Positions 1 to 64,000 of a stretch of 64,000 bases of DNA are shown here, in pieces. How positions within the stretch are numbered: the first letter of the stretch is position 1; each line of letters begins with the position of its first letter. Below the pieces are notes generated by a model, which was not told the DNA's origin, searched no databases, and was given only the letters and a program-made list of their open reading frames with translations. Source of the stretch: Escherichia phage SP22. The position numbers were made by a program, and so were the translations under genes. Location: the sequence record LC519489.1; one strand, 5' to 3'.

Positions 1-93
1 CTCCTTTGTAGAACAAGGCAGACCTACAGCTTTAAGTAAGATGGTACAGTAATCCATACAACAAGTCAAGAACTATTGCAAGTTAAAAAAGTT

Positions 94-118
94 GTTGACA
101 AAGTACTTGACAAGGTGT
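94..118 (+). promoter_or_regulatory. Conserved 25-nt element GTTGACAAaGTACTTGACAAGGTGT (two tandem TTGACAA half-sites); candidate early promoter/operator
   Basis: Near-identical copy (24/25) at 42283-42307 at the head of the other plus-strand early block; -10 hexamers downstream are weak and not conserved. Confidence 0.4.
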
Positions 119-154
119 AGGCTTATAAATACTTAGAAGATAACTTAAAAGGTT

Positions 155-225
155 CCTCTAAAAAGGCTATTTAAACAGATATCTTTCTGGATATCTATCT
201 TTTATCTTAAAAGCCTTTTAAGAGG
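155..225. repeat. Nested inverted repeats upstream of first ORF (outer 13-bp arms 155-167/213-225, inner AGATATC/GATATCT 177-183/190-196)
   Basis: Arms reverse-complementary by eye (outer 12/13, inner 7/7). Confidence 0.45.
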
Positions 226-244
226 TCTTATAAGAGGCATACCA

Positions 245-616
245 ATGAAAAACAGAACAAACAAAGGCCAGTTTAAAAAAGGCCAGTCTGGAAACCCATC
301 TGGAAGACCAAAAGGCTCTCGTAACAAAAGCTCACTTGTAAAAGCTCAACTGACCATTGATAATTCTGCTGAGTTTGCTGCAAAACTGTTTGAGGCGATT
401 GTTACAAGGGACGCTGCTAAGCTTGCAGAGTTCGGGTTAAACACTGACGACGTAACCATCAAGAGCATGATTGAGGTCGGTAAAACTATCATGACTCACT
501 CAGCAGGTGAGATGAAAGCAATTGCAGCAGACACTAAGAAAACCCCTGATAACGGCGGTCAACCTCAGACAGATAACAAACCAACGTTCTCTGCTGTAGC
601 GACTCTCAAAAAATAA
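245..616 (+). CDS. DUF5681-like hypothetical protein
   Basis: N-terminal KGQSGNPSGRPKG motif recalled as DUF5681 signature; ORF track. Confidence 0.45.
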   Translation: MKNRTNKGQFKKGQSGNPSGRPKGSRNKSSLVKAQLTIDNSAEFAAKLFEAIVTRDAAKLAEFGLNTDDVTIKSMIEVGKTIMTHSAGEMKAIAADTKKTPDNGGQPQTDNKPTFSAVATLKK

Positions 617-696
617 TTTTAAAAGGTGTTGACAGACTCTACAAAGTTGTTCTAAAGTCTGTCACATCAAACAACAATGAGAGAAGAGAGTAAAAT

Positions 697-2112
697 ATGA
701 GCAAGTTATTTAAACATGCGCACCTTCATGCAGGTCGAACTGAAAATGGTGCTGTAAACCATACTTCATCAATGTCTGCTCTGGTAGACTTCTACAAAGC
801 CGCTGGCTCAAGCCGTAGCAATGTAGAAATCTTACCAGACCTGTTCTACAAAGCTTTGCGTGAGGATGTTGATGTTGCAGTTCGTATTTTGCTTCACATG
901 CGAGATGTACGAGAAGGTATGGGTGAGCGTAAAGCCTTCAGAACTGTTTTACTTCAAGCAATCGAAGATAAAGTTTTAGAGCCTACACAGGTTCTTCGTA
1001 TTATGGATAAGATTGCAGAACTTGGTCGTTTTGATGACTTCAAAATCTTCGTAGGTACTCGTTTTGAGACAGATGCCTTCAAACATTTAGAAGCAGCATT
1101 ACTAGACCCTGAAACAGCAGGTTTAGCAGCCAAGTGGTTACCACGAGTAAAACCACGACACAAACAGTTTGTAAAACGTTTCTGCAAGTTTGCTAACTTA
1201 AGTGAGAAAGAGTACCGCACACTGTTGTCTGCACTTTCTGATACGGTTGAGCAAAAAATCTCTGCTAATGAGTTCGGTAAGATTGACTACAGCAAGATTC
1301 CTTCACTCGCTGCTGCACGTTACCAAAAACTCTTTAACCGTAAAGATGGAGAACGCTACAAAGCTTACATTGAGTCCTTATCAAAAGGTGAGACTAAGAT
1401 TAACGCTGGTGCTGTTTACCCATACGATGTGATTAAATCTATCAAGTATGGTAATGCAGATGTTGCTAATGAGCAGTGGAAAGCACTACCAAACTGGATG
1501 GCAGAGGGTGAAAACATCTTGTGTATGACTGATGTCTCAAGCTCGATGTCTTGGGTAAATCTTGGTTCAATCACTGCTCTTGATATTGGTGTATCTCTTG
1601 CCTTGTATGTAGCAGAACGCAACACAGGATGCTTTAAGGACGAGTTAATGGTCTATTCAACAAACCCTCATTTCATTGAACTGAGTGGTGATTTGAAAAA
1701 CCGTCATCGTCAGGTGATGCGTCATGTTGAATATGGCTCAACTAACTTACAAGCAGCTTTTGACCGTATTCTTGAGACAGGTAAGAGAAACAACTTGACT
1801 CAGAAAGATATGCCAAGTAAGCTTATCATCTTCTCTGATATGGAGTTCAATCAGGTTGATGGTGCAAATGGTCGTACAAACTTTGAAGAAATTCGCAGTA
1901 AGTACAAAAAAGCTGGATATGAGATGCCACAACTGGTATTCTGGTACTTAGCAAACCGTAATGGTACTTGCGAAGTGTCTGTTAAGGATAACGGTGTAGC
2001 AATGGTATCAGGGTTCTCTCCAGCCACTTTAAAAGCTCTGCTTGGTGGTGAGAAGTTTGACCCAATCAGCGTAATGCTCAAAGCAGTAATGATTGACCGT
2101 TACATCTGGTAA
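697..2112 (+). CDS. vWA-domain protein with alpha-helical N-terminal region (DUF2828/TROVE-like)
   Basis: MIDAS-type DVSSSMS motif and LIIFSDMEF strand in C-terminal half; RDVREGMGER motif N-terminal; 471 aa. Confidence 0.5.
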   Translation: MSKLFKHAHLHAGRTENGAVNHTSSMSALVDFYKAAGSSRSNVEILPDLFYKALREDVDVAVRILLHMRDVREGMGERKAFRTVLLQAIEDKVLEPTQVLRIMDKIAELGRFDDFKIFVGTRFETDAFKHLEAALLDPETAGLAAKWLPRVKPRHKQFVKRFCKFANLSEKEYRTLLSALSDTVEQKISANEFGKIDYSKIPSLAAARYQKLFNRKDGERYKAYIESLSKGETKINAGAVYPYDVIKSIKYGNADVANEQWKALPNWMAEGENILCMTDVSSSMSWVNLGSITALDIGVSLALYVAERNTGCFKDELMVYSTNPHFIELSGDLKNRHRQVMRHVEYGSTNLQAAFDRILETGKRNNLTQKDMPSKLIIFSDMEFNQVDGANGRTNFEEIRSKYKKAGYEMPQLVFWYLANRNGTCEVSVKDNGVAMVSGFSPATLKALLGGEKFDPISVMLKAVMIDRYIW

Positions 2113-2130
2113 AAAGTTTTAAAAAGGGTA

Positions 2131-2159
2131 TTGACAATGTGTTTAATACCCTTTAATAT
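2131..2159 (+). promoter_or_regulatory. Sigma70-like promoter TTGACA-N17-TAATAT heading the tRNA array, embedded in hairpin AGGGTATT/AATACCCT (2124-2151)
   Basis: Hexamers and 17-nt spacing read directly; flanking 8-bp inverted repeat. Confidence 0.4.
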
Positions 2160-2382
2160 GTTCTACATAGAAACGAAATGAGAGCTTTTCTAAGATACTG
2201 AAAAATATTTTAAAAAAGTTCTTGACAACTACTAAAAAATAATGTTAAAGTGGTTACATAGAGTTTGAAAATGACAGTACTGACCGGAACATCGAAAGAT
2301 GGGTACTGCGCCGGGGTTTTACACCCTCCCAGCCTGAGAGCGGGATAACCAAAGGAAAGACCGAATTTATTAAAAAGTTTAT

Positions 2383-2459
2383 CTCTGTTTAGCTCAGCTT
2401 GGTAGAGCGTTCCGTTTGGGGCGGTAAGGCCGGAGGTTCAAGTCCTCCAACAGAGACCA
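2383..2459 (+). tRNA. tRNA-Pro(TGG)
   Basis: Acceptor ctctgtt/aacagag, D-arm AGCTCAGCTTGGTAGAGC, anticodon loop TTTGGGG, T-loop TTCAAGT, CCA encoded. Confidence 0.7.
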
Positions 2460-2466
2460 AATTAAT

Positions 2467-2544
2467 GTTCCAGTAGACAAAATGGTAAAGTCACCACTCT
2501 TTCAAAGTGGATATTTGAGGGTTCAAATCCCTTCTGGAACGCCA
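2467..2544 (+). tRNA. tRNA-Glu(TTC)
   Basis: Acceptor gttccag/ctggaac, anticodon stem ccact/agtgg, loop CTTTCAA, T-loop TTCAAAT, CCA encoded. Confidence 0.7.
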
Positions 2545-2635
2545 GTTTTGACAGAAGACCAATTACAGCAAACTTAATCTTATTCATCTGAAGGTAAATC
2601 GGACAAAGAAGAGATTTGGTTTGGTCATTAAGAAT

Positions 2636-2712
2636 TGCGGGTATAGAGAAAGGGCGTCTCACATGTCTCATTAGCATGGTATCGGCAGGTTCGACTCCTG
2701 CACCCGCCTCCA
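2636..2712 (+). tRNA. tRNA-Met(CAT) type, with U1-C72 mismatch or extra nucleotide before the D-stem
   Basis: Anticodon stem catgt/gcatg, loop CTCATTA, D-stem gaga/tctc, T-arm gcagg-TTCGACT-cctgc, CCA encoded; acceptor register ambiguous. Confidence 0.6.
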
Positions 2713-2789
2713 ATTTTGCAGAAGACCGTATTCAGCAACAAAATACTTTTTGCGGATAAAAGAAAAAACACGGTCTGGCAATGTATTAA

Positions 2790-2866
2790 GGTTAGGAAGC
2801 ACATAAGGTATGTGCGGTCGCCTGTTAAGCGAATGGCACAGGGTTCGAATCCCTGACTAACCGCCA
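2790..2866 (+). tRNA. tRNA-Asn(GTT)
   Basis: Acceptor ggttagg/actaacc, anticodon loop CTGTTAA, T-arm caggg-TTCGAAT-ccctg, CCA encoded. Confidence 0.7.
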
Positions 2867-2935
2867 AATTTAGGAGAGAAGCGATTGCTCACCGATTTGT
2901 AAGGTGCAAGTCCTTAGCCTGAATAGAAATTAAAT

Positions 2936-3023
2936 GTGTCGTTATCCCGTAGATGGTAGCGGTGGGGACTGTAAATCCCTTGTCATTGAGACTCGGTAGG
3001 TTCGACTCCTACACGGCACACCA
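2936..3023 (+). tRNA. tRNA-Tyr(GTA), type II (long variable arm)
   Basis: Acceptor gtgtcgt/acggcac, anticodon stem gggga/tccct, loop CTGTAAA, about 15-nt variable arm, T-loop TTCGACT, CCA encoded. Confidence 0.65.
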
Positions 3024-3029
3024 AATAAA

Positions 3030-3106
3030 GGTTATGTAGTTTAACTGGTTAAAATACTCCCCTGTCACGGGAGATGATGAGGGTTCAAATCCCTTCGTAA
3101 CCGCCA
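3030..3106 (+). tRNA. tRNA-Asp(GTC)
   Basis: Acceptor ggttatg/cgtaacc, D-stem gttt/aaat, anticodon stem ctccc/gggag, loop CTGTCAC, T-loop TTCAAAT, CCA encoded. Confidence 0.75.
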
Positions 3107-3318
3107 AATTATAATAAGTATTTCAAAATGATGTTTTGAGAGGGCTATTTAGCCCCTCCCTTAAAGAGTTCTTACGAGTATTCTTTAAAGGAGCAGAAGA
3201 CCAAATTCAGCAAGTACGTATGAAATTTTCAAGCCAATTTAATTTTGAAAAAATTTAAAACTTGGTCTGGCTCAACAAATTTACAGAAGACCGTTTACAG
3301 CAAACTTTAAACAATCTA

Positions 3319-3392
3319 TTTCTCCGGTAAAGAAAAGGCGAAGGTTCGATTCCTTCACTCGGCAGATGTCGAGTTGGTGTAATGGTAGCACT
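3319..3392 (+). tRNA. Circularly permuted tRNA-Thr(GGT)-like locus: 3' portion (anticodon arm, T-arm, acceptor 3' strand; 3319-3364) lies upstream of 5' portion (acceptor 5' strand, D-arm; 3368-3392)
   Basis: Anticodon arm tttct-CCGGTAA-agaaa, T-arm gaagg-TTCGATT-ccttc, 3' strand actcggc, linker, 5' strand gtcgagt (7/7 pairs incl. one G-U), D-arm gtgt-AATGGTA-gcac; no partner halves in the conventional order nearby. Confidence 0.35.
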
Positions 3393-3564
3393 TAAGATGA
3401 TAAACAACGGTCTGGTAATTATCTTTGTAGATAAGTTATTAAGCTTACCTGTGAGTATGCGACCACAAAGGGTGAAATGGTAAATTCTAGATTTAAACCC
3501 AACAATGCACATCGCTACAGACCTTAAGCAAGTCTGGGTAGCTTATCTACAAAGATAATTTAAT

Positions 3565-3640
3565 GGAAGTGTAGCAGAATGGTGATGCGGCAGACTTTTA
3601 ATCTGACAGGCGATGGGTTCGAATCCCTCCACTTCTACCA
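3565..3640 (+). tRNA. tRNA-Lys(TTT)
   Basis: Acceptor ggaagtg/cacttct, anticodon loop CTTTTAA, T-loop TTCGAAT, CCA encoded; T-stem has a bulge (gatggg/ccctc), shared with the Lys(CTT) paralogue. Confidence 0.65.
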
Positions 3641-3644
3641 ATAT

Positions 3645-3721
3645 GGTTCAGTCGCAGATAAGGTAATGCAGGGGTTTCATAAGCCCTATGAATGTGGGTT
3701 CGATTCCCATCTGAACCTCCA
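3645..3721 (+). tRNA. tRNA-Met(CAT) type (elongator Met or Ile2 not distinguishable)
   Basis: Acceptor ggttcag/ctgaacc, anticodon stem ggggt/gccct, loop TTCATAA, T-arm gtggg-TTCGATT-cccat, CCA encoded. Confidence 0.7.
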
Positions 3722-3722
3722 A

Positions 3723-3798
3723 GCTGGTATAGTTAAGAAGGTTATAACACTCCCCTGATAAGGGAACATCGGTGGTTCGATTCCACCTACCAGTACCA
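3723..3798 (+). tRNA. tRNA-Ile(GAT)
   Basis: Acceptor gctggta/taccagt, D-stem gtta/taac, anticodon loop CTGATAA, T-arm ggtgg-TTCGATT-ccacc, CCA encoded. Confidence 0.75.
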
Positions 3799-3813
3799 AT
3801 TTCAATAAAGTTG

Positions 3814-3842
3814 TTGACATTGAGATGTGACTACTTTATAGT
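3814..3842 (+). promoter_or_regulatory. Sigma70-like promoter TTGACA-N17-TATAGT inside the tRNA array
   Basis: Hexamers and spacing read directly; followed by about 290 nt with no tRNA or ORF. Confidence 0.5.
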
Positions 3843-4136
3843 AACTGAAAATGATTCAGCATATGTATAATTCAAACACCAATACATGAGCGTTAGACGT
3901 AACACAATGTGGGGAAATTTGTTGTACATATTCTGAATAGTTTTCGTTGCGTAGCGTCTATTTTGCAAATTTAAAATAAATGCAAACGACAATGTTTTTC
4001 TGGCAGTAGCTTGATAGGCTAAACACCAGTGAGGTCTTCCAATCCCTCATCAAAGAATTTGGCGTACTCGCCCACGGTATGATTAATAAGGTGGGCATCT
4101 TTAAGGGCTTTCTAAGAGAGTCTTTAAAGATAATTA

Positions 4137-4218
4137 CGGGGCGTATCTCAGCGGTCTTCTAAACCGCCGTTAACCGAGTAAGTGGAGTATGCGGGTTCGA
4201 GTCCTGCCGCCTCGACCA
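4137..4218 (+). tRNA. Atypical tRNA-like gene, anticodon TCT (Arg), no recognisable D-arm and a 23-nt extra region; possible pseudo-tRNA
   Basis: Acceptor cggggcg/cgcctcg, perfect hairpin gcggt-CTTCTAA-accgc, T-arm gcggg-TTCGAGT-cctgc, CCA encoded; only 7 nt between acceptor and anticodon stem. Confidence 0.35.
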
Positions 4219-4232
4219 ATTTTGGAGAAATC

Positions 4233-4580
4233 ATGAAAACTTGTATTAGGTGCAAACTTAGCAAGGATGAAAATGATTTCTACATGAAAGATGGTAAGAG
4301 AACTCATTCATACTGTAAAAAGTGTGTTAATGAGCAAACCATAGAAAGACAAAGAGCACTTAAACTTTCAGCTATTGAGTACAAAGGTGGGGTTTGTCAT
4401 GATTGTGGTAAAAGGTATCATCCAGCAGTGTATGACTTCCATCATTTGAATCCTTCAGAGAAAGATTTTAACATTGGTCATAGAAAAAGTCTGAAGTTCT
4501 CTCAAGAACTAAAAGATGAACTTGACAAATGTGTTTTGCTATGTTCAAATTGCCATAGGGTAAGACATGCAAAGTATTAG
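4233..4580 (+). CDS. HNH homing endonuclease
   Basis: HNH motifs (YDFHHLNPSEKDFNIGH ... LLCSNCHRVRH); start placed at ATG after GGAG; upstream extension in the ORF track overlaps the tRNA-like gene. Confidence 0.7.
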   Translation: MKTCIRCKLSKDENDFYMKDGKRTHSYCKKCVNEQTIERQRALKLSAIEYKGGVCHDCGKRYHPAVYDFHHLNPSEKDFNIGHRKSLKFSQELKDELDKCVLLCSNCHRVRHAKY

Positions 4581-4717
4581 TTAGCAGATTGCTTAGACGA
4601 CCTTATCGGGTCTCCGTGTAAGGAGGTGGTCTGTATCTCATGTTTTCCAGAACATGTAAATAATCTGAGAAGGGGCTTTACAGTGTTGCGAAAATACGGT
4701 AAGCTTCGAATTACAAT

Positions 4718-4800
4718 ATGGGACGATGTTAAGACTCTAAGGCATGAGCAACGGCCTCCAAAACCGTTTCAAAGGGGTTCAACTCCTCCGTCCCATGCCA
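4718..4800 (+). tRNA. tRNA-Trp(CCA)-like with a 7-nt insertion between acceptor and D-arm
   Basis: Acceptor atgggac/gtcccat (7/7), D-arm ctc-TAAGGCAT-gag, anticodon loop CTCCAAA, T-loop TTCAACT, CCA encoded; would complete the 20-amino-acid set. Confidence 0.45.
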
Positions 4801-4813
4801 AAGTCTTATTAGG

Positions 4814-4901
4814 GGTAGGTAGCGGCTAATGGCAGCCAAACAGTCTTGAAAACTGTTGCCACTGTAGAGATACGGTGAGGGTTCGACTCCTTTACTTACC
4901 G
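4814..4901 (+). tRNA. tRNA-Ser(TGA), type II
   Basis: Acceptor ggtaggt/acttacc, D-arm ggc-TAATGGCA-gcc, anticodon stem acagt/actgt, loop CTTGAAA, long variable arm, T-loop TTCGACT; CCA not encoded. Confidence 0.65.
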
Positions 4902-5057
4902 CCTAATAAGATTTATACCGTCCATGCTTGCTCGCATTTTCGGTTTATCCTCGTGTATTGGTTGTACACACTGATAAAGCACCTAGTAGGTGTCACGGAG
5001 AAGAGATAATATCAAGCTCTCCAAAGGTTCTAGTCACCGGATTAAACAAGACTATGC

Positions 5058-5079
5058 AAAGACCAAATTAGGTCTTTTT
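5058..5079 (+). terminator. Weak rho-independent terminator-like hairpin (AAAGACC/GGTCTTT + T-run)
   Basis: Inverted repeat and T-tract read directly; AT-rich stem. Confidence 0.3.
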
Positions 5080-5171
5080 AGAGGGCTTCTAAGGTTATTA
5101 CAGCTTGTTGTGGAACCTTGTTGCTTAGGTTCTTAGAAGTTCTCTAAAAAGATTTAATGGGAGATTGACAC

Positions 5172-5624
5172 ATGGCACGTAGCAGTTTGACTAAAGATAT
5201 TCTTGAACCTTTAGTAAAGGATTCAGTATCATTCAGAGAAGTACTTATTAAGCTTGGGAGAAAACCAGCAGGTGGTTCTCAGTCACATCTAAAGCGTGTT
5301 ATAGAGAAGTTTGAAATAGACACTTCTCATTTCCTCGGACAAAAGGCTGGTAAGGTTAAAACTGTACCAAAAAGAAAGCCTGAAGAAATACTAATTCTGC
5401 GTGAATCTGGTGAAAGAGCTAGGTCTTCACAACTAAGAAGAGCTTTAATAGCCTCTGGTGTCGAATACAAATGCTCTAAATGTGGTCAGTTACCGTATTG
5501 GTTGGGTAACCCTCTAACTCTTGATGTTGACCACATTAACGAGAACTGGTTAGATGATAGAAAAGAGAATCTTCGGTTCTTGTGTCCAAATTGCCACAGT
5601 CAATTCTCAAGACATTTGATTTAA
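5172..5624 (+). CDS. HNH homing endonuclease
   Basis: HNH motif LDVDHINENWLDDRKENLRFLCPNCH; GGGAG RBS upstream. Confidence 0.7.
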   Translation: MARSSLTKDILEPLVKDSVSFREVLIKLGRKPAGGSQSHLKRVIEKFEIDTSHFLGQKAGKVKTVPKRKPEEILILRESGERARSSQLRRALIASGVEYKCSKCGQLPYWLGNPLTLDVDHINENWLDDRKENLRFLCPNCHSQFSRHLI

Positions 5625-5625
5625 T

Positions 5626-5702
5626 GCACCTATAGCCCAACTGGTAGAGGCAGCAGACTTAGAATCTGCTCAGTGTGAGTTCGAATCTCTCTAGGTGTAC
5701 CA
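5626..5702 (+). tRNA. tRNA-Leu(TAG) by anticodon, type I length (short variable arm)
   Basis: Acceptor gcaccta/taggtgt, anticodon stem gcaga/tctgc, loop CTTAGAA, 5-nt variable region, T-loop TTCGAAT, CCA encoded. Confidence 0.6.
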
Positions 5703-5709
5703 AATTAAT

Positions 5710-5785
5710 GCAGGTGTAGCAAAATGGTTATGCGGCTGACTCTTAATCAGTAAGACGATGGGTTCAATTCCCTCCACCTGTACCA
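5710..5785 (+). tRNA. tRNA-Lys(CTT)
   Basis: Acceptor gcaggtg/cacctgt, anticodon stem ctga/tcag, loop CTCTTAA, T-loop TTCAATT, CCA encoded. Confidence 0.65.
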
Positions 5786-5791
5786 AACATT

Positions 5792-5867
5792 GGGGATGTA
5801 GTTTACATGGTTAAAACATAAGTTTTGCAAACTTAAGTACAGGGTTCAATTCCCTGCTTCTCCACCA
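5792..5867 (+). tRNA. tRNA-Ala(TGC)
   Basis: G3-U70 wobble pair present (Ala identity element), D-stem gttt/aaac, anticodon stem taagt/actta, loop TTTGCAA, T-arm caggg-TTCAATT-ccctg, CCA encoded. Confidence 0.75.
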
Positions 5868-5873
5868 ATTAGT

Positions 5874-5948
5874 GCATCCATAGTTTAAACGGGAAAATTA
5901 CAGTCTTCCAAACTGAGGTTGAGGGTTCGATTCCCTCTGGATGCTCCA
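5874..5948 (+). tRNA. tRNA-Gly(TCC)
   Basis: Acceptor gcatcca/tggatgc, anticodon loop CTTCCAA, T-arm gaggg-TTCGATT-ccctc, CCA encoded. Confidence 0.75.
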
Positions 5949-5962
5949 AATTAAGGTGTGAT

Positions 5963-6376
5963 ATGAAAATATGTAGTACTTGCAGAATACCAAAAGATGA
6001 AAGCTTATTCCATAAGAATAAGAACAAGAAAGATGGTCTTCAAAGTCAATGCAAAGACTGTGCAAGACTTCGTGATGCAAAGAGTTATCAAGCAAATGAT
6101 AAAAGGAAAGAGGCTATCAAAAGCACTCGTAACTTCAAGAGGGAGTATAATAAAACTCTAGCTAGAAGGTACAAAGCTTTATGCAAATGTCATATATGTG
6201 GTGAGAAAGAACCAGCTGCACTGGATTTACACCATACAGACCCTTCCCAGAAAGATTTGAATCCTGCATCACTTTATTCATACTCCACAAAAAGATTAAA
6301 AGATGAAATCAGAAAGTGTATCGTCTTGTGTGCTAACTGTCACAGAAAAGTACACGCTGGTATCATACAAGTTTAA
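5963..6376 (+). CDS. HNH homing endonuclease
   Basis: HNH motifs LDLHHTDPSQKDLNPA ... VLCANCHRKVH; Cys-rich N-terminus. Confidence 0.7.
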   Translation: MKICSTCRIPKDESLFHKNKNKKDGLQSQCKDCARLRDAKSYQANDKRKEAIKSTRNFKREYNKTLARRYKALCKCHICGEKEPAALDLHHTDPSQKDLNPASLYSYSTKRLKDEIRKCIVLCANCHRKVHAGIIQV

Positions 6377-6377
6377 T

Positions 6378-6454
6378 GCTGCTTTCGTATAATTGGCTAT
6401 TACACATCCCTTGTAAGGATGGAAATGCAGGTTCGAGTCCTGTGAGCAGCACCA
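6378..6454 (+). tRNA. tRNA-Thr(TGT)
   Basis: Acceptor gctgctt/gagcagc, anticodon stem catcc/ggatg, loop CTTGTAA, T-arm gcagg-TTCGAGT-cctgt, CCA encoded. Confidence 0.75.
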
Positions 6455-6550
6455 ATTTAGAGGTCAAGTGAAAGACCGCTTTGAGTCAACTGAAGACCGT
6501 AACAAATCCCACGGAGTTGAGTTAGCGGCACAACTTCAGACCTCTTTCAT

Positions 6551-6625
6551 ACTCGCTTAGTTTATATGGTAAAACATCACCCTTACAAGATGAAGAAAAA
6601 GGTTCAAGTCCTTTAGTGAGTACCA
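6551..6625 (+). tRNA. tRNA-Val(TAC)
   Basis: Acceptor actcgct/agtgagt, D-arm gttt-ATATGGTA-aaac, anticodon loop CTTACAA, T-arm aaagg-TTCAAGT-ccttt, CCA encoded. Confidence 0.7.
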
Positions 6626-6626
6626 T

Positions 6627-6704
6627 GTTCCAGTATCCCAATTGGCAGAGGATGCAAGCTCAAACCTTGTACTAGTGACGGTTCGAATCCGTCTTGGAAC
6701 ACCA
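6627..6704 (+). tRNA. tRNA-Leu(CAA) by anticodon, short variable arm
   Basis: Acceptor gttccag/ttggaac, anticodon stem gcaag/cttgt, loop CTCAAAC, 6-nt variable region, T-arm gacgg-TTCGAAT-ccgtc, CCA encoded. Confidence 0.6.
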
Positions 6705-6709
6705 ATTTT

Positions 6710-6785
6710 GCAGGATTAGTTCAAATGGATAGAGCAACAGTCTACGAAGCTGTTAATAGGGGTTCGAATCCCTTATCCTGCGCCA
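6710..6785 (+). tRNA. tRNA-Arg(ACG)
   Basis: Acceptor gcaggat/atcctgc, D-arm gttc-AAATGGATA-gagc, anticodon loop CTACGAA, T-loop TTCGAAT, CCA encoded. Confidence 0.75.
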
Positions 6786-6804
6786 ATTTAAAGAGGCTAT
6801 TTAG

Positions 6805-7362
6805 ATGAGATATTTGAAGTATGCTTCATGGATTTTCTTAGCTTTGTTAGAACCATTTGCAGCAATCTTAGCAGTTATCTTAGCACCTTTCGTAGTCCCA
6901 TTCTACAGTGAGAAGAAAGGACACTTACCTTTCGGCTTCAGATGGATGGAGACATATGACAACCCAATTGATGGTGATAAAGGGCATGTCGAACGATGGG
7001 CTAAGATTAGAAAGATTGGCAAGCTTGGTGTCTATATGCAGAGAGTCGGTTGGCTCTGGAGAAACAAAGCTTATAACTTCTCTTACCATGTGTTAGGAAG
7101 AGATGTAAAAGATGTTACTAAGTGGAAAGGCAATATCAACGTAAGTTCTAACCCTGAAGATAATCAGACAGGTTATCTCCTAATGTGGAACAGCAATGCT
7201 TGGGGATTATTCGCTTTTATCCCATCAATTAAAGTCTTTGGTAAACAATTTTACTGGAGAATTTATATTGGGTGGAAGCTAAAAAGTGTTGTCCCAGAAG
7301 AAAGAGCATTCTCAAGGGAAAGAGTTATGTTGGCATTCTTTATTCATCCACTAAGAAAGTAA
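6805..7362 (+). CDS. Hypothetical membrane protein (N-terminal hydrophobic segment, Trp-rich)
   Basis: ORF track; AGAGG RBS upstream; no motif recognised. Confidence 0.5.
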   Translation: MRYLKYASWIFLALLEPFAAILAVILAPFVVPFYSEKKGHLPFGFRWMETYDNPIDGDKGHVERWAKIRKIGKLGVYMQRVGWLWRNKAYNFSYHVLGRDVKDVTKWKGNINVSSNPEDNQTGYLLMWNSNAWGLFAFIPSIKVFGKQFYWRIYIGWKLKSVVPEERAFSRERVMLAFFIHPLRK

Positions 7363-7370
7363 AGATTTAA

Positions 7371-7446
7371 AGGGGATTAGTTTACAAGGTTAAAACCTCG
7401 GTCTTTGAAATCGAAGAAGTTGGTTCAATTCCAACATCCCCCGCCA
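7371..7446 (+). tRNA. tRNA-Gln(TTG)
   Basis: Acceptor aggggat/atccccc with unpaired A1-C72 (weak 1-72 pair is typical of tRNA-Gln), anticodon loop CTTTGAA, T-arm gttgg-TTCAATT-ccaac, CCA encoded. Confidence 0.7.
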
Positions 7447-7448
7447 AT

Positions 7449-7527
7449 GCTCCATTACTCCAATTGGCAGAGAGGCCAGACTTAAAATCTGTGTTATGTA
7501 TCGGTTCGAATCCGATATGGAGTACCA
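7449..7527 (+). tRNA. tRNA-Leu(TAA) by anticodon, short variable arm
   Basis: Acceptor gctccat/atggagt, anticodon stem caga/tctg, loop CTTAAAA, about 8-nt variable region, T-arm atcgg-TTCGAAT-ccgat, CCA encoded. Confidence 0.6.
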
Positions 7528-7532
7528 AATTT

Positions 7533-7608
7533 AGCGGTATAGCATAACTGGCAATGCAGCAGTCTCTGAAGCTGTCTTATTAAGGTTCAAATCCTTATGC
7601 CGCTGCCA
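7533..7608 (+). tRNA. tRNA-Gln(CTG)
   Basis: Acceptor agcggta/tgccgct (A1-U72), anticodon loop CTCTGAA, T-arm taagg-TTCAAAT-cctta, CCA encoded. Confidence 0.7.
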
Positions 7609-7639
7609 CTTCTAAGGGTTCTTACGAGAGTCCTTAAAT

Positions 7640-7715
7640 GTGGCCTTATCATAAATGGTAATGACCCATGCTGTGAACATGGTCTATACGGGTTCAAATC
7701 CCGTAGGTCACCCCA
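7640..7715 (+). tRNA. tRNA-His(GTG)
   Basis: Acceptor gtggcct/aggtcac, D-arm tcat-AAATGGTA-atga, anticodon stem ccatg/catgg, loop CTGTGAA, T-arm acggg-TTCAAAT-cccgt, CCA encoded; no G at -1. Confidence 0.75.
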
Positions 7716-7720
7716 ATTTA

Positions 7721-7797
7721 TAGTCCAAGTAGCTTATATGGTTAAAGCGCGTGTCTGAAAAACATGAGAAGAGGGTTCAAATCCCACTGGACTACCA
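7721..7797 (+). tRNA. tRNA-Phe(GAA)
   Basis: Acceptor tagtcca/tggacta, D-arm gctt-ATATGGTTA-aagc, anticodon stem cgtgt/acatg, loop CTGAAAA, T-loop TTCAAAT; two extra nt at the acceptor/D junction. Confidence 0.65.
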
Positions 7798-7813
7798 ATT
7801 TCAAAGGTGCTTA

Positions 7814-8548
7814 ATGAAAGAGATGACAGAACAAGGTAAGGAGATTTTTAATCTCTTAAAAACCGGTAAAGGGTTTTCTAATCCCCTTATTACTGGTGCA
7901 GCAGTTCTCGGTGGAACCGTAGCTGCCTCTACATCACTTGTAAGCTCTATTAGCTCTGTAACAGACCCTACAATAAAAGATAAGCTTGTTGCTGCTGGAC
8001 TTACAACAGTCCTGCTTAACAGCTTTACAACGAGTCTGACAAGCACTACATCAACTACCAAAACACTGACAGATTACGGTCAAAAATCTATTGATGAGTT
8101 TTCATCACGTATGCAGGTAGCAAAAGGCTATTCTAATGTTATGGGTGCAGCAGGAGAGCAGGTTGGTTGTACACCATTTAGTGGTATTATGGGTGTTGCT
8201 ACAGAGTATGGTCAAAAAGCTATTGACACGATTAACAGTGCACTAGATGGTGTTAATGATGTATTAAGTGACTTACAAGATGCTATTGACAAAGGTCTTG
8301 ATACTATTTCTGATTTAGCTAACCAAGCTGTTAGTAAGATTAATGAAGGTATTTCGAAGATTACAGCTTATGCAGATGAAGTTGTGCAGATGATTGAAGA
8401 AGAAGCTGCTCTTATTGCAGAGTACCTTAAAACGAATATCAATGGGTTCTTAGCAGGTATCTTACCAGACTGGTTTGATGATGCTTGTAAAACTGGTGTA
8501 ATTGATACTATTGCAACACCAGAAATGAAGAACGCATTACAGAAATAA
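7814..8548 (+). CDS. Hypothetical protein (Ser/Thr-rich N-terminal region)
   Basis: ORF track entry 7751-8548 overlaps tRNA-Phe; start moved to ATG after AAGGTG. Confidence 0.5.
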   Translation: MKEMTEQGKEIFNLLKTGKGFSNPLITGAAVLGGTVAASTSLVSSISSVTDPTIKDKLVAAGLTTVLLNSFTTSLTSTTSTTKTLTDYGQKSIDEFSSRMQVAKGYSNVMGAAGEQVGCTPFSGIMGVATEYGQKAIDTINSALDGVNDVLSDLQDAIDKGLDTISDLANQAVSKINEGISKITAYADEVVQMIEEEAALIAEYLKTNINGFLAGILPDWFDDACKTGVIDTIATPEMKNALQK

Positions 8549-8549
8549 T

Positions 8550-8642
8550 GGAAGATTAACCCTAAAAGGTAAGGGAGCAGTTTGCTAAACTGCCAGTAGC
8601 TGAGAAATCGGTGTACCAGTTCAAGTCTGGTATCTTCCTCCA
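8550..8642 (+). tRNA. tRNA-Ser(GCT), type II
   Basis: Acceptor ggaagat/atcttcc, D-stem ccc/ggg, anticodon stem gcagt/actgc, loop TTGCTAA, long variable arm, T-arm accag-TTCAAGT-ctggt, CCA encoded. Confidence 0.7.
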
Positions 8643-8646
8643 ATTT

Positions 8647-8722
8647 GAATCCGTGACAGAAATGGTTATGTGCCTGTCTGCAAAACAGGTTTATAAGGGT
8701 TCGAGTCCCTTCGGATTCTCCA
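8647..8722 (+). tRNA. tRNA-Cys(GCA)
   Basis: Acceptor gaatccg/cggattc, anticodon stem cctgt/acagg, loop CTGCAAA, T-arm aaggg-TTCGAGT-ccctt, CCA encoded. Confidence 0.75.
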
Positions 8723-8884
8723 AGTTATTTTACTCTCTCTCAATTAAAATAATAATAATGCCCTGCTATAAGTATTCTTCCTTTCGCTACCGAAGAGTAT
8801 TTTTAGACAGGGCTTTTTTACAGAGTTATACTTTATAAGAAGACTTATACAGTATGTCTCTGACGTACATTGTGGTTTCTCCTT

Positions 8885-8908
8885 GACGGTCTCTGTACCG
8901 TCTTTTTT
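8885..8908 (+). terminator. Rho-independent terminator (GACGGT-ctctgt-ACCGTC + T6) closing the tRNA array
   Basis: Perfect 6-bp stem and T-run read directly; a second GC hairpin + T-run at about 8760-8819. Confidence 0.6.
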
Positions 8909-8944
8909 AAGGGGAAACATGGTTAACTATTTGGAGAAAACATA

Positions 8945-9145
8945 ATGAGCGAGACCGTTTATAAAGAACTTTACGAAGCTAACAAGAAGCTAGAATTTAT
9001 GCAGAACACTATCATGGCAATTGCAGACAGATTATCTGTAGCAACAGGTATTGATATTCAAGAAGCGTCTATGGATGCACTTCTTGATGCTGTTGATGCA
9101 AAGTTCGAAGTTAAGAAAGAAGAGACTGCTACAGACTCTGAATAA
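8945..9145 (+). CDS. Small hypothetical protein preceding terminase
   Basis: ORF track; position only. Confidence 0.4.
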   Translation: MSETVYKELYEANKKLEFMQNTIMAIADRLSVATGIDIQEASMDALLDAVDAKFEVKKEETATDSE

Positions 9146-9166
9146 TTCTATTTGCGGAGGTGCTTA

Positions 9167-10768
9167 ATGGACTTAAATGCTGTTAAGCAGAAGCGAGTGG
9201 AAGATGTTAGGAAAGTCCTAGCTGGAGAGTTGGGGCTTTCTGATGAAGTAAAAGAAATTATCAAATCATTCGGTAAAGACCCCTCTAAATTCCTTCCAAC
9301 TCAAATTCTGACTTTATTAAGATACACACCAGACCAAGTTAGACTTATCTTCAAATTGATGACTGATAAGAACTATGTAGCCCCTCAGCCGGGTTCTCAA
9401 GAGGTCTTTTTAAATACTAATGCTGACTTGGTTCTCTATGGTGGTGCTGCTGGTGCTGGTAAGACTGCTGCATTGTTAATGGACTCTTTAAGGTTTATTG
9501 AAGACCCTAACTATAATGCTGTATATTTCCGTCGAAATACAACACAGTTACAAGGTGGTTTATGGCCTGCTGCAAAGAAACTATTTGGTAAGTTTGGTGG
9601 CGTTCCTCACGAGCAGAAGATGACTATCACATTCCCTTCTGGGGCAACTATCAAGTTCACCTACCTAGAACTTGAAAAGCACGCTGAAGGTCATCAGGGT
9701 ATTGAGTACTCAGCTATCTACTTTGACGAAGGTACGCACTTCTCTGCTTCACAGATTTCATACCTACAGACTCGTCTGCGTTCTGGTGCTGAAGGTGATT
9801 CATACATGAAGATTTCTATGAACCCAGATAGAGACCATTTCATTTACGATTGGGTAGAACCATTCTTAGATGAAGAAGGTTACCCAGACCCTGAAAAGTG
9901 TGGTCGTATCCGTTGGTATGTTATGAACGATGGTGTGATGGTTTCTGATTGGGAGAGAGACAAGATTCTTGAAATGTTTCCTCTTGAGATTCCTCAGACA
10001 TACACCTTCATCTCTGGTACGATTGATGATAACCCAATTCTTGACTTCTTAGAACCTAAATATCGTGGTAAGTTGGAAAACAACACACCTGTAAACGTTG
10101 CAAGACTTCGTTTCGGTAACTGGAAGGCTCGTGCAGAAGGTTCAAACTATTGGCAAAGACAATGGTGTGAAATTGTTGATTCACTCCCAGAAGATGTATT
10201 CGATGTCAGAGCATGGGACTTAGCAGCAACTTTACCATCTGAGATTAACCCTAATCCAGACTGGACAGCAGGTGTTAAGATGGGTAAATCTAAAAAAGAC
10301 GGTTGCTATTATATCATTGATGTAGTAAGATTTAGAGATAGACCCTCTGGAGTCGAAACACAAATTAATTTGACTGCTGAAAGTGACGGTAAGCGAACTG
10401 GTATTTTTATCCCTCAAGACCCAGGCGCTGCTGGTAAATCCTACGCAACATCCCTCATCAGGAAACTTGCCGAGAAAGGTTATCGAGCAAGAGCTAAACC
10501 AACAAATAAAGATAAAGTTACCCGATTTGCGGGGTTTTCTGCTGCTTCTGAAGCTGGACTTGTAAAAGTCTTGAGAGGTAGTTGGAATGAAGCTTACTTC
10601 CAAGAACTTGAAGGCTTTTGTGGTGATGGTAAAACTAAAGATGACCAAGTGGATGCTACCAGTGATGCTTTCAACAGTCTTAACGAAGTTAAATTATTCA
10701 AGCCACCATCAATGGGCGCTCACACAGACTTAGTGAGAGGAAACCCATATGAGGGGCTTAGACGTTGA
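9167..10768 (+). CDS. Terminase large subunit
   Basis: Walker A LYGGAAGAGKT, Walker B-like AIYFDEG, C-terminal nuclease-like region; start placed at ATG after GGAGG. Confidence 0.85.
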   Translation: MDLNAVKQKRVEDVRKVLAGELGLSDEVKEIIKSFGKDPSKFLPTQILTLLRYTPDQVRLIFKLMTDKNYVAPQPGSQEVFLNTNADLVLYGGAAGAGKTAALLMDSLRFIEDPNYNAVYFRRNTTQLQGGLWPAAKKLFGKFGGVPHEQKMTITFPSGATIKFTYLELEKHAEGHQGIEYSAIYFDEGTHFSASQISYLQTRLRSGAEGDSYMKISMNPDRDHFIYDWVEPFLDEEGYPDPEKCGRIRWYVMNDGVMVSDWERDKILEMFPLEIPQTYTFISGTIDDNPILDFLEPKYRGKLENNTPVNVARLRFGNWKARAEGSNYWQRQWCEIVDSLPEDVFDVRAWDLAATLPSEINPNPDWTAGVKMGKSKKDGCYYIIDVVRFRDRPSGVETQINLTAESDGKRTGIFIPQDPGAAGKSYATSLIRKLAEKGYRARAKPTNKDKVTRFAGFSAASEAGLVKVLRGSWNEAYFQELEGFCGDGKTKDDQVDATSDAFNSLNEVKLFKPPSMGAHTDLVRGNPYEGLRR

Positions 10769-10784
10769 TAGCTAGGTGAGAAGA

Positions 10785-12251
10785 ATGGCAGATATTACAG
10801 AAACACAAGAAAGCTTACCACCATTTAGAATGGGTGAAGTAGGTTCTTTGGGTCTGAAGGTTAAGAATGGAAGAATCTATGAAGAACCTCGTCAGGCACT
10901 AAGGTTCCCTGAAAGTATTAAAACTTTCCAATTAATGATGCGTGACCCTGCTGTAGCAGCATCTGTAAATATTATTAAGATGTTTGTCAGAAAAGTCAAC
11001 TGGAGATTCGTACCTCCAAAGGGAAAAGAGCAAGACCCTAAAATGCTTGAAAGAGCAGACTTCTTTAATTCTTTAATGGATGACATGGAGCATGATTGGG
11101 CAGATTTTATTAACTCTGTAATGTCATTCTGCACTTATGGGTTCTGTGTTAACGAAAAGGTTTATAAGAAACGTCAGGGTAAAAAAGGAAAGTACCAGTC
11201 AAAATTTGATGATGGTCTAATTGGGTGGGCTAAATTACCAATCAGAAACCAGTCAACACTTGATAAGTGGTATTTTGACGAAGACTTTAGAAAAGTTACT
11301 GGTGTTAGACAGAATCTGAGAAATGTTTCACATATTGCTGGAGCAATCAATCTCGGAGAAAGACCACTAACAAGAAAACTTCCACGAGCTAAATTCATGC
11401 TGTTTAAGTATGACGATGAATATGGAAATCCAGAAGGTCGTTCACCATTACTTAATGCTTATGTACCGTGGAAATATAAAGTACAGATTGAAGAGTATGA
11501 AGCTGTTGGTGTTTCAAGAGACTTAGTAGGTATGCCAAAGATTGGTTTACCACCAGACTATCTGGATGAAAATGCAGAACCTGAAAAGAAAGCTTTCGTA
11601 CAATACTGCAAAACTGTTGTTAATGATATGATTGCTAACGACAGAGCAGGTTTAATCTGGCCTAGATATATCGACCCAGATACTAAAGAGGATATCTTTG
11701 AGTTCTCATTAGTTTCTAGACAGGGTGCTAAAGCATACGATACAGGCTCTATTATTGATAGATATTCCAAGCAGATTATGATGGCATTTATGTCAGATGT
11801 TCTTGCTATGGGTCAGTCAAAATATGGTTCATTCTCTCTTGCAGATTCTAAGACAAGCCTATTAGCAATGTCAGTAGATATTCTGCTGAAGCAAATTAAG
11901 AACGTAATTAACCGTGATTTAGTTGCACAAACTTATGCTCTTAATATGTGGGATGATGAAGAACATGTACAAATCACATATGATGATATCGAAACTCCAG
12001 ACCTTGAAGCAATTGGTTCTTATATTCAGAAGACTGTTGCAGTAGGTGCTTTGGAAGTTGACAAAGAGCTATCTAACAAACTTAGAGAGCATATTGGTCT
12101 TCCTCCTGCTGATGAGTCTCAGCCAGTATCTGAAAAACTTTCTCCAAATAGCCAAAGCCGTTCAGGAGATGGTTATAAGACCGCTGGAGAAGGTACTGCA
12201 AAGACACCTTCAGCGAAAGACCCAAGCACAGCAAATAAGGCAAATAAATAA
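10785..12251 (+). CDS. Portal protein (putative)
   Basis: About 490 aa directly downstream of terminase; alternative GTG start at 10776. Confidence 0.6.
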   Translation: MADITETQESLPPFRMGEVGSLGLKVKNGRIYEEPRQALRFPESIKTFQLMMRDPAVAASVNIIKMFVRKVNWRFVPPKGKEQDPKMLERADFFNSLMDDMEHDWADFINSVMSFCTYGFCVNEKVYKKRQGKKGKYQSKFDDGLIGWAKLPIRNQSTLDKWYFDEDFRKVTGVRQNLRNVSHIAGAINLGERPLTRKLPRAKFMLFKYDDEYGNPEGRSPLLNAYVPWKYKVQIEEYEAVGVSRDLVGMPKIGLPPDYLDENAEPEKKAFVQYCKTVVNDMIANDRAGLIWPRYIDPDTKEDIFEFSLVSRQGAKAYDTGSIIDRYSKQIMMAFMSDVLAMGQSKYGSFSLADSKTSLLAMSVDILLKQIKNVINRDLVAQTYALNMWDDEEHVQITYDDIETPDLEAIGSYIQKTVAVGALEVDKELSNKLREHIGLPPADESQPVSEKLSPNSQSRSGDGYKTAGEGTAKTPSAKDPSTANKANK

Positions 12252-12751
12252 TGGCTGAAGTTATCTCTATTTCAAATGCTACACGAGTGCATTCGTATAG
12301 GGGTGTTCTTATCATTACTGATGAGTTATCTGTAGAGGCTGGCTCAAGGGTCAGCCTTTCAGGTTATGTTAGTGATGGTGGAATCTCTGACGTTTTCACT
12401 ATTTGTAGGTTACTTGATGCACCAATGAGTGGAAAACCGTTTATTTCAGGAAATTGTAGTGAAATTGTTAAAATTCCATTTGACAGTTCATGCCTTTTGG
12501 GTGTAAAGTTATATAACTGCGAGAATAAACGTATCAATGTTAATAGCATTGAAGCCGCTTTCATTACCCTCGATACTGCATTTCAATCCCCAATGACAGT
12601 TAACAAAGAAACAAACAGACTTGAATACATTTTTTCACAAAATGATTACAAAGTACTTGTCAAAGGTAAAGTATATGATATGATTGTAAATGTGGTAGAT
12701 GAATCTGGTAACCATTCAACAGTCCTTAAACAAAAAGTAAGGTTTAATTAA
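12251..12751 (+). CDS. Hypothetical virion protein
   Basis: ORF track; start codon overlaps portal stop. Confidence 0.45.
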   Translation: MAEVISISNATRVHSYRGVLIITDELSVEAGSRVSLSGYVSDGGISDVFTICRLLDAPMSGKPFISGNCSEIVKIPFDSSCLLGVKLYNCENKRINVNSIEAAFITLDTAFQSPMTVNKETNRLEYIFSQNDYKVLVKGKVYDMIVNVVDESGNHSTVLKQKVRFN

Positions 12752-13083
12752 TGGGAACATTAACTATTGATGGTAAGAATAAAATCCTCGCCACGCTAAC
12801 CCCAACGACTATTATTTTACACAATGTAGACCCAACGGCAGACCCTACAGCAAATAAGGTTACTCAGCCAGTGGCTATTTATTTTTCTGAACCGGATAAT
12901 GGCTTAATTGCCTCAGAAGACACAGTTAATATTACTGTTCCAGCTTCTGCAACGGTCTCACACTATAGCTTGTGGGATGCTAACGATAAATGCGTGGCAA
13001 CTGGTACTCTTAGCAAACCTCAATTCTTTGCTGAAGAAGGTATCTATGTTATCTCTTCAGTCTCTGTAGATTTAAACAAATAG
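12751..13083 (+). CDS. Hypothetical virion protein
   Basis: ORF track; position. Confidence 0.45.
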   Translation: MGTLTIDGKNKILATLTPTTIILHNVDPTADPTANKVTQPVAIYFSEPDNGLIASEDTVNITVPASATVSHYSLWDANDKCVATGTLSKPQFFAEEGIYVISSVSVDLNK

Positions 13084-13094
13084 GGTGAGTAAAA

Positions 13095-14441
13095 ATGAGT
13101 TCGAATATCTTCAGACTTGCTGATAGATTATTCAACCAACCTTTACTAGCCACTGAATCATTAGCTCACTCAGCAGCAACTTATGTGAATAACAGATTGC
13201 TGGGTGATGTCCAAGCAGCAGTAAACTTTGATAAACCTAAAGGTGAAGCAAGAAGTCTTTTAAAAGTAAAAGATGATATTGCTATTATCCCTATTATGGG
13301 TGGCTTAACCCATCGTATGACATTCATTGATGCAATGTGTACTGGTGGTTTAAGCTCTTATGAAGGTTTACGTAGAGGCTTTGACGAAGCTTTAGCAGAT
13401 GAGTCAATCAAGACTATTGTTCTGCATATTGATTCTGGTGGTGGTGAAGCTTCAGGTTGCTTTGAATTAGCACGTCACATTATGGCTTCAAGAGGCCAAA
13501 AGAAAATTATTGCTTATGTAGATGAGTTCGCTTGTTCCGCTGCATATGCTCTTGCATCTTCTGCTGAAGAAATTATTGCATCACCAGATGCAGATGTTGG
13601 TTCTATTGGTGTAATCATGGTTCATCAGGAATTAACTAAGGCATTTGAAAAGAATGGCGTAACAATTAACGTCATCAAAGCTGGTGAGTTTAAAGGTATG
13701 GGTTCACCATTCCAAGCACTTTCAGAAGAAAGCAAAGAAAGACTTCAAAAGAGAATTAATGATACCTACGCAACCTTCACAGGTTTTGTAGCTGAATCTC
13801 GTAATCTCTCTGAAGAAGCTGTAAAGAATACTGAGGCGAATGTTTATTCTGCTCAGGAAGCTCTTGAACTTGGTTTAATTAACTCAATCATGTCTCAAGA
13901 TGATTTCTTAAATTACTTACAAGGTTCTGAAGAGGCTCCTGTAAGTTTAAACGTTAACAATTCAGGTGAAGAAATGACTGAACAAGAAAAGCAAGAACTA
14001 GAAGCTTTGCGTCTTCAGGTTGCTCAAATGAAAGCTAAAGAACAGGAAGCTGCTTTGTCAGATTTGACTAATAAGATTTCTGCTTCTGCTGAAGCTTTTG
14101 GATTTGATGCAAAAGAAGCTGCAACGACTATTTTAGGTGCTGGTCTTGATAACCCTCTGAGTGTTCTGTTTATGAATGCTATGGAAGGTGCTAACCAGAA
14201 ACTTAATGAAACTATCGCGTCCCATGCTTCTGCAATGGAAGAAAAAGAATCAGAAATTACCAAGCTGAAAGAAACTGCTGGTGCTGTTCTTGAACATTCC
14301 AACGCTATGGAAGAAGTGGGTAATGACGGCGAAGCTGATTTGGTTGAAGAAGAAAAAGAACCAGCTAAGAATGCTTCCGAAGACACCGCTGAACAACGCA
14401 AACTGGCTCTCCAGAATGCTCTAAAATCTCTTATCAAATAA
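13095..14441 (+). CDS. Prohead protease, S49 (SppA/ClpP-like) family, with Glu/Ala/Lys-rich scaffold-like C-terminus
   Basis: Motifs IVLHIDSGGGEASG and ACSAAYALASSA; coiled-coil-like acidic C-terminal third. Confidence 0.7.
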   Translation: MSSNIFRLADRLFNQPLLATESLAHSAATYVNNRLLGDVQAAVNFDKPKGEARSLLKVKDDIAIIPIMGGLTHRMTFIDAMCTGGLSSYEGLRRGFDEALADESIKTIVLHIDSGGGEASGCFELARHIMASRGQKKIIAYVDEFACSAAYALASSAEEIIASPDADVGSIGVIMVHQELTKAFEKNGVTINVIKAGEFKGMGSPFQALSEESKERLQKRINDTYATFTGFVAESRNLSEEAVKNTEANVYSAQEALELGLINSIMSQDDFLNYLQGSEEAPVSLNVNNSGEEMTEQEKQELEALRLQVAQMKAKEQEAALSDLTNKISASAEAFGFDAKEAATTILGAGLDNPLSVLFMNAMEGANQKLNETIASHASAMEEKESEITKLKETAGAVLEHSNAMEEVGNDGEADLVEEEKEPAKNASEDTAEQRKLALQNALKSLIK

Positions 14442-14452
14442 GGAACACAACA

Positions 14453-14830
14453 ATGGCATATCAAGGTTTTACTAAGTTAGGTAAAAGAGAACCTCTGAAT
14501 GATATCATTCTTTGGGAACAGGTTACCCCAACAGGCCACTCTCGTAAAGAGTACACTCCGGTTGCTTCAACAGAATACCGTGTAGGTGAAGTTCTGAAAG
14601 CAGACGGTACTAAAGTTACAGCAGGGCAAGAAGCTCAGGCTGATTCTGTATGTATCGTTAACTTCTATGCAGACCTGCAACTGTCTTACCACGGTCAGTT
14701 GAAAGTTGTTGGTATTTACCGCGACGCAGAGCTAAAAGACCTGCTTACTCTTGAGTCAGGTGTTGATGCTGCCGCAGTCAAGACAGCTCTGGCTGCTAAA
14801 GGTATCGATTTCGTACCAACTGGCCTGTAA
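14453..14830 (+). CDS. Hypothetical head protein
   Basis: Between protease and capsid gene; position only. Confidence 0.45.
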   Translation: MAYQGFTKLGKREPLNDIILWEQVTPTGHSRKEYTPVASTEYRVGEVLKADGTKVTAGQEAQADSVCIVNFYADLQLSYHGQLKVVGIYRDAELKDLLTLESGVDAAAVKTALAAKGIDFVPTGL

Positions 14831-14863
14831 TAACAATAATAAGACATTCTGGAGAATTTTACA

Positions 14864-15973
14864 ATGTTGACTAATTCTGAAAAAAGCAGATTTTTCCTTG
14901 CTGACCTGACTGGTGAAGTCCAGTCTATCCCAAATACTTATGGGTATATTTCCAACTTAGGTCTGTTCCGTTCAGCACCAATCACCCAAACTACTTTCCT
15001 TATGGACTTGACTGATTGGGATGTTAGCTTGCTTGATGCGGTAGACCGCGATAGCCGTAAAGCAGAGACTAGCGCACCTGAGCGTGTTCGTCAAATCAGC
15101 TTCCCAATGATGTATTTCAAAGAAGTTGAAAGCATCACTCCTGATGAAATTCAGGGTGTACGTCAGCCAGGCACTGCAAACGAACTGACTACTGAAGCTG
15201 TAGTACGTGCTAAGAAGCTGATGAAGATTCGTACCAAGTTCGATATTACTCGTGAGTTCCTGTTTATGCAAGCTCTGAAGGGTAAAGTTGTTGATGCTCG
15301 TGGTACTCTGTATGCTGACCTGTACAAGCAGTTCGACGTTGAGAAGAAGACTGTTCACTTCGACCTCGACAATCCTAATGCTGACATCGACGCTGCTATT
15401 GAAGAACTGCGTATGCACATGGAAGACGAAGCTAAGACTGGCACTGTAATCAACGGTGAAGAAATTCACGTAGTTGTTGACCGTGTATTCTTCAGCAAAC
15501 TGGTTAAGCATCCTAAGATTCGTGACGCTTATCTTGCACAGCAGACTCCGCTGGCTTGGCAACAGATTACTGGTTCTCTGAGAACTGGTGGTACTGACGG
15601 CGTTCAGGCTCACATGAACACTTTCTACTATGGTGGTGTTAAGTTTGTCCAGTACAACGGTAAGTTCAAAGACAAGCGCGGTAAGGTTCACACTCTGGTT
15701 AGCATTGATGGTGTTACTCAGGATGGAACTGTAGGTGTAGGACACGCTTTCCCTAACGTTTCTATGCTGGGTGAAGCAAACAACATCTTCGAAGTGGCAT
15801 ATGGTCCATGTCCTAAGATGGGTTATGCAAATACGCTTGGTCAGGAACTGTACGTATTTGAATACGAAAAAGACCGTGACGAAGGTATCGACTTTGAAGC
15901 TCACTCTTACATGCTGCCATACTGTACTCGTCCTCAGTTGCTGGTAGACGTTCGTTCTGACGCTCAAGGCTAA
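14864..15973 (+). CDS. Major capsid protein (putative)
   Basis: 369 aa downstream of protease; GGAG RBS; overlapping antisense ORF rejected. Confidence 0.6.
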   Translation: MLTNSEKSRFFLADLTGEVQSIPNTYGYISNLGLFRSAPITQTTFLMDLTDWDVSLLDAVDRDSRKAETSAPERVRQISFPMMYFKEVESITPDEIQGVRQPGTANELTTEAVVRAKKLMKIRTKFDITREFLFMQALKGKVVDARGTLYADLYKQFDVEKKTVHFDLDNPNADIDAAIEELRMHMEDEAKTGTVINGEEIHVVVDRVFFSKLVKHPKIRDAYLAQQTPLAWQQITGSLRTGGTDGVQAHMNTFYYGGVKFVQYNGKFKDKRGKVHTLVSIDGVTQDGTVGVGHAFPNVSMLGEANNIFEVAYGPCPKMGYANTLGQELYVFEYEKDRDEGIDFEAHSYMLPYCTRPQLLVDVRSDAQG

Positions 15974-15994
15974 TATTCTTAAGGAGGGTTATGA

Positions 15995-16444
15995 ATGTGC
16001 TATACAGGCGACCCAGCCAATAACCCTCTTGATAGAGTAAGAATCCTCTGCACAGACACCAATAATGATGAAATTCTTATTGAACAGTCTGTGCTAGAGT
16101 GGTTCTATCTAGAATCTGGAAAGGATGAAAAGAAAGCAGCCATCAAAGCTCTTAAATATTTACTCTTTCAAGTAGCCAAGATGGGAGATGAGAAGGTTGG
16201 TGGTGTTTATTTACGTAACTCTTCCAGATTCAAATCTCTGAAAGCTGTTTATGACGACCTTGTTAAAAGCTCTGTTTCAGGACTACCCTATGCAGGTGGT
16301 ATTAATCAGTGTGATATTGATATGCGTCGTCAAAATCCTTGCTCTGTCAAGAAATACACAGAATATGGTGATGCTGCCAGATACGAAGGCAGAGATTACT
16401 GCAACCGTGTTAATGGCGTATTTATTATCGAGCGAGATGAATAA
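15995..16444 (+). CDS. Hypothetical head-completion/connector protein
   Basis: ORF track; position. Confidence 0.4.
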   Translation: MCYTGDPANNPLDRVRILCTDTNNDEILIEQSVLEWFYLESGKDEKKAAIKALKYLLFQVAKMGDEKVGGVYLRNSSRFKSLKAVYDDLVKSSVSGLPYAGGINQCDIDMRRQNPCSVKKYTEYGDAARYEGRDYCNRVNGVFIIERDE

Positions 16445-16926
16445 TGGTTAAAAGGGTTATTCACCCCGCTAGAGCAAAATTAGTCGGGGCTATGAAGAAC
16501 TTGCAAACGGCTAATGCTCAAGTTGGGTATTTTCAAGAACAAGGTCAACATAGCTCTGGTTTTTCTTATCCTGCTTTAATGTATTTACAAGAAGTTATTG
16601 GGGTTCCCTCAGCTTCTGGTAAAGTATATCGTAGGTTGTTTGAAATCACTATGATGCTAAACAGACAGACCTTGTTAGAGCAGACTAAGAAGAATCTATA
16701 TAAGCAACTTAGCAGTCTCAACACAGACCCTTCAAATACCTTAGAAGCATTTGCAAAGAATGCTCAAAAGGCAATTAAAAGAGGTTTTGGTAATTCTGCT
16801 ATCCTCCCTCCTAACGCACCTTCCACAGTCAAGAAAAAAGGCTTTAATGCACCTCTTGTTGAGACAGGTGACTTAAGGGATAACCTTGCTTATAAAATTT
16901 CTACTAAGAAGGGTATTAAAAAATGA
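16444..16926 (+). CDS. Hypothetical head-tail joining protein
   Basis: ORF track; position. Confidence 0.4.
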   Translation: MVKRVIHPARAKLVGAMKNLQTANAQVGYFQEQGQHSSGFSYPALMYLQEVIGVPSASGKVYRRLFEITMMLNRQTLLEQTKKNLYKQLSSLNTDPSNTLEAFAKNAQKAIKRGFGNSAILPPNAPSTVKKKGFNAPLVETGDLRDNLAYKISTKKGIKK

Positions 16927-17324
16927 GACTCTTAAACAGACACAGCTTTGTAGTAAAGCGCAAAGCCTCTGAAGATGGTTATTACAATGATGATGGTGAT
17001 TGGGTAGCTTCACAAGATATTGTAGAGGTTAACTGTAAAGGTAATATCCAGCCATATATCAAAGGTTCTGTAAAGAATGGTACACAGATTGCTTTACCGG
17101 AAGGTATCAGACTTACCGATACAAGAATCCTGTATACTACATATAAACTTAGAACTTCAGATGATGTAGAGTGGAATGAGTCTGACATTGTTATGATTGA
17201 TGGTCATGAGTATGAAGTATTTATGACTATGGATTGGTCACAGCAATTAGCCCATACGTCCCATTATGAATATATCATTATTAGAAGGGATAAAATGAAT
17301 GCAGTTAGAAACAGCAGAACTTGA
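16923..17324 (+). CDS. Hypothetical tail-completion protein
   Basis: ORF track; start overlaps previous stop. Confidence 0.4.
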   Translation: MRLLNRHSFVVKRKASEDGYYNDDGDWVASQDIVEVNCKGNIQPYIKGSVKNGTQIALPEGIRLTDTRILYTTYKLRTSDDVEWNESDIVMIDGHEYEVFMTMDWSQQLAHTSHYEYIIIRRDKMNAVRNSRT

Positions 17325-17898
17325 AAAAGGTCTAGTTAGAACCTTAGTGGATGTTATTGGTCACAGACTAGCTCGTGATAAAAATAATAGACCAAATGTA
17401 ATTAGAGCTTACCCTTCTGATAACTCAAATGACAAAGGTTTAAAACCTGACCAGCCATTTATTACCGTATATTGTCAAGATGCTGCAACACCTTATGGTT
17501 GGGTTCTTGATAAGTTTGTTGAGGATGATGTAGTTTGCTATAGAATTGCTTTTCAAATTCCAGTATTAATTACGGTAAATGGTAAAGGTGCTCACAGTAT
17601 TATGCTTGAGCTTAAACAACGATTAGAGATGAGTTCAGTCAGAGATTTAATTCTTGAAGAGACAGGAGCTACAGTTTTAGACACTGGAGCTATCCCAAAT
17701 GACTACACTTATCTTAATACAGATTTCGAAAATTCTGCACCTCTTGTTGTAACTCTTGTAAAAAATTCAGTCCTGAAAGATGAACGTGGAAGTATTATTG
17801 AGCGTGTCATTGTTGATGGTGAATTAGTTTACGAAGAAGGACAAGAGCCACCAGAATATACTATCCATCTAGATGTAGACTCCAAAGGGGTAAAATAA
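17299..17898 (+). CDS. Hypothetical tail-completion protein
   Basis: ORF track; position. Confidence 0.4.
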   Translation: MQLETAELEKGLVRTLVDVIGHRLARDKNNRPNVIRAYPSDNSNDKGLKPDQPFITVYCQDAATPYGWVLDKFVEDDVVCYRIAFQIPVLITVNGKGAHSIMLELKQRLEMSSVRDLILEETGATVLDTGAIPNDYTYLNTDFENSAPLVVTLVKNSVLKDERGSIIERVIVDGELVYEEGQEPPEYTIHLDVDSKGVK

Positions 17899-19251
17899 AT
17901 GTGGAATCCAATTGTTAATGTAGATATTACATTGAACACCGCAGGAACTACAAGAGAAGGTTTTGGGCTGCCACTATTTTTAGCTTCAACAGATAACTTT
18001 GAAGAAAGAGTCCGTGGTTACACTTCCTTAACTGAAGTTGCTGAAGATTTCGATGAAAATTCTGCTGCATATAAGGCTGCTAAACAACTTTGGAGTCAGA
18101 CTCCTAAAGTAACTCAGCTTTATATTGGTAGACGTGCTATGCAGTACACTGTATCAATTCCTGATGAGGTTACTGAGAGCACCGATTATTCTTTAACTGT
18201 AGCTGTGGGCGGTGGAGTTTCTCAGCCATTCCAGTATACAGCACAGACATCAGATACCGCTGAGAAGGTGTTGCAGCAGCTTAAAACACAAATTGAAGCA
18301 GAACCTTCTGTAAAAGACCTTGTTACTGTCAATGTAACTGGTTCTGGTGGTTCAGCAACAATGGTAATCACCAAAGCTGGTGTCAACGACTTCGTGAAGG
18401 TTACTACTACAGCACAAACAGTGTCAATTGCAAGTACAACTGCTGACACAGCATCGACTGCTCTGGCAGCTATTGAAGCGTATTCAACTGACTGGTATTT
18501 CATTGCAGCAGAAGACAGAACTCAACAGTTTGTCTTAGCAATGGCTTCTGAGATTCAAGCTCGTAAGAAGATTTTCTTTACAGCTAACTCCGATGTAGCA
18601 GCACTGCAAGGTACAGAATTAGCCAGTGCAAATGATGTTCCAGCACAACTTGCTAAGAATAAGTACACTCGCACAGTTTGCTTGTGGCATCACACAGCAG
18701 CAGAAGACTATCCAGAAATGGCATACATCGCTTATGGTGCTCCATATGATGCAGGTTCAATTGCTTGGGGTAACGCACAGCTAACTGGCGTAGCTGCTTC
18801 TCTACAGCCATCTAATCAGAGACCTCTGACAAGTATTCAGAAGTCAGCTTTAGATGCACGTCACTGTAACTTTATTGACCTTGATGGTGGTGTTCCAGTG
18901 GTTCGTAGAGGGATTACTTCTGGTGGGGAATGGATTGATATCATCCGTGGTGTTGACTGGTTAGAATCAGACCTGAAAACTTCTCTGAGAGACTTGCTAA
19001 TTAACCAGAAGGGTGGTAAGATTACTTATGATGATACTGGTATTACCCGTATTCGTCAAGTCATTGAAACCTCTCTGCAAAGAGCAGTCAACAGAAACTT
19101 CCTGTCATCTTACACAGTTAATGTTCCTAAAGCCTCTCAAGTTGCTTTGGCAGACAAGAAAGCTCGTATCCTGAAAGATGTTACCTTCGCAGGTATCTTA
19201 GCAGGGGCTATCTTGGATGTTGACTTGAAAGGTACAGTGGCTTACGAATAA
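17899..19251 (+). CDS. Tail sheath protein (putative)
   Basis: 450 aa immediately upstream of a tube-sized ORF, chaperone pair and tape measure (myovirus order). Confidence 0.55.
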   Translation: MWNPIVNVDITLNTAGTTREGFGLPLFLASTDNFEERVRGYTSLTEVAEDFDENSAAYKAAKQLWSQTPKVTQLYIGRRAMQYTVSIPDEVTESTDYSLTVAVGGGVSQPFQYTAQTSDTAEKVLQQLKTQIEAEPSVKDLVTVNVTGSGGSATMVITKAGVNDFVKVTTTAQTVSIASTTADTASTALAAIEAYSTDWYFIAAEDRTQQFVLAMASEIQARKKIFFTANSDVAALQGTELASANDVPAQLAKNKYTRTVCLWHHTAAEDYPEMAYIAYGAPYDAGSIAWGNAQLTGVAASLQPSNQRPLTSIQKSALDARHCNFIDLDGGVPVVRRGITSGGEWIDIIRGVDWLESDLKTSLRDLLINQKGGKITYDDTGITRIRQVIETSLQRAVNRNFLSSYTVNVPKASQVALADKKARILKDVTFAGILAGAILDVDLKGTVAYE

Positions 19252-19266
19252 TAGAGGTAAATTGGA

Positions 19267-19713
19267 ATGGCTATGTATCAGCAATATTCCCCTAAAGACG
19301 TTGTGTGTAGCTGGAATGGTATTGCCATTGAAGGCTTTGCCCCAGACTCATTCTTACGTCTACAGAGAACATCACCACTTGTGACACCAGTTGTAGGTGC
19401 AGGTGGTCAGGTTGCTCTGACAAGAAATGCAGACAAGACAGGTACTATTGAGATTGAGCTAATGCAGACTTCTCTCTCTAATCAGATGCTTTCTGCAATT
19501 CAAGCTAAACAAGACAATATGGAACTTGAAGAAGATATCTCTTCTAACTTCGTAATCTACGACCCATCAGGCTCTGTTCTGGCAACTGGTATTAATGCTT
19601 GGTTGCAGGAATTACCACAGATTGAACTTGGTCGTGACCAGAACTCTAAAACTTGGATTTTTGGTTGTGAGAAGCTAGACTATACTTCTACAATTCCAGC
19701 GTCAAGTGTTTAA
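19267..19713 (+). CDS. Tail tube protein (putative)
   Basis: 148 aa after sheath gene; strong terminator downstream. Confidence 0.5.
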   Translation: MAMYQQYSPKDVVCSWNGIAIEGFAPDSFLRLQRTSPLVTPVVGAGGQVALTRNADKTGTIEIELMQTSLSNQMLSAIQAKQDNMELEEDISSNFVIYDPSGSVLATGINAWLQELPQIELGRDQNSKTWIFGCEKLDYTSTIPASSV

Positions 19714-19725
19714 TAAATCCTATAA

Positions 19726-19757
19726 GGGGGAGACTTTAAAAGGTCTTCCCCTTTTTT
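19726..19757 (+). terminator. Rho-independent terminator after tube gene
   Basis: GGGGGAGAC / GTCTTCCCC stem followed by T6. Confidence 0.6.
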
Positions 19758-19785
19758 GTTTCTTTTAAAGTATTAAGGAATCACA

Positions 19786-20184
19786 ATGAAAACAGAATCT
19801 AGAGTAATTAATGGTAAGAAAGTAAATATCGTTCTGCTTGGGGCAAGAGATGGTATTAAGATGTCTATGAAGTTGGGTAAAATTGTTGTTCCAACATTTG
19901 CACAGATGCTGTCAAGCCTGACTGATAAAGATAAGAAAGAAGCTCCAATGGTTCCATTTAAAGAACTTGTTGAAGCTTGTTTTGACAGAATTGAAGAAAT
20001 TAACCTTGAAGAAATGGCTACCATGTTATTTCAAGGGGCAACTGTTGATGACTTCCCACTTAATATTGATACATACTTCCAAGCAAACTACGGTGAATTT
20101 ATTGATTACTTAGCATTTGCGCTGGAGGCAAACTTCGGAAGTTTTTTCGAAGCAAGCATTTTCAAAAGCCTAACTTCTCAGTAA
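19786..20184 (+). CDS. Tail assembly chaperone (G-like)
   Basis: Upstream of tape measure; slippery heptamer T_TTT_TTC at 20142-20148 near 3' end. Confidence 0.5.
   Translation: MKTESRVINGKKVNIVLLGARDGIKMSMKLGKIVVPTFAQMLSSLTDKDKKEAPMVPFKELVEACFDRIEEINLEEMATMLFQGATVDDFPLNIDTYFQANYGEFIDYLAFALEANFGSFFEASIFKSLTSQ
20142..20148 (+). promoter_or_regulatory. Candidate -1 programmed frameshift site (T TTT TTC) joining 19786-20184 to 20187-20426
   Basis: Heptamer in X_XXY_YYZ register of the upstream ORF; -1 frame open from here into the downstream ORF. Confidence 0.45.
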
Positions 20185-20186
20185 AC

Positions 20187-20425
20187 ATGGGTAACACTCT
20201 ACAGACACCACTAACTGATGCTGCTGTAGAGGCAACCTATGAAGAAGCAGACGAGATGAAATTTGTGCTTGCTATTTATGGTATGGAAGGGTGTAAAGAA
20301 ACACTTGACCAACTCTTTGCTATGACATTCTCTGATTTATTATCATTGAGACAATTTCTTGAAATTCAGAGGTCGTATAAAGAGGAAATTGCTTACAACG
20401 AACTTAGAAGAGCAGGAAAAATGTA

Positions 20426-20426
<1 letters not shown>
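20187..20426 (+). CDS. Tail assembly chaperone extension (GT-like, likely expressed by frameshift)
   Basis: Frame is -1 relative to 19786 ORF; immediately precedes tape measure. Confidence 0.45.
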
Positions 20427-25789
<5,363 letters not shown>

Positions 25790-25790
<1 letters not shown>

Positions 25791-27259
25791 TGGCAGGATT
25801 AACTACAACAGGATTACAAACTCTAAGATATCAGGAAATTTTTGATAATATCAAATCAAGACTTCTTAGAGATATTTCACCCAACCTTGACGTTTCTGAA
25901 GATAGTCAATTAGGACTCTTCCTAGCTTCAATTGCAAGGTCTTTAGCTGATACTCATGAGATTCTATCAGAAATCTACGATGGAGGTACAATTGATAAGG
26001 CTGAAGGGTTTAACCTTGATGATATTACAGCTTTAAATGCGGTATACAGATATGTTGCTCAGGCAACAAGAGGTCAAGTTGAGTTTACTGGAACGACTGG
26101 TGCTACCATTCCTTCAACAACAAGGTTAAGAAGTACTGCCGGAAACATCTTTTATCCAGTTAATAATATTACCCTTACTCCATCATATTGTGTTGAAGCT
26201 ATCCTTGAAGTTAACTCTTTACGAACTGATGCAGATTATGTTATTATTATTGATAACGTCATTTTCTCATATAAACCAACCTCATCAGACACAATCACCA
26301 CGCTTCTAACAAAATTAGCAGAAGCTATTAATGGTGGTATTGTAGCAAAAGCAGAAGTCATTAATGATGGAGCCGCACTAAGAGTCTATAAAGACGAGGG
26401 TGATATCATTGCAAGAACAAATCCTATGGTTGTCACTGCAACAACGTTTCTGACCTTTACAAAAATTACAACTATTTCAGATGTAGTAGCTGAAGAGGTT
26501 GGTGCTACCCCTGCTTTGGCTGGTACGCTTATTGAGATTGAGACAACTGTTGATGGTCTTGACAGTATTTATAACAGGTATGACTTAACAACTGGTAGAA
26601 ACGAAGAAACTGACACAGAACTTAGACAGAGATATTTAGAATCTTTAGCAGTTACTGGTGTAGGGACTTTGGATGCAATTGTAGCTGCTGTTAAAAGAGT
26701 TCAAGGTGTCTCAGATGCTTCAGGTGTTGAGAATGATACTGAAGAGACAAGCTCAGAAGGTCTTCCACCAAAATCTTTTAAGATTGTTGTAGTTGGTGGT
26801 CAAAATGATAATGTTGCTCAAGCAATCTGGGATACAAAACCTGCTGGTATTAGAGCTTATGGCTCAATTTTTGGTACAGCCCATGATTTAGGTGGATTGG
26901 CACATAATATTTATTTTAGCAGACCAACACCAAAATACGCATTTGTTAAAGTCTCTTACTCTTTATATGATGAAGAAAGCTTGACAATCCCTGAAGAGGA
27001 TATCAGAGACAGCATTGTACAAGGTATTAATGCTTATGGGAGAACTCTTAAGGTTGGTAATGATGTTATCCCTAACAGAATCTATGGATATATCTATGAC
27101 GTAATTAAAGGTATTGAGATTAATGAGGTTAAAGTAGCCTTATCAAACAGCCAATCAGTCCCACCTAGTGACGGGCAGTATACTACAGCAAGAATTACTG
27201 TTGACGGTGACCAATATACTGTTTGGGAAAGCAGCCAGTATACCATCACTAAGGAGTAA
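25790..27259 (+). CDS. Baseplate J-like protein (putative)
   Basis: 489 aa, position in baseplate cluster. Confidence 0.45.
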
Positions 27260-27261
27260 TA

Positions 27262-28116
27262 ATGTTTGAAAAGATTGATAGTGTTTATTACAAAACACTT
27301 GATGAAAGGACTGTAACACAGTTTAAAGATAAATTTATCTATACAAGTATCTTGAAAGCAATCACTGATGAATTACAAACTCTAGAGGATGTTTGCTGGC
27401 AGATGCACACAGAGAGAAATATCAGGACGTCAGTAGGCCAACAGCTTGATAACATTGGCTCACTGATTAAAGTTCCTAGACCTTTAGGTGCAGATGATGA
27501 AACATATAGGGCTATGCTTTATATTCAAATCTTCCTAAGACGCTCTGACACCACCCCAACATTCTTGCAAAAAGCAATTATGACGCTATACGGTGCAACT
27601 TTCTCTCAGATTTTTGAGCATATTACTCCTAAGACTGGTGGTATCGTTATCCGTATCAACACTAGAAAAAGCGTTCTAGATGCTGCATATACACTGTCAA
27701 AGATTTCTGCAACAACTACTGGCTCCGCTGTTATCTTAAGAGATGTTACTTTAAATGGGACTGCTTGGACACCTGTAGAGGTTGCTGATTCATCACTTGC
27801 TATTGTTGATGATAAAGAGAACTGGTTTGTAACTGATGCTAACAGAGGTCTTGTCACAAATAACACTGGTGGCTCTCTGGAGTCCAACTTAGTAGGTAGT
27901 CTTGCAGATGCTGGTGTTATTGATGGTTACTTTAGGGTTGACAGAACAGCAAACTCACAGAGTGATGATTATATGACTGTAGATAGGTCCAATAATAGTG
28001 GTTATTTCATCGTTGGTAAAGAAGCTATTGCAGGTGGTGCATATGGAATCATGGCTGAGGTTGCACAAATTGTCAAAGGCAGAAAAGATAAATCACAACA
28101 AGAAGGAAATTCTTAA
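27262..28116 (+). CDS. Baseplate/tail fibre attachment protein (putative)
   Basis: Position. Confidence 0.4.
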
Positions 28117-28418
28117 TGGCAGTTTTAAATTGGTCTACAAATGAAGTAGATACTGATGGTAACCAGTTAAAAGTTTTACCACCACCGGAAGTTCAAGAGA
28201 CAGGTCTTTTAAAGGGTGAACCTATGGGTAGACAGTGGTTCAACTATATTATCAACTACCTGCTTAATAAAGTAAACGGCACTGTTGGTGAAGTTCGCTC
28301 ATATGCAACTGAGCAACCAGATTTAGTGGCTAATGGATGGAATCTGATTAAATCTGAGACAGGGACTGCATCAACAAGTACAGGAAACCTTTACACATAT
28401 GAATATGTAGGAGCTTAA
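28116..28418 (+). CDS. Hypothetical tail protein
   Basis: ORF track. Confidence 0.4.
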
Positions 28419-28420
28419 TA

Positions 28421-29596
28421 ATGGCAGTAGGTGAAATTCAAATTAGTGCCTTGCCACAAGCGGCCTTACCAGTTGATTTAAGTGATATCTTCCATCTTAA
28501 GCAAGGTGTTGAGGATAAAAGATGTACGCTTGAACAGTTGTTAGCACCTCACGCATCTTTGAGGAATAATCCTCATGGTGTAACCAAATCGCAAGTGGGT
28601 CTTGATAATGTTATTAACTCTCTCCAATTAGTTGCAGCTAATAACTTGTCAGACATTGTGAATGTTGCTGAGGCAAGAGCAAATCTACAAATTATGTCGT
28701 CAGAGGAAGTGAATAACTTAATTCAGCAACATATTGACGACAAAAGTAACCCACACAATACAACGAAAGCGCAGGTCGGTTTAAGTAATGTTCAGAACTG
28801 GACAACATCTAATCTGTACAATGAAGATGCTGATAAGTACGCTACCGCGAGAGCAGTGAATAATTTATACAAAGCTATTCAAGCATCATATCCAGTAGGG
28901 ACTATTCATCTATCTGTTAACTCTGCTAACCCATCAACTTACTTGCTTTGTGGAGGTACTTGGGAGTTAGTTTCTAAAGGTAGAGCACTAGTTGGTTATG
29001 ATACAGATTCTAGACCTGTTGGTTCAATGTTTGGTTCTCAGACTGTAGCATTAACGAATAATAATTTACCAGCACACACACACTCTATCTATCTAACAGG
29101 TGGTGGTCATACACACTCTGCAAGTGTATCTATCTCTAGTTTTGATTATGGTTCAAAGAGTACATCAACTTTTGACTACGGTACAAAAACGACTAATAGT
29201 ACTGGTGCTCATACTCACACGTTTAGTGGTACAACAAGTAATGCTGGTAACCACAACCATAGAGTACCTATGAGGGGTAATGATAGGGGCGGTACAAATG
29301 CTATTACTGCATCTGCTGATGCTGGTGTTGGTAATGCTATGTATACTGATTTAGCTGGTGCTCACACCCATAGCTTCTCAGGCACAACTGCATCATCTGG
29401 TGCTCATAGCCATACTGTTGCAATTGGTGCTCACAGCCACACTGTTAATATTGGTTCACACAGTCATACTGGCACTGTTACTGTTTCTAGCTCTGAGCAT
29501 ACACACTCAGGGACATCTGGTTCTGTTGGTGGTGGTCAAGCTTTCAGTGTTGAGCAACCATCTTTTGTAGTATATGTGTGGCAGAGAACAGCTTAA
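28421..29596 (+). CDS. Tail fibre protein with C-terminal His-x-His repeat array
   Basis: Repeated GAHSHTV / HTHS motifs; C-terminus resembles that of the next ORF (ends W-x-RTA). Confidence 0.6.
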   Translation: MAVGEIQISALPQAALPVDLSDIFHLKQGVEDKRCTLEQLLAPHASLRNNPHGVTKSQVGLDNVINSLQLVAANNLSDIVNVAEARANLQIMSSEEVNNLIQQHIDDKSNPHNTTKAQVGLSNVQNWTTSNLYNEDADKYATARAVNNLYKAIQASYPVGTIHLSVNSANPSTYLLCGGTWELVSKGRALVGYDTDSRPVGSMFGSQTVALTNNNLPAHTHSIYLTGGGHTHSASVSISSFDYGSKSTSTFDYGTKTTNSTGAHTHTFSGTTSNAGNHNHRVPMRGNDRGGTNAITASADAGVGNAMYTDLAGAHTHSFSGTTASSGAHSHTVAIGAHSHTVNIGSHSHTGTVTVSSSEHTHSGTSGSVGGGQAFSVEQPSFVVYVWQRTA

Positions 29597-29642
29597 TTTC
29601 TTTACAGGGGTTTTGTAGCCCCTTTTAAGAGGAAAATTTATA

Positions 29643-32012
29643 ATGGCAGATTACAAATTGAGTCAATTAAACTCAATCGACACAATTCGTTCAGAAGACC
29701 TATTGCACATCAGAGTTAAGAAAAGACCTGAAATGTTGGGTGACGAAGACCGTAGAATGACCTATCAAGACTTCTTAGCTTCCTTCAAACTAGAAAGGTT
29801 TGTTCAGATTGCTGGGAGTACTATGACGGGAGACTTAGGTATTGTCAAGTTACTTTACGGTGGTAAGGCAGTATTTGACCCAACAGGCTCTTCTGAGATT
29901 ACTATTGGGGATATTTTAAAGACTTTTAAAATTAACTCAAATGGGCTTAAACTCACTATTGCAGATGCCACAAGGTCGGCAACTGTTTATCATACTTTGA
30001 ATAAACCAAGCCCTAATGAACTTGGTATGAGAACTAATGAAGAGAATGATGCAAGATATGCAAGGCTTGCTGTTACAAACACATTCTCTGGAACTCAGAA
30101 CATTCAAGGTGATGCTAACTTACTTCGTCTTAGAAACCAGAATGCAAATAATGCGCAATATATTGAGGGTGTGAACTTAGATGGTTCAGCTAGATGGTGG
30201 GTTGGTATTGGTAGTAATGGCTCTGATGAAGTAAAACTGTACAATAACAAATACAACTCAGCTTTGACTATTGCAAGCAATATCTCTGTTAATAAGTCTT
30301 TAGCAATCACTGGTCAAGTTCAACCTTCAGACTTCTCTAACTTAGATGCTAGATACTTCACTCAGACAGTTGCTAATCAGAGATTTGCACAGTTAGCTGG
30401 TAATAACACTTTTACAGGTGCTAACACATTTAGGACTATGAGTGTTATTTCAAATGCTGCTGCTATCACACTGCAATGTGCATCAGCAAACGAATCCCTG
30501 TATCTACTTGCAAAAGATTATGAAGGTGGAAACTTATGGTATCTTGGTAAAGGTAGTTCAGGTGCTGGTGTAACTATCTACAACTATACCACTAACACCT
30601 CTTTGGTCTTAGATGCTGCTGGGGTATCAGCAAATAAAAATGTCAGAATCACTGGTCAAGTTCAACCTTCAGATTGGGCTAACATTGACTCTAGATATAT
30701 TCCGGCAGCAACATTAAGCACGATTGCAAGAACTAATGCACAAAATACTTTTAATGGTGTACAGAAAGTTGTTACGGATGATGAAGCCCTAATTGTGAAA
30801 AACTCTACTCAGAACAGACCATTGTATATCCGTGGTGTGGACACTGCTAATGTTTCAAGATGGTGGGTAGGTGTTGGTGGGGCAGATACTAATGACGTGA
30901 CACTAAATAACAGTTTTTCTGGAACTCAGTTAGTTTTAGGTAACTCATCTGCAAGTATCAACAAAACACTAACTCTAACTGGACAGATTCAACCTTCAGA
31001 TTTCTCTAACTTAGATGCTAGATACTACGTTAAATCTGCAACAGATGCAAAGTACTTATGGTCATCAGCCAGAGCTTTGGTGGAGGAGTCTGATGGTGGT
31101 GTGGCTTGGAACCAACCTTCAGGAATTTATGCAGAGACTATCAATGGTGGTGGTTCAAGCCGTTTAGTCTTACACCTATTCGCTAATATGTTAGCATCAA
31201 CACCAACTGCACAATTAAGATTTGATTACAGGAATAGTGGTTTATGGTATAGAACAGCCAGAGATAGGTATGGTTTTGAGGCTGAATGGTCTAAGGTTTA
31301 CACTGAAGCTCAGAAACCAACACCTTCAGAAATTGGTGCATACACTAAAGCAGAGACTGACCAGAAGATTGCAGAGGCGATTAGTGACTCTACAGACCTG
31401 AATAAAATCTATCCAGTAGGTATTGTAACGTGGTTTAACAGTAATGTTAACCCTAATACAGCACTTCCTGGATTAACTTGGACGTACCTGAACAATGGTG
31501 TTGGTAGAACTATTAGAATTGCAGCAGCAAATGGTTCAGATGTTGCTACAACTGGTGGTTCAGACTCTGTAACGTTGTCTGTCGGTAACTTACCTTCACA
31601 TACACATAGCTTCTCTGCTACCACTTCATCATTTGATTATGGTACTAAGACAACAAATACGACTGGCAACCATGCTCATGATAGAGGTAACATGGAAATC
31701 TCTGGTGTGTTTGGTTGGTTCAGAAGTGACAATGGTGCATTTTACACTGCGAGTGGTGCGTTTGTGATGGGTAGTAGTCAGGCTTCACATGGCTTCACAG
31801 GCTCTAACTTCACTTACGGTGCTCCTGTTGATTTCCACGCGTCAAGAACTTGGACAGGTGTAACTAATACAACCGGTAACCACGCTCACAGCGTCGGTAT
31901 TGGTGCTCACAACCACACAGTTAGCGGTAACACTGGTGGTACAGGTTCTGGTTCAGCATTTAGTGTTACTAACCAGTTCTACAAGTTAATGGCTTGGGTG
32001 AGAACTGCTTAA
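29643..32012 (+). CDS. Long tail fibre protein with internal repeats and C-terminal His-x-His array
   Basis: Three copies of ITGQVQPSD(F/W)SNLD(A/S)RY; C-terminal NHAHSVGIGAHNHTV. Confidence 0.65.
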   Translation: MADYKLSQLNSIDTIRSEDLLHIRVKKRPEMLGDEDRRMTYQDFLASFKLERFVQIAGSTMTGDLGIVKLLYGGKAVFDPTGSSEITIGDILKTFKINSNGLKLTIADATRSATVYHTLNKPSPNELGMRTNEENDARYARLAVTNTFSGTQNIQGDANLLRLRNQNANNAQYIEGVNLDGSARWWVGIGSNGSDEVKLYNNKYNSALTIASNISVNKSLAITGQVQPSDFSNLDARYFTQTVANQRFAQLAGNNTFTGANTFRTMSVISNAAAITLQCASANESLYLLAKDYEGGNLWYLGKGSSGAGVTIYNYTTNTSLVLDAAGVSANKNVRITGQVQPSDWANIDSRYIPAATLSTIARTNAQNTFNGVQKVVTDDEALIVKNSTQNRPLYIRGVDTANVSRWWVGVGGADTNDVTLNNSFSGTQLVLGNSSASINKTLTLTGQIQPSDFSNLDARYYVKSATDAKYLWSSARALVEESDGGVAWNQPSGIYAETINGGGSSRLVLHLFANMLASTPTAQLRFDYRNSGLWYRTARDRYGFEAEWSKVYTEAQKPTPSEIGAYTKAETDQKIAEAISDSTDLNKIYPVGIVTWFNSNVNPNTALPGLTWTYLNNGVGRTIRIAAANGSDVATTGGSDSVTLSVGNLPSHTHSFSATTSSFDYGTKTTNTTGNHAHDRGNMEISGVFGWFRSDNGAFYTASGAFVMGSSQASHGFTGSNFTYGAPVDFHASRTWTGVTNTTGNHAHSVGIGAHNHTVSGNTGGTGSGSAFSVTNQFYKLMAWVRTA

Positions 32013-32091
32013 TCACTTGTTGACTGATTGTTAAGATGGTGTTAATATTCTTTATAGGTATTCTCACCATCTTGGCTGATGAGGTGATTAA

Positions 32092-32289
32092 ATGCCTACA
32101 ATCCTAGCAATTCTTCTAAAAAATCTAGGTAGCTTCTTCTGGAAACTCGTTTTATCCCTTCTAAGTGAATACATGATTGAGAAAGTGTTCTTCAGACTTG
32201 CAAGATATCTTGCGAGTAAAACAGATACACCTATTGATGATGAGTTCGTAGATAACTTAGAAAAAGCTTTTAAGGGGGAGAATAAATGA
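32092..32289 (+). CDS. Small hypothetical membrane protein
   Basis: Hydrophobic N-terminus; ORF track. Confidence 0.4.
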   Translation: MPTILAILLKNLGSFFWKLVLSLLSEYMIEKVFFRLARYLASKTDTPIDDEFVDNLEKAFKGENK

Positions 32290-32657
32290 AGTGGCTAGAG
32301 GAAGCTTTTAAAAATAATATTGGTGCAATTGTAGTTGGTATTTTTAGTGTTATTGGGATGTATACCACCATGCAAGTTTCGGATGGTAAGCAAGAAGTGT
32401 CTGTCACAACAAAGTTACAACAGCTAGATAATTATTCCAAAAGTAACTATTCAGCTATTCGTGATTTACAGTCTGACATGAGACTGATTCAGCTAGGGAT
32501 GGAGAACCAGAAAGTTCAGTTAGAGAATGTTAAGGGTGAGAATGCAAAACTTACCAAAACTCTTGATAAATTCTCTGACAGTGTGAACAATCTGGCTCAA
32601 TCAGTATCAGCCTTGCAAGCTATTACTGAAAAGAACACAAAGAATACTGAAAAATAA
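32286..32657 (+). CDS. Hypothetical membrane-anchored coiled-coil protein
   Basis: One hydrophobic segment then helical Gln/Lys-rich region. Confidence 0.4.
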   Translation: MKWLEEAFKNNIGAIVVGIFSVIGMYTTMQVSDGKQEVSVTTKLQQLDNYSKSNYSAIRDLQSDMRLIQLGMENQKVQLENVKGENAKLTKTLDKFSDSVNNLAQSVSALQAITEKNTKNTEK

Positions 32658-32664
32658 AATTTTA

Positions 32665-32692
32665 AGGCTCCCGTAAAAAGGAGCCTTTTTTG
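32665..32692. terminator. Bidirectional rho-independent terminator between convergent modules
   Basis: AGGCTCC-cgtaaaa-GGAGCCT hairpin flanked by A-run and T-run. Confidence 0.65.
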
Positions 32693-32694
32693 TT

Positions 32695-33594
32695 TTATTT
32701 ACCTACTGATAAAGGTGCTTCAATTTTTCCTGCATGTTGGTAATTATTAATACCACCGATAAAATCACTTGCAGTGAGATGTTTTAAGTCACTTAAAGTG
32801 TTAAGTGGGATACCAATCTCAAAAGTTGGTGCATGGAACTCTTCATTGTTCATCAGTTCATAAACCTGTTTCATATGGTTCTGATAAATCTGAGTATCTC
32901 CAAAGACTCCTATCAAGTACCGTGGAGTGTATCCAGTCATCTTACAAAGAACTTCCAGAATAAAGCCGTAAGATGCAATGTTAAATGGAAGTCCTAAAAA
33001 GGTGTCTACAGAACGCTGATACCATTGCAAATCTACTTCACCTTCATTAGTAATGTAAATCTGAAACAGAACATGACAAGGTGCTAAAGCCATTGAGTTT
33101 GCTGCGATATCTGCTGCATTCCAAGCATTAACAAGCATGTATCTGTCTGTGATATCACCCTTCATCTTCGTTACTAAGGTCTCTAGCTGGTCTACAACAC
33201 AACCGTTATGACCTTCAAAGTTTCTCCACTGAACTCCATAGATTCTCCCACCTGCATCCTCTAACCAATCTTGTTCAGAAGAATAATTAGAGCTTAACCA
33301 ACGTTTAAAATCATCTGACCAGATAGTCCAGCGTTCTCCGTCATTTTCATCCCAAGTACGGTAACGAAGTTCACCCAGCTTATTCTCACCATTCAGGAAC
33401 CATAAAGCCTCCCCAATAACTTGCCGTGTAAACACCTGTTTAGATGTTAAGAGCGGGAAACCAGTCCTCATATCAAAACGAAACTGAGGTGGAGCAAAAG
33501 CAGAGATAACATCTCCAGTTCGTGTAGTACGCAGTTCACCAACGGATAAAACATGGTTCAGGATATTTTTGTAACTTGTATCTGCTTGTGACAT
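32695..33594 (-). CDS. thyA: Thymidylate synthase
   Basis: Active-site ALAPCH motif; 299 aa. Confidence 0.85.
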   Translation of the reverse strand: MSQADTSYKNILNHVLSVGELRTTRTGDVISAFAPPQFRFDMRTGFPLLTSKQVFTRQVIGEALWFLNGENKLGELRYRTWDENDGERWTIWSDDFKRWLSSNYSSEQDWLEDAGGRIYGVQWRNFEGHNGCVVDQLETLVTKMKGDITDRYMLVNAWNAADIAANSMALAPCHVLFQIYITNEGEVDLQWYQRSVDTFLGLPFNIASYGFILEVLCKMTGYTPRYLIGVFGDTQIYQNHMKQVYELMNNEEFHAPTFEIGIPLNTLSDLKHLTASDFIGGINNYQHAGKIEAPLSVGK

Positions 33595-33595
33595 A

Positions 33596-34141
33596 TCAAA
33601 AGTGTCCTTTTACTTGTGGAACATAAATTTCAAAAGTTGCTTTACCATCCTCTGATGGTTTTGACTGTACCTTTGTAAACACACGGTTATCATACAGCTT
33701 CTCAAAGAAGTTTTCAAAAGGTAAATGCACAGTGGCCTCTTCAGTAACTTTATGGAAAACAGTATGGAACACCACACTAGCATACGGTAAAGCATTGACA
33801 AGGATATCTGCACCACCAATTACAAAGACATCTTCATCAATAGAGCTATCAAGATACTTCAAAAATGCTCCAAATGACTCTTTACTGGCTTTAGCATACA
33901 TTACATCATCTTTGCCAAAGTCTATGCCTAAGTATGGTACAGAATTTGTTAAGATGAGGTTTGCACGTTCTGGTAAAGGTTTACTACCCAGAGTCTTAAA
34001 AGTCTCATTACCCATGACTACTAAGTTATTTTTAGTGAGTCTCTTAAACTCTTGCATGTCCTGTTTATGTCGAGGCCACGGCATACCAGTCGGTGTACCA
34101 AATTCACCGTTTTCACCACTTGCAAATATTAGCTTAATCAT
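33596..34141 (-). CDS. Dihydrofolate reductase
   Basis: GMPWP and VVMGNETFKTLG motifs; adjacent to thyA. Confidence 0.75.
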   Translation of the reverse strand: MIKLIFASGENGEFGTPTGMPWPRHKQDMQEFKRLTKNNLVVMGNETFKTLGSKPLPERANLILTNSVPYLGIDFGKDDVMYAKASKESFGAFLKYLDSSIDEDVFVIGGADILVNALPYASVVFHTVFHKVTEEATVHLPFENFFEKLYDNRVFTKVQSKPSEDGKATFEIYVPQVKGHF

Positions 34142-34398
34142 TTTGTAAACCCTTTCTTAATGAACCAGTTAATAACATTCTTCACAGCTTTATTGCTGTG
34201 GTAGATTAAGTGTGGTGTAGGTTGGTATGAACCATAGGCCCAGAATGATAGATGCTCACCACAACCAACACATGTAGTACTTTCTTCAGCTATATGGCCA
34301 TTAACAATCACATGAACTTCACCTTGTAAGTCTGTACACCCACAATGTGGACATCGGATAGGTGTTCCGTCAGGCTCATAGCAGTGTTCAATTTTCAT
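34138..34398 (-). CDS. Zinc-ribbon protein
   Basis: CPHCGC ... CVGCGEH cysteine pairs. Confidence 0.45.
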   Translation of the reverse strand: MKIEHCYEPDGTPIRCPHCGCTDLQGEVHVIVNGHIAEESTTCVGCGEHLSFWAYGSYQPTPHLIYHSNKAVKNVINWFIKKGFTK

Positions 34399-34914
34399 TT
34401 ATTTAACCTCAAAAACTGGTTCAAGAACCAATATAAAGTCTACACAGTCATCTTCTTCATCCAGAATACCATCAAAGTTCTTAGGAACGAAGTCGAAGAG
34501 GCTCATCACAAAACAGTCAGAAGTAACCTTTATAGTTCCCCCCATGTTCTCTACAGTTAACACTGTACGACTTTCTTTTACCTCCCTCAGAAGATTACCC
34601 ACAAAGTCATCTAAGAAGTACTTCATCAATGACTTGAAACCTTTAGGGTAATCTGTACCAGAGTATGTTTCAATCTGAGGCACAAGCTTAACATTTATAC
34701 TAGTCTTTGTTAAGAATGCACTAGAGAACATACTATCAGGTAGCTTACAAACAGTCTTTCCAGTACCTTCATGTTCAATCTCAACAAAACCAGCTTCATC
34801 GCCACATGTAACTATTTTAAAAGATGCTTCATTCTCATACTGTGAAGCCATAAACTTTTTAAGCATCTCTTTAAGGAAGTCTGCATGAGCATCTTGTAAG
34901 AAGATATCAATCAT
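34399..34914 (-). CDS. Hypothetical protein
   Basis: ORF track. Confidence 0.45.
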   Translation of the reverse strand: MIDIFLQDAHADFLKEMLKKFMASQYENEASFKIVTCGDEAGFVEIEHEGTGKTVCKLPDSMFSSAFLTKTSINVKLVPQIETYSGTDYPKGFKSLMKYFLDDFVGNLLREVKESRTVLTVENMGGTIKVTSDCFVMSLFDFVPKNFDGILDEEDDCVDFILVLEPVFEVK

Positions 34915-34927
34915 AGTTAATCACCTA

Positions 34928-35287
34928 TTATGGGAACAAGCACTTAATGTCGTCGTTTTTGAAAACAAAACTCGTGTAGTTGTGACCATCAACATCCAAC
35001 CAAACAGCCTGAACATCTACACCGTCAAGATTATGGTAAAGCTCTTTGATGAAGTGGTCTTTTACAATCTGACTACTAGTGGTTTCCAGCTTAATGTTCG
35101 AGATTGCTGAACCTACAGCCATGTAGCCCATGACACGTTTCTTCTCAGTGTGCTTAATCTTACCATCTTTGTAAGCCATAATGAGATTGGAAAGAATTTT
35201 TACACCGTAGTACTTTTCAAGGTGAGTAGGTGCACCATAAAAGCCTAATGCGAAGTTTTCAGAGTGGATAATGTTTTCACGTTTCAT
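34928..35287 (-). CDS. Hypothetical protein
   Basis: ORF track. Confidence 0.45.
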   Translation of the reverse strand: MKRENIIHSENFALGFYGAPTHLEKYYGVKILSNLIMAYKDGKIKHTEKKRVMGYMAVGSAISNIKLETTSSQIVKDHFIKELYHNLDGVDVQAVWLDVDGHNYTSFVFKNDDIKCLFP

Positions 35288-35288
35288 A

Positions 35289-35618
35289 TTAATCTGCCAA
35301 CCTTAAATTGAAATTAACACCAAATTTTTCACACACTTCCAACATATACTCAAGAGAGACATTCCCAGTGAGGTGGATTATGTTGGATACACGAGCTTGA
35401 GAGATACCACAAATTTTAGCGACTTGTTCTTGAGAAAGACCTCTGGATTTAATCTCTCTCTTAAAACGATGTGCAACGAAGTCTCTCATTTCGTCTACAT
35501 CCATTGGACAAATATAACTCTCCATTTCAGCCTCTCTATCAGCCTCCCAATCATCTTGTGGAGCATAAGGGTCAAAAACCTCATTCATCTTTCTTCTTCC
35601 GTTTACGTGAAGTATCAA
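35289..35618 (-). CDS. Helix-turn-helix (XRE-like) DNA-binding protein
   Basis: LSQEQVAKICGISQARVSNI motif. Confidence 0.5.
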   Translation of the reverse strand: MILHVNGRRKMNEVFDPYAPQDDWEADREAEMESYICPMDVDEMRDFVAHRFKREIKSRGLSQEQVAKICGISQARVSNIIHLTGNVSLEYMLEVCEKFGVNFNLRLAD

Positions 35619-35793
35619 TTAATGAGTCTATGTTTGTAGCTCTGACCTTTTCACGTTCATCATTAAGATAATCATCAAGAGCCTTTTCAATCTGTGAATC
35701 ATCTTGACAGATGACTGTAAAGACTGTAAAGCCGTCTGTATCGTCAATTATCTTACCATAACCGCTTCTGGGATGTAACTTTTTAAGAGCCAT
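35581..35793 (-). CDS. Hypothetical protein
   Basis: ORF track. Confidence 0.35.
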   Translation of the reverse strand: MALKKLHPRSGYGKIIDDTDGFTVFTVICQDDSQIEKALDDYLNDEREKVRATNIDSLIDTSRKRKKKDE

Positions 35794-35794
35794 A

Positions 35795-36178
35795 TCAAAT
35801 ACCTGTGCAGCTTCTGTTTTCTAAGAAATACTCAACACCATACATAGCTTTTTGCATCAAATCTTCTTTAAACTGGATACGGTGGTTGAGCATCGCCTGT
35901 ACATCAATATCATCATGGTGCTTCTCTTTAATATTTGCAGATTGCAGGAAATACTCTGCAAGAACGCGATATTGATAGTCAGTCACCTTATCAGTCATCT
36001 CTGTCAAAGACTCTTCAGAAATTGGTTTTAGTAGCTCACCATTAGCTAGAGCAACACCTTTTACAATCTGACAAGTATCCTCTGGGACACCTGATAAGTT
36101 CACATTTGGCAGTTCTGTTGCATTGACTGGTAAATTCATTGCCATAATCATTGCAGCAGCTAATAAAATCTTTTTCAT
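35795..36178 (-). CDS. Secreted/periplasmic hypothetical protein
   Basis: Signal-peptide-like N-terminus MKKILLAAAMIMAMNLPVNA. Confidence 0.45.
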   Translation of the reverse strand: MKKILLAAAMIMAMNLPVNATELPNVNLSGVPEDTCQIVKGVALANGELLKPISEESLTEMTDKVTDYQYRVLAEYFLQSANIKEKHHDDIDVQAMLNHRIQFKEDLMQKAMYGVEYFLENRSCTGI

Positions 36179-36459
36179 AATGACCTCAAAGTTATATTAA
36201 ATTTTGTATTACGTTGAGTATAAAAATAAGCTATAACACCTGACTTGTCAACAGATTTTATAGCTTATTTGGCAGATTTTTTATAAGGCTACTGCCATCC
36301 TTCCATACCAGACTACACCATGCAAGACCAGACTTCACATCACCTTACCGTGCAATACATTACTTAAAAACCCTCTTAGAAGACTCTTAAGTGATGCTGG
36401 TGAGTACCTGTTGGTTTATGCTGCTCAGTATACTCACCAAATTTTCTATGTCAACAACT

Positions 36460-36606
36460 TTATATAAAAGCCCTGATAACTATATGTGTTACAAAACAGA
36501 AGATTGTGAACAAGACACCCATTGCAAAGGATGTGTTCAAAAGTTTACTTGTTATGTAAGATAACACAAAGACAACTAATGCAAACAGAATGATTGTGCT
36601 TAACAT
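36460..36606 (-). CDS. Small hydrophobic peptide (48 aa, two predicted membrane helices), not in ORF track
   Basis: Hand translation of minus strand: MLSTIILFALVVFVLSYITSKLLNTSFAMGVLFTIFCFVTHIVIRAFI. Confidence 0.3.
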   Translation of the reverse strand: MLSTIILFALVVFVLSYITSKLLNTSFAMGVLFTIFCFVTHIVIRAFI

Positions 36607-36609
36607 AGT

Positions 36610-37749
36610 TTACTCATAATCCCTAATAACTAGCCCAACAGGGAACTGTAAAGACCCTTTACGAGTCATCTTCTGGAACTGAACCGTTAAAGGTTTCCCG
36701 ATAAACTCATCAGGATGCTCAGCAAGGTACTGTTTCTTCTCATGAGTAGTCTTCCATGAGACATCTACAAAGACGTTAGGAAGAGTCTCTACAACGAACT
36801 TGCCATGACCACGTTTATCGGTCTTTACACCAGTCACTTTAAACTCTTCAGTGTGCATCTTCTTGTGCTTAATCAAGAAGTATGAACGGTGACCACACTC
36901 GTAGAAGGAGTCTTCAGAGATTGAACGGTACATTGCACCTTCAAACTTAGCTTCAACCCACTTATCATGAGCTTCATCAAACTCTTCCCAAGAATTTACA
37001 CGACGAGACTTAACAGGAACAACTTTACAGCCATCCCTGAAGTCATTCAATGGTGAAGTCTCAATGATATCTCTACGCTCAGGCCACGTCTTAGTACTGT
37101 CACAGATATCATACCAGTAAAACTTGAGTAGGTGTCTGTCAGGATTGTCTTCATTTTTAATCATGGAGACGATATCTTCTAAGTCCCACCCATGAGCATA
37201 AATCTCTCCATCAAATTCATCAACATCTTTGTGGAGCCTTAACATTACCATAATGTCAGGTATTAGTTCAGTAGGGATTTTGTAAACAGTATTCTCACGA
37301 GAATATGCTGTAAATACACTGCCAATACTCAAGTGCCTTGAAATCCTACAACGGACACCATCAAGTTTCGGTTGAGCATCAGCAGGGAACTTCAGATACT
37401 TTGCATGGCTAACCTTTGCAGCATCATGAGCAAGCTGTACACCTACCTTCTCGGTATTCTGTGCAGACTCTTTTGTGTAAGCATAACCTTTGCGGTCAAC
37501 CTGCTTTTTATACTTTGCAGCAACTTCAAAGAGAGCTTGCTGTTCAGCGTTACGCTCATTCTTTTTACCGATGTTTTTAGGTTCTGCTGTATACTCTTCA
37601 AACATCATCTTGCCATTTTCTTTACCATACGTGGTAACAACTTTGTCACCTACAGCAACACATGACCAGACGTTGAAGGAGCCATCTTTATTTTGTTTGT
37701 ACAGAATTGTCATTTTTAACCTCTGAATGATACCAAGTATAACAAGCAT
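36610..37749 (-). CDS. ATP-dependent DNA ligase
   Basis: Adenylation KxDG motif (PKLDGVRC); 379 aa. Confidence 0.7.
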   Translation of the reverse strand: MLVILGIIQRLKMTILYKQNKDGSFNVWSCVAVGDKVVTTYGKENGKMMFEEYTAEPKNIGKKNERNAEQQALFEVAAKYKKQVDRKGYAYTKESAQNTEKVGVQLAHDAAKVSHAKYLKFPADAQPKLDGVRCRISRHLSIGSVFTAYSRENTVYKIPTELIPDIMVMLRLHKDVDEFDGEIYAHGWDLEDIVSMIKNEDNPDRHLLKFYWYDICDSTKTWPERRDIIETSPLNDFRDGCKVVPVKSRRVNSWEEFDEAHDKWVEAKFEGAMYRSISEDSFYECGHRSYFLIKHKKMHTEEFKVTGVKTDKRGHGKFVVETLPNVFVDVSWKTTHEKKQYLAEHPDEFIGKPLTVQFQKMTRKGSLQFPVGLVIRDYE

Positions 37750-37906
37750 TACATGCGTAAAGCTCTAAGTCATTTTTATCTGGTTTATGGAAACAGTTTG
37801 ACCCACAACGACACCGGAATAGCTTACCATCAACACGAAGAATGAATGTTTCAAGCTCACCATCTTCTGTAAGAACTGCGTTCTTAAATTTATCTTCTAC
37901 AGTCAT
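37688..37906 (-). CDS. Small zinc-finger protein
   Basis: CRCGSNC ... CNAC cysteine pairs. Confidence 0.4.
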   Translation of the reverse strand: MTVEDKFKNAVLTEDGELETFILRVDGKLFRCRCGSNCFHKPDKNDLELYACNACYTWYHSEVKNDNSVQTK

Positions 37907-38208
37907 TTTCTCTTACCACCAATCTCTACGTCGATAACCTGAACATCACCAGCAACATCAAACTTATGGATGATGCTTTCCACAGTGTAAGTCCAACCCT
38001 CGATGCGAACCAACTCACCTTCTCGTGGGACGATTGGGTTACGTTGAGCTACGGTTGTAGTGGAGTGAACAACATCATAACAATAGATATAGTTTACTAG
38101 GACTTCCATCGTGAAAACCTCACTCAATAACCGTAGTGTGTGATTGACCATTTTTCCCATAACTATAAGATGTTGTTGTTTGAGAGTTTGGACATCTGAC
38201 AACAACAA
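37903..38208 (-). CDS. Hypothetical protein
   Basis: ORF track. Confidence 0.4.
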   Translation of the reverse strand: MLLSDVQTLKQQHLIVMGKMVNHTLRLLSEVFTMEVLVNYIYCYDVVHSTTTVAQRNPIVPREGELVRIEGWTYTVESIIHKFDVAGDVQVIDVEIGGKRK

Positions 38209-38377
38209 TATCTCTGCTTATGGCATCACCATGTAACTTATAGACTTTGCAATCTTGCATCTCTGGTGGGAGGCTATAAGAAGCGTTTTTGTCCTCGTAA
38301 GAGGGGTTGCAGCCAGATAGAAAAATTACTCCAAGTGCAACCATTGCTTTCACACAACTCTTAACCTTATTGTTCAC
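38120..38377 (-). CDS. Small lipoprotein (putative)
   Basis: Signal peptide ending in lipobox-like LSGC. Confidence 0.4.
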   Translation of the reverse strand: MNNKVKSCVKAMVALGVIFLSGCNPSYEDKNASYSLPPEMQDCKVYKLHGDAISRDIVVVRCPNSQTTTSYSYGKNGQSHTTVIE

Positions 38378-38509
38378 GATAGTCTACCTCTCTGTATGTT
38401 TTTAAATAGTGAGTAATGAGTTCTGGTAATTCACTACGTTTAACGTTTGAACGAAGAAGTGTCCAGTCAAAACCTTTACCAACCCTTCCCCAGAGACTGT
38501 ACATTTTCT

Positions 38510-38743
38510 TCATAGCAACTCCAGAATATCAATACGCTCGCCTTTGAGTACTCCAGTACGGTCTTTTGCAATCTTACCTTCAACAATAAGAATGTGTGTA
38601 GACCTTAAAGTGTCGCTGTTAAAGGTTTTTACGAACCTACTAGGCATGACTACAATGCACATCTCCTGAATCAACTCTGGAGTATAGCAGTTGTCGTGAA
38701 GTTGCTGAATAACGTCTGCAAGTGTCATTTTTGATGCCTCCAA
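38510..38743 (-). CDS. Hypothetical protein
   Basis: ORF track. Confidence 0.4.
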   Translation of the reverse strand: MEASKMTLADVIQQLHDNCYTPELIQEMCIVVMPSRFVKTFNSDTLRSTHILIVEGKIAKDRTGVLKGERIDILELL

Positions 38744-38934
38744 TACTCAATATCAATAAGTTCTTGTGCAATGCTTTTAAGGTTACCTTTCAAGAAAAAC
38801 TTCTCAGAACCTGAAAGAGATGAATTGTCAATTAACCTGTTCATCCTCTCAAACAACTTCTGCTTACGATTCTTGATAGTCTCTTTTGAAGCACCTTTCA
38901 TCATCGCTGCATGGGTTCTTCCACGGTGGCTCAT
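38725..38934 (-). CDS. Hypothetical protein
   Basis: ORF track. Confidence 0.35.
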   Translation of the reverse strand: MSHRGRTHAAMMKGASKETIKNRKQKLFERMNRLIDNSSLSGSEKFFLKGNLKSIAQELIDIEYWRHQK

Positions 38935-38985
38935 AAGCCCTCCTATATAAGATATAGTATAAGGTACTCTTCCATGAGCACCTTG

Positions 38986-39552
38986 TCAACTTAGTTTTGC
39001 AAACTCTCCGTGGAGTTTAATAGCAGCTTCACAGTAAGCTTTATGGGCTTCTTCAGGCGTGTCATAGTAACCTAATGACATCTTTTTACCTTTATAGCTT
39101 ATTTGCGCAACCCACCTACCAGACTTCTTCTTCAGGCTTACACCTTTATAGCCTGATTTATTGGTGGATAGTTTGCTTTTATTCCAAGCACTTTGGCAGT
39201 CATCTGCTTCTCTTAAGTTTACAACCCTGTTATCAAGAGAGTCCCCATTAATATGGTCAATAACACCTTTCGGTAGCCTACCATACACGTACAGCCATGC
39301 GAGTCTGTGTGCTTTATGTGCTTTCTTGTCAAAATAGATAGTAATCTGCTTATGACCAGTTGAGTCAATCTGGATGCTCCCCGCTACCTGTCCGGCGTAC
39401 TTACTATTAAAGACTTTAACAGCCCTTGAGTCACCATCTCTACGAAGCCAAGTAAAGACCCCTGTTTCGGGGTCATAGTGTAGTAGTTCCTTTAAACGTT
39501 CTTGTGTAATCATTTTGTCACCATTAATGCACTTCCAACCACGATTTACCAA
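38986..39552 (-). CDS. HNH homing endonuclease with AP2-type DNA-binding domain
   Basis: HNH motif IDHINGDSLDNRVVNLR plus AP2-like YKGVSLKKKSGRWVAQISYKGKKMSLGYYDTPEEA; overlaps 3' end of polymerase gene. Confidence 0.6.
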   Translation of the reverse strand: MVNRGWKCINGDKMITQERLKELLHYDPETGVFTWLRRDGDSRAVKVFNSKYAGQVAGSIQIDSTGHKQITIYFDKKAHKAHRLAWLYVYGRLPKGVIDHINGDSLDNRVVNLREADDCQSAWNKSKLSTNKSGYKGVSLKKKSGRWVAQISYKGKKMSLGYYDTPEEAHKAYCEAAIKLHGEFAKLS

Positions 39553-42253
39553 CCTTACCAGTACCAGTTACCAGTGTTTCACTCTTTAGTCCTAAGTTCT
39601 TAGAGGCTTGCCCGTAATACCAATCAGTGACAGCCTTCACCTCTGCCGTCATACTTTCTGGACATTCCCAACTTGTCTCGTCGTGATAGGAGCACAATAA
39701 ACGAGCACCTATAGCTGGTTTACGACCGTTCAACTTCATCAAACCTTCGTCAATCATACGACGGCAAGCAAGGTTAATTGCCTCGTTCTGAATCTGACTT
39801 TCCGAACCCATGAGCAAATAATTCAACAGTTTGTGTGGAGATTTACACCACAACCAAGCTCCAGCAACCTTTACAAAACCTCCTTTAGAGATTGCAGCAG
39901 TCTTACCAAACACCTCTTCAAGTGCCTTTTTAGTTGCTTTGTAGTCAGCTTCCAAGTCATCTAGCAGCTTCTTAATTTTAGGCAAACGAATAAAGTAAGT
40001 CTGTTTAGTCAGCGCACCTTCCTGAGTAGTTGCAGCTTTAATCGTCTTAGCAAACTTCTCATCCCCTGCACCGAACAGTAGTGCATAGATACCATTCTTA
40101 GCTTTCTTACGACCTTTACTAATCTCATGAAGAAGATTCTCATCCTGCGTTGCACGACAAGTCAAGATATCCTGCTCATCATTCAAGCTAAAGTAAATAC
40201 TGTTCAGTGTGTGTGCATCAGTCCCTGAATAGACAACGTATAGGTCATTCTCAGAGTCATAGCGAAGGTACTTATCAATCTCTGGGTTGAGGTACTCATC
40301 AAAGTGTTTGCAGTAATAGCGTCCATCTTCTTGACGAATGAACTCAATTTCTTCTTTACCTTGCGTTACCGCTTTGGTGAAGTCTTTATCACCCATAAAG
40401 TTACAAAGAAGAACTAGCTGGGCTGAGTTCATATCTACAGAGACAACGTTAGTACCTTCCTCACAAATCCACACTGCCCTCATTGGTTCCCCATAGACAG
40501 CAGCACCAGACGGTACGTTTACAATACCATATTGTGTCATACGTCCAGTTGAAGTACCAAACACCATTGCACCAGCACTAAGGCGACCATCAGGACGAAT
40601 CTGGTTCAACCAACCTTTTTCATCATCCTTTGAGTTCTCAATAGTTCTGCGTCGGTGCATCAAAGTATAGTACTTAGCAATCTTCTGTCCAAGCTCACCT
40701 TCAATCGTATCATAAGATGATTCAGTAAGTTTTGGTGAAGTACGGATTAAGCAAGGCTCAAGCAAATCTGTGTACTTCTTCACAGACCAGTTATGCTCAA
40801 TGTACTGTACACCTTCATGTTCAACATAGCTCAAACCACACTGCTCAACCATTTCCTGCCACTTAGGATGTTTTGTAATCATCTTTTTATTGTCTTTGAA
40901 ACGACAAACTTTGACAGGGCGACCGTCTGAGTCTTTCTTGTAGTTCCAGTCATCTGGAATCCAACCAACTGATTTCAAGTAGTCTTTAACAACTGCTACC
41001 TGAGTCATACGAGAAACTTCAAAATCAATTGGTGTATATGGTGCATCAATCAAACCTGTGTAGCGACTTGACTCAAGTTCAAAGTGGTTAACAACGTGAC
41101 TGTTATAGTACTTCACAGTTTTGACTGTTTTCACTGGCTTCCAGTCTTTGCATTTCTTACCAATCTTTGCATTCAACTCATTGCAAATTGCACGAGCATC
41201 CTTCATTGCTACAAAGCCTTCCTTGTACTCTTCACCAGTTACAGAGTTGGTTGGTGTATAGCAATTTCTCTTTTCAATGTTAAAAATCTTTGTAGTTGGC
41301 TTACCAAATGGTTTGATTTCGTATGTCTGCATCTCACCGTTACGCACCTGTTGACGGTACTTCGTCTTAGGATACTTGGTGATTCTCTTCAACCCATCTG
41401 CATGACCAAATGTTTCAACATACTCATTCCAAGCCTTTGCAAACTCTTCACCAGTTACTTTACCTTTGGTCTTAATAGTTGGAGGTAGATGTGGTTCAAC
41501 CTCTGAAGCAAGCTCATTAGTCAACTTGTCAAGTTCCTTTACATGGAACTCCATAAGCTCTTTATCAGCTTTCCAACCATTGATAGCTTGCTGGCTCATC
41601 CAGAAAGATGTTTCTTTAGCTCGCATGTAGGTTTCATAAGTATCTATGCCACACTTCTTAAGCTTGAGATACTCATTATCAAGTGCTCGTTTAGTTTTGG
41701 CGTTAATACGAATATCTTCTACAACACGGGTGAAGATTTCTGCATTCCACACACCCCAATGCTCAATCTCTGGCTTACGAACACCGACACGAGCACCCCA
41801 TGCAGCCAAACCATGAGCACCTTTATAACCCTTTGGAGTTGGTCTATCCATCCACTGAACACGAGACTGGATAAGAGAATCCTGAAAGAAATTACTCCAC
41901 GGCTTACATTTTGGATTATCAAAGTTCCATAAATCCGGTGCAATGTGATTGAAGACCCACCAGTCATAACCGAGGCCGTTATGGATACAAAGTCGTTTTG
42001 CCTTTAACGCAAACTCAACACCTTCACGTAAACCACCCTTAATGTACTTAGTGTACTTGTGACCGAGGATAGGTTCATCTGTAAAGACCCATACAGGTGG
42101 CTCTTCATCGTCAGATTTATAATCTGCGAAAGCCATTACGTGAACTTTAGTGAACTCAAGGAGTAAACCATCAGTTTCTGTATCACCAACTAAATGTAAG
42201 TTTTTAAAATCTACGTTTTCCATTTTTACTCCCTCTAAAATCATTAACCTCAT
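39524..42253 (-). CDS. DNA polymerase, family A (Pol I-like) with 3'-5' exonuclease domain
   Basis: Exo I VGDTETDGL; motif A DMNSAQLVLL; motif B RKKAKNGIYALLFGAG; motif C YHDE. Confidence 0.85.
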   Translation of the reverse strand: MRLMILEGVKMENVDFKNLHLVGDTETDGLLLEFTKVHVMAFADYKSDDEEPPVWVFTDEPILGHKYTKYIKGGLREGVEFALKAKRLCIHNGLGYDWWVFNHIAPDLWNFDNPKCKPWSNFFQDSLIQSRVQWMDRPTPKGYKGAHGLAAWGARVGVRKPEIEHWGVWNAEIFTRVVEDIRINAKTKRALDNEYLKLKKCGIDTYETYMRAKETSFWMSQQAINGWKADKELMEFHVKELDKLTNELASEVEPHLPPTIKTKGKVTGEEFAKAWNEYVETFGHADGLKRITKYPKTKYRQQVRNGEMQTYEIKPFGKPTTKIFNIEKRNCYTPTNSVTGEEYKEGFVAMKDARAICNELNAKIGKKCKDWKPVKTVKTVKYYNSHVVNHFELESSRYTGLIDAPYTPIDFEVSRMTQVAVVKDYLKSVGWIPDDWNYKKDSDGRPVKVCRFKDNKKMITKHPKWQEMVEQCGLSYVEHEGVQYIEHNWSVKKYTDLLEPCLIRTSPKLTESSYDTIEGELGQKIAKYYTLMHRRRTIENSKDDEKGWLNQIRPDGRLSAGAMVFGTSTGRMTQYGIVNVPSGAAVYGEPMRAVWICEEGTNVVSVDMNSAQLVLLCNFMGDKDFTKAVTQGKEEIEFIRQEDGRYYCKHFDEYLNPEIDKYLRYDSENDLYVVYSGTDAHTLNSIYFSLNDEQDILTCRATQDENLLHEISKGRKKAKNGIYALLFGAGDEKFAKTIKAATTQEGALTKQTYFIRLPKIKKLLDDLEADYKATKKALEEVFGKTAAISKGGFVKVAGAWLWCKSPHKLLNYLLMGSESQIQNEAINLACRRMIDEGLMKLNGRKPAIGARLLCSYHDETSWECPESMTAEVKAVTDWYYGQASKNLGLKSETLVTGTGKVGKSWLEVH

Positions 42254-42282
42254 ACATTACTGCAAAAAATTATAAAAAGCAA

Positions 42283-42307
42283 GTTGACAATGTACTTGAC
42301 AAGGTGT
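42283..42307 (+). promoter_or_regulatory. Second copy of conserved element GTTGACAAtGTACTTGACAAGGTGT at head of plus-strand early block
   Basis: 24/25 identical to 94-118; lies in the divergent region between polymerase and the 42480 operon. Confidence 0.4.
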
Positions 42308-42479
42308 TAATCTTTGCGAAGTGGGTTTTACTTAAAAGGTTACTTAACAGTTTAACTATACAGATACTTTAAAACTCTTAAAAGATTATTTAATAGCTTT
42401 TAAAAAGCTTTAAAGTATAACGTATAGAATACGTTAAGATAAAAGATTAAAACTTAATAGTTACTTAAAAGAGGCTTAC

Positions 42480-42902
42480 ATGCAGAAAATGTTTGTTCAC
42501 CCAGACATAGCTGACTTTGTTAGAGCTTTGCAGAAGTTGGAAGAACTTGACATTGCTGCTCAACGGGAATATGCTCACCATCACAGGAGAATGGTTGATA
42601 TACAACATGAAATAGAGTTGTCTGAAAACTATGAAGATGACTTAAAATGCTCTGTATTTGAGCATATGAAAGATGTTGCTACAGCGAGACGTAAAGCTAA
42701 AGACACAGTTGCTTTACTAGATTCTCTTAAAAAGAGGTTGCAAAGTGGTACAGACCTGTGTAATCTAGCGTCACTGATTAATGATGTTGAAACTTCTTGG
42801 GATAGACATTACTATCCACGTTCTGAAAAGACACTTGACTTTTCTTCATCCGAAAACTTAAAATGTTCTAGAAAGAAACTTAACCAACTGAGAGAGAAAT
42901 AA
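42480..42902 (+). CDS. Hypothetical early protein
   Basis: First ORF after conserved element. Confidence 0.45.
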   Translation: MQKMFVHPDIADFVRALQKLEELDIAAQREYAHHHRRMVDIQHEIELSENYEDDLKCSVFEHMKDVATARRKAKDTVALLDSLKKRLQSGTDLCNLASLINDVETSWDRHYYPRSEKTLDFSSSENLKCSRKKLNQLREK

Positions 42903-42903
42903 T

Positions 42904-43704
42904 ATGAATATCGATGTAGAAAAGATGCTTGAAGAGAAAGGTGTTGATGAAGCATTCTTAATCAATGCCGTAGAAAGCATGGCTATGATTCTTCGTGGTA
43001 ACAACTACACAGAACAGTTTATGCCTGCAAGCTATAACTTGCCTGAAGACAAGTCTGATAACGGTGCTTTTGCAGAACAGGTCAACATGATGTTAACAGA
43101 CACTACACTTGCTCTGGCATCTATTGCGGTTGGTGTTGATGCACTTGCTGAGTTCATTTTTTATGAAATGCAAAAGAATGACTATATCAGGATGTCAGAC
43201 GAAGATAAGGAACTGTTGCTGACTAAGGACACTGATTTCATTATTGATACGCTTATCTCATCAACGAGTGCTGTTATGGCTGTTCTTGAGAAGCGTATGG
43301 AAGAGAAACTTTCACGATATGAAAAACTTGATTGGGGCGTAGAAGAATTAAACCCACGAATCAAAGAGATTATCCAGCAAACTAAAGAGTCTTTGGAAGA
43401 AGCTGTTGAAAATGACTCTGTAGCTGACATTGAACCACTTCAGGTGAAAGTTGCACTGATGATTCCAGCTATCTCTACGATGATGAATATCGTTGCACTA
43501 ATCCAACTGTCACAGATGATGGGTGTGAGTATTGAGTTCATTGAGGAAATGACTGGTGGCGTTAGTATGCAAGCAATCAATGATGTTCTGGTGAATATTG
43601 GTGCTTCAATCATTGAAGAGAAGCTACGCATTAACTTCGGTGATGATTTTGTGAAGCAAATCTCAGCTATGGCTGAAAAAGAGTCTGCTGACCAACTGCA
43701 CTAA
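42904..43704 (+). CDS. Hypothetical acidic early protein
   Basis: Asp/Glu-rich; ORF track. Confidence 0.45.
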   Translation: MNIDVEKMLEEKGVDEAFLINAVESMAMILRGNNYTEQFMPASYNLPEDKSDNGAFAEQVNMMLTDTTLALASIAVGVDALAEFIFYEMQKNDYIRMSDEDKELLLTKDTDFIIDTLISSTSAVMAVLEKRMEEKLSRYEKLDWGVEELNPRIKEIIQQTKESLEEAVENDSVADIEPLQVKVALMIPAISTMMNIVALIQLSQMMGVSIEFIEEMTGGVSMQAINDVLVNIGASIIEEKLRINFGDDFVKQISAMAEKESADQLH

Positions 43705-43722
43705 GTCTTTATAAATCTTACA

Positions 43723-43747
43723 AGCCTCCTTAGTTGGGGGCTTTTTA
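43723..43747 (+). terminator. Rho-independent terminator
   Basis: AGCCTCC / GGGGGCT stem + T-run. Confidence 0.5.
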
Positions 43748-43765
43748 GTAATTAAGGGAGATAAA

Positions 43766-44509
43766 ATGAGTAATATTATCGCATTTACTGGAAAGGCACG
43801 TTCTGGAAAAGACACCTCATGTTCTATTGTGAAGAACATCTTAGAGGATGAGTATGGCTACAATGTTGCTGTAATGGCCTTTGCAGACAACCTTAAACTG
43901 TCTGCATCAAAGATATTTGACCTGACTTGGAATGACCTGTATGGTGAAACTAAAGAGACTCCACAGGTATTTGACTTATCATATCCTGAACTGATGTTTA
44001 AAGTTACGGAAGCTATGGAGTTCACCTTCAGAGATGAACGTTACCATATGGACTTCAAGCTTATGTCAGAGTTAACCGGACGATTAATCATGGAGCTTAA
44101 GAAGGTTGCTAAACCTACCCTATTAACACGTCTGGGATTTAGTAAAAAGTATAAATTCTCATCAAGACAAATTCAACAGATTTGGGGTACTGAAGTTGTC
44201 CGTAAAGTAATGGGCGACAAGTTCTGGTCTAAAGACCTTGAAAAAAGAATGGTTAGATTCCATGAAATGTGCTCACTTAGAAATCAATATGGTTTTGTCT
44301 TAATCAGTGATTTAAGATTTGACTCTGAAGCTGAATGGCTGAGTAGATTTGCACACCAAACTATTGAAGTAAAAAGAGACAATGTGGACAAAGTTTCATC
44401 ACATGTTTCAGAAAATGGGATTTCTACAAAATATGAGCGTGACATTATTCATAATAATGGTACTCTTGCAGACCTTGAGAACAAGCTAAGAGCCATCATT
44501 AAAGTTTAA
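43766..44509 (+). CDS. Deoxynucleoside monophosphate kinase (putative)
   Basis: N-terminal P-loop FTGKARSGKDT, resembling recalled T4 gp1 motif. Confidence 0.5.
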   Translation: MSNIIAFTGKARSGKDTSCSIVKNILEDEYGYNVAVMAFADNLKLSASKIFDLTWNDLYGETKETPQVFDLSYPELMFKVTEAMEFTFRDERYHMDFKLMSELTGRLIMELKKVAKPTLLTRLGFSKKYKFSSRQIQQIWGTEVVRKVMGDKFWSKDLEKRMVRFHEMCSLRNQYGFVLISDLRFDSEAEWLSRFAHQTIEVKRDNVDKVSSHVSENGISTKYERDIIHNNGTLADLENKLRAIIKV

Positions 44510-44517
44510 AAGAGAGA

Positions 44518-44718
44518 ATGAAGATGAGAGTAAAAGACAATTTTAAAGTTATTGACCACCGTTTAGTGGAACTCTCATCTCTTTCCAATGAGGTAATGAT
44601 TGAACGTCTTAAGAGAGTTGAATCACGAAGGAAAGAGATTGCAGATGAAATTCATGAACTGGACAAGATTGAAAATGGATTGAAGGCAGAACTACAACGA
44701 AGAGGTGCTAATGTCTAA
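44518..44718 (+). CDS. Small hypothetical protein
   Basis: ORF track. Confidence 0.35.
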   Translation: MKMRVKDNFKVIDHRLVELSSLSNEVMIERLKRVESRRKEIADEIHELDKIENGLKAELQRRGANV

Positions 44719-46696
44719 AGGTCGTAAATTGAAAGAGGCTGGTCAGTTTATTGGTCATTGCGCATGTCCACGTTGTGGTTCATCAGATGCTGGTTCAATC
44801 TATCATCATGACGATGGTTCTTATTCAATGACTTGCTTTAGTTGTAACAAAGGTTTCCCAGAGTGGGATTTTGATAAAGGACAAATCGTGAGCACTTATT
44901 CTACTGGTTCAGACAATAAAAACCGTACTTTCCGTGGAATGGATTTAGACGATGTGAAAGAAAACCTTGAAGCGATGGACTTGAAAGACAGGAAGATTCC
45001 TGCAAAAGTTCTTGAGCGTTTGGGTATCAAGGTTGACATTGACAGTGACGGTGAAATTGATGCGCACTTCTATCCAACTTACAAACGTAATGAAGATGGT
45101 AAGCTAGAACATGTTGGCTACCGTGTACGTCACCGTTACCCAGAAGACCATCCAAAAGAGCACCTACGTGGTAAGCTAAAAGACTTTTCTGGTGGTGTTG
45201 GAGACATTAAAGGTGAACTGGCAATGTTCGGCTCATGGATTGCTCCAGAAGGTGGTAACCGTCTATTCATCTGGGAAGGTGAGATGGAATGTGCGACAGC
45301 AATCTATATGACTTCTCTTGCGATTAAGGACAAATCTCGTCGTAAGAATTACTGTCATGTATCTGTTCCGTCAGGTGCAAACATCAAGTCTATCAAAGAT
45401 AACTATCAGTACATCACATCATTTGATGAAATTTACTTGTGCTTTGATAACGATGAAGCAGGTGCTAAAGCTACCAAAGAGGCTGCTGGTATCTTACCTA
45501 TTGAGAAGGTTCGTTTATTCCAGTATCCAGAGGGTGTAAAAGACCTTAACGAATGGTGGACAAAGTTCTATAAAGAGAAAGACACAGTTCTGGAAGGATT
45601 TAAGCAGCGTATCTACAACGCACCTCGTTATTGCCCTGCTGGTATCAAGAACTTTGCAGATGGTTTTGAGGCAATGAAGAATCGTGGTCAGATTCCATTG
45701 ATTCCTTTCCCAGAATCTTTCGGGGATTTGAACAGACTGACTTACGGTGGTTATGGTTTGGGTGAGATTACAACTATTGCAGCACCATCTTCAGTAGGTA
45801 AGTCAGCTTACACTCGTGAGATGATTTATTCAGCTTGGAAAGAAACTGATTATAATATCGGTGTAATTCCTGTAGAAGATACTTACGAAGAACTTATGGA
45901 AATGCTCTGTGCAATCCACCTGAGCAAGCAGATTTCTGAGATTCCTTATGACGAACGTGATTGGGATGAACTAAAAGGGGCACACGCAGAACTGTCTAAA
46001 GGTCGTCGTATCCACATCGTTGACCATCAAGGGGCAATTGACCAAGATAACCTGCTGGAATTTGTTGACTATCTTGTTAACAGTTTAGATTGCAAGATTA
46101 TCATTCTTGACCCTATCACGTTAGCTCTGTCACGTTCAGATACGGATGAAGAGGAAGTTTTGTCTGAGCTATTGCGTCGTTGCAAACGCTACCAGTATGC
46201 GCAGGTAAACGTATGTCACGTTCGTAAGAGTGCAGGTGGTCAGAAAGCTAACTCTGAAGGTGGGGATATCTCTGAAGAGGATATCAAGGGTTCTGGTGCG
46301 TATTTCCAGATTTCCATGAATAATATTTTGTTAATGCGTAACAAGGTTGACCCAGACCCTGTTAAGAAAAACTTGACAAAAATCAAGTTAACTAAATGTC
46401 GTCGTCACGGTAAGTCAACGGGTATTGCTGGTCATACTTGGTACAATCCAGATACAGGGCGTCTCATTAAAGCATCTGGTTGTGGGGTTGACATTGATGG
46501 TGCAGCAGAAAATATCCGTCAACAGTTTGGTATTGGTGAGGCTGAAGACCATTACGATGACTCTTTGCCACATTATGAGGATGAAGTGTTTGACCGTGAG
46601 ACTGGTGAAGTCTATACTGATGAGCAGCGTCAAAGCTCAACGATTCCACCTGTATTAAGTGAGGATGCAGATGACTGCCCGTTCGAAACTGAGTGA
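44705..46696 (+). CDS. Primase-helicase (T7 gp4-like)
   Basis: N-terminal zinc ribbon CPRCGSS ... CFSCNKG, TOPRIM-like FDNDEAGAKAT, Walker A APSSVGKSAYT. Confidence 0.8.
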   Translation: MLMSKGRKLKEAGQFIGHCACPRCGSSDAGSIYHHDDGSYSMTCFSCNKGFPEWDFDKGQIVSTYSTGSDNKNRTFRGMDLDDVKENLEAMDLKDRKIPAKVLERLGIKVDIDSDGEIDAHFYPTYKRNEDGKLEHVGYRVRHRYPEDHPKEHLRGKLKDFSGGVGDIKGELAMFGSWIAPEGGNRLFIWEGEMECATAIYMTSLAIKDKSRRKNYCHVSVPSGANIKSIKDNYQYITSFDEIYLCFDNDEAGAKATKEAAGILPIEKVRLFQYPEGVKDLNEWWTKFYKEKDTVLEGFKQRIYNAPRYCPAGIKNFADGFEAMKNRGQIPLIPFPESFGDLNRLTYGGYGLGEITTIAAPSSVGKSAYTREMIYSAWKETDYNIGVIPVEDTYEELMEMLCAIHLSKQISEIPYDERDWDELKGAHAELSKGRRIHIVDHQGAIDQDNLLEFVDYLVNSLDCKIIILDPITLALSRSDTDEEEVLSELLRRCKRYQYAQVNVCHVRKSAGGQKANSEGGDISEEDIKGSGAYFQISMNNILLMRNKVDPDPVKKNLTKIKLTKCRRHGKSTGIAGHTWYNPDTGRLIKASGCGVDIDGAAENIRQQFGIGEAEDHYDDSLPHYEDEVFDRETGEVYTDEQRQSSTIPPVLSEDADDCPFETE

Positions 46697-46796
46697 TAGT
46701 TAAGTCTATACTGATGAGCAGCGTCAAAGCTCAACGATTCCACCTGTATTAAGTGAGGATGCAGATGACTGCCCGTTCGAAACTGAGTGATAGTTA
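46609..46796 (+). repeat. Perfect tandem direct duplication, 2 x 94 bp (46609-46702 and 46703-46796), spanning the helicase stop codon
   Basis: Second copy read as identical to the first by eye. Confidence 0.7.
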
Positions 46797-46860
46797 CAAA
46801 AGAGAGGGGTTCATACCCTTCTTTGAAGAAAAAAGTTTAAATAAATTTCAGGAAGAGTGT

Positions 46861-46889
46861 TTGACAAAGGTTGATAGGTTCTATAGAAT
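46861..46889 (+). promoter_or_regulatory. Sigma70-like promoter TTGACA-N17-TAGAAT
   Basis: Hexamers and spacing read directly; upstream of small basic ORF 47043-47192. Confidence 0.45.
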
Positions 46890-47042
46890 GCTCTACATGA
46901 AATGTGATGGGGGTGTTGAGGTAGAAGAAAAGTTCCATCACAGCATAATCACAGTCACTATTACTATACCTAAACATAATATTGGTTGGCTGTTTATAAT
47001 GAAAGAAAATGTGTTTGAATATCAAGTATATCGGAGAATATC

Positions 47043-47192
47043 ATGAAACACTCTAAAGCATTTGAAAAAGTTTTTGGGGACTCTTTAAAAGCCACTGCTG
47101 GAAAACCAGCAAAATACTATGAAGAAAAACGTGTAAGAACTGGAAAAACTGCACGTAAAGCAGCTTCTAAAGATAAGCACAACTTCCAGTAA
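47043..47192 (+). CDS. Small basic protein (49 aa), not in ORF track
   Basis: Hand translation MKHSKAFEKVFGDSLKATAGKPAKYYEEKRVRTGKTARKAASKDKHNFQ; GGAG about 9 nt upstream. Confidence 0.35.
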   Translation: MKHSKAFEKVFGDSLKATAGKPAKYYEEKRVRTGKTARKAASKDKHNFQ

Positions 47193-47199
47193 TTAATGT

Positions 47200-47228
47200 T
47201 TGACAATAGAGTATCAACAAATTAGAAT
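47200..47228 (+). promoter_or_regulatory. Sigma70-like promoter TTGACA-N17-TAGAAT
   Basis: Hexamers and spacing read directly; upstream of 47265 ORF. Confidence 0.5.
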
Positions 47229-47264
47229 TGGTACTCTTCATAAATTGAGATAGAGGTTTAAATA

Positions 47265-48122
47265 ATGTCTAAAGTTGTTAAAATGAAAGCTCCGGTAGAG
47301 AAGTACAACGGTACTGAACGTCAAACTCTGCGTTACCTGCTGAAAGATGTCTGGTTTTATTACCTGAATACTTCACCACGTCCTGGAAAAGGTAAGTCTA
47401 TTGATAAGAAATTCCCAGGAAAAGATTGTAACTACAGCGTATCAATTCTGGCAGAAGACGGTAACAAACTGTTTAAAGAGTTTACTAAGTCTAAGAAAAA
47501 TCCAGAAGGATGGGATAAAGTTACTACTGAAGCAGTTGATGCAGACGACTTCGAAGAGAAGTTTGGTTGTAAACCACCTTTTGAAGCAGACACTTACTAC
47601 ATCTTGAAAGTAAGTCGTGCAGCAGCTTATAAAGACGGTGCTGTATGGACAGCTAAACAGTCATTCCCTGTGATGCTGATTGAAGAAGTAAATGGTAAGC
47701 GTGTAGCTGTTAAACAGCCGATGAAGAAAATCAAAGCTCAAGCATCTGATAAACATGAAGATGACAAGAACTATGATGTAATTCATCCAGATATTGCAGT
47801 CGGTAACGGTTCTTTTGGTAGTGTGATTCTTTCTACTCACTTCTACACTTTTGAGAACAATGTTCTGACAAAACCTATTCAGGAACAGTTTATCATTGAT
47901 ACTCTTGTACCTTACACTGGTGGTAACGGTGCTAATGGTGAACCTGAACTGGATGAAGATGAACTGGCTATGCTTGGTCTTGATGGTGTTGAAGATAACG
48001 GTGAAATCACTGAAGAAGACGCAACAGACCATAAACCTTCGAATGCTTCTGATGATGGTGACGATGAAGACTTGCCAGACCCAGATGACGAAGAAGATGA
48101 AGACTTCGATACAGAAGACTAA
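47265..48122 (+). CDS. Hypothetical protein with strongly acidic C-terminal tail (possible ssDNA-binding protein)
   Basis: C-terminal DDGDDEDLPDPDDEEDEDFDTED; position among replication genes. Confidence 0.35.
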   Translation: MSKVVKMKAPVEKYNGTERQTLRYLLKDVWFYYLNTSPRPGKGKSIDKKFPGKDCNYSVSILAEDGNKLFKEFTKSKKNPEGWDKVTTEAVDADDFEEKFGCKPPFEADTYYILKVSRAAAYKDGAVWTAKQSFPVMLIEEVNGKRVAVKQPMKKIKAQASDKHEDDKNYDVIHPDIAVGNGSFGSVILSTHFYTFENNVLTKPIQEQFIIDTLVPYTGGNGANGEPELDEDELAMLGLDGVEDNGEITEEDATDHKPSNASDDGDDEDLPDPDDEEDEDFDTED

Positions 48123-48141
48123 TCTCTAAAAGTTACTTTAA

Positions 48142-48168
48142 AGCCCTGTACTCAGTATGGGGCTTTTT
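48142..48168 (+). terminator. Rho-independent terminator
   Basis: AGCCC / GGGCT stem + T5. Confidence 0.45.
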
Positions 48169-48184
48169 CATATGGAGAGCCATA

Positions 48185-49225
48185 ATGGAGAAGTACACAT
48201 TAACAAAACTTCCCGATTCAGTTACACATGTTTTTATTGACTCTGACAGTATTGCCTACAAAGGTGCTTGTGTAGTTGAGAAAGCAAAATATAAATATGT
48301 CAATAAACTCACAGCAGAAGAATCTGAGCCATTTGATAATGCGAAAGATGCTGCAAGATGGTTAGCAGACCAGAGAATCCTTGTGGAAGAACTTGGCCTG
48401 ACATTTGATGAAGATGAATGGGAAAGACAGACTTGGAAAGAAGCTAAGAGTGAAAAAGAAGCTATCATGGCTACTCAACAGGTGCTTCAGGAATGGCTTA
48501 AGGTTGTTGGGAAAGAAAGAACTTGGGTAGGTTATTTAACAGAGAAAGGTGTACATAAACATAAAGACATTAAAGGTCTTGAGCACCAATATCAAGGTAA
48601 CCGTAAAGATGCTGTCACACCAACACACTTAGTTGCTTGTCGTGAATACCTTCTGTCAAGACCAGAGTTTAAGCTCTTAAAGGGGGGCTTCGAAGCCGAT
48701 TCAATCGTAATCGCTAAAGCTGAAAAGATGGGTAAGAAAGCTGCTCTTATGAGTATTGACAAAGACCTTCGACAAGCTGAAGGAACTTATTGTATTGATA
48801 TGACTTATGAAAAGTCACCACTAATTTTTATTGCTGACAATAATGTTGGTGATATCTGGGATTGCCCTATCAAATCAAAACCAAAAGCTGCAAAAACAGT
48901 TGGCGTAGGTTTTAAATTCTTGTGTTATCAGGCTGTTGCTGGAGATAATGCAGACAACTACTTCGGCCTAAAAGGTGCTGGTAAAGTAGCTGTGATGAAT
49001 GCTTTAGAGGGTAAAGAGACCTACAAAGAGTGTCTTGACGCTATCTATGAACTTTATGCTAAAAAAGATTCTTATACCTATGTGTCATGGGATGGACAGA
49101 CTGTTACCAAAACACCATTAGAGTTAATGGAACAGCATTTCTGGATAGCATATCAAGAGAGAAATCCAAAAGACAATTTCTCTTTCAAGAAATATAATTG
49201 GGAGCCGTGTATGAATGAAGATTAA
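48185..49225 (+). CDS. 5'-3' exonuclease / flap endonuclease (putative)
   Basis: N-terminal FIDSDSIAYKG and helix-3-turn-helix-like GDNADNYFGLKGAGKVA. Confidence 0.55.
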   Translation: MEKYTLTKLPDSVTHVFIDSDSIAYKGACVVEKAKYKYVNKLTAEESEPFDNAKDAARWLADQRILVEELGLTFDEDEWERQTWKEAKSEKEAIMATQQVLQEWLKVVGKERTWVGYLTEKGVHKHKDIKGLEHQYQGNRKDAVTPTHLVACREYLLSRPEFKLLKGGFEADSIVIAKAEKMGKKAALMSIDKDLRQAEGTYCIDMTYEKSPLIFIADNNVGDIWDCPIKSKPKAAKTVGVGFKFLCYQAVAGDNADNYFGLKGAGKVAVMNALEGKETYKECLDAIYELYAKKDSYTYVSWDGQTVTKTPLELMEQHFWIAYQERNPKDNFSFKKYNWEPCMNED

Positions 49226-49712
49226 AGGATTTGGCAATTGCCCTACCTACGGTCATTGGGTATCTTTATGTGGGGAAGTTGACCCCACTAAACATTTTGG
49301 CTTTGTCTATTTAGTGCACTGTAAGAAGACTGGACAATATTATATCGGAAAGAAACAGCTTAACAGTGTGACAAAAAGAAAAGTTGCTGGGAAGACTCGG
49401 AAGAAGGTAGTCACTAAGGAGAGTGATTGGATGACTTACGAAACCTCTTCTGAGTATATTAAAAAAGATATTGAAAGCTTTGGAAAAGAATCTTTTGATT
49501 TTTACATTATTCAAACCTACTACACAAAAGGTGGTCTAGTCTATGGTGAAGCAAACCTTCAACATAAATTCGATGTAATGACAAAAAGGATTGACTCGAA
49601 GCTCAGGCTCTTCTACAATGCCAATATTGCAGCAATTAAGTTTATTACTAAAGAAACTTATGAAGATGCTGAAAAAAGAATCCATAAGGTAATGAAAGCA
49701 AATTATGCTTGA
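49215..49712 (+). CDS. GIY-YIG nuclease
   Basis: FVYLVHCKKTGQYYIGKK motif. Confidence 0.55.
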   Translation: MKIKGFGNCPTYGHWVSLCGEVDPTKHFGFVYLVHCKKTGQYYIGKKQLNSVTKRKVAGKTRKKVVTKESDWMTYETSSEYIKKDIESFGKESFDFYIIQTYYTKGGLVYGEANLQHKFDVMTKRIDSKLRLFYNANIAAIKFITKETYEDAEKRIHKVMKANYA

Positions 49713-49718
49713 TAACTA

Positions 49719-49982
49719 TTGAGAGAGAATAAAATGTTTAACAAAAGCAAAGCTGTGAGTCATGTAGCAAAAGTTGACAGCAAGATTGAAGAACTTGAGC
49801 GCATTCTTGCAAATGCTAGAGAGTCAATAATTAAAGAAGTTGAAGCTGTTGAATCTCAAATGCAACACCTAATGCTTAAACGTCAAGAGCTACGTGAGCA
49901 TCTAGAATATATCGAAACACGAGAGCTAAAGGTTAACAGATATTTTAAGGAGCCAAAATGTTTAACTCAAGAGAATCAGTAA
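49719..49982 (+). CDS. Hypothetical protein
   Basis: ORF track. Confidence 0.4.
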   Translation: MRENKMFNKSKAVSHVAKVDSKIEELERILANARESIIKEVEAVESQMQHLMLKRQELREHLEYIETRELKVNRYFKEPKCLTQENQ

Positions 49983-50713
49983 AAAACTGGAATCTTCGTT
50001 GTGGAAACACTCAAAAACAACCTTACAGTAATGAGTATTGGGAATCTTTGAAATCTCAATCTCTGTGTATGCTTGAAGAAGCAAAAGAGCTTGTAAAAGC
50101 AATTGAAGAGAAAGACCCCATTGAGACACTGGATGCTCAGGCAGATTTGCAATATGTTCTTGACGGTTTGATTTACCTGTCACAACATGACCATAACGGT
50201 GCTATGAAAGCTGTTTGCCATAATAATGACCTGAAGTACACAGACGATTATGAAGAAGCTTTAAAACGTCTTGCAGACATTGAAAAGCGCACTGGTCAAG
50301 AGTGTATTATCAGAATGTCAGTTGTTGATGGTAAAGAATGGTATGCGATTGTTCGTGCAGCCGATGGGAAGATTATGAAGCAATCAAATCTCCCTAAAGT
50401 ACAGCTTGGTGAATACATTGTAGAACTTGAAAGCCAAGAACTTTTTGTGGTAGTATCTGAGACATGCGTTATCTGCAAAGGTATTGTAGATAGCTTAAAG
50501 GATTTGGGTGTAGATGGTTTTGTAGAAGTTAATCCAATTACCTCTAAAGCAGATAAAGATTTCTGTAAAGAGAATGGACTATGGATTGCAGATATTGTCT
50601 ACTATGATGGTGAGCAGTTCCATGTAACCTCATACCCGAAACTGAATTATGATGCTAATAACCTGAAGTGTTGGTTAAAAGGGGTTGGTTATAATGGATT
50701 CACAGAACATTAA
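49958..50713 (+). CDS. Hypothetical protein
   Basis: ORF track; no firm motif. Confidence 0.4.
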   Translation: MFNSRESVKNWNLRCGNTQKQPYSNEYWESLKSQSLCMLEEAKELVKAIEEKDPIETLDAQADLQYVLDGLIYLSQHDHNGAMKAVCHNNDLKYTDDYEEALKRLADIEKRTGQECIIRMSVVDGKEWYAIVRAADGKIMKQSNLPKVQLGEYIVELESQELFVVVSETCVICKGIVDSLKDLGVDGFVEVNPITSKADKDFCKENGLWIADIVYYDGEQFHVTSYPKLNYDANNLKCWLKGVGYNGFTEH

Positions 50714-51017
50714 TAAAGAGGGTGTGGCTCAGAAGAGCCACTTCTCAAACTACAATATTTCTATGACGGTGTTTATGAATGACCCGTTACTAGAAAAATA
50801 TGGTGAGACTCCAGATACACTTCTGGACAATGAACAAGTTTTAAAAGCAGTCCTGTACAAATATGGGATTGATATTGAGAAAGAGTATTCTTTTGAAATC
50901 TGTCAACACAGGAATACTTTCGGTAAAGTTGTAATGGCTCCACTCTTCATGGGTGTAGAAAGAACTGACTATGGTTGGTTATATCTAAAAAGAAACTTGG
51001 AGAAATACCGTGTTTAA
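50685..51017 (+). CDS. Hypothetical protein
   Basis: ORF track. Confidence 0.4.
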   Translation: MVIMDSQNINKEGVAQKSHFSNYNISMTVFMNDPLLEKYGETPDTLLDNEQVLKAVLYKYGIDIEKEYSFEICQHRNTFGKVVMAPLFMGVERTDYGWLYLKRNLEKYRV

Positions 51018-51345
51018 AGCAAAGAAGTTAGATTACGATGCCATTATCTCTGGTGCTAAATTAGGTGTTGACAGTCTCGGACGGGACGTTAAACACGGAG
51101 ACACAGTTATGTACTGTGATGACCGAAGAGGAAGAAGTGCAATCTTGTTTGGAAAAGTTGTATGTAAAATACGCGGTAATTATGTTGTTTCAGATATGGA
51201 TGGCAACGTCGCACAAAAGCTCAAAATAATCATGGATTGCAAGACTCCATCATGGCTCTTAAATTGTATGCACGCTTCGTCTATCACAAAAGTAAGTGAT
51301 AAGTTTTACGATATGTGGCAGAATGAGCAAATTTTCAAGATTTAA
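51010..51345 (+). CDS. Hypothetical protein
   Basis: ORF track. Confidence 0.4.
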   Translation: MFKAKKLDYDAIISGAKLGVDSLGRDVKHGDTVMYCDDRRGRSAILFGKVVCKIRGNYVVSDMDGNVAQKLKIIMDCKTPSWLLNCMHASSITKVSDKFYDMWQNEQIFKI

Positions 51346-51351
51346 ACTAGG

Positions 51352-51373
51352 GAGCCTCTTCGGAGGCTCTTTT
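51352..51373 (+). terminator. Rho-independent terminator
   Basis: GAGCCTC-ttcg-GAGGCTC + T-run. Confidence 0.6.
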
Positions 51374-51391
51374 CATCTGTAGGATTCGAAA

Positions 51392-53626
51392 ATGATTAAG
51401 ACAATTAAAAAATCAAATGGTACAGTAGTAAGCTTTGACCCAGAAAGACTGAATAAGTGGGCATCATGGGCAGATAAACGTGGAATTATCTGGTCAGAAG
51501 TCACTATGGAAGCTATGAAACGTGTCTATGAAGGTTGCACTACAAAAGAGATGCACCAAGCCATGATTGATGTTTGTGTTGATAAACAAACTCAAGAGTA
51601 CTCAGATATGGCTGGACGGCTACTTCTAGGGATTATCTACAAAGAAGCCTTTGGAGGCTTTACTAAGGTTCCTACGCTGATTACCTTCGTTAAAAATATG
51701 GAGAGAGCAGGACTTTGGGAGAAGATGGATTATTCACAGGAAGAGCTTGAATACCTGCAAGGTTACATCGTGCACTCAAAAGATATCTCTTACGGTTATG
51801 CAGTCTTGAAACAGTTCAGAGACAAGTATGGTATCCGAGATATTAAAACGGGAAGACTGTTTGAGTCACCACAATTTATGTTCATGGGTATGGCTATGAA
51901 AGCCTTTGAGAAGCAACCAAAGCACCGTAGACTGCAAGATGTTATCAAGCTGTACACTTACTTATCTGACCTGAAGATTAACGCTCCTACGCCCTATTTA
52001 AACGGGTTAAGAGCAACTAAATCAGGTTATGCGTCATGCTGTTTGATTAAGGCAAATGATACTGCTGAGTCTCTTGGTATTGCTGCAAAGGTTGCTTATG
52101 ATATGACCACAAAGCAAGCTGGTATTGGTATGCTGATGGAGACACGTACTATTGGTGATGGTATCCGTCAAAATACGATTGAGCACATGGGTAAACTACC
52201 TTATTACAAGCTTGTACGTTCATCTGTAGAGGCAAACAAACAGAAGAGTCGTGGCGGTTCAGCTAATAACTTCTACACTGCTCTAGACCCGCAGATTGAA
52301 GATTTACTGCGTTTGAAACACCCTACAACGGTTCCTTCTAAACGTATTAATGAGATGGACTATTCATTCGGCACAAACGATTATTTCTGGCAGTGTGTTC
52401 AGTATGATACAGATTGGTTGCTATTCTCTTACAAAGATGCACCAAAACTCTATGACATGTTCTACACAGCATCTGCTGATGAGTTTGCTATGGCAGTTGG
52501 TCACGCAGTACATTCAGGAGTTAAGCACAGACGAGTAAAGGCTCGTGAAATTGCCAAGCTGTTTATTCAACAGCGTTATGCTACAGGTCGTGTGTATCCA
52601 TTCTTCACTAACAATGCGAACACACATACACCATTTAAAGAACCATTGAAGATGTCAAATCTTTGTATGGAAATTGTGTTGCCAGTGTATGGTTTTGAGA
52701 AAGAGACAGACCTTTACAGAGACGATGCTGTGAAAGAGGATGGTGAGGTGGCTCTTTGCTTCCTAGCTAGTTTGGTTGCAGGGAGAATTTCAGAAGATGA
52801 ATACGCTGACGTTGCTTATTATGCTCTTGCAATGGTTGACTCCGTTATTGACCTTATGGATTATCCGTATCCGTCGATGCGTAACCATGTTCAGAAGCGT
52901 CGTTCTGTTGGGATTGGCCTTACAAATGTGGCTCATTACCTTGCGAAGAACTACGTGAACTACTCTTCACGAGCAGGTAAAACGAAACTTCATGAACTGG
53001 CAGAGATGCACTCTTACTATCTGCATGAAGCCTCTCTGAGACTTGCTAAAGAGCGTGGCGTTCCAGAATACATGAAGTTCACTAAGTATCCTGAAGGTTG
53101 GGTTCCTCCAAAGACAGCTAACAAGAAGATTGATGAAAAGCATGATGCAAAACTACGATATGATTGGGATGACTTAGCACAACGTATCAAAGAAAATGGT
53201 GGAATCCGAAACTCTGTATTAGAAGCTTACATGCCTAATGAGAGTTCTTCACTAGCAACTAACACGACAAATGGCTTGTACCCAATTCGTGACTTTATTT
53301 TAACTAAAAAGTCTGCAACTGGTAACGTACTGTTTATTGTTCCAGATTATGAAGAGTTGAAGTATGTCTATGAAATTGCTTGGGATATTGACACCTTTGA
53401 TATGATTGATTGTTATGCAATTGTTCAAAAGTTCACTGGTCAAGCTATCTCTTCAGATTTCTATGTTGACTACGCAAAAGCTAAGAAGGTATCATTGGCT
53501 CAAGCTTTGAAGTACATGATTTATGCCAACTCGGTAGGTATGAAAACCATGTACTACCTTAACAGCCGCATTGGTGTAGGTAAATCTGCACTGCAAGATG
53601 CTTATTGCGAGGGTTGTGGTGTTTAG
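51392..53626 (+). CDS. nrdA: Ribonucleotide reductase class Ia, alpha subunit
   Basis: N-terminal ATP-cone-like region, SNLCMEI active-site motif, C-terminal CEGCG. Confidence 0.85.
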   Translation: MIKTIKKSNGTVVSFDPERLNKWASWADKRGIIWSEVTMEAMKRVYEGCTTKEMHQAMIDVCVDKQTQEYSDMAGRLLLGIIYKEAFGGFTKVPTLITFVKNMERAGLWEKMDYSQEELEYLQGYIVHSKDISYGYAVLKQFRDKYGIRDIKTGRLFESPQFMFMGMAMKAFEKQPKHRRLQDVIKLYTYLSDLKINAPTPYLNGLRATKSGYASCCLIKANDTAESLGIAAKVAYDMTTKQAGIGMLMETRTIGDGIRQNTIEHMGKLPYYKLVRSSVEANKQKSRGGSANNFYTALDPQIEDLLRLKHPTTVPSKRINEMDYSFGTNDYFWQCVQYDTDWLLFSYKDAPKLYDMFYTASADEFAMAVGHAVHSGVKHRRVKAREIAKLFIQQRYATGRVYPFFTNNANTHTPFKEPLKMSNLCMEIVLPVYGFEKETDLYRDDAVKEDGEVALCFLASLVAGRISEDEYADVAYYALAMVDSVIDLMDYPYPSMRNHVQKRRSVGIGLTNVAHYLAKNYVNYSSRAGKTKLHELAEMHSYYLHEASLRLAKERGVPEYMKFTKYPEGWVPPKTANKKIDEKHDAKLRYDWDDLAQRIKENGGIRNSVLEAYMPNESSSLATNTTNGLYPIRDFILTKKSATGNVLFIVPDYEELKYVYEIAWDIDTFDMIDCYAIVQKFTGQAISSDFYVDYAKAKKVSLAQALKYMIYANSVGMKTMYYLNSRIGVGKSALQDAYCEGCGV

Positions 53627-53681
53627 TTTTAACAATTATGAGGGTCGTAAAAGACCCTCTAAAAATAACTTTGGAGAGACC

Positions 53682-53939
53682 ATGAAAGATTTAATAGAAA
53701 AACATGAGCGACCTATATACTTGCTCCACAAGCCTCGGAAAACGATGTACTATGTGAGTAGCACAGACATGATGATAAAACAAAATGATGACTCATGGGT
53801 TGCTGGTATCTCTTACATCTCTACAGCAGATGGTAAAATCTACGCAAGACCTTATGAGATGTTTAACAAAGAAAATTGGGAAGTTTTAGACAGAAAACAA
53901 GCCTTAGAAATGATAAAGAAAGGAGAAATCACACTATGA
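53682..53939 (+). CDS. Small hypothetical protein between nrdA and nrdB
   Basis: ORF track entry 53598 starts inside nrdA; start moved to ATG after GGAGAG. Confidence 0.4.
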   Translation: MKDLIEKHERPIYLLHKPRKTMYYVSSTDMMIKQNDDSWVAGISYISTADGKIYARPYEMFNKENWEVLDRKQALEMIKKGEITL

Positions 53940-55009
53940 TTAACCAGCACCCAATCTTTTTAGGTGGTGAGAGAAAAACTTTTGACTCACTTAATAAGCA
54001 CTACCCAAAAATCTTTGAACTTTATAAACAACAAAAAGCACAAGACTGGTCAGAAGATGAGTTCCCTTTTGAACAATCACGTCTTGATTTTGAGAGTGTC
54101 CCAGCATCAATGTCAGGTGTAATGCTTGAGATTCTTAAGTGGCAATGGGAAGCAGATACTCAAGTTGCTAAGAGCTTGGCATTCGCCTTTGCACCATTCA
54201 TCTCTGATGACATCTATGCAACTGCAATTATGAAGCAGTCTGAGATTGAAAACCTACATGCTCTTACTTACTCAGAGATTGTAAGGCAATGTATTAAAAA
54301 CCCTGAAACAATCTTAGATGAGATTAACCAGAATGTTGCTGTGCAAGACCGATTAAAAACTGTGAATCGTGTTCTTGAAGAATTACTGGATGAAGGCATA
54401 AACTATCGTCTCAGTTATGTGCGTGACTCACTTCTGGACAAAGACCCATTACACTTTCATAAAGTGATTCTAAAAGGTCTATTTGCAGTGACTGCACTTG
54501 AAGGCATTTCCTTCATGGCATCCTTTGCATGTACCTTTGCACTTGATGCTCAGGATAAATTTCAGGGTATTGCTCAAGCTGTCCAGAAAATTATGCTTGA
54601 TGAAATCCTTCACACCAAGATTGATATTGAAGTTTTAAAAGAAACTTTAAGAGATGATGAGTGGCAGAAAGCTTTTCAACAAATTCTTCCAGAGATTAAA
54701 GTAATCTTAGATGAAGTAGTTGAAAGTGAAGAGAAATGGTCGTATTATATCTTCTCCGAAGGACGTGCTGTAGTTGGCTTAAATACAAAACTTCTTCATG
54801 AGTGGGTTTACTATAATGCTGCCCCACTGTATGATATGTTTGGCATTCTCAGAGATTTTGTAGCTCCTAAAGAACCACCTTTGAAGTATATGATTAAGAA
54901 GATGGAAATTGATAAAGAGCAGAATGCTAATCAGGAGCAACAGAACGGTGCGTACCTGTTGAATACTGTTGTAGATGATTTGAATAGTGGATTTTTAGAG
55001 GTTCCTTAA
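53936..55009 (+). CDS. nrdB: Ribonucleotide reductase class Ia, beta subunit
   Basis: Di-iron/tyrosyl-radical family pattern; start at MINQHP after AAGGAG. Confidence 0.8.
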   Translation: MINQHPIFLGGERKTFDSLNKHYPKIFELYKQQKAQDWSEDEFPFEQSRLDFESVPASMSGVMLEILKWQWEADTQVAKSLAFAFAPFISDDIYATAIMKQSEIENLHALTYSEIVRQCIKNPETILDEINQNVAVQDRLKTVNRVLEELLDEGINYRLSYVRDSLLDKDPLHFHKVILKGLFAVTALEGISFMASFACTFALDAQDKFQGIAQAVQKIMLDEILHTKIDIEVLKETLRDDEWQKAFQQILPEIKVILDEVVESEEKWSYYIFSEGRAVVGLNTKLLHEWVYYNAAPLYDMFGILRDFVAPKEPPLKYMIKKMEIDKEQNANQEQQNGAYLLNTVVDDLNSGFLEVP

Positions 55010-55251
55010 TGACTTATGTGATTTACTCCAAAACTGGATGCCCTCAGTGTGAGACTGCAAAGAATTTTGCAAAAGCTCGTGGTATTGACCATGTTGTGAG
55101 AATGTTAGGGCAGGACTATGAACTGTCAGACCTGATGGATATTGCACAGATGCCAGTTCGTCAGATGCCATTCATCATGAAAACTGATGGACAAAACCTA
55201 AAACCTGTTGGGACGCTACAGAATTTTATGGCAGAGGTGAATAATGCTTAA
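55009..55251 (+). CDS. Glutaredoxin-like protein (NrdH-type)
   Basis: CPQC redox motif near N-terminus; 80 aa. Confidence 0.6.
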   Translation: MTYVIYSKTGCPQCETAKNFAKARGIDHVVRMLGQDYELSDLMDIAQMPVRQMPFIMKTDGQNLKPVGTLQNFMAEVNNA

Positions 55252-55450
55252 ACGCATTTGGGAAGGTTTGGTTGTCGATGCACCAGCTATTGTGATTGGT
55301 ATGCTGATTGTTAACCTATTTACTGATTTTGAACAAGGTTCATTGTTTGGGGCCATGTTACTATGGGTTATCTTTGAAATATTAGAGATACAGCTAGGCA
55401 TCACTGAAAAACTGAGAAAACTCGTTTCTAAGTTTTCTAAAAAGATTTAA
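55244..55450 (+). CDS. Small membrane protein
   Basis: Hydrophobic; ORF track. Confidence 0.4.
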   Translation: MLKRIWEGLVVDAPAIVIGMLIVNLFTDFEQGSLFGAMLLWVIFEILEIQLGITEKLRKLVSKFSKKI

Positions 55451-55457
55451 AATGAAA

Positions 55458-55479
55458 GGGTCTCTTCGGAGACCTTTTT
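55458..55479 (+). terminator. Rho-independent terminator
   Basis: GGGTCTC-ttcg-GAGACC + T5. Confidence 0.6.
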
Positions 55480-55498
55480 AGCATGTAAAGGGGCAATA

Positions 55499-57643
55499 AT
55501 GAACAAAGTACAGATTATTAAAAAGAATGGCTCACTTGAAGAACCTGATATCAAAAAAGTTTTAGCAGCAGTCACAAAGTCAGCTAACAGAGTTGGTTAT
55601 AAAGAGCTTCCACCAGATGTTACTCAAGCTCTTGAGTCAGCATTTATGAGGATTCTGGTAAAGTCCACTAAGCAGAATAATTTGCTTATCTCGGTAAATG
55701 ATATTCACAGTATTGTTGAAGGTGCTTTGGCAGAAGTTAATCACGAGATTTATGAGTCTTACTCAACATATAGAAATTACCGTAAAGAAGTTGCTCAAAA
55801 TTGGGATGAACTCTACCAGAAGACCAAAGATACACTCTTCTTAGGTGACAGAGAGAATGCTAACTTTGACAGCAGTTTAATTTCTACAAAAGGTTCAATT
55901 ATTCGTGGTTATCTGACTAAAGAAATCTTTAAACAGTACCATTTAACACCAGAGGAACTTGAAGCCATTGAAAAAGGGTTTATCTATATCCATGATTTAA
56001 GAGACCTAATCTTTGGTGGTATCAACTGTTGCCTGTTTGACATTGGTAAAGTCCTGAAAGGTGGCTTTGAAATGTCTGGCATCGAATATTGTGAACCAAA
56101 GTCTGTGCTGTCGGCCTTACAGGTTATTGGTGACGTAGTTCTTTCAGCAACTGCACAGCAATTTGGTGGCTTTACTTTAGCAGAGATTGATAAGGTACTT
56201 GTACCGTATGCTAAGAAGTCTCTACGCTATCATGCTGAGAAAGCAGCATCTTATGGTATTCCTAAAGAACATTACCACAATTATGTCATGGAGCAGCTAC
56301 AGATTGAACTAACTCAAGGTTTCCAGTCACTTGAAATGAAACTAAATACCGTACCTTGTAGCCGTGGGGATTTTGCATTTACAACTTTGACATTCGGGTT
56401 ACTTGACTCAGATATGTCTAATGAAGATAACCGACTGCAATATATGATTGCAAGTACTCTCCTAGATGTTCGTATGAATGGACAAGGTAAGAGCAAGAAA
56501 CCTGTTGTATTCCCTAAACTGGTTTATATTTATGACCAGAAGAGACATAATGAGAATATCTGTCAAGGCCACCTGTACAGTAAAGCTATAGAGTGTTGCT
56601 CTAAAGCGATGTATCCAGATTTCTTAAGTGTATCTGGTCATGGTGCTGTAGCAGAAGCTTTTGAGCGTTCTGGCAAGGTAATCTCGCCGATGGGTTGTAG
56701 AGCCTTCTTATCTCCATATCTTAACGAGGATGGGGAAGAGTTCTACGTTGGTCGTGCTAACATTGGTGCTGTATCTTTGAACTTACCAATGATTTACCAG
56801 TATTCTAAAGAGAATGGTTTAGATTTCTGGAAAGAGCTTGATAAGTACCTAGAGATGATTCGCAGCTTCCACAAGAAACGCTACGAAATGATTGCTAATA
56901 TGCCAGCAAGTTCTAACCCTCTTGCATTCACACAAGGTGGTCTGTACAAAGGGACTAAGAAACCTACTGACAAGGTTGGTTGGGATATCGTGAAGTCCTT
57001 CACAGCTTCTTTTGGGGTTACTGCTCTTGATGAGCTATCTGTTCTTGCTGAGGGTAAACGACTTCATGAAGTTGGAAGCTATAGTTTTGCATACGATGTT
57101 CTGGCGTACATCAACATGAAAACTGAAGAGTTTAAAAATGAAGATGGTTTCTTATATGCAGTCTATGGCACTCCAGCAGAATCACTTTGTGGAACTCAGC
57201 TAAAACAGTTCAGAGATATGTTTGGCGTTATCAAAGGTGTTTCTGATAAAGAATACTTTACAAATAGTTTCCATATGAATGTTGCAGCAGACATTACACC
57301 ATTTGAGAAGCAGGACTTAGAAGAACCCTTCTTCCATATCTGTAGAGGCGGCAGAATCCAGTATGTAAGGGTAGCTAACCCAGAAAACTTGCCAGCACTT
57401 AAAAGTTGTATTACCAGAGGGATGTTGAAGGGTTTTTATCAGGGACTTAACTTTGACTTAGCAATCTGTGAACATTGTGGTAACAGACCAAAATCAGATG
57501 TTGAAGAGTGTGAAGTTTGTCACTCACATGATATCTCTGTGATTAACAGGGTGTGCGGATATCTTGGGTGGACTAAGATTAAAGGTGAATCTCGAATGAA
57601 TGATGCAAAAATCGCTGAGATTCGTGACAGAGTTTCTATGTAA
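55499..57643 (+). CDS. nrdD: Anaerobic ribonucleotide reductase (class III)
   Basis: C-terminal Zn site CEHCGN ... CEVCHSHD and glycyl-radical motif RVCGYLG. Confidence 0.85.
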   Translation: MNKVQIIKKNGSLEEPDIKKVLAAVTKSANRVGYKELPPDVTQALESAFMRILVKSTKQNNLLISVNDIHSIVEGALAEVNHEIYESYSTYRNYRKEVAQNWDELYQKTKDTLFLGDRENANFDSSLISTKGSIIRGYLTKEIFKQYHLTPEELEAIEKGFIYIHDLRDLIFGGINCCLFDIGKVLKGGFEMSGIEYCEPKSVLSALQVIGDVVLSATAQQFGGFTLAEIDKVLVPYAKKSLRYHAEKAASYGIPKEHYHNYVMEQLQIELTQGFQSLEMKLNTVPCSRGDFAFTTLTFGLLDSDMSNEDNRLQYMIASTLLDVRMNGQGKSKKPVVFPKLVYIYDQKRHNENICQGHLYSKAIECCSKAMYPDFLSVSGHGAVAEAFERSGKVISPMGCRAFLSPYLNEDGEEFYVGRANIGAVSLNLPMIYQYSKENGLDFWKELDKYLEMIRSFHKKRYEMIANMPASSNPLAFTQGGLYKGTKKPTDKVGWDIVKSFTASFGVTALDELSVLAEGKRLHEVGSYSFAYDVLAYINMKTEEFKNEDGFLYAVYGTPAESLCGTQLKQFRDMFGVIKGVSDKEYFTNSFHMNVAADITPFEKQDLEEPFFHICRGGRIQYVRVANPENLPALKSCITRGMLKGFYQGLNFDLAICEHCGNRPKSDVEECEVCHSHDISVINRVCGYLGWTKIKGESRMNDAKIAEIRDRVSM

Positions 57644-57797
57644 AACTTGACATGGTGGTGTGAGTCTTGATAGGCTTACATCACCTTTTTATTTGGATGT
57701 TAGATATGGCAGAGAGTATTATTGGGTTGTTCATAGGTTCTGTCTTACTAGGGTTCTTTTTAGGACTCTCTTATTGTGAATTAAGAGGCAAGTTAAA

Positions 57798-57998
57798 ATG
57801 TTTAAAATATCAAAAGCGTTGATATACATTCTCCACATTCTAATCTTCTTCTTTGGGGTTAGTGTTATGGTATGGGGTTTTTCAGACCCACAATGGAGTT
57901 TCGCATATCAGGGTCAGATGGATTTATGGTCATGCTTCAAACCATTTTTAGGGTTAGTCATAGCATTCAGTGCATTGCCAACTAAGGTGAAATTATGA
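57798..57998 (+). CDS. Small membrane protein
   Basis: Hydrophobic; ORF track. Confidence 0.4.
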   Translation: MFKISKALIYILHILIFFFGVSVMVWGFSDPQWSFAYQGQMDLWSCFKPFLGLVIAFSALPTKVKL

Positions 57999-58390
57999 TT
58001 AAGTTGAACAAAAAACAGTTAGAGTGGATTAAAGATTATACCTCAGAGTGTGGCTCTTGCGAAAAGAATCACGTAAGATATTCAACATTCCATACGACCT
58101 TCACATTGTACATCAGCGACAACGTTCTAAGTGATTCCGTAGAAGACGGTGTAGCATTGCCTAATGAATTGCTTGACAAATTAGCTGTAGTCACTGGAAC
58201 TTGGTCTGAAGAAGATGGTCACGAACTATCTGGTGATGTTGTCTTCTACAGTCTTGAAAATATCATGAATCCAGAGTACGTCATGCTAATGACTTGCGCA
58301 CAAGACTGTGTGCCATTACAAAACTTCATTAAAGAACACTGTGAAGAATTTATTACTAAACAGGTTCCTTGTCAGGTGGTGTTTGAATGA
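57995..58390 (+). CDS. Hypothetical protein
   Basis: ORF track. Confidence 0.4.
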   Translation: MIKLNKKQLEWIKDYTSECGSCEKNHVRYSTFHTTFTLYISDNVLSDSVEDGVALPNELLDKLAVVTGTWSEEDGHELSGDVVFYSLENIMNPEYVMLMTCAQDCVPLQNFIKEHCEEFITKQVPCQVVFE

Positions 58391-58686
58391 GTAAAACAAT
58401 TCGAAGAAAAGGTTTAAAGAACGTTCATGGACTTTATGAGTGGAGAAATGAGGTACGTAACAGAGAAAATGCTTCAGAGGCCTACTACCACTCTGATATG
58501 ATGTCCAGAAAAGGTGGCTCTTATGACTTTACAAGCCAACCTTGTAGAGAGATTAAGAAGGCCACTAAACGTCTTACAAGAACACAAATAAGGCAGCTTT
58601 CTAAGACATCCTTCTTAGATGAAGATTTTGATATTGATAGCAAGTCTCCAAAGAAAGCCGCTAAGAACACTTATATGTATTGGTGA
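58387..58686 (+). CDS. Hypothetical protein
   Basis: ORF track. Confidence 0.4.
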   Translation: MSKTIRRKGLKNVHGLYEWRNEVRNRENASEAYYHSDMMSRKGGSYDFTSQPCREIKKATKRLTRTQIRQLSKTSFLDEDFDIDSKSPKKAAKNTYMYW

Positions 58687-58695
58687 GGTAACTAG

Positions 58696-59181
58696 ATGAA
58701 TTACATGGAGATTCGACCATTTGACACAGCTAATGGTGAAGGGGTTCGTGTAAGCCTCTTCGTAGCTGGTTGTAAGCATCACTGTGAAGGTTGCTTTAAC
58801 AGGGAGTCTTGGAAGTTTAATGCTGGTAAAGAGTTCACTTATGCAAACCTCTATGGCATCATTAAATTAATGGATGATAATGCCGTCAGTGGGTTGTCAA
58901 TACTTGGTGGAGAACCTCTGGATGATAGAAATATCCAAGAGGTTACCAACATATGCAAACGTATTAAAACCGTTTACCCAGAAAAATCTATCTGGCTATG
59001 GACAGGTTTTCAGTTACACGAAAAAATTCACCTTGATGTGATGAAATATGTTGACGTGGTGATTGATGGTAAGTATGATTCATCTAAACCAACAGTTAAA
59101 CCGTATCGTGGTTCAGATAACCAAAACCTCTGGAGAAAAGAGTACGGATGGCAAGGTGATTGTCAGTGGAGAGCAGAGTGA
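58696..59181 (+). CDS. nrdG: Anaerobic RNR activating protein (radical SAM)
   Basis: CKHHCEGC (Cx3Cx2C) motif near N-terminus. Confidence 0.75.
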   Translation: MNYMEIRPFDTANGEGVRVSLFVAGCKHHCEGCFNRESWKFNAGKEFTYANLYGIIKLMDDNAVSGLSILGGEPLDDRNIQEVTNICKRIKTVYPEKSIWLWTGFQLHEKIHLDVMKYVDVVIDGKYDSSKPTVKPYRGSDNQNLWRKEYGWQGDCQWRAE

Positions 59182-59277
59182 TTATTCTGGCAGATGGACT
59201 AAGGTATAACTCCAATTGGTATCACTGAAGAAGAACTTCATAAGTTCTGTATTAAACTTTAATGAGAGAGACTAAAA

Positions 59278-59544
59278 ATGGGAATTTTAGGTAATATGAA
59301 AGCTGGATTCTTGAAGGCACTGGAAAAAGCAGCAGCAATTGTTTCTATGACTGGAAAGCAGGTCGGTGTAGATGCTTCAGCGGTTGCACAGGTTCTTGCA
59401 AGCCAAATTGAACAGCAGCCTTACATCTACGTAGGACGTGGTAAAGGTGGTAAGAAACAAGCCCACCGCCAATCTGGTGCAGCAGCTATTAAACGAGCAG
59501 CTAAAAAAGCTCGTAACCGTAAACGTAATAAGAAGGCTAAATAA
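59278..59544 (+). CDS. Small protein with basic C-terminal tail
   Basis: C-terminal KRAAKKARNRKRNKKAK. Confidence 0.4.
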   Translation: MGILGNMKAGFLKALEKAAAIVSMTGKQVGVDASAVAQVLASQIEQQPYIYVGRGKGGKKQAHRQSGAAAIKRAAKKARNRKRNKKAK

Positions 59545-59546
59545 TC

Positions 59547-59867
59547 ATGAGCAAAGTTTATAACACTCGTAAATTACAGATTTTCGTACTGTGCCAGTTT
59601 ATGGCTAAAGAATACAACTTCTACTATTGTGGTACAGGTTTTATTAGTGATGATGATGGCTCATACCTCCCATTCAAAGAAGCTGTAAAACTCTTTAATG
59701 AAGAGAAAAGCTCTAAGAAAGATATTGAAAAGGTTAAGCTAACTTACAGCAAGAAAGATAAGAAGATTATCTGCCTAGATAACTTTGTAAAAGTTACTGG
59801 AAAAGCAAAAGAGCTTATGGATGAGAGTGAGATTCCATTCACAAGCCTCTTGAAAGTAGCTCAGTAA
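59547..59867 (+). CDS. Hypothetical protein
   Basis: ORF track. Confidence 0.4.
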   Translation: MSKVYNTRKLQIFVLCQFMAKEYNFYYCGTGFISDDDGSYLPFKEAVKLFNEEKSSKKDIEKVKLTYSKKDKKIICLDNFVKVTGKAKELMDESEIPFTSLLKVAQ

Positions 59868-59880
59868 ACAGAGACTATAG

Positions 59881-59904
59881 GGGAACTGTAAAGGTTCCCT
59901 TTTT
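59881..59904 (+). terminator. Rho-independent terminator
   Basis: GGGAAC-tgtaaa-GGTTCCC + T5. Confidence 0.6.
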
Positions 59905-59918
59905 ATTTTGGAGGTAAA

Positions 59919-60434
59919 ATGTATCTGTCAAACCTGAAACGTTCGGTTGCAATGTCAGTTCTAAGACTCAGCTTTGATGAGCGTCAAGAGTTTATAGACT
60001 CCCACAAATATGACCCTTCAAATTCTAATCACATGGTTCTTTGGAATCGTGATAACTTCCGTGAAAGAGCACTTGTCCGTTATTACCCACACTACACAAT
60101 AGATAACCTGTATGAATGGTGTGTTGTGAAGAACACCATTGCAACACTGAACAATCTTTGCAGGTATACGGGTAAGCAAACATTTACATTAGGTCATCAC
60201 AAACCTGTTACAAAAGGTGGTGAACATCACTGTGCAAACTGGTTTATCCAAACTAAAGCTGATAACCAGAAGCAAGGAGATAGCCTCCTAAGTATCCCTA
60301 AGATGACCTATGAAGAGCAAGAGAAATATATCAAAAATAATATGCCAGATGTGCTTGACAACAACTATACAGATTTGGCAATATCTCTCCTGTTGAAGTT
60401 CGAGACAGTTTATAGGGCAACTTATAATGGCTAA
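59919..60434 (+). CDS. HNH-like endonuclease (putative)
   Basis: LGHHKPVTKGGEHHCANWF motif. Confidence 0.4.
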   Translation: MYLSNLKRSVAMSVLRLSFDERQEFIDSHKYDPSNSNHMVLWNRDNFRERALVRYYPHYTIDNLYEWCVVKNTIATLNNLCRYTGKQTFTLGHHKPVTKGGEHHCANWFIQTKADNQKQGDSLLSIPKMTYEEQEKYIKNNMPDVLDNNYTDLAISLLLKFETVYRATYNG

Positions 60435-60705
60435 AGAAAAGTGGGAGATTTTACCATTAGTCAGTGAAGGAGGTAATGGTTGTGAAATGTACATGATACG
60501 TGGTCATGTTCCAGAGCCAATTGCACTTGAGATGGTAAACAACTTTACAGATGGTTCTTACAAAGACTTAGGCGAACCAACTGTCAAGCAACAATGGGTT
60601 AAACCTGTACCAGACAGCACAGGTAACTGTAGTGTACTTTATCACGTTGTAGACCCTGCAAAATGCAAATCTGCAATGGCAGTAACAAACGTAACTTTTG
60701 ATTGA
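60427..60705 (+). CDS. Hypothetical protein
   Basis: ORF track. Confidence 0.4.
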   Translation: MAKEKWEILPLVSEGGNGCEMYMIRGHVPEPIALEMVNNFTDGSYKDLGEPTVKQQWVKPVPDSTGNCSVLYHVVDPAKCKSAMAVTNVTFD

Positions 60706-61598
60706 GAGAGAAAACTATGAAAACATCTATCCGTGTTACAGTTCATTCACCAACTAAAGGAACTCATGAAGAAGAGTTTAACATCATCCAATTTCCTTCT
60801 GGTGAGATTGGTGGACACTTTTCGCCAGAGTTTGTTGATTTCACTGCTTATGCAGCATCATCCATCAACAATGTGATTATGATTGTAAAAGGTTATGATA
60901 AGGATACATTGTTTGCTGTGGCACTTGCTAAAGAAGCAATTGATGATTTAATTCCTCATGATTATGCTTTAAAGACTGTCATCTTTTACTACTTACCAAA
61001 TGCACGTTATGACCGTCACATGTTTAAAGGCGACGCAGCAGCTTTAAAGGTTTTTGCTAAACAGGTAAATGCAATGGGATTTGGTGCAGTCTGTGCAGTT
61101 GACCCTCACAGCTATGTACCAGATAACCTGTTTAACTGCTTCCAGAGTATTCCTCAAAAGGAAATTGCAGTCCACTATGCAAATGACCCACTGATTGATT
61201 ACTTAGTAGCCCCAGATGCAGGTGCTGCTAAGAAGATTGCAGAGACTGCTAAAGAGGTGGATAAACCATATATCACAATGTCTAAAGTACGCAACCTTAA
61301 GACTGGTGAAATTACTGGTATGCGAATCCTTGATGATGTTGATTTGACAGATAAAACCGTCATGATTCTGGATGATATCTGTGATGGTGGTCGAACCTTC
61401 ATAGAAGCAGCTAAACATCTTCGTGAAGCAGGTGCAAAACGTGTGGAACTCTATGTAACACACGGTATCTTCTCTAAAGATGTTGAAAACCTTCTTGACA
61501 ATGGCATTGACCACATCTACACTACAAACTCTTTAGGGGAAGCTAAAGACCGTGGCTTAACACATTATGGTCAAGTTACTGTAGCAAACCTTGATTGA
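60702..61598 (+). CDS. prs: Ribose-phosphate pyrophosphokinase-like protein (Prs family; could instead be an ADP-ribose pyrophosphate synthetase homologue)
   Basis: PRPP-binding-type motif VMILDDICDGGRT; 298 aa; adjacent to NAMPT-like gene. Confidence 0.6.
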   Translation: MREKTMKTSIRVTVHSPTKGTHEEEFNIIQFPSGEIGGHFSPEFVDFTAYAASSINNVIMIVKGYDKDTLFAVALAKEAIDDLIPHDYALKTVIFYYLPNARYDRHMFKGDAAALKVFAKQVNAMGFGAVCAVDPHSYVPDNLFNCFQSIPQKEIAVHYANDPLIDYLVAPDAGAAKKIAETAKEVDKPYITMSKVRNLKTGEITGMRILDDVDLTDKTVMILDDICDGGRTFIEAAKHLREAGAKRVELYVTHGIFSKDVENLLDNGIDHIYTTNSLGEAKDRGLTHYGQVTVANLD

Positions 61599-61607
61599 AA
61601 CTTTATA

Positions 61608-61628
61608 GGGGCTTAAAAGCCCCATTTT
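61608..61628 (+). terminator. Terminator-like hairpin between Prs-like and NAMPT-like genes
   Basis: GGGGC-ttaaaa-GCCCC + ATTTT. Confidence 0.45.
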
Positions 61629-61643
61629 GAGAGAGATTAAAAG

Positions 61644-63425
61644 ATGACTAAATCACTTTATGCAGTACCAGCAGGTTTAAACGCAGATGCTTACAAATCT
61701 GGTCATGTTTACCAGTACCCTAGTGCAACAGAGTACTTGATGTTCAACCTGACACCACGTAGTGACAAATGGTTTAACAGCCCCTTAGCAATTGATGGTG
61801 TAGTAGCTTTTGGTATTCAACGTTTCGTTAAAGATTACTTGATAGACCACTGGAACGCCACTTTCTTTGAACGTGATAAAAAAGAAGCCATTGATGAAAT
61901 CTTAGAAGTCATGAATGGTGTTCTGGGTAAAGATGCTATCGGTCGAGAGCATTGGGAAGCACTTCACGACTTAGGTTATCTACCAGTTGAAGTATACGCT
62001 GTAGAAGAAGGTACAGTTGTTCCTATGCGTGTACCAATGATTGTCTTCCAGAACACTGTTTCAGGTTTCCATTGGGTAGCGGGATATCTGGAAGATGCTT
62101 TCTCTGCTGAGATTTGGAAGGCTTGCACCATTGCAACTATTGCATTGCATTATAAACGCATCTGTAAGAAGTGGGCTGACCTTACTTGCGACAATGACTT
62201 ACATTTACCTTATCAGTGCCATGACTTTGCTATGCGTGGTATGTCCGGCTTTACTGATGACGCATTTAACGCTGTAGGCCACTTAACCAGCTTTAAAGGA
62301 ACTGATAGCTTTCCTGCTGTGTATACGGCTAAACGAATCTATGGACAGTCCTACCCAATCTCTGATATTGGTAGTTCTGTACCAGCCACTGAACACTCTG
62401 TAATGTGTGCAAACATTGCTTGGGAAGGTGGTAATGAGTTGGTTGAAGAAGAAAGACGCTTTAAAGGTGAGTTGCAAACCTTCCGTCGCTTCTTAACAGA
62501 AACTTATCCAACTGGTATTGCAAGTGTTGTTTCAGACACTTATAACTTCTGGAGAACTGTGTCAGAAATCTTACCAGCACTCCGTAAAGAAATTATGGAA
62601 CGTGATGGCAAACTGGTAATTCGTCCTGACTCTGGAGACCCTGTACACATTGTCACAGGTTATAAAGCAATCCACTTAGAGTGTGCTAAAAAGGCTTATT
62701 ATGAGCACCTAAGCAATCTGGAAGCCAGTGACACAATGCTGAATGCTGTTCTGAACATGAAGCTTGAAAACATCAGCTATGGTATTGCTGGATGGCTACT
62801 GTCAGAAGGCTACGAAATGGTTGTTGACAGAGAAGACTTTGAAGTTGCTGATACAGTGATGTTGAAGAACGCTTATATGGTTGGTTCTGCAAACGTTGTA
62901 ACACGCCCTGTAGCAGAGGTTGATGGAGCTATTAAGACCTTGTATAACATCTTTGGAGGAACTATCAACTCTAAAGGTTTTAAGGTACTGGATGAGCACA
63001 TTGGACTTATCTATGGTGACTCTATCACGTTGGAACGTGCAAACGAAATCCTGAAGCGTCTGTATGAAATGGGGTTTGCAAGCTCTAACGTGGTGTTTGG
63101 TGTAGGCTCTTACACTTACCAGTACATGACTCGTGACACCTTTGCATTTGCTGTCAAAGCAACTCTTGCAAGCATTGGTGGCAAAGAGATTATGCTTGCA
63201 AAAGACCCTAAAACAGATAGTGGTGTTAAGAAATCTGCCTTTGGTGGTGTAGCACCTATGTGGGATGGTGAGAATTTGAAAGCTGTAGATGGCTATGGAT
63301 TCCAGAGCTTTGCAGATGCACTTGAACATCCAGCTTGTGCTTTACGTTTAGTCTTTAGCGACTCTGAGCAGTACGGTTACACAACTCTTGGTGATATTCG
63401 AAATAATATTGACAATCAGCTTTAA
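61644..63425 (+). CDS. nadV: Nicotinamide phosphoribosyltransferase-like protein (NadV/NAMPT family), 593 aa
   Basis: N-terminus DAYKSGHVYQYP resembles NAMPT; longer than typical NAMPT (about 470-500 aa from memory). Confidence 0.7.
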   Translation: MTKSLYAVPAGLNADAYKSGHVYQYPSATEYLMFNLTPRSDKWFNSPLAIDGVVAFGIQRFVKDYLIDHWNATFFERDKKEAIDEILEVMNGVLGKDAIGREHWEALHDLGYLPVEVYAVEEGTVVPMRVPMIVFQNTVSGFHWVAGYLEDAFSAEIWKACTIATIALHYKRICKKWADLTCDNDLHLPYQCHDFAMRGMSGFTDDAFNAVGHLTSFKGTDSFPAVYTAKRIYGQSYPISDIGSSVPATEHSVMCANIAWEGGNELVEEERRFKGELQTFRRFLTETYPTGIASVVSDTYNFWRTVSEILPALRKEIMERDGKLVIRPDSGDPVHIVTGYKAIHLECAKKAYYEHLSNLEASDTMLNAVLNMKLENISYGIAGWLLSEGYEMVVDREDFEVADTVMLKNAYMVGSANVVTRPVAEVDGAIKTLYNIFGGTINSKGFKVLDEHIGLIYGDSITLERANEILKRLYEMGFASSNVVFGVGSYTYQYMTRDTFAFAVKATLASIGGKEIMLAKDPKTDSGVKKSAFGGVAPMWDGENLKAVDGYGFQSFADALEHPACALRLVFSDSEQYGYTTLGDIRNNIDNQL

Positions 63426-63439
63426 AAGTATATGATAAG

Positions 63440-63461
63440 AGGCTCCTACGGGAGCCTTTTT
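63440..63461 (+). terminator. Rho-independent terminator
   Basis: AGGCTCC-tacg-GGAGCCT + T-run. Confidence 0.6.
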
Positions 63462-63478
63462 AATTTCTGGAGAAGATT

Positions 63479-63814
63479 ATGAAAATCAAAGAGATGAACA
63501 TCAACATTGTCTTAGAAGAACGTTGGGAGAATATTAAGAAACCTGAAGATGGTAAAAAGTTCCTTAACAAAATTTTAGTAGCAGCTAAAGAAGAACTGAA
63601 TGGCAAGATTGCAGCAGCAGTCACAATAAAAGTTTGTGTAAAAGGTCTTCCAGACAACCACCAATTTGCGCTTGACGAGTTTAAAAAAAGCTTCTACAAT
63701 CCAAACAAACAGATGCTTGAAAGTAACTTTGCAGTATCTACAAGTATCGTCCATGACAGAAGCTTTATCCTTTACAAAAATATGAGAGGTGAGTCATGCA
63801 AGCATATTGGATAG
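63479..63814 (+). CDS. Hypothetical protein
   Basis: ORF track. Confidence 0.4.
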   Translation: MKIKEMNINIVLEERWENIKKPEDGKKFLNKILVAAKEELNGKIAAAVTIKVCVKGLPDNHQFALDEFKKSFYNPNKQMLESNFAVSTSIVHDRSFILYKNMRGESCKHIG

Positions 63815-64000
63815 AAATTTTACTGTCACTTGGTAGCGTAGCAGTATTTGTTTACCTTCTTTGCAAGTACTTTGCAGAACACAAGAAGTGTGACTACTGC
63901 AATGGGGAAGGGTATACAAGAGCAGGTTGTTGCCCTATGTGTGGTGGTTCTGGTAAAATGTTTAATAAGTAATTTAACAGTAAACTAAGAGGAAAGTATT

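Follow-up and report, generated by a model that had tools for sequence, protein, structure and literature searches.

The window analysed here, a 64-kb stretch of DNA taken as a whole, belongs to a Felixounavirus (a phage of the Felix O1 type that infects Salmonella/E. coli). It carries a tRNA array interspersed with HNH endonuclease ORFs (Table 1), and within this array a preliminary description had singled out three genes with leucine anticodons that appeared to lack the long variable arm. Public records of Felix O1 and of more than 200 relatives, Moogle among them, already label all three as tRNA-Leu, so that taken by itself this window offers an ordinary finding.

Table 1. Position and form of the tRNA array, the three leucine tRNA genes and the long-armed comparators
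Feature	Coordinates	Strand	Length and composition	Detected by
Phage tRNA array	2383..8722	+	25 ARAGORN tRNAs including the three Leu genes, with HNH endonuclease ORFs in between	
tRNA-Tyr(GUA), class II (comparator)	2936..3023	+	88 nt, 15-nt variable arm	ARAGORN
tRNA-Ser(UGA), class II (comparator)	4814..4903	+	90 nt, 20-nt variable arm	ARAGORN
tRNA-Leu(UAG), type I	5626..5702	+	77 nt including encoded CCA	ARAGORN, Rfam
tRNA-Leu(CAA), type I	6627..6704	+	78 nt including encoded CCA	ARAGORN, Rfam
tRNA-Leu(UAA), type I	7449..7527	+	79 nt including encoded CCA	ARAGORN, Rfam
tRNA-Ser(GCU), class II (comparator)	8550..8642	+	93 nt, 21-nt variable arm	ARAGORN

Structure of the short-armed genes

Both ARAGORN and Rfam detect the three genes, which confirms the lengths of 77-79 nt and the absence of the long arm given in the preliminary description. 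The two programs give the same anticodon loops, so the hand folds on which that description relied were right and a mis-assignment of the loops is ruled out. The variable regions had been put at 5-8 nt; they are indeed short but the actual range is 5-7 nt, with TCAGT (5 nt) in Leu(UAG), ACTAGT (6 nt) in Leu(CAA) and GTTATGT (7 nt) in Leu(UAA), none of which contains a helix. All three fall below 10 nt, the limit used here for type I, whereas a class II arm was taken to need at least 11 nt and a helix of 3-5 bp. The Tyr and Ser tRNAs of the array do keep long arms, as had been observed, of 15-21 nt (15 in Tyr, 20 and 21 in Ser). Against the Rfam model RF00005, for which the gathering threshold is 29 bits, Leu(UAG), Leu(CAA) and Leu(UAA) score 57.3, 43.6 and 47.5 bits respectively as complete cloverleaves over model positions 1-71.

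The D arms (GCC-CAACTGGTAGA-GGC in Leu(UAG), TCC-CAATTGGCAGA-GGA in Leu(CAA) and CTC-CAATTGGCAGA-GAG in Leu(UAA)) each consist of a 3-bp stem and an 11-nt loop with A14, A15, G18G19 and A20a, and the core of all three genes has A9, C12-G23, C13 and U48. The discriminator is A73 in 3/3 genes and is followed by the encoded CCA. The anticodon loops, CTTAGAA in Leu(UAG), CTCAAAC in Leu(CAA) and CTTAAAA in Leu(UAA), are of 7 nt with U33. G1-U72 is present in Leu(UAG) and Leu(UAA), and a C27/U43 mismatch tops the anticodon stem of Leu(UAA). Leu(UAG) has A37 where the CUN-reading tRNA-Leu of E. coli has G37 (m1G37), and Leu(CAA) has C38 where A38 is expected, which suggests that modification of these anticodon loops in the host may differ. 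A signature based on loops only (Leu-type D loop, T33-N-A-R-R, V=4-8, T loop and A73CCA) finds these three genes and no others across the 64-kb window, with 0.00 matches expected from shuffles.

Every Leu tRNA sampled across three Ounavirinae genera, with Salmonella, E. coli, Citrobacter, Erwinia and Hafnia as hosts, is of type I. Between Kolesnikvirus and Felixounavirus the stems of the Leu tRNAs have been entirely re-written while the D arms, anticodons, U48 and A73 have been kept. The three tRNA-Leu genes are real, conserved and constrained to the cloverleaf, and they are Leu-like in everything except the arm.

Leucine identity, with probable charging and decoding

The identity set of E. 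coli LeuRS comprises A73, A14, A15-U48, G18G19 and A20a, and mutagenesis and minimal substrates have shown that the anticodon and the long arm are both dispensable to this enzyme (Giege/Eriani review). The complete set of these arm-independent elements is present in 3/3 Leu tRNAs of the window. The D loop N-AAYYGGYAGA on a 3-bp stem is restricted to Leu tRNAs in a comparison with E. coli K-12 tRNAs of all 20 isotypes and with the 25 window tRNAs. Further evidence came from an anticodon-masked covariance model (R1) made from 26 canonical class II Leu tRNAs, under which Leu(UAG) ranks first (57.6 bits), Leu(UAA) third (51.8 bits) and Leu(CAA) fourth (50.1 bits) of 26 window tRNAs, with Tyr at 36.8 bits and Ser at 35.6 and 27.9 bits. 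The second rank is taken by the phage tRNA-Glu (53.6 bits), so the test is supportive and not exclusive. For the near-identical orthologues in phage Sf14, published tRNAscan-SE 2.0 isotype scores place Leu top in 3/3 (67.4, 49.1 and 60.2). The preliminary description had proposed isotype scoring as a means of revealing disagreement between isotype and anticodon, and no such disagreement is seen in these Sf14 orthologues. Whole-tRNA identity without the variable region, measured against the 20 E. coli isotypes and against the tRNAs of the phage itself, was dropped as an identity test because it was non-discriminating: Leu(CAA) and Leu(UAA) were mutual best matches and Leu(UAG) was closest to the phage Lys.

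These results bear on the earlier suggestion that the three tRNAs are charged with a different amino acid, and on the related idea that they recode UUA/UUG/CUA. The sole pointer to another amino acid is the unusual architecture, and odd phage tRNAs do exist, with isotype and anticodon inconsistent in 14/26 tRNAs of Sf14; the Leu orthologues of that phage, however, fall among the consistent ones. Base pair 3:70 is A-U, U-A and U-A in the three tRNAs and none has the G3:U70 of Ala, the long arm that SerRS requires is absent, and the anticodons (NAG/YAA) fit no anticodon-reading synthetase outside the Leu system. The anticodons UAG, CAA and UAA read CUA, UUG and UUA and agree with the isotype, and so do not mark these genes as suppressor or recoding tRNAs. 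With the Leu identity elements all in place and Leu top by isotype score, charging with a different amino acid finds no support, and we consider both it and recoding extremely improbable.

It is probable instead that the three genes encode functional leucine tRNAs of type I which are charged by the host LeuRS and supplement the decoding of phage Leu codons. The family to which they belong retains the D arm of tRNA-Leu (3-bp stem, 11-nt loop N-A14-A15-Y-Y-G18-G19-Y-A20a-G-A), U48 and A73, and a re-fitted core (A9, C12-G23 and C13 where class II has G9, G12-C23 and R13) accompanies its variable loop of ~5 nt. A LeuRS of the E. coli type reads A73, A14, the Levitt pair A15-U48 and the elbow G18G19/A20a and ignores both the anticodon and the long arm, so the host enzyme is expected to leucylate the phage Leu tRNAs. 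Once charged, these would decode UUA/UUG (anticodon UAA), UUG (CAA) and CUA/CUG, perhaps also CUU (UAG), and would supplement a host pool of tRNAs geared to CUG, to the presumed benefit of a phage that prefers UUA, CUU and CUA.

Leu codon usage is consistent with such a role. A comparison with the host had been proposed in the preliminary description and bears out a difference, CTA making up 11.3% of Leu codons in the window against 4.9% in an E. coli sample, and CTG 15.3% against 42%. TTA (27.5%) and CTT (27.0%) are the other principal codons of the window, and the phage, at 39% GC, over-uses UUA and CUA. The three tRNAs most likely serve to decode UUA, UUG and CUA as leucine in the ordinary way for this 39% GC phage; the earlier proposal of phage-specific decoding holds to the extent of such codon supplementation and nothing beyond it is indicated. 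Codon supplementation leaves the absence of the arm unexplained.

Type I tRNA-Leu is already known from Streptomyces. The type I tRNA-Leu(CAA) of S. coelicolor is leucylated by its own LeuRS and appears to be essential, attempts at deletion having failed, but in vitro the E. coli enzyme failed to leucylate the Streptomyces transcript, and it is described as charging type II only (Fan, Huang, Ji, Wang 2019, NAR 47:6369; PMC6614811). With regard to the altered recognition by host LeuRS that the preliminary description raised, the evidence on E. coli LeuRS and type I tRNAs is in conflict, the arm being dispensable according to the review while the Streptomyces tRNA is left uncharged by this enzyme, and given this negative result charging by the enterobacterial enzyme is something that we infer. 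Position 48 is U in the phage Leu tRNAs and C in the S. coelicolor type I tRNA-Leu, and it may be, as a speculation, that C48 in place of U48 explains the failure of the E. coli enzyme. Phage T5 was considered as a precedent for charging and ruled out, as its sole tRNA-Leu is class II and 85 nt long and the old T5 charging data are therefore inapplicable. Amber-suppressor tests by anticodon swap are mentioned for T5 tRNAs in the GenBank record of that phage.

The inactivity of E. coli LeuRS on the Streptomyces tRNA lends itself to an alternative in which enterobacterial LeuRS charges the phage tRNAs poorly. These could then be remnants of horizontal transfer with little function, or could act outside decoding, for example as decoys or as punctuation for processing of the tRNA operon. 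Felix O1 and this window carry different alleles at the Leu(UAG) position, which shows turnover. A blastn search of 5,426 complete E. coli genomes found no match to the three tRNAs; with 77-nt queries against 28 Gb its sensitivity is limited and it excludes close copies only. However, key Leu features are retained although the stems differ completely between Kolesnikvirus and Felixounavirus, and such a pattern is the mark of selection for a tRNA that works in hosts of the Enterobacterales. Other phages that infect Gammaproteobacteria carry the form as well (Cronobacter CR9, Pseudomonas phiPsa315 and Erwinia phiEa21-4), and substrates without an arm are charged by E. coli LeuRS (Giege/Eriani review). 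We regard poor charging as very unlikely.

The type I tRNA-Leu family

Bacterial tRNA-Leu is normally class II, as the preliminary description held, and this is reflected in 120/121 Leu tRNAs sampled from metagenomes, with type I accounting for 1/121 (0.8%). Among sampled viral Leu tRNAs the type I share is 30/132 (23%), an excess with a Fisher p of 1e-8. The family carrying the type I form was found on at least 120 viral contigs and at least 120 genome contigs, and what had been treated as peculiar to this array is a widespread and already described form. When family members were picked by their loops alone, 97.7-98.5% of 20 cloverleaf pairs were able to form compared with 47-51% in a slid control, and 3-6 pair types were seen at most positions. 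Family frequencies are 73-79% for A9, 72-87% for C12-G23, 84-94% for C13 and 100% for U48, whereas the frequency of A73 is not independent as it belonged to the survey pattern. The variable loop is of 5 nt in about 90% and of 6-7 nt in 14/144 viral members. Sampled class II Leu tRNAs have G9, G12-C23 and G/A13, each in 98%, with variable regions of 11-21 nt. The three genes are members of a coherent type I tRNA-Leu family that is common in phages. A search of the literature on phage or Felix O1 tRNA-Leu found no paper on armless phage Leu tRNAs.

The phage form resembles the type I tRNA-Leu of S. coelicolor and other Actinomycetota in being bacterial in type, with a short variable loop (5 nt in Leu(UAG)), a Leu D arm and A73, and in occurring alongside class II Ser and Tyr. 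The TCAGT loop of Leu(UAG) agrees with the cellular type I consensus N-C-A-G-U, and its T arm (GTGAG-TTCGAAT-CTCTC) is one position apart from that of mycobacterial Leu(CAA) (GTGAG-TTCGAAT-CTCAC). Unlike the situation in Streptomyces, the three Leu isoacceptors of the phage are all type I while the host clade's own Leu tRNAs are all class II, and two of the three have loops of 6 and 7 nt where that of Streptomyces has 5 nt. With class II Leu tRNAs (E. coli leuQPV/T/U/W/X/Z and tRNA-Leu1(UAG) of phage T5) the phage genes share the sequence and size of the D loop, A14, A15, G18G19, A20a, U48, A73 and the anticodon sets, but they have no variable-arm helix, they carry A9, C12-G23 and C13 rather than G9, G12-C23 and G/A13, and they have A37 in place of the G37 of the class II CUN reader. 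[quoted passage not shown]

The strong enrichment of the form in viral contigs could be read as adaptive, loss of the arm allowing phage Leu tRNAs to escape proteins that recognise the class II arm while they stay charged. Candidates for what is evaded are nucleotidyltransferase toxins of the AbiEii/MenT type (abortive infection, toxin-antitoxin) or nucleases that attack host tRNA-Leu at infection. Armless Leu tRNAs would remain charged because LeuRS needs no arm, while Ser tRNAs would be barred from this route because SerRS requires one; in viral loci with type I Leu the long arm is kept by 85/86 Ser and 39/39 Tyr tRNAs. In bacterial genomes, too, type I Leu is located in dense tRNA arrays. 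In Actinomycetota, however, it is a normal chromosomal tRNA encoded by single tRNA-Leu(CAA)/(UAA) genes, and the viral enrichment may also stem from descent, genome streamlining or sampling. No known toxin of this kind acts on tRNA-Leu in Salmonella/E. coli during Felix O1-type infection, MenT3 favours Ser over Leu, and escape from an anticodon nuclease was judged unlikely for the Sf14 phage-host pair in the Sf14 study. Adaptive loss of the arm is in our view unlikely. It would be an ultimate cause added to the explanation of these genes as functional, host-charged leucine tRNAs and would not replace it.

Phage tRNAs altered to escape host defences that target tRNA are reportedly found in T5, in the cases of tRNA-Lys against PARIS and of tRNA-Tyr against the retron Eco7 PtuAB. 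Anticodon-loop tRNA variants of mycobacteriophages have also been related to host defence, in so far as the Sf14 study cites this work (van den Berg 2023). As with those tRNAs, the phage Leu isoacceptors are structurally unlike those of the host yet must be charged; they differ in that the whole arm is lost and there is no known target defence, where the others have changes in the anticodon stem-loop and demonstrated resistance. A more specific proposal is that type I tRNA-Leu is a phage-favoured isoform for want of the class II recognition handle used by AbiEii/MenT-type toxins or nucleases. Leu would be the one class II system able to drop the arm and yet keep aminoacylation, which would explain the ~30-fold viral enrichment. 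We consider this decidedly unlikely and, if it were true, enterobacterial LeuRS must charge a natural type I tRNA-Leu, against the only published cross-species test.

For annotation pipelines and studies of codon adaptation, genes of this kind may count as Leu decoders of the ordinary sort. Engineering of tRNAs might draw on such compact Leu tRNAs, which E. coli is expected to charge, and armless viral Leu tRNAs with a distinct conserved core provide a natural test set for recognition by LeuRS, in particular for the charging of type I substrates by an enzyme of the E. coli type. Phages depart on a large scale from the textbook rule that bacterial tRNA-Leu is class II, and this seems to have gone unremarked: armless forms make up about a quarter of the viral Leu tRNAs sampled.

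The leucine tRNA genes of the array and their relatives

The preliminary description reported that the three tRNAs with Leu anticodons have short variable regions and that the Ser and Tyr tRNAs of the same array keep long arms. Both observations are confirmed by ARAGORN, with variable loops read from drawn cloverleaves and parsed tRNA regions. The Rfam alignment and ARAGORN agree on the anticodon loops of all three Leu genes. A loop-only signature (Leu-type D loop, T33-N-A-R-R, variable region V of 4-8 nt, T loop and A73CCA), which constrains only the loops and the 3' end, matched these three genes and no others in the window; the chance expectation was 0.00. We refer to such short-loop tRNA-Leu as type I and to those with the long arm as class II.

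Features of the tRNA array and its surroundings (Rfam threshold 29 bits; Leu model as described in the text)
Feature	Position	Strand	Length	Variable region	Rfam tRNA (bits)	Leu model (bits, rank)	Remarks
ORF	697-2112	+	471 aa				just upstream of the array; Pfam DUF2828 and DUF7788 matches
tRNA array	2383-8722	+					25 tRNA genes (ARAGORN)
tRNA-Glu(UUC)	2467-2544	+				53.6, 2	
CAGAAGACC-N5-CAGCAA	2552-2571, 2719-2738, 3194-3213, 3284-3303	+					4 exact copies
tRNA-Tyr	2936-3023	+		15 nt		36.8	
tRNA-like fragment	3300-3364	+					sub-threshold, 24.7 bits
tmRNA-like matches	3847-4218						weak, sub-threshold
Aberrant tRNA-like gene, Arg(UCU)	4137-4215	+		22 nt	31.7		anticodon loop CTTCTAA; no ARAGORN call
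HNH ORFs	4233-4580, 5172-5624, 5963-6376	+					weak, sub-threshold HNH endonuclease matches
tRNA-Ser	4814-4903	+		20 nt			
tRNA-Leu(UAG)	5626-5702	+	77 nt	TCAGT, 5 nt	57.3	57.6, 1	CCA encoded
tRNA-Leu(CAA)	6627-6704	+	78 nt	ACTAGT, 6 nt	43.6	50.1, 4	CCA encoded
tRNA-Leu(UAA)	7449-7527	+	79 nt	GTTATGT, 7 nt	47.5	51.8, 3	CCA encoded
tRNA-Ser	8550-8642	+		21 nt			

A 2.5-kb stretch of the window matches 255 phage records, mostly at 95-98% identity, all of them Felix O1-like myoviruses of Salmonella, E. coli, Shigella and Citrobacter. Felix O1, Moogle and many more carry the three genes under a tRNA-Leu annotation, and the 2010 Felix O1 genome paper has them in its tRNAscan-SE list. They are therefore already in public annotation, and the type I structural class has itself been described. 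The Kolesnikvirus (Erwinia, Hafnia) and Felixounavirus versions of Leu(CAA) and Leu(UAA) differ entirely in their acceptor, anticodon and T stems, whereas the D arms are identical in the former and nearly so in the latter; anticodons are unchanged and both orthologues are type I in both genera. Within Felixounavirus the Leu(UAG) slot is occupied by either of two unrelated type I alleles, one common to the window and Moogle (GCACCTA..., A9, loop TCAGT) and one in Felix O1 (3928-4005 of that locus; GGGAGAT..., G9, loop TGTTT), which in an otherwise syntenic array implies tRNA gene replacement. The three Leu genes are real, conserved and cloverleaf-constrained.

Several other features of the array were noted. 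The aberrant Arg(UCU) gene, overlain by the tmRNA-like matches, combines a 7-bp acceptor stem and anticodon and T arms of normal form with just 7 nt in the place of the D arm; Moogle has a canonical tRNA-Arg(TCT) of 77 nt at the equivalent place. The first HNH ORF follows it directly. HNH ORFs are likewise interspersed with tRNA genes in T5 and Felix O1, and their presence varies from one relative to another, in keeping with mobile homing genes. The repeated motif (0.16 copies expected by chance) sits in spacers in the first part of the array and may serve in processing, as a promoter-like element or as an endonuclease site. The fragment at 3300-3364, in a spacer that also carries T-arm-like sequence, may be a decayed tRNA gene. 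The upstream ORF, annotated as 'RNA-binding protein' in relatives, is possibly linked to tRNA or RNA handling.

Leucine identity and charging

Charging with a different amino acid had been proposed for these tRNAs. In E. coli, leucine identity depends crucially on A73, but on neither the anticodon nor the long variable arm; it further requires A14, the A15-U48 Levitt pair, G18G19 and A20a, and truncated variants lacking the anticodon and variable arms are still substrates (review, PMC9976931). All three window Leu genes have A73, A14, A15, G18G19 and an A after Y20, with U48 as the last base of the variable loop. The arm-independent leucine identity set is thus complete in each of them, and G3:U70 is present in none. 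In a comparison of the window tRNAs with an E. coli K-12 set that covered all 20 isotypes and the five Leu isoacceptors, the combination of a 3-bp D stem and the 11-nt loop N-AAYYGGYAGA was found in Leu tRNAs only.

As a proxy for isotype scoring, a covariance model of 26 canonical class II Leu tRNAs with the anticodon masked (five from E. coli, with T5 and class II Leu tRNAs occurring by chance in fetched loci) was run over 2300-8800 with filters off. The Leu genes ranked first, third and fourth; the two Ser genes scored 35.6 and 27.9 bits and no tRNA below fourth rank exceeded 47.6 bits. The high score of tRNA-Glu(UUC) makes this test supportive rather than exclusive. That tRNA has a Leu-like D arm with a 3-bp stem and an 11-nt loop (AAAATGGTAAA), and its orthologue in the Moogle-like phage Sf14 is flagged isotype-inconsistent by tRNAscan-SE. 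For the orthologous Leu tRNAs, tRNAscan-SE 2.0 isotype scores published in a 2025 study of Sf14 place the Leu model top in all three cases: Leu_TAG (Leu 67.4, then Ile2 65.7), Leu_CAA (49.1, then Lys 36.1) and Leu_TAA (60.2, then Lys 54.2). Its authors class all three as consistent and never mention the variable arm. The Sf14 and window anticodon loops are identical in Leu(UAG) and Leu(CAA) and differ at position 32 in Leu(UAA). The complete identity set, the lack of G3:U70 and the Leu-first Sf14 scores lead us to reject mis-charging, and isotype scoring did not bear out a disagreement between isotype and anticodon.

Natural type I substrates are known from Streptomyces coelicolor, whose tRNA-Leu(CAA) has a variable loop of 5 nt (ACAGC), the minimum for relatively high aminoacylation; Streptomyces has only one LeuRS, and it charges tRNA-Leu of both types (Fan et al. 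2019, PMC6614811). According to the same authors bacterial tRNA-Leu are almost all type II, the E. coli LeuRS is a type II-only charging enzyme, and the Streptomyces type I tRNA is not leucylated by it. This result is at odds with the work on mutants and minimal substrates reviewed in PMC9976931. The Streptomyces tRNA has C at position 48, whereas the phage tRNAs have U and with it the E. coli-type A15/U48, a difference that may be relevant to charging by E. coli LeuRS. Our literature search found no published description of armless phage Leu tRNAs.

Type I tRNA-Leu in viral and bacterial DNA

Type I tRNA-Leu is not peculiar to this phage. The loop-only signature matched at least 120 IMG/VR contigs; among the matches listed, every one confirmed by ARAGORN was a tRNA-Leu, of 76-79 nt (anticodons tag 41, caa 39, taa 37, gag 6, cag 5, aag 3), and none was Phe(GAA), although the pattern admits a GAA anticodon. 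As in the window, Leu tRNAs at these listed loci are short (180 of 200 genes) and those for Ser (85 of 86) and Tyr (39 of 39) long. By blastn, type I Leu homologues occur in 470 records of cultured phages, including Ounavirinae (three genera), Certrevirus of Cronobacter and Enterobacter, Otagovirus of Pseudomonas, Aeromonas and Enterococcus phages, about 78 Mycobacterium phages and 37 Streptomyces phages; lengths of 74-80 nt, with long Ser and Tyr tRNAs beside them, are borne out by annotation tables and by folds. Phage T5, by contrast, has one tRNA-Leu, of class II and 85 nt.

At least 120 genome contigs also matched. Among those listed, one setting is a lone chromosomal tRNA-Leu(CAA) or (UAA) of 77 nt, mostly in Actinomycetota (e.g. 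Mycobacterium, Rhodococcus, Corynebacterium, Amycolatopsis, Micromonospora). This agrees with a passing remark in the MenT3 paper that in M. tuberculosis only tRNA-Leu-2, -3 and -5 have long loops. The other is inside dense tRNA arrays, e.g. in Microcoleus, Moorena and Acidobacteria, so that mobile tRNA arrays, like phages, seem to be carriers of armless Leu. Such arrays (comparison loci L147, L151, L158, L167, L188, L211 and L226; Microcoleus, Moorena, Terracidiphilus, Blastocatellia and others) hold 12-31 tRNAs in 8 kb or less.

In the loop-selected matches 97.7-98.5% of 20 cloverleaf pairs are formed, compared with 47-51% after a one-position shift of the 3' partners, and most positions show 3-6 pair types, which indicates a real, covarying tRNA family. 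The tertiary core sets its consensus apart from class II Leu: A at position 9 (73-79%; class II G 98%), C-G at 12-23 (72-87%; class II G-C 98%) and C at 13 (84-94%; class II G or A), with U48 in 100% (class II about 98%). The three window genes match type I at each of these positions. Position 37 of Leu tRNAs with NAG anticodons is mostly A in type I (61% viral, 80% genomes) and mostly G in class II (72%); in many armless CUN readers, the window Leu(UAG) included, m1G37 would therefore be absent.

An unselected sample came from one scan with V allowed from 4 to 34 nt, its pattern demanding the Leu D-loop consensus and encoded ACCA. Among the matches listed, V in viral contigs was bimodal, with 30 genes at 4-6 nt and 102 at 11 nt or more (23% type I), compared with 1 type I and 120 class II genes in metagenome contigs (0.8%; Fisher p = 1e-8, odds ratio 35, related contigs within samples not being independent). 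The median GC of viral type I loci is 42%, so most are not from actinophages; that of genome loci is 66%.

The roughly 30-fold enrichment in viral DNA bears on why the arm is missing. By losing it, type I Leu could evade proteins that use the arm to recognise class II tRNAs. In favour of this are the enrichment itself, the AbiEii preprint, which gives a class II tRNA-Leu as the target of MenT1 and an apparent preference of AbiEii for tRNAs of class II, and the fact that leucine is the class II system whose charging does not need the arm. We nevertheless consider this unlikely, because this phage-host pair is not known to involve a relevant toxin. Two other possibilities considered are streamlining and the neutral inheritance of an old alternative Leu architecture.

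Probable decoding role of the phage leucine tRNAs

Phage-specific decoding of UUA, UUG and CUA had also been suggested. In the window (GC 39.3%), Leu codon shares in the ORFs compare with those in 14 E. coli genes as follows: TTA 27.5% against 17.7%, CTT 27.0% against 16.1%, CTG 15.3% against 42.4%, TTG 13.1% against 13.2%, CTA 11.3% against 4.9% and CTC 5.8% against 5.7%. These shares suggest that the phage tRNAs (UAA, CAA, UAG) serve codons over-used by the phage compared with its host. This is in agreement with the Sf14 study, in which TTA and CTA use was higher in the phage than in the host, and with the Felix O1 paper, which made a matching point for Leu[TTA] and counted that tRNA among those likely to aid translation. 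The greater use of TTA and CTA thus stands, but the decoding is ordinary. Host LeuRS would charge the three tRNAs with leucine and, once charged, they would raise the capacity to decode UUA, UUG and CUA late in infection. Two points deserve follow-up: type I tRNA-Leu is abundant in phages and has a distinct core signature there, apparently unremarked so far, and the evidence conflicts on whether natural type I substrates are charged by LeuRS of the E. coli type.

What the first reader, a model, noticed from the sequence alone, without database searches (positions are those of the whole stretch)
19786..20426. Candidate -1 programmed frameshift joining two tail chaperone ORFs
The slippery heptamer T_TTT_TTC at 20142-20148 lies in the correct codon register near the end of the 19786-20184 ORF. 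The -1 frame is open from that site through the 20187-20426 ORF, which is in the -1 frame and immediately precedes the tape measure gene. This matches the conserved G/GT chaperone frameshift of tailed phages.
Basis: partly seen in the sequence, partly recalled or inferred. Interest (0 to 1): 0.45.

Follow-up and report, generated by a model that had tools for sequence, protein, structure and literature searches.

The report
Tail chaperone -1 frameshift, Felix O1-like phage
The window comes from a Felix O1-like phage, and the flagged site is the standard "slippery" signal that lets a few ribosomes slip back one base to make a longer tail-assembly chaperone; it looks real and strongly conserved, but it is ordinary and was already predicted for this phage family.

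Summary

- **What the window is.** It is a Felixounavirus (95-97% identical to Shigella phage Tf and others).
- **Gene layout.** ORF1 (19786-20184) is a Pfam PF21822 tail assembly chaperone. It lies between the tail tube gene and the tape measure gene.
- **The slip site.** T_TTT_TTC (20142-20148) sits in the correct codon register. The -1 frame is open from there to a stop at 20424-20426, which overlaps the tape measure ATG. The predicted products are 132 aa (short form) and 213 aa (fusion).
- **Conservation.** All 93 homologous loci examined (25 lineages, as low as about 25% protein identity) keep T_TTT_TTY in register. All have a 76-124 codon -1 extension that ends near the tape measure start. 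Most lineages have no usable start codon for the downstream ORF.
- **Local signals.** Synonymous variation collapses exactly at the site. The ORF2 ATG has no ribosome-binding site. An SD-like GGAGG lies 13 nt upstream of the heptamer, and its GAGG core is kept in 20 of 25 lineages. There is no downstream RNA structure.
- **Prior knowledge.** GenBank already annotates this frameshift in Mooglevirus phages. Genome announcements from 2015-2017 and a 2025 paper covering Andersonviridae describe it.
- **What is missing.** No experiment has tested it, and transcriptional slippage on the T6 run is not formally excluded.

The parts
17899..19251 (+). Tail sheath gene (context)
   Evidence: phrog_205 tail sheath, E = 2e-125; PF11863
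19267..19713 (+). Tail tube gene (context; upstream boundary of the chaperone locus)
   Evidence: PF11681 KPP10_Orf10 and phrog_280. It sits directly after the sheath gene.
19786..20184 (+). ORF1: short tail assembly chaperone (G-like, TAC-N), 132 aa, 14.9 kDa. This is the 0-frame product.
   Evidence: PF21822 Phage_TAC_15, E = 1.1e-19, 71.7 bits against a cut-off of 22; phrog_1613, E = 2.6e-49. Its own SD scores -6.1 kcal/mol. Size.
20124..20128 (+). Internal Shine-Dalgarno-like GGAGG, with 13 nt between it and the heptamer. Candidate 5' stimulator of the frameshift (inferred).
   Evidence: Anti-SD duplex of -9.3 kcal/mol, stronger than any real ribosome-binding site of the 11 genes tested and beyond the 1st percentile of the background. 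The GAG codon that creates GAGG is present in 20 of 25 lineages against 9.6 expected from codon usage, P = 1.3e-5. It meets the published criterion of GAGG/GGAG 6-17 nt before the motif (PMC4066793).
20142..20148 (+). Slippery heptamer T_TTT_TTC (0-frame codons AGT|TTT|TTC)
   Evidence: Register verified. T_TTT_TTY is present in 93 of 93 homologous loci across 25 lineages. U_UU.U_UU.C is listed among the shift-prone heptamers in E. coli (PMC4066793).
20148..20184 (+). Dual-coding overlap. The 0 frame reads EASIFKSLTSQ* and the -1 frame reads RSKHFQKPNFSV.
   Evidence: Synonymous codon identity peaks at 0.87-0.94 here, against about 0.3-0.65 in most of ORF1. Window 20131-20171 is the only stretch that still matches Erwinia Kolesnikvirus phages by blastn. 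A basic linker in the -1 frame is conserved across lineages.
20148..20426 (+). -1 frame extension (T-like, TAC-C domain), 92 codons plus the stop at 20424-20426. The fusion CDS is join(19786..20148,20148..20426), 213 aa, 24.3 kDa.
   Evidence: Open frame. phrog_4963, E = 4.8e-55. The C-terminal domain is conserved in 25 lineages. Size.
20187..20426 (+). ORF2 as usually annotated (79 aa, from an internal ATG). Most likely not a separate gene but the 3' part of the fusion CDS.
   Evidence: No SD complementarity (+0.7 kcal/mol). Relatives have no start codon at the equivalent position.
20426..22633 (+). Tape measure protein gene. Its ATG overlaps the stop of the -1 frame (TAATG).
   Evidence: PF20155 TMP_3; phrog_4036, E = 0. 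Sequence read.

Best explanation
This is the programmed -1 ribosomal frameshift of the tail assembly chaperone gene of a Felix O1-like myophage.

- **Short product.** Most ribosomes translate ORF1 to its stop at 20182-20184 and make the 132-aa short chaperone.
- **Long product.** A minority slip back one base while the two tRNA-Phe molecules sit on UUU-UUC in U_UUU_UUC (20142-20148). They re-pair on UUU-UUU and continue in the -1 frame from CGA at 20148 to the stop at 20424-20426. This gives a 213-aa fusion with the junction ...ANFGSFF|RSKHFQK...
- **Stimulator.** Slippage is probably helped by pairing between 16S rRNA and the internal GGAGG at 20124-20128. No 3' RNA structure is involved.
- **Function, by analogy with lambda G/GT and P2 E/E+E'.** The shared N-terminal part coats the tape measure protein. 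The rare C-terminal extension recruits the tail tube subunit. The fixed short-to-long ratio is what the frameshift sets.

Shown here: the sequence anatomy, protein family membership, deep conservation of the heptamer and the -1 frame, the synonymous constraint, and the lack of a ribosome-binding site for ORF2. Inferred: that the slip is ribosomal, its efficiency, the role of the SD-like element, and the roles of the two proteins.
For: - **Anatomy.** Coordinates, register and the open -1 frame are verified.
- **Gene identity and order.** Sheath, tube, chaperone and tape measure are identified.
- **Uniqueness in the window.** Only 1 of 56 in-register heptamers has a long -1 frame.
- **Conservation in named phages.** All 8 distinct named phage groups retrieved by BLAST, independently of the motif, have T_TTT_TTC in register with the -1 frame running to the tape measure start. 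These are Felixounavirus, Mooglevirus, Suspvirus, Kolesnikvirus, Yersinia phage P778, Pectobacterium phage Wc4, Certrevirus and Avunavirus.
- **Conservation in metagenomes.** Eighty further IMG/VR loci show the same pattern. In total there are 93 loci in 25 lineages, with codons AGT/TCT/TGT + TTT + TTY, -1 extensions of 76-124 aa and a mostly short +1 frame.
- **The -1 frame is translated.** The extension peptides share a basic linker immediately after the slip and a conserved C-terminal domain. In most lineages the first possible start codon lies inside that domain (Kolesnikvirus).
- **Synonymous constraint.** It peaks at the site.
- **No separate initiation.** ORF2 has no SD.
- **Heptamer competence.** U_UUU_UUY is shift-prone in E. 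coli (PMC4066793), and P2 uses the near-identical TTTTTTG without any 3' structure (PMC3091744).
- **Independent prediction by others.** GenBank joins in Mijalis and Mordin; PMC4319497, PMC4591319, PMC5543628; PMC12846349 for Andersonviridae (taxonomy).
Against: - There is no experimental evidence for the fusion protein in any Felix O1-like phage in the literature searched.
- There is no 3' stimulatory structure in this lineage (z = +0.97), so efficiency may be low.
- Sequence alone cannot separate ribosomal slippage from RNA polymerase slippage on T6, because both give the same protein.
- The 80 IMG/VR loci were retrieved with a peptide pattern that required [SC]FF. Relatives that had lost the Phe-Phe would have been missed. 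Only the codon-level conservation and the BLAST-retrieved loci are free of this bias.
- The lineages are not phylogenetically independent, so the P values are optimistic.
- The ATG at 20187 lies 2 nt after the ORF1 stop, so some separate ORF2 product made by reinitiation cannot be excluded.
Confidence: 0.87

Rival explanations
1. Transcriptional slippage. RNA polymerase stutters on the T6 run (20142-20147) and adds one U to a fraction of transcripts. Ordinary translation of those transcripts then gives the same 213-aa fusion.
For: - The site is a homopolymer run, 6 nt here and up to 7-8 nt in some lineages.
- In this lineage a weak hairpin at 20122-20138 followed by the T-run was flagged as terminator-like. 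That resembles hairpin-assisted slippage cassettes (own knowledge).
- A DNA variant with T7 (phage CL1) encodes exactly the fused protein.
- The protein outcome cannot be told apart from that of -1 frameshifting.
Against: - Bacterial transcriptional slippage is described for runs of about 9 A or T (PMC5009743). T6 is short.
- Of the 25 lineage representatives, 18 end the run at 6 with a C, although TTT and TTC are used about equally. This shows no selection for a longer run.
- The upstream hairpin is not conserved across lineages (mean z = -0.34).
- The conserved feature upstream is the SD-like GAGG, which acts on ribosomes.
- The run always sits in exact X_XXY_YYZ register.
Confidence: 0.07
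2. Two separate genes with no recoding. ORF2 is translated on its own from ATG 20187, for example by termination-reinitiation 2 nt after the ORF1 stop, and the heptamer is an incidental Phe-Phe.
For: - An ATG exists at 20187, 2 nt after the TAA at 20182-20184.
- Most Felixounavirus GenBank records annotate two separate CDSs.
- Mooglevirus has an SD-like GGAAGG upstream of its ATG.
Against: - There is no anti-SD complementarity before 20187 (+0.7 kcal/mol, against -5.1 to -8.7 for neighbouring genes).
- In Kolesnikvirus, Yersinia phage P778 and most metagenomic lineages, the homologous and conserved -1 region has no ATG/GTG/TTG for 14-71 codons.
- The peptide encoded by the -1 frame upstream of the ATG (the basic linker) is conserved.
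- The NNT-TTT codon choice is invariant where synonymous alternatives exist.
- Synonymous suppression begins at the heptamer, not at the ATG.
Confidence: 0.04
3. Chance arrangement, or a sequencing indel in a homopolymer. On this view the true gene is a single in-frame 213-aa ORF, as in phage CL1.
For: Homopolymers are prone to indels, and the CL1 record has T7 and one fused CDS.
Against: - T6 and the two-frame layout are seen in hundreds of independently sequenced genomes.
- A scan of IMG/VR found no T7 variant.
- None of the 92 database homologues covers more than 61% of the fusion, so there are no natural in-frame fusions among them.
- Chance is excluded.
Confidence: 0.02

Closest known systems
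Tail assembly (tape measure) chaperone frameshift already annotated in Felix O1-like phages and relatives: Mooglevirus (Moogle, Michonne, Mordin, Mijalis) and the TAC-N/TAC-NC analysis of Vandenendeviridae and Andersonviridae
   Same: - Homologous genes (75% protein identity to Mijalis) and an identical slip region, GGAAGTTTTTTCGA.
- The same join is annotated in GenBank.
- The frameshift is stated in PMC4319497, PMC4591319 and PMC5543628.
- PMC12846349 reports the conserved GTTTTT motif at the 3' end of TAC-N in 231 Andersonviridae, the family that contains Felixounavirus.
   Different: Only the genus differs. Most Felixounavirus records, including Felix O1 RefSeq, still list two separate CDSs. 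The SD-like upstream element and the absence of a ribosome-binding site for ORF2 are not mentioned in the passages read.
Phage P2 E / E+E' (myovirus; -1 frameshift at TTTTTTG, shown experimentally)
   Same: - A contractile-tail phage with the locus between the tube and tape measure genes.
- A T-rich heptamer, T_TTT_TTG, against T_TTT_TTC here.
- No downstream RNA structure.
- A short product and an extended product from one start codon (PMC3091744, citing Christie 2002 and Xu 2004).
   Different: No detectable sequence similarity was sought or found. P2 E is 91 aa and E+E' is 142 aa, against 132 and 213 aa here. The P2 frameshift is verified and essential (about 10% efficiency, from own knowledge of Christie et al. 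2002); here it is only predicted.
Phage lambda G / GT (the paradigm; Levin 1993; Xu, Hendrix and Duda 2004, 2013, 2014)
   Same: - Two overlapping ORFs immediately upstream of the tape measure gene.
[quoted passage not shown]
- The G part binds the tape measure protein and the T part binds the tail tube subunit; neither is present in virions (PMC5009743).
   Different: Lambda is a siphovirus with a different slippery heptamer (G_GGA_AAG, own knowledge) and a different protein family. The functional roles are transferred here by analogy only.
E. coli dnaX and IS3/IS911-type -1 frameshift cassettes with a 5' Shine-Dalgarno stimulator
   Same: An SD-like sequence lies within the experimentally stimulatory interval upstream of an X_XXY_YYZ heptamer (criteria in PMC4066793; PMC5009743). 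Here it is GGAGG, with 13 nt between it and the heptamer.
   Different: dnaX also has a strong 3' hairpin and about 50% efficiency. No 3' structure is found here. Five of the 25 lineages lack the SD-like core. The stimulatory effect is untested.

Membership tests
G/GT-type tail assembly chaperone programmed frameshift (Xu, Hendrix and Duda 2004) | Two same-strand ORFs located between the major tail (tube) gene and the tape measure gene | tested here: met
   Tube 19267-19713, ORF1 19786-20184, ORF2 20187-20426, tape measure 20426-22633
G/GT-type tail assembly chaperone programmed frameshift (Xu, Hendrix and Duda 2004) | The downstream ORF is in the -1 (or +1) frame and is open back across the 3' end of the upstream ORF | tested here: met
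   The -1 frame is open from 20106 to 20423, with the stop at 20424-20426
G/GT-type tail assembly chaperone programmed frameshift (Xu, Hendrix and Duda 2004) | A slippery sequence in the correct 0-frame register inside the overlap | tested here: met
   T_TTT_TTC at 20142-20148, codons AGT|TTT|TTC. The heptamer is shift-prone in E. coli.
G/GT-type tail assembly chaperone programmed frameshift (Xu, Hendrix and Duda 2004) | The slip site and the two-frame layout are conserved among divergent relatives | tested here: met
   93 of 93 loci in 25 lineages. Synonymous constraint is seen at the site.
G/GT-type tail assembly chaperone programmed frameshift (Xu, Hendrix and Duda 2004) | The downstream ORF lacks its own translation initiation signals | tested here: met
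   An ATG is present at 20187 but has no SD (+0.7 kcal/mol). Most relatives have no start codon there. Reinitiation is not excluded.
G/GT-type tail assembly chaperone programmed frameshift (Xu, Hendrix and Duda 2004) | The fusion protein is actually made, at a low fixed ratio to the short form | not testable with these tools
   Needs a western blot, mass spectrometry or a reporter assay. No report was found for Felix O1-like phages.
G/GT-type tail assembly chaperone programmed frameshift (Xu, Hendrix and Duda 2004) | Both products are required for tail assembly and absent from virions; the N part binds the tape measure protein and the C part binds the tube protein | not testable with these tools
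   Transferred from lambda (PMC5009743)
Pfam PF21822 Phage_TAC_15 (tail assembly chaperone) | Whole-protein score above the Pfam gathering threshold | tested here: met
   71.7 bits against a cut-off of 22, E = 1.1e-19, covering residues 9-124 and profile positions 1-124 of 127. All 92 database homologues carry PF21822.
Solved tail assembly chaperone folds (for example XkdN/YqbN-type) | Significant structural similarity of the predicted ORF1 fold to a solved chaperone structure | tested here: inconclusive
   [not shown]
SD-stimulated -1 frameshift cassettes (dnaX / IS type) | [quoted passage not shown] | tested here: met
   GGAGG at 20124-20128. The motif is present in 20 of 25 lineages at 14-15 nt, with GAG codon bias P = 1.3e-5. 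Criterion taken from PMC4066793. The stimulatory effect itself was not tested.
Frameshift cassettes with a 3' stimulatory hairpin or pseudoknot | A stable structure starting 4-10 nt after the heptamer | tested here: not met
   The 52 nt downstream fold at -3.4 kcal/mol, z = +0.97. Across the 25 lineages structure is inconsistent (6 of 25 with z below -1.64). The nearest stable hairpin in the window starts about 50 nt downstream.
Bacterial transcriptional slippage sites | A homopolymer run of about 9 or more A or T (or a shorter run with a conserved upstream hairpin) | tested here: not met
   The run is T6. The upstream hairpin is weak and not conserved. The run-length criterion comes from PMC5009743.

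The most novel reading that the evidence does not exclude
The whole PF21822 chaperone clade (Andersonviridae, Vequintavirinae and many uncultured myophages) may share one ancient, minimal frameshift cassette. It would consist of an invariant T_TTT_TTY plus an internal Shine-Dalgarno-like GAGG held at synonymous positions 14-15 nt upstream, with no 3' RNA structure. In that case rRNA-mRNA pairing, rather than mRNA folding, would set the short-to-long chaperone ratio. The phage's own tRNA-Phe(GAA), at 7722-7797, might tune it further.
Probability: 0.35. Interest if true: 0.3.

Novelty: already known. Interest (0 to 1): 0.13.

Why it matters
The main value is for annotation. Most Felixounavirus GenBank and RefSeq records, including Felix O1 itself, list two separate "tail assembly chaperone" genes. 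The evidence says the second is the 3' part of a frameshifted fusion, join(19786..20148,20148..20426) in window coordinates.

Felix O1-like phages are widely used for Salmonella typing and biocontrol, and more recently for cell-free synthesis. A correct chaperone ratio matters for anyone who recodes or refactors their tail genes. Synonymous recoding of AGT-TTT-TTC, or of the upstream GAG-G, would be expected to break tail assembly.

Biologically this is one more instance of a well-known and very widespread mechanism, so it does not open a new question.

Tried and rejected
- **Downstream stimulatory structure.** I folded 20149-20200 and 20142-20240 and the 55 nt downstream of the heptamer in all 25 lineages. 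There is nothing at the right spacing in this lineage and nothing conserved. The hairpin at about 20198-20230 is roughly 50 nt away, and its 3' arm is a conserved protein motif.
- **Upstream hairpin plus T-run as a terminator or slippage cassette.** Rejected as a general feature because it is not conserved.
- **T7 variant as a natural in-frame form.** It was found only in the CL1 record. It is absent from IMG/VR, and no fused homologues appear among the 92 database hits. It is probably a homopolymer error.
- **Literature on rV5-type phages.** Searching rV5 with frameshift, tape measure and chaperone gave no hits. The Bas63 cryo-EM paper does not discuss the chaperone, and PMC6669636 is irrelevant.
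- **Vladimirov et al. 2022.** The paper is not held. I know it only from how other papers describe it.
- **C-terminal extension.** I did not predict its structure. That would have needed another whole-database search for little gain.
Full report
**1. Observation**

The region was read directly.
- ORF1 is 19786-20184 (ATG to TAA, 132 aa). ORF2 is 20187-20426 (79 aa).
- ORF1 codons begin at positions 3n+1, so 20140-20148 reads AGT|TTT|TTC. The heptamer T_TTT_TTC (20142-20148) is therefore in exact X_XXY_YYZ register at codons 120-121 of 132.
- After a -1 slip the next codon is CGA at 20148. That frame reads RSKHFQKPNFSVN-MGNTLQ... and has no stop until TAA at 20424-20426.
- The stop overlaps the ATG of the next gene (TAATG).

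**2. Source and gene identities**

- The window is a Felixounavirus. Window 17800-22700 is 95-97% identical over its full length to Shigella phage Tf, Escherichia phage PHB11 and more than 100 others.
- Profile searches identify 17899-19251 as the tail sheath (phrog_205) and 19267-19713 as the tube protein (PF11681, phrog_280).
- ORF1 is a tail assembly chaperone (PF21822 Phage_TAC_15, 71.7 bits against a cut-off of 22; phrog_1613).
- The -1 extension matches phrog_4963.
- 20426-22633 is the tape measure protein (PF20155; phrog_4036, E = 0).
- The order is the canonical tube, chaperone, -1 ORF, tape measure arrangement.

**3. Chance**

The window's ORFs of at least 100 aa contain 56 in-register X_XXY_YYZ heptamers. 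Only this one has a -1 frame open for more than 26 codons (it has 92), and only this one reads past the 0-frame stop.

**4. Comparative evidence**

*Loci fetched from GenBank by blastn or tblastn (independent of any motif).* These cover Mooglevirus (Mijalis, Mordin), Suspvirus SUSP2, Kolesnikvirus (Roscha1, SE5), Yersinia phage P778, Pectobacterium phage Wc4, and the Vequintavirinae phages PBES 02 and Av-05 (26-28% identity to ORF1).
- All carry T_TTT_TTC in register near the end of the chaperone ORF.
- In all of them the -1 frame is open for 92-124 codons.
- That frame ends within a few bases of the tape measure start, or within 52-65 nt in Vequintavirinae.

*Eighty further IMG/VR loci.* Together with the GenBank loci these give 93 loci in 25 clusters at 60% identity.
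- Every locus has NNT-TTT-TTY. The codon sets are AGT TTT TTC (72), TCT TTT TTC (12), AGT TTT TTT (5), TGT TTT TTC (2) and TCT TTT TTT (2).
- Every locus has a -1 extension of 76-124 aa, while the +1 frame is mostly short.
- Caveat: the IMG/VR scan used the peptide pattern E[AVK]N[FY][GKS][SC]FF. Conservation of Phe-Phe in those 80 loci is therefore partly by construction, but the codon choice is not.
- From each locus's own codon usage, the probability that all 25 lineages use a T-ending Ser/Cys codon followed by TTT is about 1e-20, assuming independent lineages.

**5. The -1 frame is translated from the heptamer onward**

- Aligned -1 extension peptides share a basic linker immediately after the slip (RSKHFQK here; RxxRYW-like elsewhere).
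- They also share a conserved C-terminal domain (W[ST][LF]DD...A..LD[MA]).
- In most lineages the first ATG/GTG/TTG in that frame lies 20-70 codons in, inside the conserved domain.
- In Kolesnikvirus the first possible start is codon 55, and annotators left the region as an intergenic gap.
- In the window the ATG at 20187 has no anti-Shine-Dalgarno complementarity (+0.7 kcal/mol). The 10 neighbouring tail genes score -5.1 to -8.7.

**6. Synonymous constraint**

- Between Felixounavirus and the Erwinia Kolesnikvirus phages (about 40% protein identity), the only stretch blastn still aligns is window 20131-20171. It is 92.7% identical and covers the heptamer plus the dual-coding overlap.
- In a codon alignment of eight Ounavirinae, codon identity among amino-acid-identical pairs is about 0.3-0.65 over most of ORF1. 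It rises to 0.87-0.94 over GSFFEASIFKS.
- This is what is expected where two frames are both translated, where a recoding signal is present, or both.

**7. Stimulators**

- There is no stable structure at the classical spacing. The 52 nt after the heptamer fold at -3.4 kcal/mol, z = +0.97.
- Across the 25 lineages downstream folding is heterogeneous. Six have z below -1.64, some with good hairpins 5-7 nt downstream, but not this lineage.
- Upstream, GGAGG at 20124-20128 lies with 13 nt between it and the heptamer.
  - Its anti-SD duplex of -9.3 kcal/mol is stronger than any genuine ribosome-binding site in the tail module and beyond the 1st percentile of the window background.
  - It arises from Leu-Glu-Ala codons CTG GAG GCA.
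  - The Glu codon is GAG, giving GAGG, in 20 of 25 lineages against 9.6 expected from local codon usage (P = 1.3e-5, independence assumed).
  - The motif meets the published criterion for stimulatory SD-like elements, 6-17 nt before the motif (PMC4066793). Such 5' stimulators are established for dnaX and many IS elements (PMC5009743).
  - Its role here is inferred, not shown. Five lineages lack it.

**8. Heptamer competence**

- In E. coli, U_UU.U_UU.C and U_UU.U_UU.U are among the heptamers that give more than 0.1% frameshifting without stimulators. H_HH.U_UU.Y is among the most efficient classes when a stimulator is present (PMC4066793).
- Myophage P2 uses TTTTTTG for its verified E/E+E' frameshift, also without 3' structure (PMC3091744).

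**9. Mechanism proposed**

- Most ribosomes terminate at 20182-20184 and give the 132-aa, 14.9-kDa chaperone.
- A minority slip -1 on U_UUU_UUC, with both tRNA-Phe molecules re-pairing on UUU. They give a 213-aa, 24.3-kDa fusion with the junction ...ANFGSFF|RSKHFQK....
- By analogy with lambda G/GT (PMC5009743), the shared N domain coats the tape measure protein and the rare C domain recruits the tube protein.
- These functional roles are inferred from the paradigm and were not tested.

**10. Rivals**

- *Transcriptional slippage on T6* would give the same protein and cannot be excluded from sequence. Against it: the run is short compared with the roughly 9 nt typical of bacteria, 18 of 25 lineage representatives end the run with C at length 6, the upstream hairpin flagged is not conserved, and the conserved upstream element acts on ribosomes.
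- *Independent translation of ORF2* is contradicted by sections 5 and 6, although minor reinitiation is possible.
- *A sequencing indel or single in-frame gene* is contradicted by hundreds of independent T6 genomes, by the absence of T7 in IMG/VR, and by the absence of fused homologues among 92 database proteins. The one T7 record (phage CL1) is probably a homopolymer error.

**11. What is already known**

- GenBank records of Citrobacter phages Mijalis and Mordin annotate the two-piece join at the identical sequence.
- A 2025 paper on Pseudomonas phage Adele shows the conserved -1 frameshift with an invariant GTTTTT motif in Vandenendeviridae. It reports the same motif in 231 Andersonviridae (PMC12846349), the family that contains Felixounavirus.
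- Most Felixounavirus records, including Felix O1 RefSeq, still list two separate CDSs.
- I found no experimental demonstration for this family.

**12. Structure**

- An AlphaFold2 model of ORF1 (20-sequence alignment, pLDDT 77, pTM 0.71) has a beta-hairpin followed by helices.
- Foldseek against the PDB found nothing significant.
- Fold-level membership in a solved chaperone family is therefore inconclusive. Family membership rests on the Pfam and PHROG profiles.

**13. Verdict**

The feature belongs to a well-known class and has already been predicted for this phage family. The modest additions here are:
- the demonstration across 25 lineages, at synonymous sites;
- the absence of a ribosome-binding site for ORF2;
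- the absence of a 3' structure;
- a conserved SD-like element upstream of the heptamer.

Noticed in passing
window 19724-19763: A strong intrinsic-terminator-like hairpin (13 bp stem, AAGGGGGAGACTTTAAAAGGTCTTCCCCTT, followed by TTTTGTTTCT) lies between the tube gene and the chaperone gene. Homologous sites are annotated as 'terminator' in Mijalis, Mordin and AYO145A. It would lower transcription of the chaperone and tape measure genes relative to sheath and tube.
   Followed up: partly
window 20424-20428: The stop of the -1 frame and the tape measure ATG overlap as TAATG. The tape measure gene also has its own SD (-5.1 kcal/mol). Ribosomes finishing the fusion could couple into the tape measure gene.
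   Followed up: no
L095 (OK040806.1, Escherichia phage CL1), locus 167-808: This Felixounavirus record has T7 instead of T6 at the slip site, so the chaperone is annotated as one in-frame 213-aa CDS identical in layout to the predicted fusion. It is probably a homopolymer sequencing error. No T7 variant was found in IMG/VR.
   Followed up: partly
window 2383-8722: A cluster of 25 tRNA genes. It includes tRNA-Phe(GAA) at 7722-7797, which decodes both slip-site codons. It also includes tRNA-Arg(ACG) at 6710-6785 and tRNA-Glu(UUC) at 2467-2544, which decode the first -1 codon (CGA) and the first 0-frame codon (GAA) after the slip.
   Followed up: no
window 20198-20230: An 8-bp hairpin (CUCUACAG...CUGUAGAG) lies inside ORF2, about 50 nt downstream of the heptamer. 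The 99-nt fold has z = -2.09. It is too far away for a classical stimulator, and its 3' arm encodes a conserved AAVE motif. It is only partly conserved in Mooglevirus and absent in Kolesnikvirus.
   Followed up: partly
GU169904.1 (Staphylococcus phage SA1), 72373-77280: A 147-kb record labelled as a Staphylococcus phage contains this Felix O1-type tail region at 94.8% identity over the full 4.9-kb query. This suggests a chimeric or contaminated assembly.
   Followed up: no
L003 (LR597663.1, Escherichia phage VpaE1_ev78): Product names in this record do not match the genes. The sheath is labelled 'Ad1 adapter', the chaperone 'Hc1 head closure' and the tape measure 'Tail sheath protein'. These look like misassigned names (the same 'Hc1' label appears).
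   Followed up: no
L001 (OR980947.1, Shigella phage Tf), locus 2889-3146: In the closest relative the -1 ORF is 6 codons longer (98 against 92 extension codons) and overlaps the tape measure gene by 20 nt. The position of the stop is therefore not strictly fixed.
   Followed up: no
[not shown]
   Followed up: no

What the first reader, a model, noticed from the sequence alone, without database searches (positions are those of the whole stretch)
28421..32012. Tail fibre proteins with His-x-His arrays and a shared C-terminal module
Both fibre ORFs end with clusters of HxH motifs (GAHSHTV, GAHNHTV) and a similar terminal W-x-RTA sequence. The longer one also has three roughly 110-aa internal repeats (ITGQVQPSD(F/W)SNLD(A/S)RY). 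HxH arrays coordinate metal ions in some phage fibre tips; the shared C-terminal module suggests domain exchange between the fibres and a likely receptor-binding or host-range determinant.
Basis: partly seen in the sequence, partly recalled or inferred. Interest (0 to 1): 0.45.

Follow-up and report, generated by a model that had tools for sequence, protein, structure and literature searches.

The report
Felixounavirus tail fibres with T4-like tips
These are the short and long tail fibres of the known coliphage SP22, and both end in the iron-stapled, receptor-binding needle tip already solved for phage T4 and described for a sister phage, so the finding is real but ordinary.

Summary
ORFs 28421-29596 (391 aa) and 29643-32012 (789 aa) carry 9 and 4 HxH motifs; 0 of 20,000 shuffles reach either count. 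Both end in W-x-RTA. The longer ORF has three repeats of about 112 aa.

Both proteins match Escherichia phage SP22 (Felixounavirus) exactly. They sit after two baseplate wedge genes and a 100-aa gene, the gene order reported for phage Bas63. The 2025 Bas63 cryo-EM paper describes this arrangement: a short and a long fibre, each ending in a T4 gp37-like collar, HxH needle and head.

Residues 145-362 of the short fibre match the T4 gp37 tip crystal structure (2XGF, E=1.8e-27). All seven iron-binding HxH positions are kept and two more are added. The long fibre keeps four.

The head between the HxH strands is the most variable part of the short fibre and tracks the isolation host. The two tips are homologous (hhalign 99.7%) but only 32-36% identical, so recent exchange between the two fibres is not supported.

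The long-fibre head cassette (window 31628-31897) does show exchange. It is shared with gp37 of Tequatrovirus CJY920 (92% aa, 88% nt, sharp boundaries) and with lambdoid prophage side tail fibres (71%).

Metal binding and receptor specificity rest on homology only. Monomer AlphaFold models were uninformative. Verdict: already known, low interest.

The parts
28421..29596 (+). TF-A: short tail fibre (counterpart of Bas63 STF gp26), 391 aa
   Evidence: ORF. PHROG 2097 tail fibre, E=5e-139. Exact match to SP22 BBU53681.1. Gene order matches Bas63.
28853..29074 (+). TF-A collar domain, first part (aa 145-218), of the T4 gp10/gp12/gp37 D10 type
   Evidence: Pfam Gp10_C, aa 154-276, E=5.9e-18, above the curated cut-off. 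PDB matches to T4 gp10 and to gp37 2XGF.
29075..29260 (+). TF-A ascending needle strand with HxH at aa 219, 230, 264 and 278
   Evidence: They align to T4 gp37 HxH 883, 915 and 929, plus one extra 11-aa unit.
29261..29362 (+). TF-A head (aa 281-314): hypervariable distal tip and inferred receptor contact
   Evidence: Identity to the query is 0.20-0.39 and entropy reaches 3.1 bits among 34 close relatives. It aligns to the T4 tip subdomain 932-959. Identity tracks isolation host.
29363..29506 (+). TF-A descending needle strand with HxH at aa 315, 329, 338, 347 and 360
   Evidence: They align to T4 966, 980, 989 and 998, plus one extra. The 27-nt / 9-aa periodicity lies here.
29507..29593 (+). 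TF-A C-terminal segment ending YVWQRTA; inferred to return to and complete the collar
   Evidence: Y385, W387 and R389 are invariant. hhalign aligns it to the TF-B C-terminus. T4 D10 is built from residues 811-881 plus 1010-1026.
29643..32012 (+). TF-B: long tail fibre (counterpart of Bas63 LTF gp27), 789 aa
   Evidence: ORF. PHROG 4277 full-length match. Exact match to SP22 BBU53682.1, named 'putative tail fiber'.
30069..31025 (+). Three gp37_trimer repeats (aa 143-238, 258-352, 366-461), each ending in a conserved QPSDxxNxDxRY linker
   Evidence: Pfam PF20744, three stretches. Alignment at 40-43% identity. Unit HMM finds three copies. Domain cores are variable and linkers about 100% conserved.
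31089..31373 (+). gp37_C / Mu tail-fibre-S-like domain (aa 483-577), which lies in a swapped region
   Evidence: Pfam PF12604, E=5e-16. PDB 8JU3, E=2.3e-23. aa 461-560 are wholly replaced in an 846-849 aa class of relatives.
31392..31619 (+). TF-B collar domain and first HxH (aa 584-659; HxH at 653)
   Evidence: Pfam Gp10_C scores 25.9 bits, just under its cut-off of 27. hhalign to the TF-A family gives 99.7%. About 100% conserved among relatives.
31620..31922 (+). TF-B head cassette (aa 660-760): HxH 677, then an aromatic-rich 67-aa head without HxH, then HxH 747 and 756
   Evidence: 92% aa and 88% nt identity to Tequatrovirus CJY920 gp37, with sharp boundaries at about 31628 and 31897. 71% identity to prophage Stf proteins.
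31923..32009 (+). TF-B C-terminal segment ...GSGSAFSVTNQFYKLMAWVRTA
   Evidence: 100% conserved in 63 relatives. Aligned to the TF-A C-terminus.
28116..28418 (+). 100-aa protein upstream of the fibres; by position the long-fibre platform (Bas63 gp25, T4 gp9-like)
   Evidence: Gene order. PHROG 4141. Bas63 description. The assignment is by synteny only.
25790..28116 (+). Baseplate wedge 2 (489 aa, Baseplate_J) and wedge 1 (284 aa): the attachment sites for the fibres
   Evidence: Pfam and PHROG matches. Sizes match Bas63 gp23 (489 aa) and gp24 (285 aa).

Best explanation
The region encodes the two tail fibres of the Felixounavirus phage SP22: a short fibre (TF-A, 391 aa) and a long fibre (TF-B, 789 aa). 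Each is inferred to be a homotrimer. The N-terminus docks on the baseplate. The C-terminus is a T4 gp37-type receptor-binding tip.

How the tip is built (inferred from T4 gp37 and Bas63):
- The chain forms a collar domain of the gp10/gp12/gp37 D10 type.
- It then runs outward as one strand of a six-stranded needle.
- It forms a small head at the far end and doubles back along the needle.
- It finishes with the conserved ...W-x-R-T-A segment, which completes the collar.
- Along the three-fold axis, each HxH motif from the three chains supplies six histidines. These coordinate one metal ion octahedrally (Fe2+ in T4) and staple the needle together.

TF-A would have up to nine such sites: the seven T4 positions plus two more. 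TF-B has four, with the two most distal rungs and the small T4-type tip replaced by a larger aromatic-rich head.

The head is the receptor-contacting, host-range-determining part. For this genus the receptor is most likely an LPS core structure.

The conserved HxH-coding flanks also mark the boundaries of a head cassette that has been exchanged between phage lineages.

Shown here: homology, motif positions, the variability pattern and the cassette exchange.
Inferred, not shown: trimer state, metal binding, chain topology and receptor.
For: Identity:
- Both proteins match phage SP22 proteins exactly.
- The backbone is 97-98% identical to Felixounavirus genomes.
- The gene order and sizes 489/284/100/391/789 aa fit the Bas63 order gp23-gp27; the paper gives lengths only for gp23 (489 aa) and gp24 (285 aa).

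Tip homology:
- TF-A 145-362 matches 2XGF at E=1.8e-27.
- TF-B 647-768 matches 2XGF at E=4e-5.
- Pfam Gp10_C matches in both.
- hhalign of TF-A family against TF-B family gives 99.7%.

HxH mapping to T4 883/915/929/966/980/989/998: TF-A covers 7 of 7 plus 2 extra; TF-B covers 4 of 7.

T4 background: seven Fe atoms, and D10 formed from residues 811-881 plus 1010-1026 (PMC6957217).

Bas63: both fibres have a collar, an HxH needle and a head, and the tips are the most variable parts (PMC12609058).

Variability:
- The TF-A head is hypervariable between conserved HxH scaffolds.
- Its identity tracks the isolation host.
- TF-B relatives have several unrelated heads between identical flanks.

Cassette exchange: 92% aa and 88% nt identity with Tequatrovirus CJY920 gp37, with a step in nucleotide identity from about 0.5 to about 0.9 at 31628 and 31897. 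There is 71% identity to lambdoid prophage Stf proteins.

Receptor: LPS core use is reported for the genus (PMC8594841; PMC11821841).
Against: - No direct evidence of metal, trimer or receptor.
- The AlphaFold2 monomer models were poor: TF-A pLDDT 66 and pTM 0.24; TF-B tip pLDDT 45.
- Foldseek against the PDB gave nothing significant; the best hit was the T4 gp10 C-terminal domain at E=0.09. The predicted geometry could therefore not be checked.
- TF-B lacks three of the seven T4 sites, and its Gp10_C score (25.9 bits) is just under the Pfam cut-off.
- In TF-B the most variable or swapped segment is aa 461-560 (the Mu-S-like domain), not the head. The head may therefore not be the only specificity determinant.
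- The Sf14 authors argued for receptor contacts proximal to the tip.
- No homologue of the T4 gp38 chaperone is found in the window.
- The host correlation rests on isolation-host labels only.
Confidence: 0.9

Rival explanations
1. One reading: the shared C-terminal module reflects domain exchange between the two fibre genes of this phage, by gene conversion or a recent duplication.
For: The two C-terminal modules are clearly homologous from the collar to the last residue. The genes are adjacent.
Against: - Identity is only 32-36%.
- The TF-A needle is 58% identical to E. coli prophage fibres and 44% to T4 gp37, so it is closer to foreign tips than to TF-B.
- HxH number (9 against 4) and head size differ.
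- No DNA-level similarity between the two genes turned up in the tandem-repeat scan.
- The same two-tip arrangement is present across the genus, so any duplication is old.
Confidence: 0.05
2. The host-range determinant of the long fibre is mainly the Mu-S-like / gp37_C domain (aa 461-560) binding laterally, with the HxH tip serving chiefly as a structural cap.
For: - aa 461-560 is the least conserved stretch among 785-791 aa relatives (identity 0.5-0.6).
- It is completely replaced, with about 60 aa added, in an 846-849 aa class that keeps an almost identical collar and tip.
- It is homologous to part of the Mu fibre protein S (8JU3).
- The Sf14 authors suggest receptor contact proximal to the tip.
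Against: - The head itself varies: several unrelated head sequences lie between identical flanks.
- The head has been exchanged as a discrete cassette with T-even gp37 and prophage Stf proteins. That is hard to explain if it carried no specificity.
- In T4 the tip residues bind LPS and OmpC.
Confidence: 0.3
3. The HxH arrays are a beta-strand sequence habit and do not bind metal here, or they bind Zn (as my recollection of T4 gp12 has it) rather than Fe.
For: No metal data exist for this protein or for Bas63. The Bas63 fibre density was too poor to model side chains. TF-B has lost three of the seven T4 positions without obvious harm.
Against: - H219, H230, H232, H278, H280, H315, H317, H338, H340, H347 and H349 are invariant or at least 90% conserved across 60 homologues down to 35% identity.
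- They align one-to-one with the T4 iron ligands.
- T4 H929A and H931A are lethal.
Confidence: 0.1

Closest known systems
T4 gp37 receptor-binding tip (PDB 2XGF; domains D10 collar and D11 needle/tip)
   Same: - Same order: collar, ascending HxH strand, head, descending HxH strand, C-terminal return.
- TF-A matches at E=1.8e-27 and about 44% identity, with all seven HxH positions aligned.
- The 9-aa spacing of the descending HxH units is the same.
- Both end in R-x-A.
   Different: - TF-A has two extra HxH units.
- TF-B has only four HxH and a 67-aa aromatic-rich head in place of the 28-aa T4 tip.
- The fibres here are single short polypeptides (391 and 789 aa), not the four-protein T4 long fibre.
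- No gp38 homologue is present in the window.
Bas63 (Felixounavirus) short fibre gp26 and long fibre gp27 (cryo-EM, PMC12609058)
   Same: - Same genus and same gene order.
- Both fibres carry a gp37-like tip with HxH motifs.
- The long fibre has repeated beta-helix domains separated by conserved linkers.
- The tips and the repeat cores are variable across the genus.
   Different: - HxH counts differ: Bas63 short fibre 7 and long fibre 6; SP22 has 9 and 4.
- Bas63 is reported to have five beta-helix domains; only three are detectable as sequence repeats here.
- No direct sequence comparison to Bas63 was made.
Shigella phage Sf14 gp52 and gp53 (two 'long' tail fibres, PMC11821841)
   Same: A related Ounavirinae phage with two fibre types, a Gp10_C-like domain and Mu-fibre similarity. 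Its long-fibre head is 82% identical to the TF-B head.
   Different: The authors read the domain order differently, placing the C24-like domain mid-fibre, and call both fibres long.
Lambdoid prophage side tail fibres (Stf: PF08400 phage_tail_N plus Collar, e.g. P0243 and P0244)
   Same: They carry the same head cassette as TF-B (71% over 102 aa) inside a gp37-like HxH needle. The TF-A needle is 58% identical to another such protein.
   Different: The N-terminal attachment and shaft are unrelated. Their collar and C-terminus are of the T4 type (...NYIVRLA), not the Felixounavirus type (...AWVRTA).
T4 gp12 and gp10 collar domains (Pfam Collar PF07484, Gp10_C PF21939)
   Same: The same collar fold family by Pfam and PDB sequence match. 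The 'NLP-x-H-T-H-S' motif at the collar exit resembles the gp12 HxH metal site; that resemblance is from my own recollection and was not tested.
   Different: gp10 lacks the HxH needle. gp12 has a single metal site.
Phage Mu tail fibre protein S (PDB 8JU3) / Pfam gp37_C
   Same: TF-B 483-577 matches Mu S 336-427 at E=2.3e-23.
   Different: Only this one domain is shared.

Membership tests
T4 gp37-type receptor-binding tip (collar-needle-head) | Collar domain of the gp10/gp11/gp12/gp37-D10 fold family | tested here: met
   TF-A: Pfam Gp10_C at 66.6 bits (cut-off 27) and PDB matches to gp10 and gp37. TF-B: Gp10_C at 25.9 bits, just under the cut-off, but hhalign to the TF-A family gives 99.7%.
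T4 gp37-type receptor-binding tip (collar-needle-head) | HxH motifs at the positions of the seven iron ligand pairs of gp37 (883, 915, 929, 966, 980, 989, 998) | tested here: met
   TF-A: 7 of 7 aligned, plus 2 extra. TF-B: 4 of 7 (883, 915, 980, 989), so only partly met for TF-B.
T4 gp37-type receptor-binding tip (collar-needle-head) | Needle and head inserted within the collar: the chain goes out, reverses at the head and returns, and the C-terminus completes the collar | tested here: inconclusive
   The sequence order fits: ascending HxH, head, descending HxH, then a conserved C-terminal segment. The 3D topology could not be verified because the monomer AF2 models had pLDDT 66 and 45, and Foldseek gave no significant hit.
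T4 gp37-type receptor-binding tip (collar-needle-head) | Homotrimer with octahedral coordination of metal ions by six histidines on the three-fold axis | not testable with these tools
   Only monomer prediction is available, and there are no metal data.
T4 gp37-type receptor-binding tip (collar-needle-head) | Head or tip subdomain contacts the receptor and determines host range | tested here: inconclusive
   Indirect support only: the TF-A head is hypervariable, its identity tracks isolation host, and the TF-B head is a mobile cassette. There are no binding data.
T4 gp37-type receptor-binding tip (collar-needle-head) | Dedicated chaperone gp38 encoded next to the fibre gene (a property of T4, not of the fold) | tested here: not met
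   tblastn of CJY920 gp38 against the window found no hit better than E=0.2. The two downstream ORFs belong to PHROG families of unknown function. Only 64 kb of the 87 kb genome was searched.
Felixounavirus short and long tail fibre pair (Bas63 gp26/gp27) | Gene order wedge 2, wedge 1, long-fibre platform, short fibre, long fibre at the end of the baseplate module | tested here: met
   ORFs of 489, 284, 100, 391 and 789 aa in that order. Bas63 gp23 is 489 aa and gp24 is 285 aa. Baseplate_J and PHROG baseplate hits.
Felixounavirus short and long tail fibre pair (Bas63 gp26/gp27) | Sequence membership in the genus fibre families | tested here: met
   PHROG 2097 (E=5e-139) and PHROG 4277 (full length). 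Exact SP22 proteins. 235 phage records match, nearly all Felixounavirus.
Felixounavirus short and long tail fibre pair (Bas63 gp26/gp27) | Long fibre with five beta-helix repeat domains separated by 'triple alpha helix and turn' linkers | tested here: inconclusive
   Three repeats are detected by sequence. The two flanking domains (aa ~50-120 and 462-557) end in similar KP[ST]PxE[LI]G linkers but are not detectable as repeats.
Pfam gp37_trimer (PF20744) and gp37_C (PF12604) | Score above the curated Pfam cut-off | tested here: met
   PF20744 at 260 bits (cut-off 21.7), three stretches. PF12604 at 59 bits (cut-off 22.5).

The most novel reading that the evidence does not exclude
The roughly 100-aa long-fibre head cassette (aa 660-760) is a self-contained, portable receptor-binding module. 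It has moved fairly recently (88% nt identity) between three fibre systems that differ in architecture and assembly: Tequatrovirus gp37, which in T4 needs gp38 and gp57A; lambdoid Stf; and the Felixounavirus long fibre, with no recognisable chaperone gene nearby.

If so, either the HxH needle and head fold without a dedicated chaperone, or Felixounaviruses encode an unrecognised one. In either case the head could be used as a plug-in host-range cassette across phage families. The enlarged aromatic-rich head, which lacks the two distal metal rungs, would also be a head fold with no solved structure.
Probability: 0.25. Interest if true: 0.4.

Novelty: already known. Interest (0 to 1): 0.15.

Why it matters
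The fibres decide which bacteria this O157-associated phage can attack. Knowing that both tips are gp37-type needles, with a small head delimited by conserved HxH flanks, shows where host-range engineering should cut. That architecture is already published for the genus (Bas63, 2025) and for T4 (2010).

The small addition here is a clean example of one head cassette shared between a Felixounavirus long fibre, a T4-like gp37 and prophage side tail fibres. It supports using the HxH flanks as swap points across phage families.

Tried and rejected
- AlphaFold2 monomer model of full TF-A from a 60-sequence alignment: mean pLDDT 66, pTM 0.24, head below 50. Not usable for metal geometry.
- Foldseek of that model against the PDB: no hit at E<=0.001. 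The best was the T4 gp10 C-terminal domain (E=0.09), followed by long-hairpin pore toxins. Uninformative, as expected for one chain of an intertwined trimer.
- AlphaFold2 monomer model of the TF-B tip (aa 575-789) from 45 low-diversity sequences: pLDDT 45. Discarded.
- The primary T4 tip paper (PMC2996694) and the T4 fibre review (PMC5899708) are not held. I used PMC6957217 for domain boundaries instead.
- Literature search for phage SP22: nothing.
- Literature search for 'His box' recombination: no paper contained the phrase. The idea that HxH-coding boxes act as recombination sites in T-even gp37 (Tetart et al., J Mol Biol 1996/1998) therefore rests on my memory only.
- An HMM of the three repeat units did not detect a fourth or fifth copy in TF-B, nor any copy in TF-A.
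- tblastn of a T4-type gp38 against the window: no hit.
- PDB sequence search with the TF-B head alone: only 2XGF, through the HxH flanks (E=7e-5). This head type has no solved structure.
- No direct alignment to the Bas63 proteins was made. The accession was not in the main text, and no HHxH-bearing relative was among the proteins fetched up to that point.
- Rejected: the HxH clusters as chance or low-complexity sequence (shuffles; conservation).
- Rejected: recent exchange between the two fibres.

Full report
**1. What is there**

The window has two adjacent + strand ORFs exactly as reported: 28421..29596 (391 aa, called TF-A here) and 29643..32012 (789 aa, TF-B). Both protein sequences are exact matches to proteins of Escherichia phage SP22, which has an 87,251-bp genome. 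TF-A is BBU53681.1, annotated 'hypothetical protein'. TF-B is BBU53682.1, annotated 'putative tail fiber'.

The surrounding 20 kb is 97-98% identical to many Felixounavirus genomes, and the fibre region is about 93% identical to wV8-like phages. Upstream lie a Baseplate_J wedge protein (489 aa), a second wedge protein (284 aa) and a 100-aa protein.

**2. Check of the observation**

- TF-A has nine HxH motifs, holding 18 of its 24 histidines. TF-B has four.
- None of 20,000 shuffles of either protein reached the observed count; the means were 1.4 and 0.2.
- The C-termini are ...VYVWQRTA and ...LMAWVRTA. Y385, W387 and R389 are invariant in 60 TF-A homologues, down to 35% identity.
- TF-B has three repeats of about 112 aa. 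They are 40-43% identical to each other and each ends in [IL]TGQ[VI]QPSD[FW]xN[LI]D[AS]RY.
- Pfam calls the repeats gp37_trimer, three stretches, E=8.7e-79. An HMM built from the units finds exactly three copies.
- The two C-terminal modules are homologous from the collar to the final residue. BLASTP gives 32% identity, E=2e-10. hhalign gives 99.7% probability, E=5e-27.

**3. What it is**

TF-A residues 145-362 match the crystal structure of the T4 long-tail-fibre tip (gp37, PDB 2XGF) at E=1.8e-27. Its collar also matches T4 gp10 and Pfam Gp10_C (E=5.9e-18).

In gp37 numbering the T4 HxH motifs are at 883, 915 and 929 (outgoing strand) and at 966, 980, 989 and 998 (returning strand). TF-A places an HxH opposite every one of them and adds one unit at each proximal end. 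The 9-aa spacing of the returning units is the same as in T4, and it shows up as a 27-nt DNA periodicity at 29379-29471.

The T4 domain boundaries come from PMC6957217:
- The collar D10 is built from residues 811-881 plus 1010-1026.
- The needle D11 is inserted into D10.
- The tip subdomain is 932-959.
- Seven iron atoms are coordinated along the needle.
- Alanine substitution of the iron ligands H929 and H931 is lethal.

TF-B keeps four of the seven positions (883, 915, 980, 989). In place of the distal rungs and the small T4 tip it has a 67-aa aromatic-rich stretch with no HxH. TF-B residues 483-577 match the phage Mu fibre protein S (8JU3, E=2.3e-23) and Pfam gp37_C.

**4. This is already described**

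The 2025 cryo-EM study of Bas63, another Felixounavirus, reports the following (PMC12609058):
- The gene series wedge 2 (489 aa), wedge 1 (285 aa), long-fibre platform, short fibre gp26 and long fibre gp27.
- A chain that doubles back at the head.
- Seven HxH in the short fibre and six in the long fibre.
- A long fibre with five beta-helix domains separated by conserved linkers.
- Tips and repeat cores as the most variable parts across the genus.

The SP22 genes fit this description. They differ only in HxH number (9 and 4) and in head type. The Sf14 paper describes the same two fibres in a related phage.

**5. Variability and host range**

*Short fibre.* In 34 close TF-A relatives, the N-terminus and collar are 0.8-0.9 identical to the query. 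The HxH scaffolds are conserved. Residues 271-315, the head, fall to 0.20-0.39 identity with up to 3.1 bits of column entropy. A tblastn search with the TF-A head (aa 262-322) gave:
- 100% identity in phages isolated on O157 or other STEC strains;
- 65% in Shigella phages;
- 41-48% in phages isolated on K-12.

These are isolation hosts only, so the correlation is suggestive.

*Long fibre.* In 63 TF-B relatives:
- The collar (aa 581-660) and the last 29 residues are about 100% conserved.
- The head (aa 681-740) is about 0.7 identical.
- The repeat cores are 0.65-0.75 identical, while the linkers are about 1.0.
- The Mu-S-like domain (aa 461-560) is the least conserved part. It is completely replaced in an 846-849 aa class.
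- Some relatives have six HxH and quite different heads between identical flanks.

**6. Exchange: not between the two fibres, but with other phages**

The two tips share only 32-36% identity. The TF-A needle is 58% identical to an E. coli prophage fibre and 44% identical to T4 gp37. Recent exchange between the two SP22 genes is not supported.

The TF-B head cassette tells a different story:
- A search of 1.84 billion representative proteins with TF-B aa 640-789 found the head in lambdoid prophage side-tail-fibre proteins (P0243 and P0244). These carry Pfam phage_tail_N plus Collar and end like T4 in ...NYIVRLA. Identity is 71% over 102 aa.
- tblastn against phage genomes found the head in gp37 of Tequatrovirus CJY920 at 92% amino-acid identity over 103 residues.
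- At the DNA level the match is 88.4% over 302 nt.
- A sliding comparison shows identity jumping from about 0.45-0.5 to 0.87-1.0 between window positions about 31628 and 31897, then falling back.
- The boundaries lie in the conserved SSFDYGTK...G-x-H-x-H and G-x-H-x-H-x-VGIGAH-x-HTV segments.
- Within Felixounavirus, head identity (55-99%) does not follow backbone relatedness.

This is a clean case of the long-known mosaic exchange of fibre tips between unrelated phages. It is an example, not a new principle. The idea that HxH-coding 'His boxes' act as recombination sites in T-even gp37 comes from my recollection of Tetart et al. and could not be checked in the library.

**7. Mechanism, and what is shown versus inferred**

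Shown:
- homology to the T4 tip;
- conservation and positions of the HxH motifs;
- the conserved C-terminal segment;
- the variability pattern;
- the cassette exchange.

Inferred from T4 and Bas63:
- Each fibre is a trimer.
- Each HxH triplet coordinates one Fe2+ on the axis, giving up to 9 sites in TF-A and 4 in TF-B.
- The W-x-RTA end returns to the collar.
- The head contacts an LPS-core receptor. LPS core is the reported receptor type for the genus.

Only monomer prediction is available, and it gave pLDDT 66 and 45 with no significant Foldseek match.

**8. Open points**

- No homologue of T4 gp38 is found in the window. The two small ORFs downstream of TF-B belong to PHROG families of unknown function. 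How these tips fold is unknown.
- The relative roles of the TF-B head and the swapped Mu-S-like domain in specificity are unresolved.

**9. Verdict**

The finding is real and correctly located. Its interpretation is mostly right, except for exchange between the two fibres. It corresponds to a published, structurally characterised architecture in the same genus. Novelty: already known. Interest: low (0.15). The head-cassette sharing with a T4-like phage and with prophage fibres is a modest extra.

Noticed in passing
window 31628-31897 (TF-B aa ~660-760); L001:3968-4269: The long-fibre head cassette is shared with gp37 of Tequatrovirus CJY920 (PQ349265.1). Identity is 92% aa over 103 residues and 88% nt over 302 nt. 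Nucleotide identity steps from about 0.5 to about 0.9 at the conserved HxH-coding flanks. The cassette is also 72% identical in Mosigvirus ZQ3 gp37 and 71% in lambdoid prophage Stf proteins.
   Followed up: yes
window 31023-31322 (TF-B aa 461-560): The Mu-S-like / gp37_C domain of the long fibre is the least conserved part among relatives. It is wholly replaced, with about 60 aa added, in an 846-849 aa class (wV8, O157 typing phages, ZX4221, ECOH1) that keeps a nearly identical collar and tip. It may be a second host-range module.
   Followed up: partly
window 24748-25371 (+), HxH at 25309-25317: A 207-aa protein matching Pfam PF18352, the N-terminal domain of a phage spike-type protein, carries H188-T-H190. 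Bas63 reports an HxH at the same positions in its puncturing spike, where it is thought to bind iron.
   Followed up: partly
window 28421-29596: In the GenBank record of SP22 this exact protein (BBU53681.1) is annotated 'hypothetical protein', although close relatives grouped with it at 90% identity are annotated as tail fibre proteins. This is an annotation gap.
   Followed up: yes
window 28568-28792 (TF-A aa 50-64 and 110-124): There are two copies of an NPHxxTKxQVGLxNV motif 60 aa apart in the short-fibre shaft. [quoted passage not shown]
   Followed up: no
window 32092-32657 (+): Two small overlapping ORFs (65 and 123 aa) with hydrophobic N-termini lie directly after the long-fibre gene. 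They match PHROG 402 and 4038, both of unknown function. No recognisable fibre chaperone is present here.
   Followed up: partly
window 32664-32687: A GC-rich hairpin with T-runs on both strands looks like a bidirectional terminator. It sits where the + strand structural module meets the - strand block, and GC skew changes sign here.
   Followed up: no
window 32695-34141 (-): Thymidylate synthase (Pfam E=2.4e-73) and dihydrofolate reductase (E=4.5e-23) genes lie back to back on the minus strand.
   Followed up: partly
window 2383-8722 (+): A cluster of 25 tRNA genes lies upstream of the structural module.
   Followed up: no
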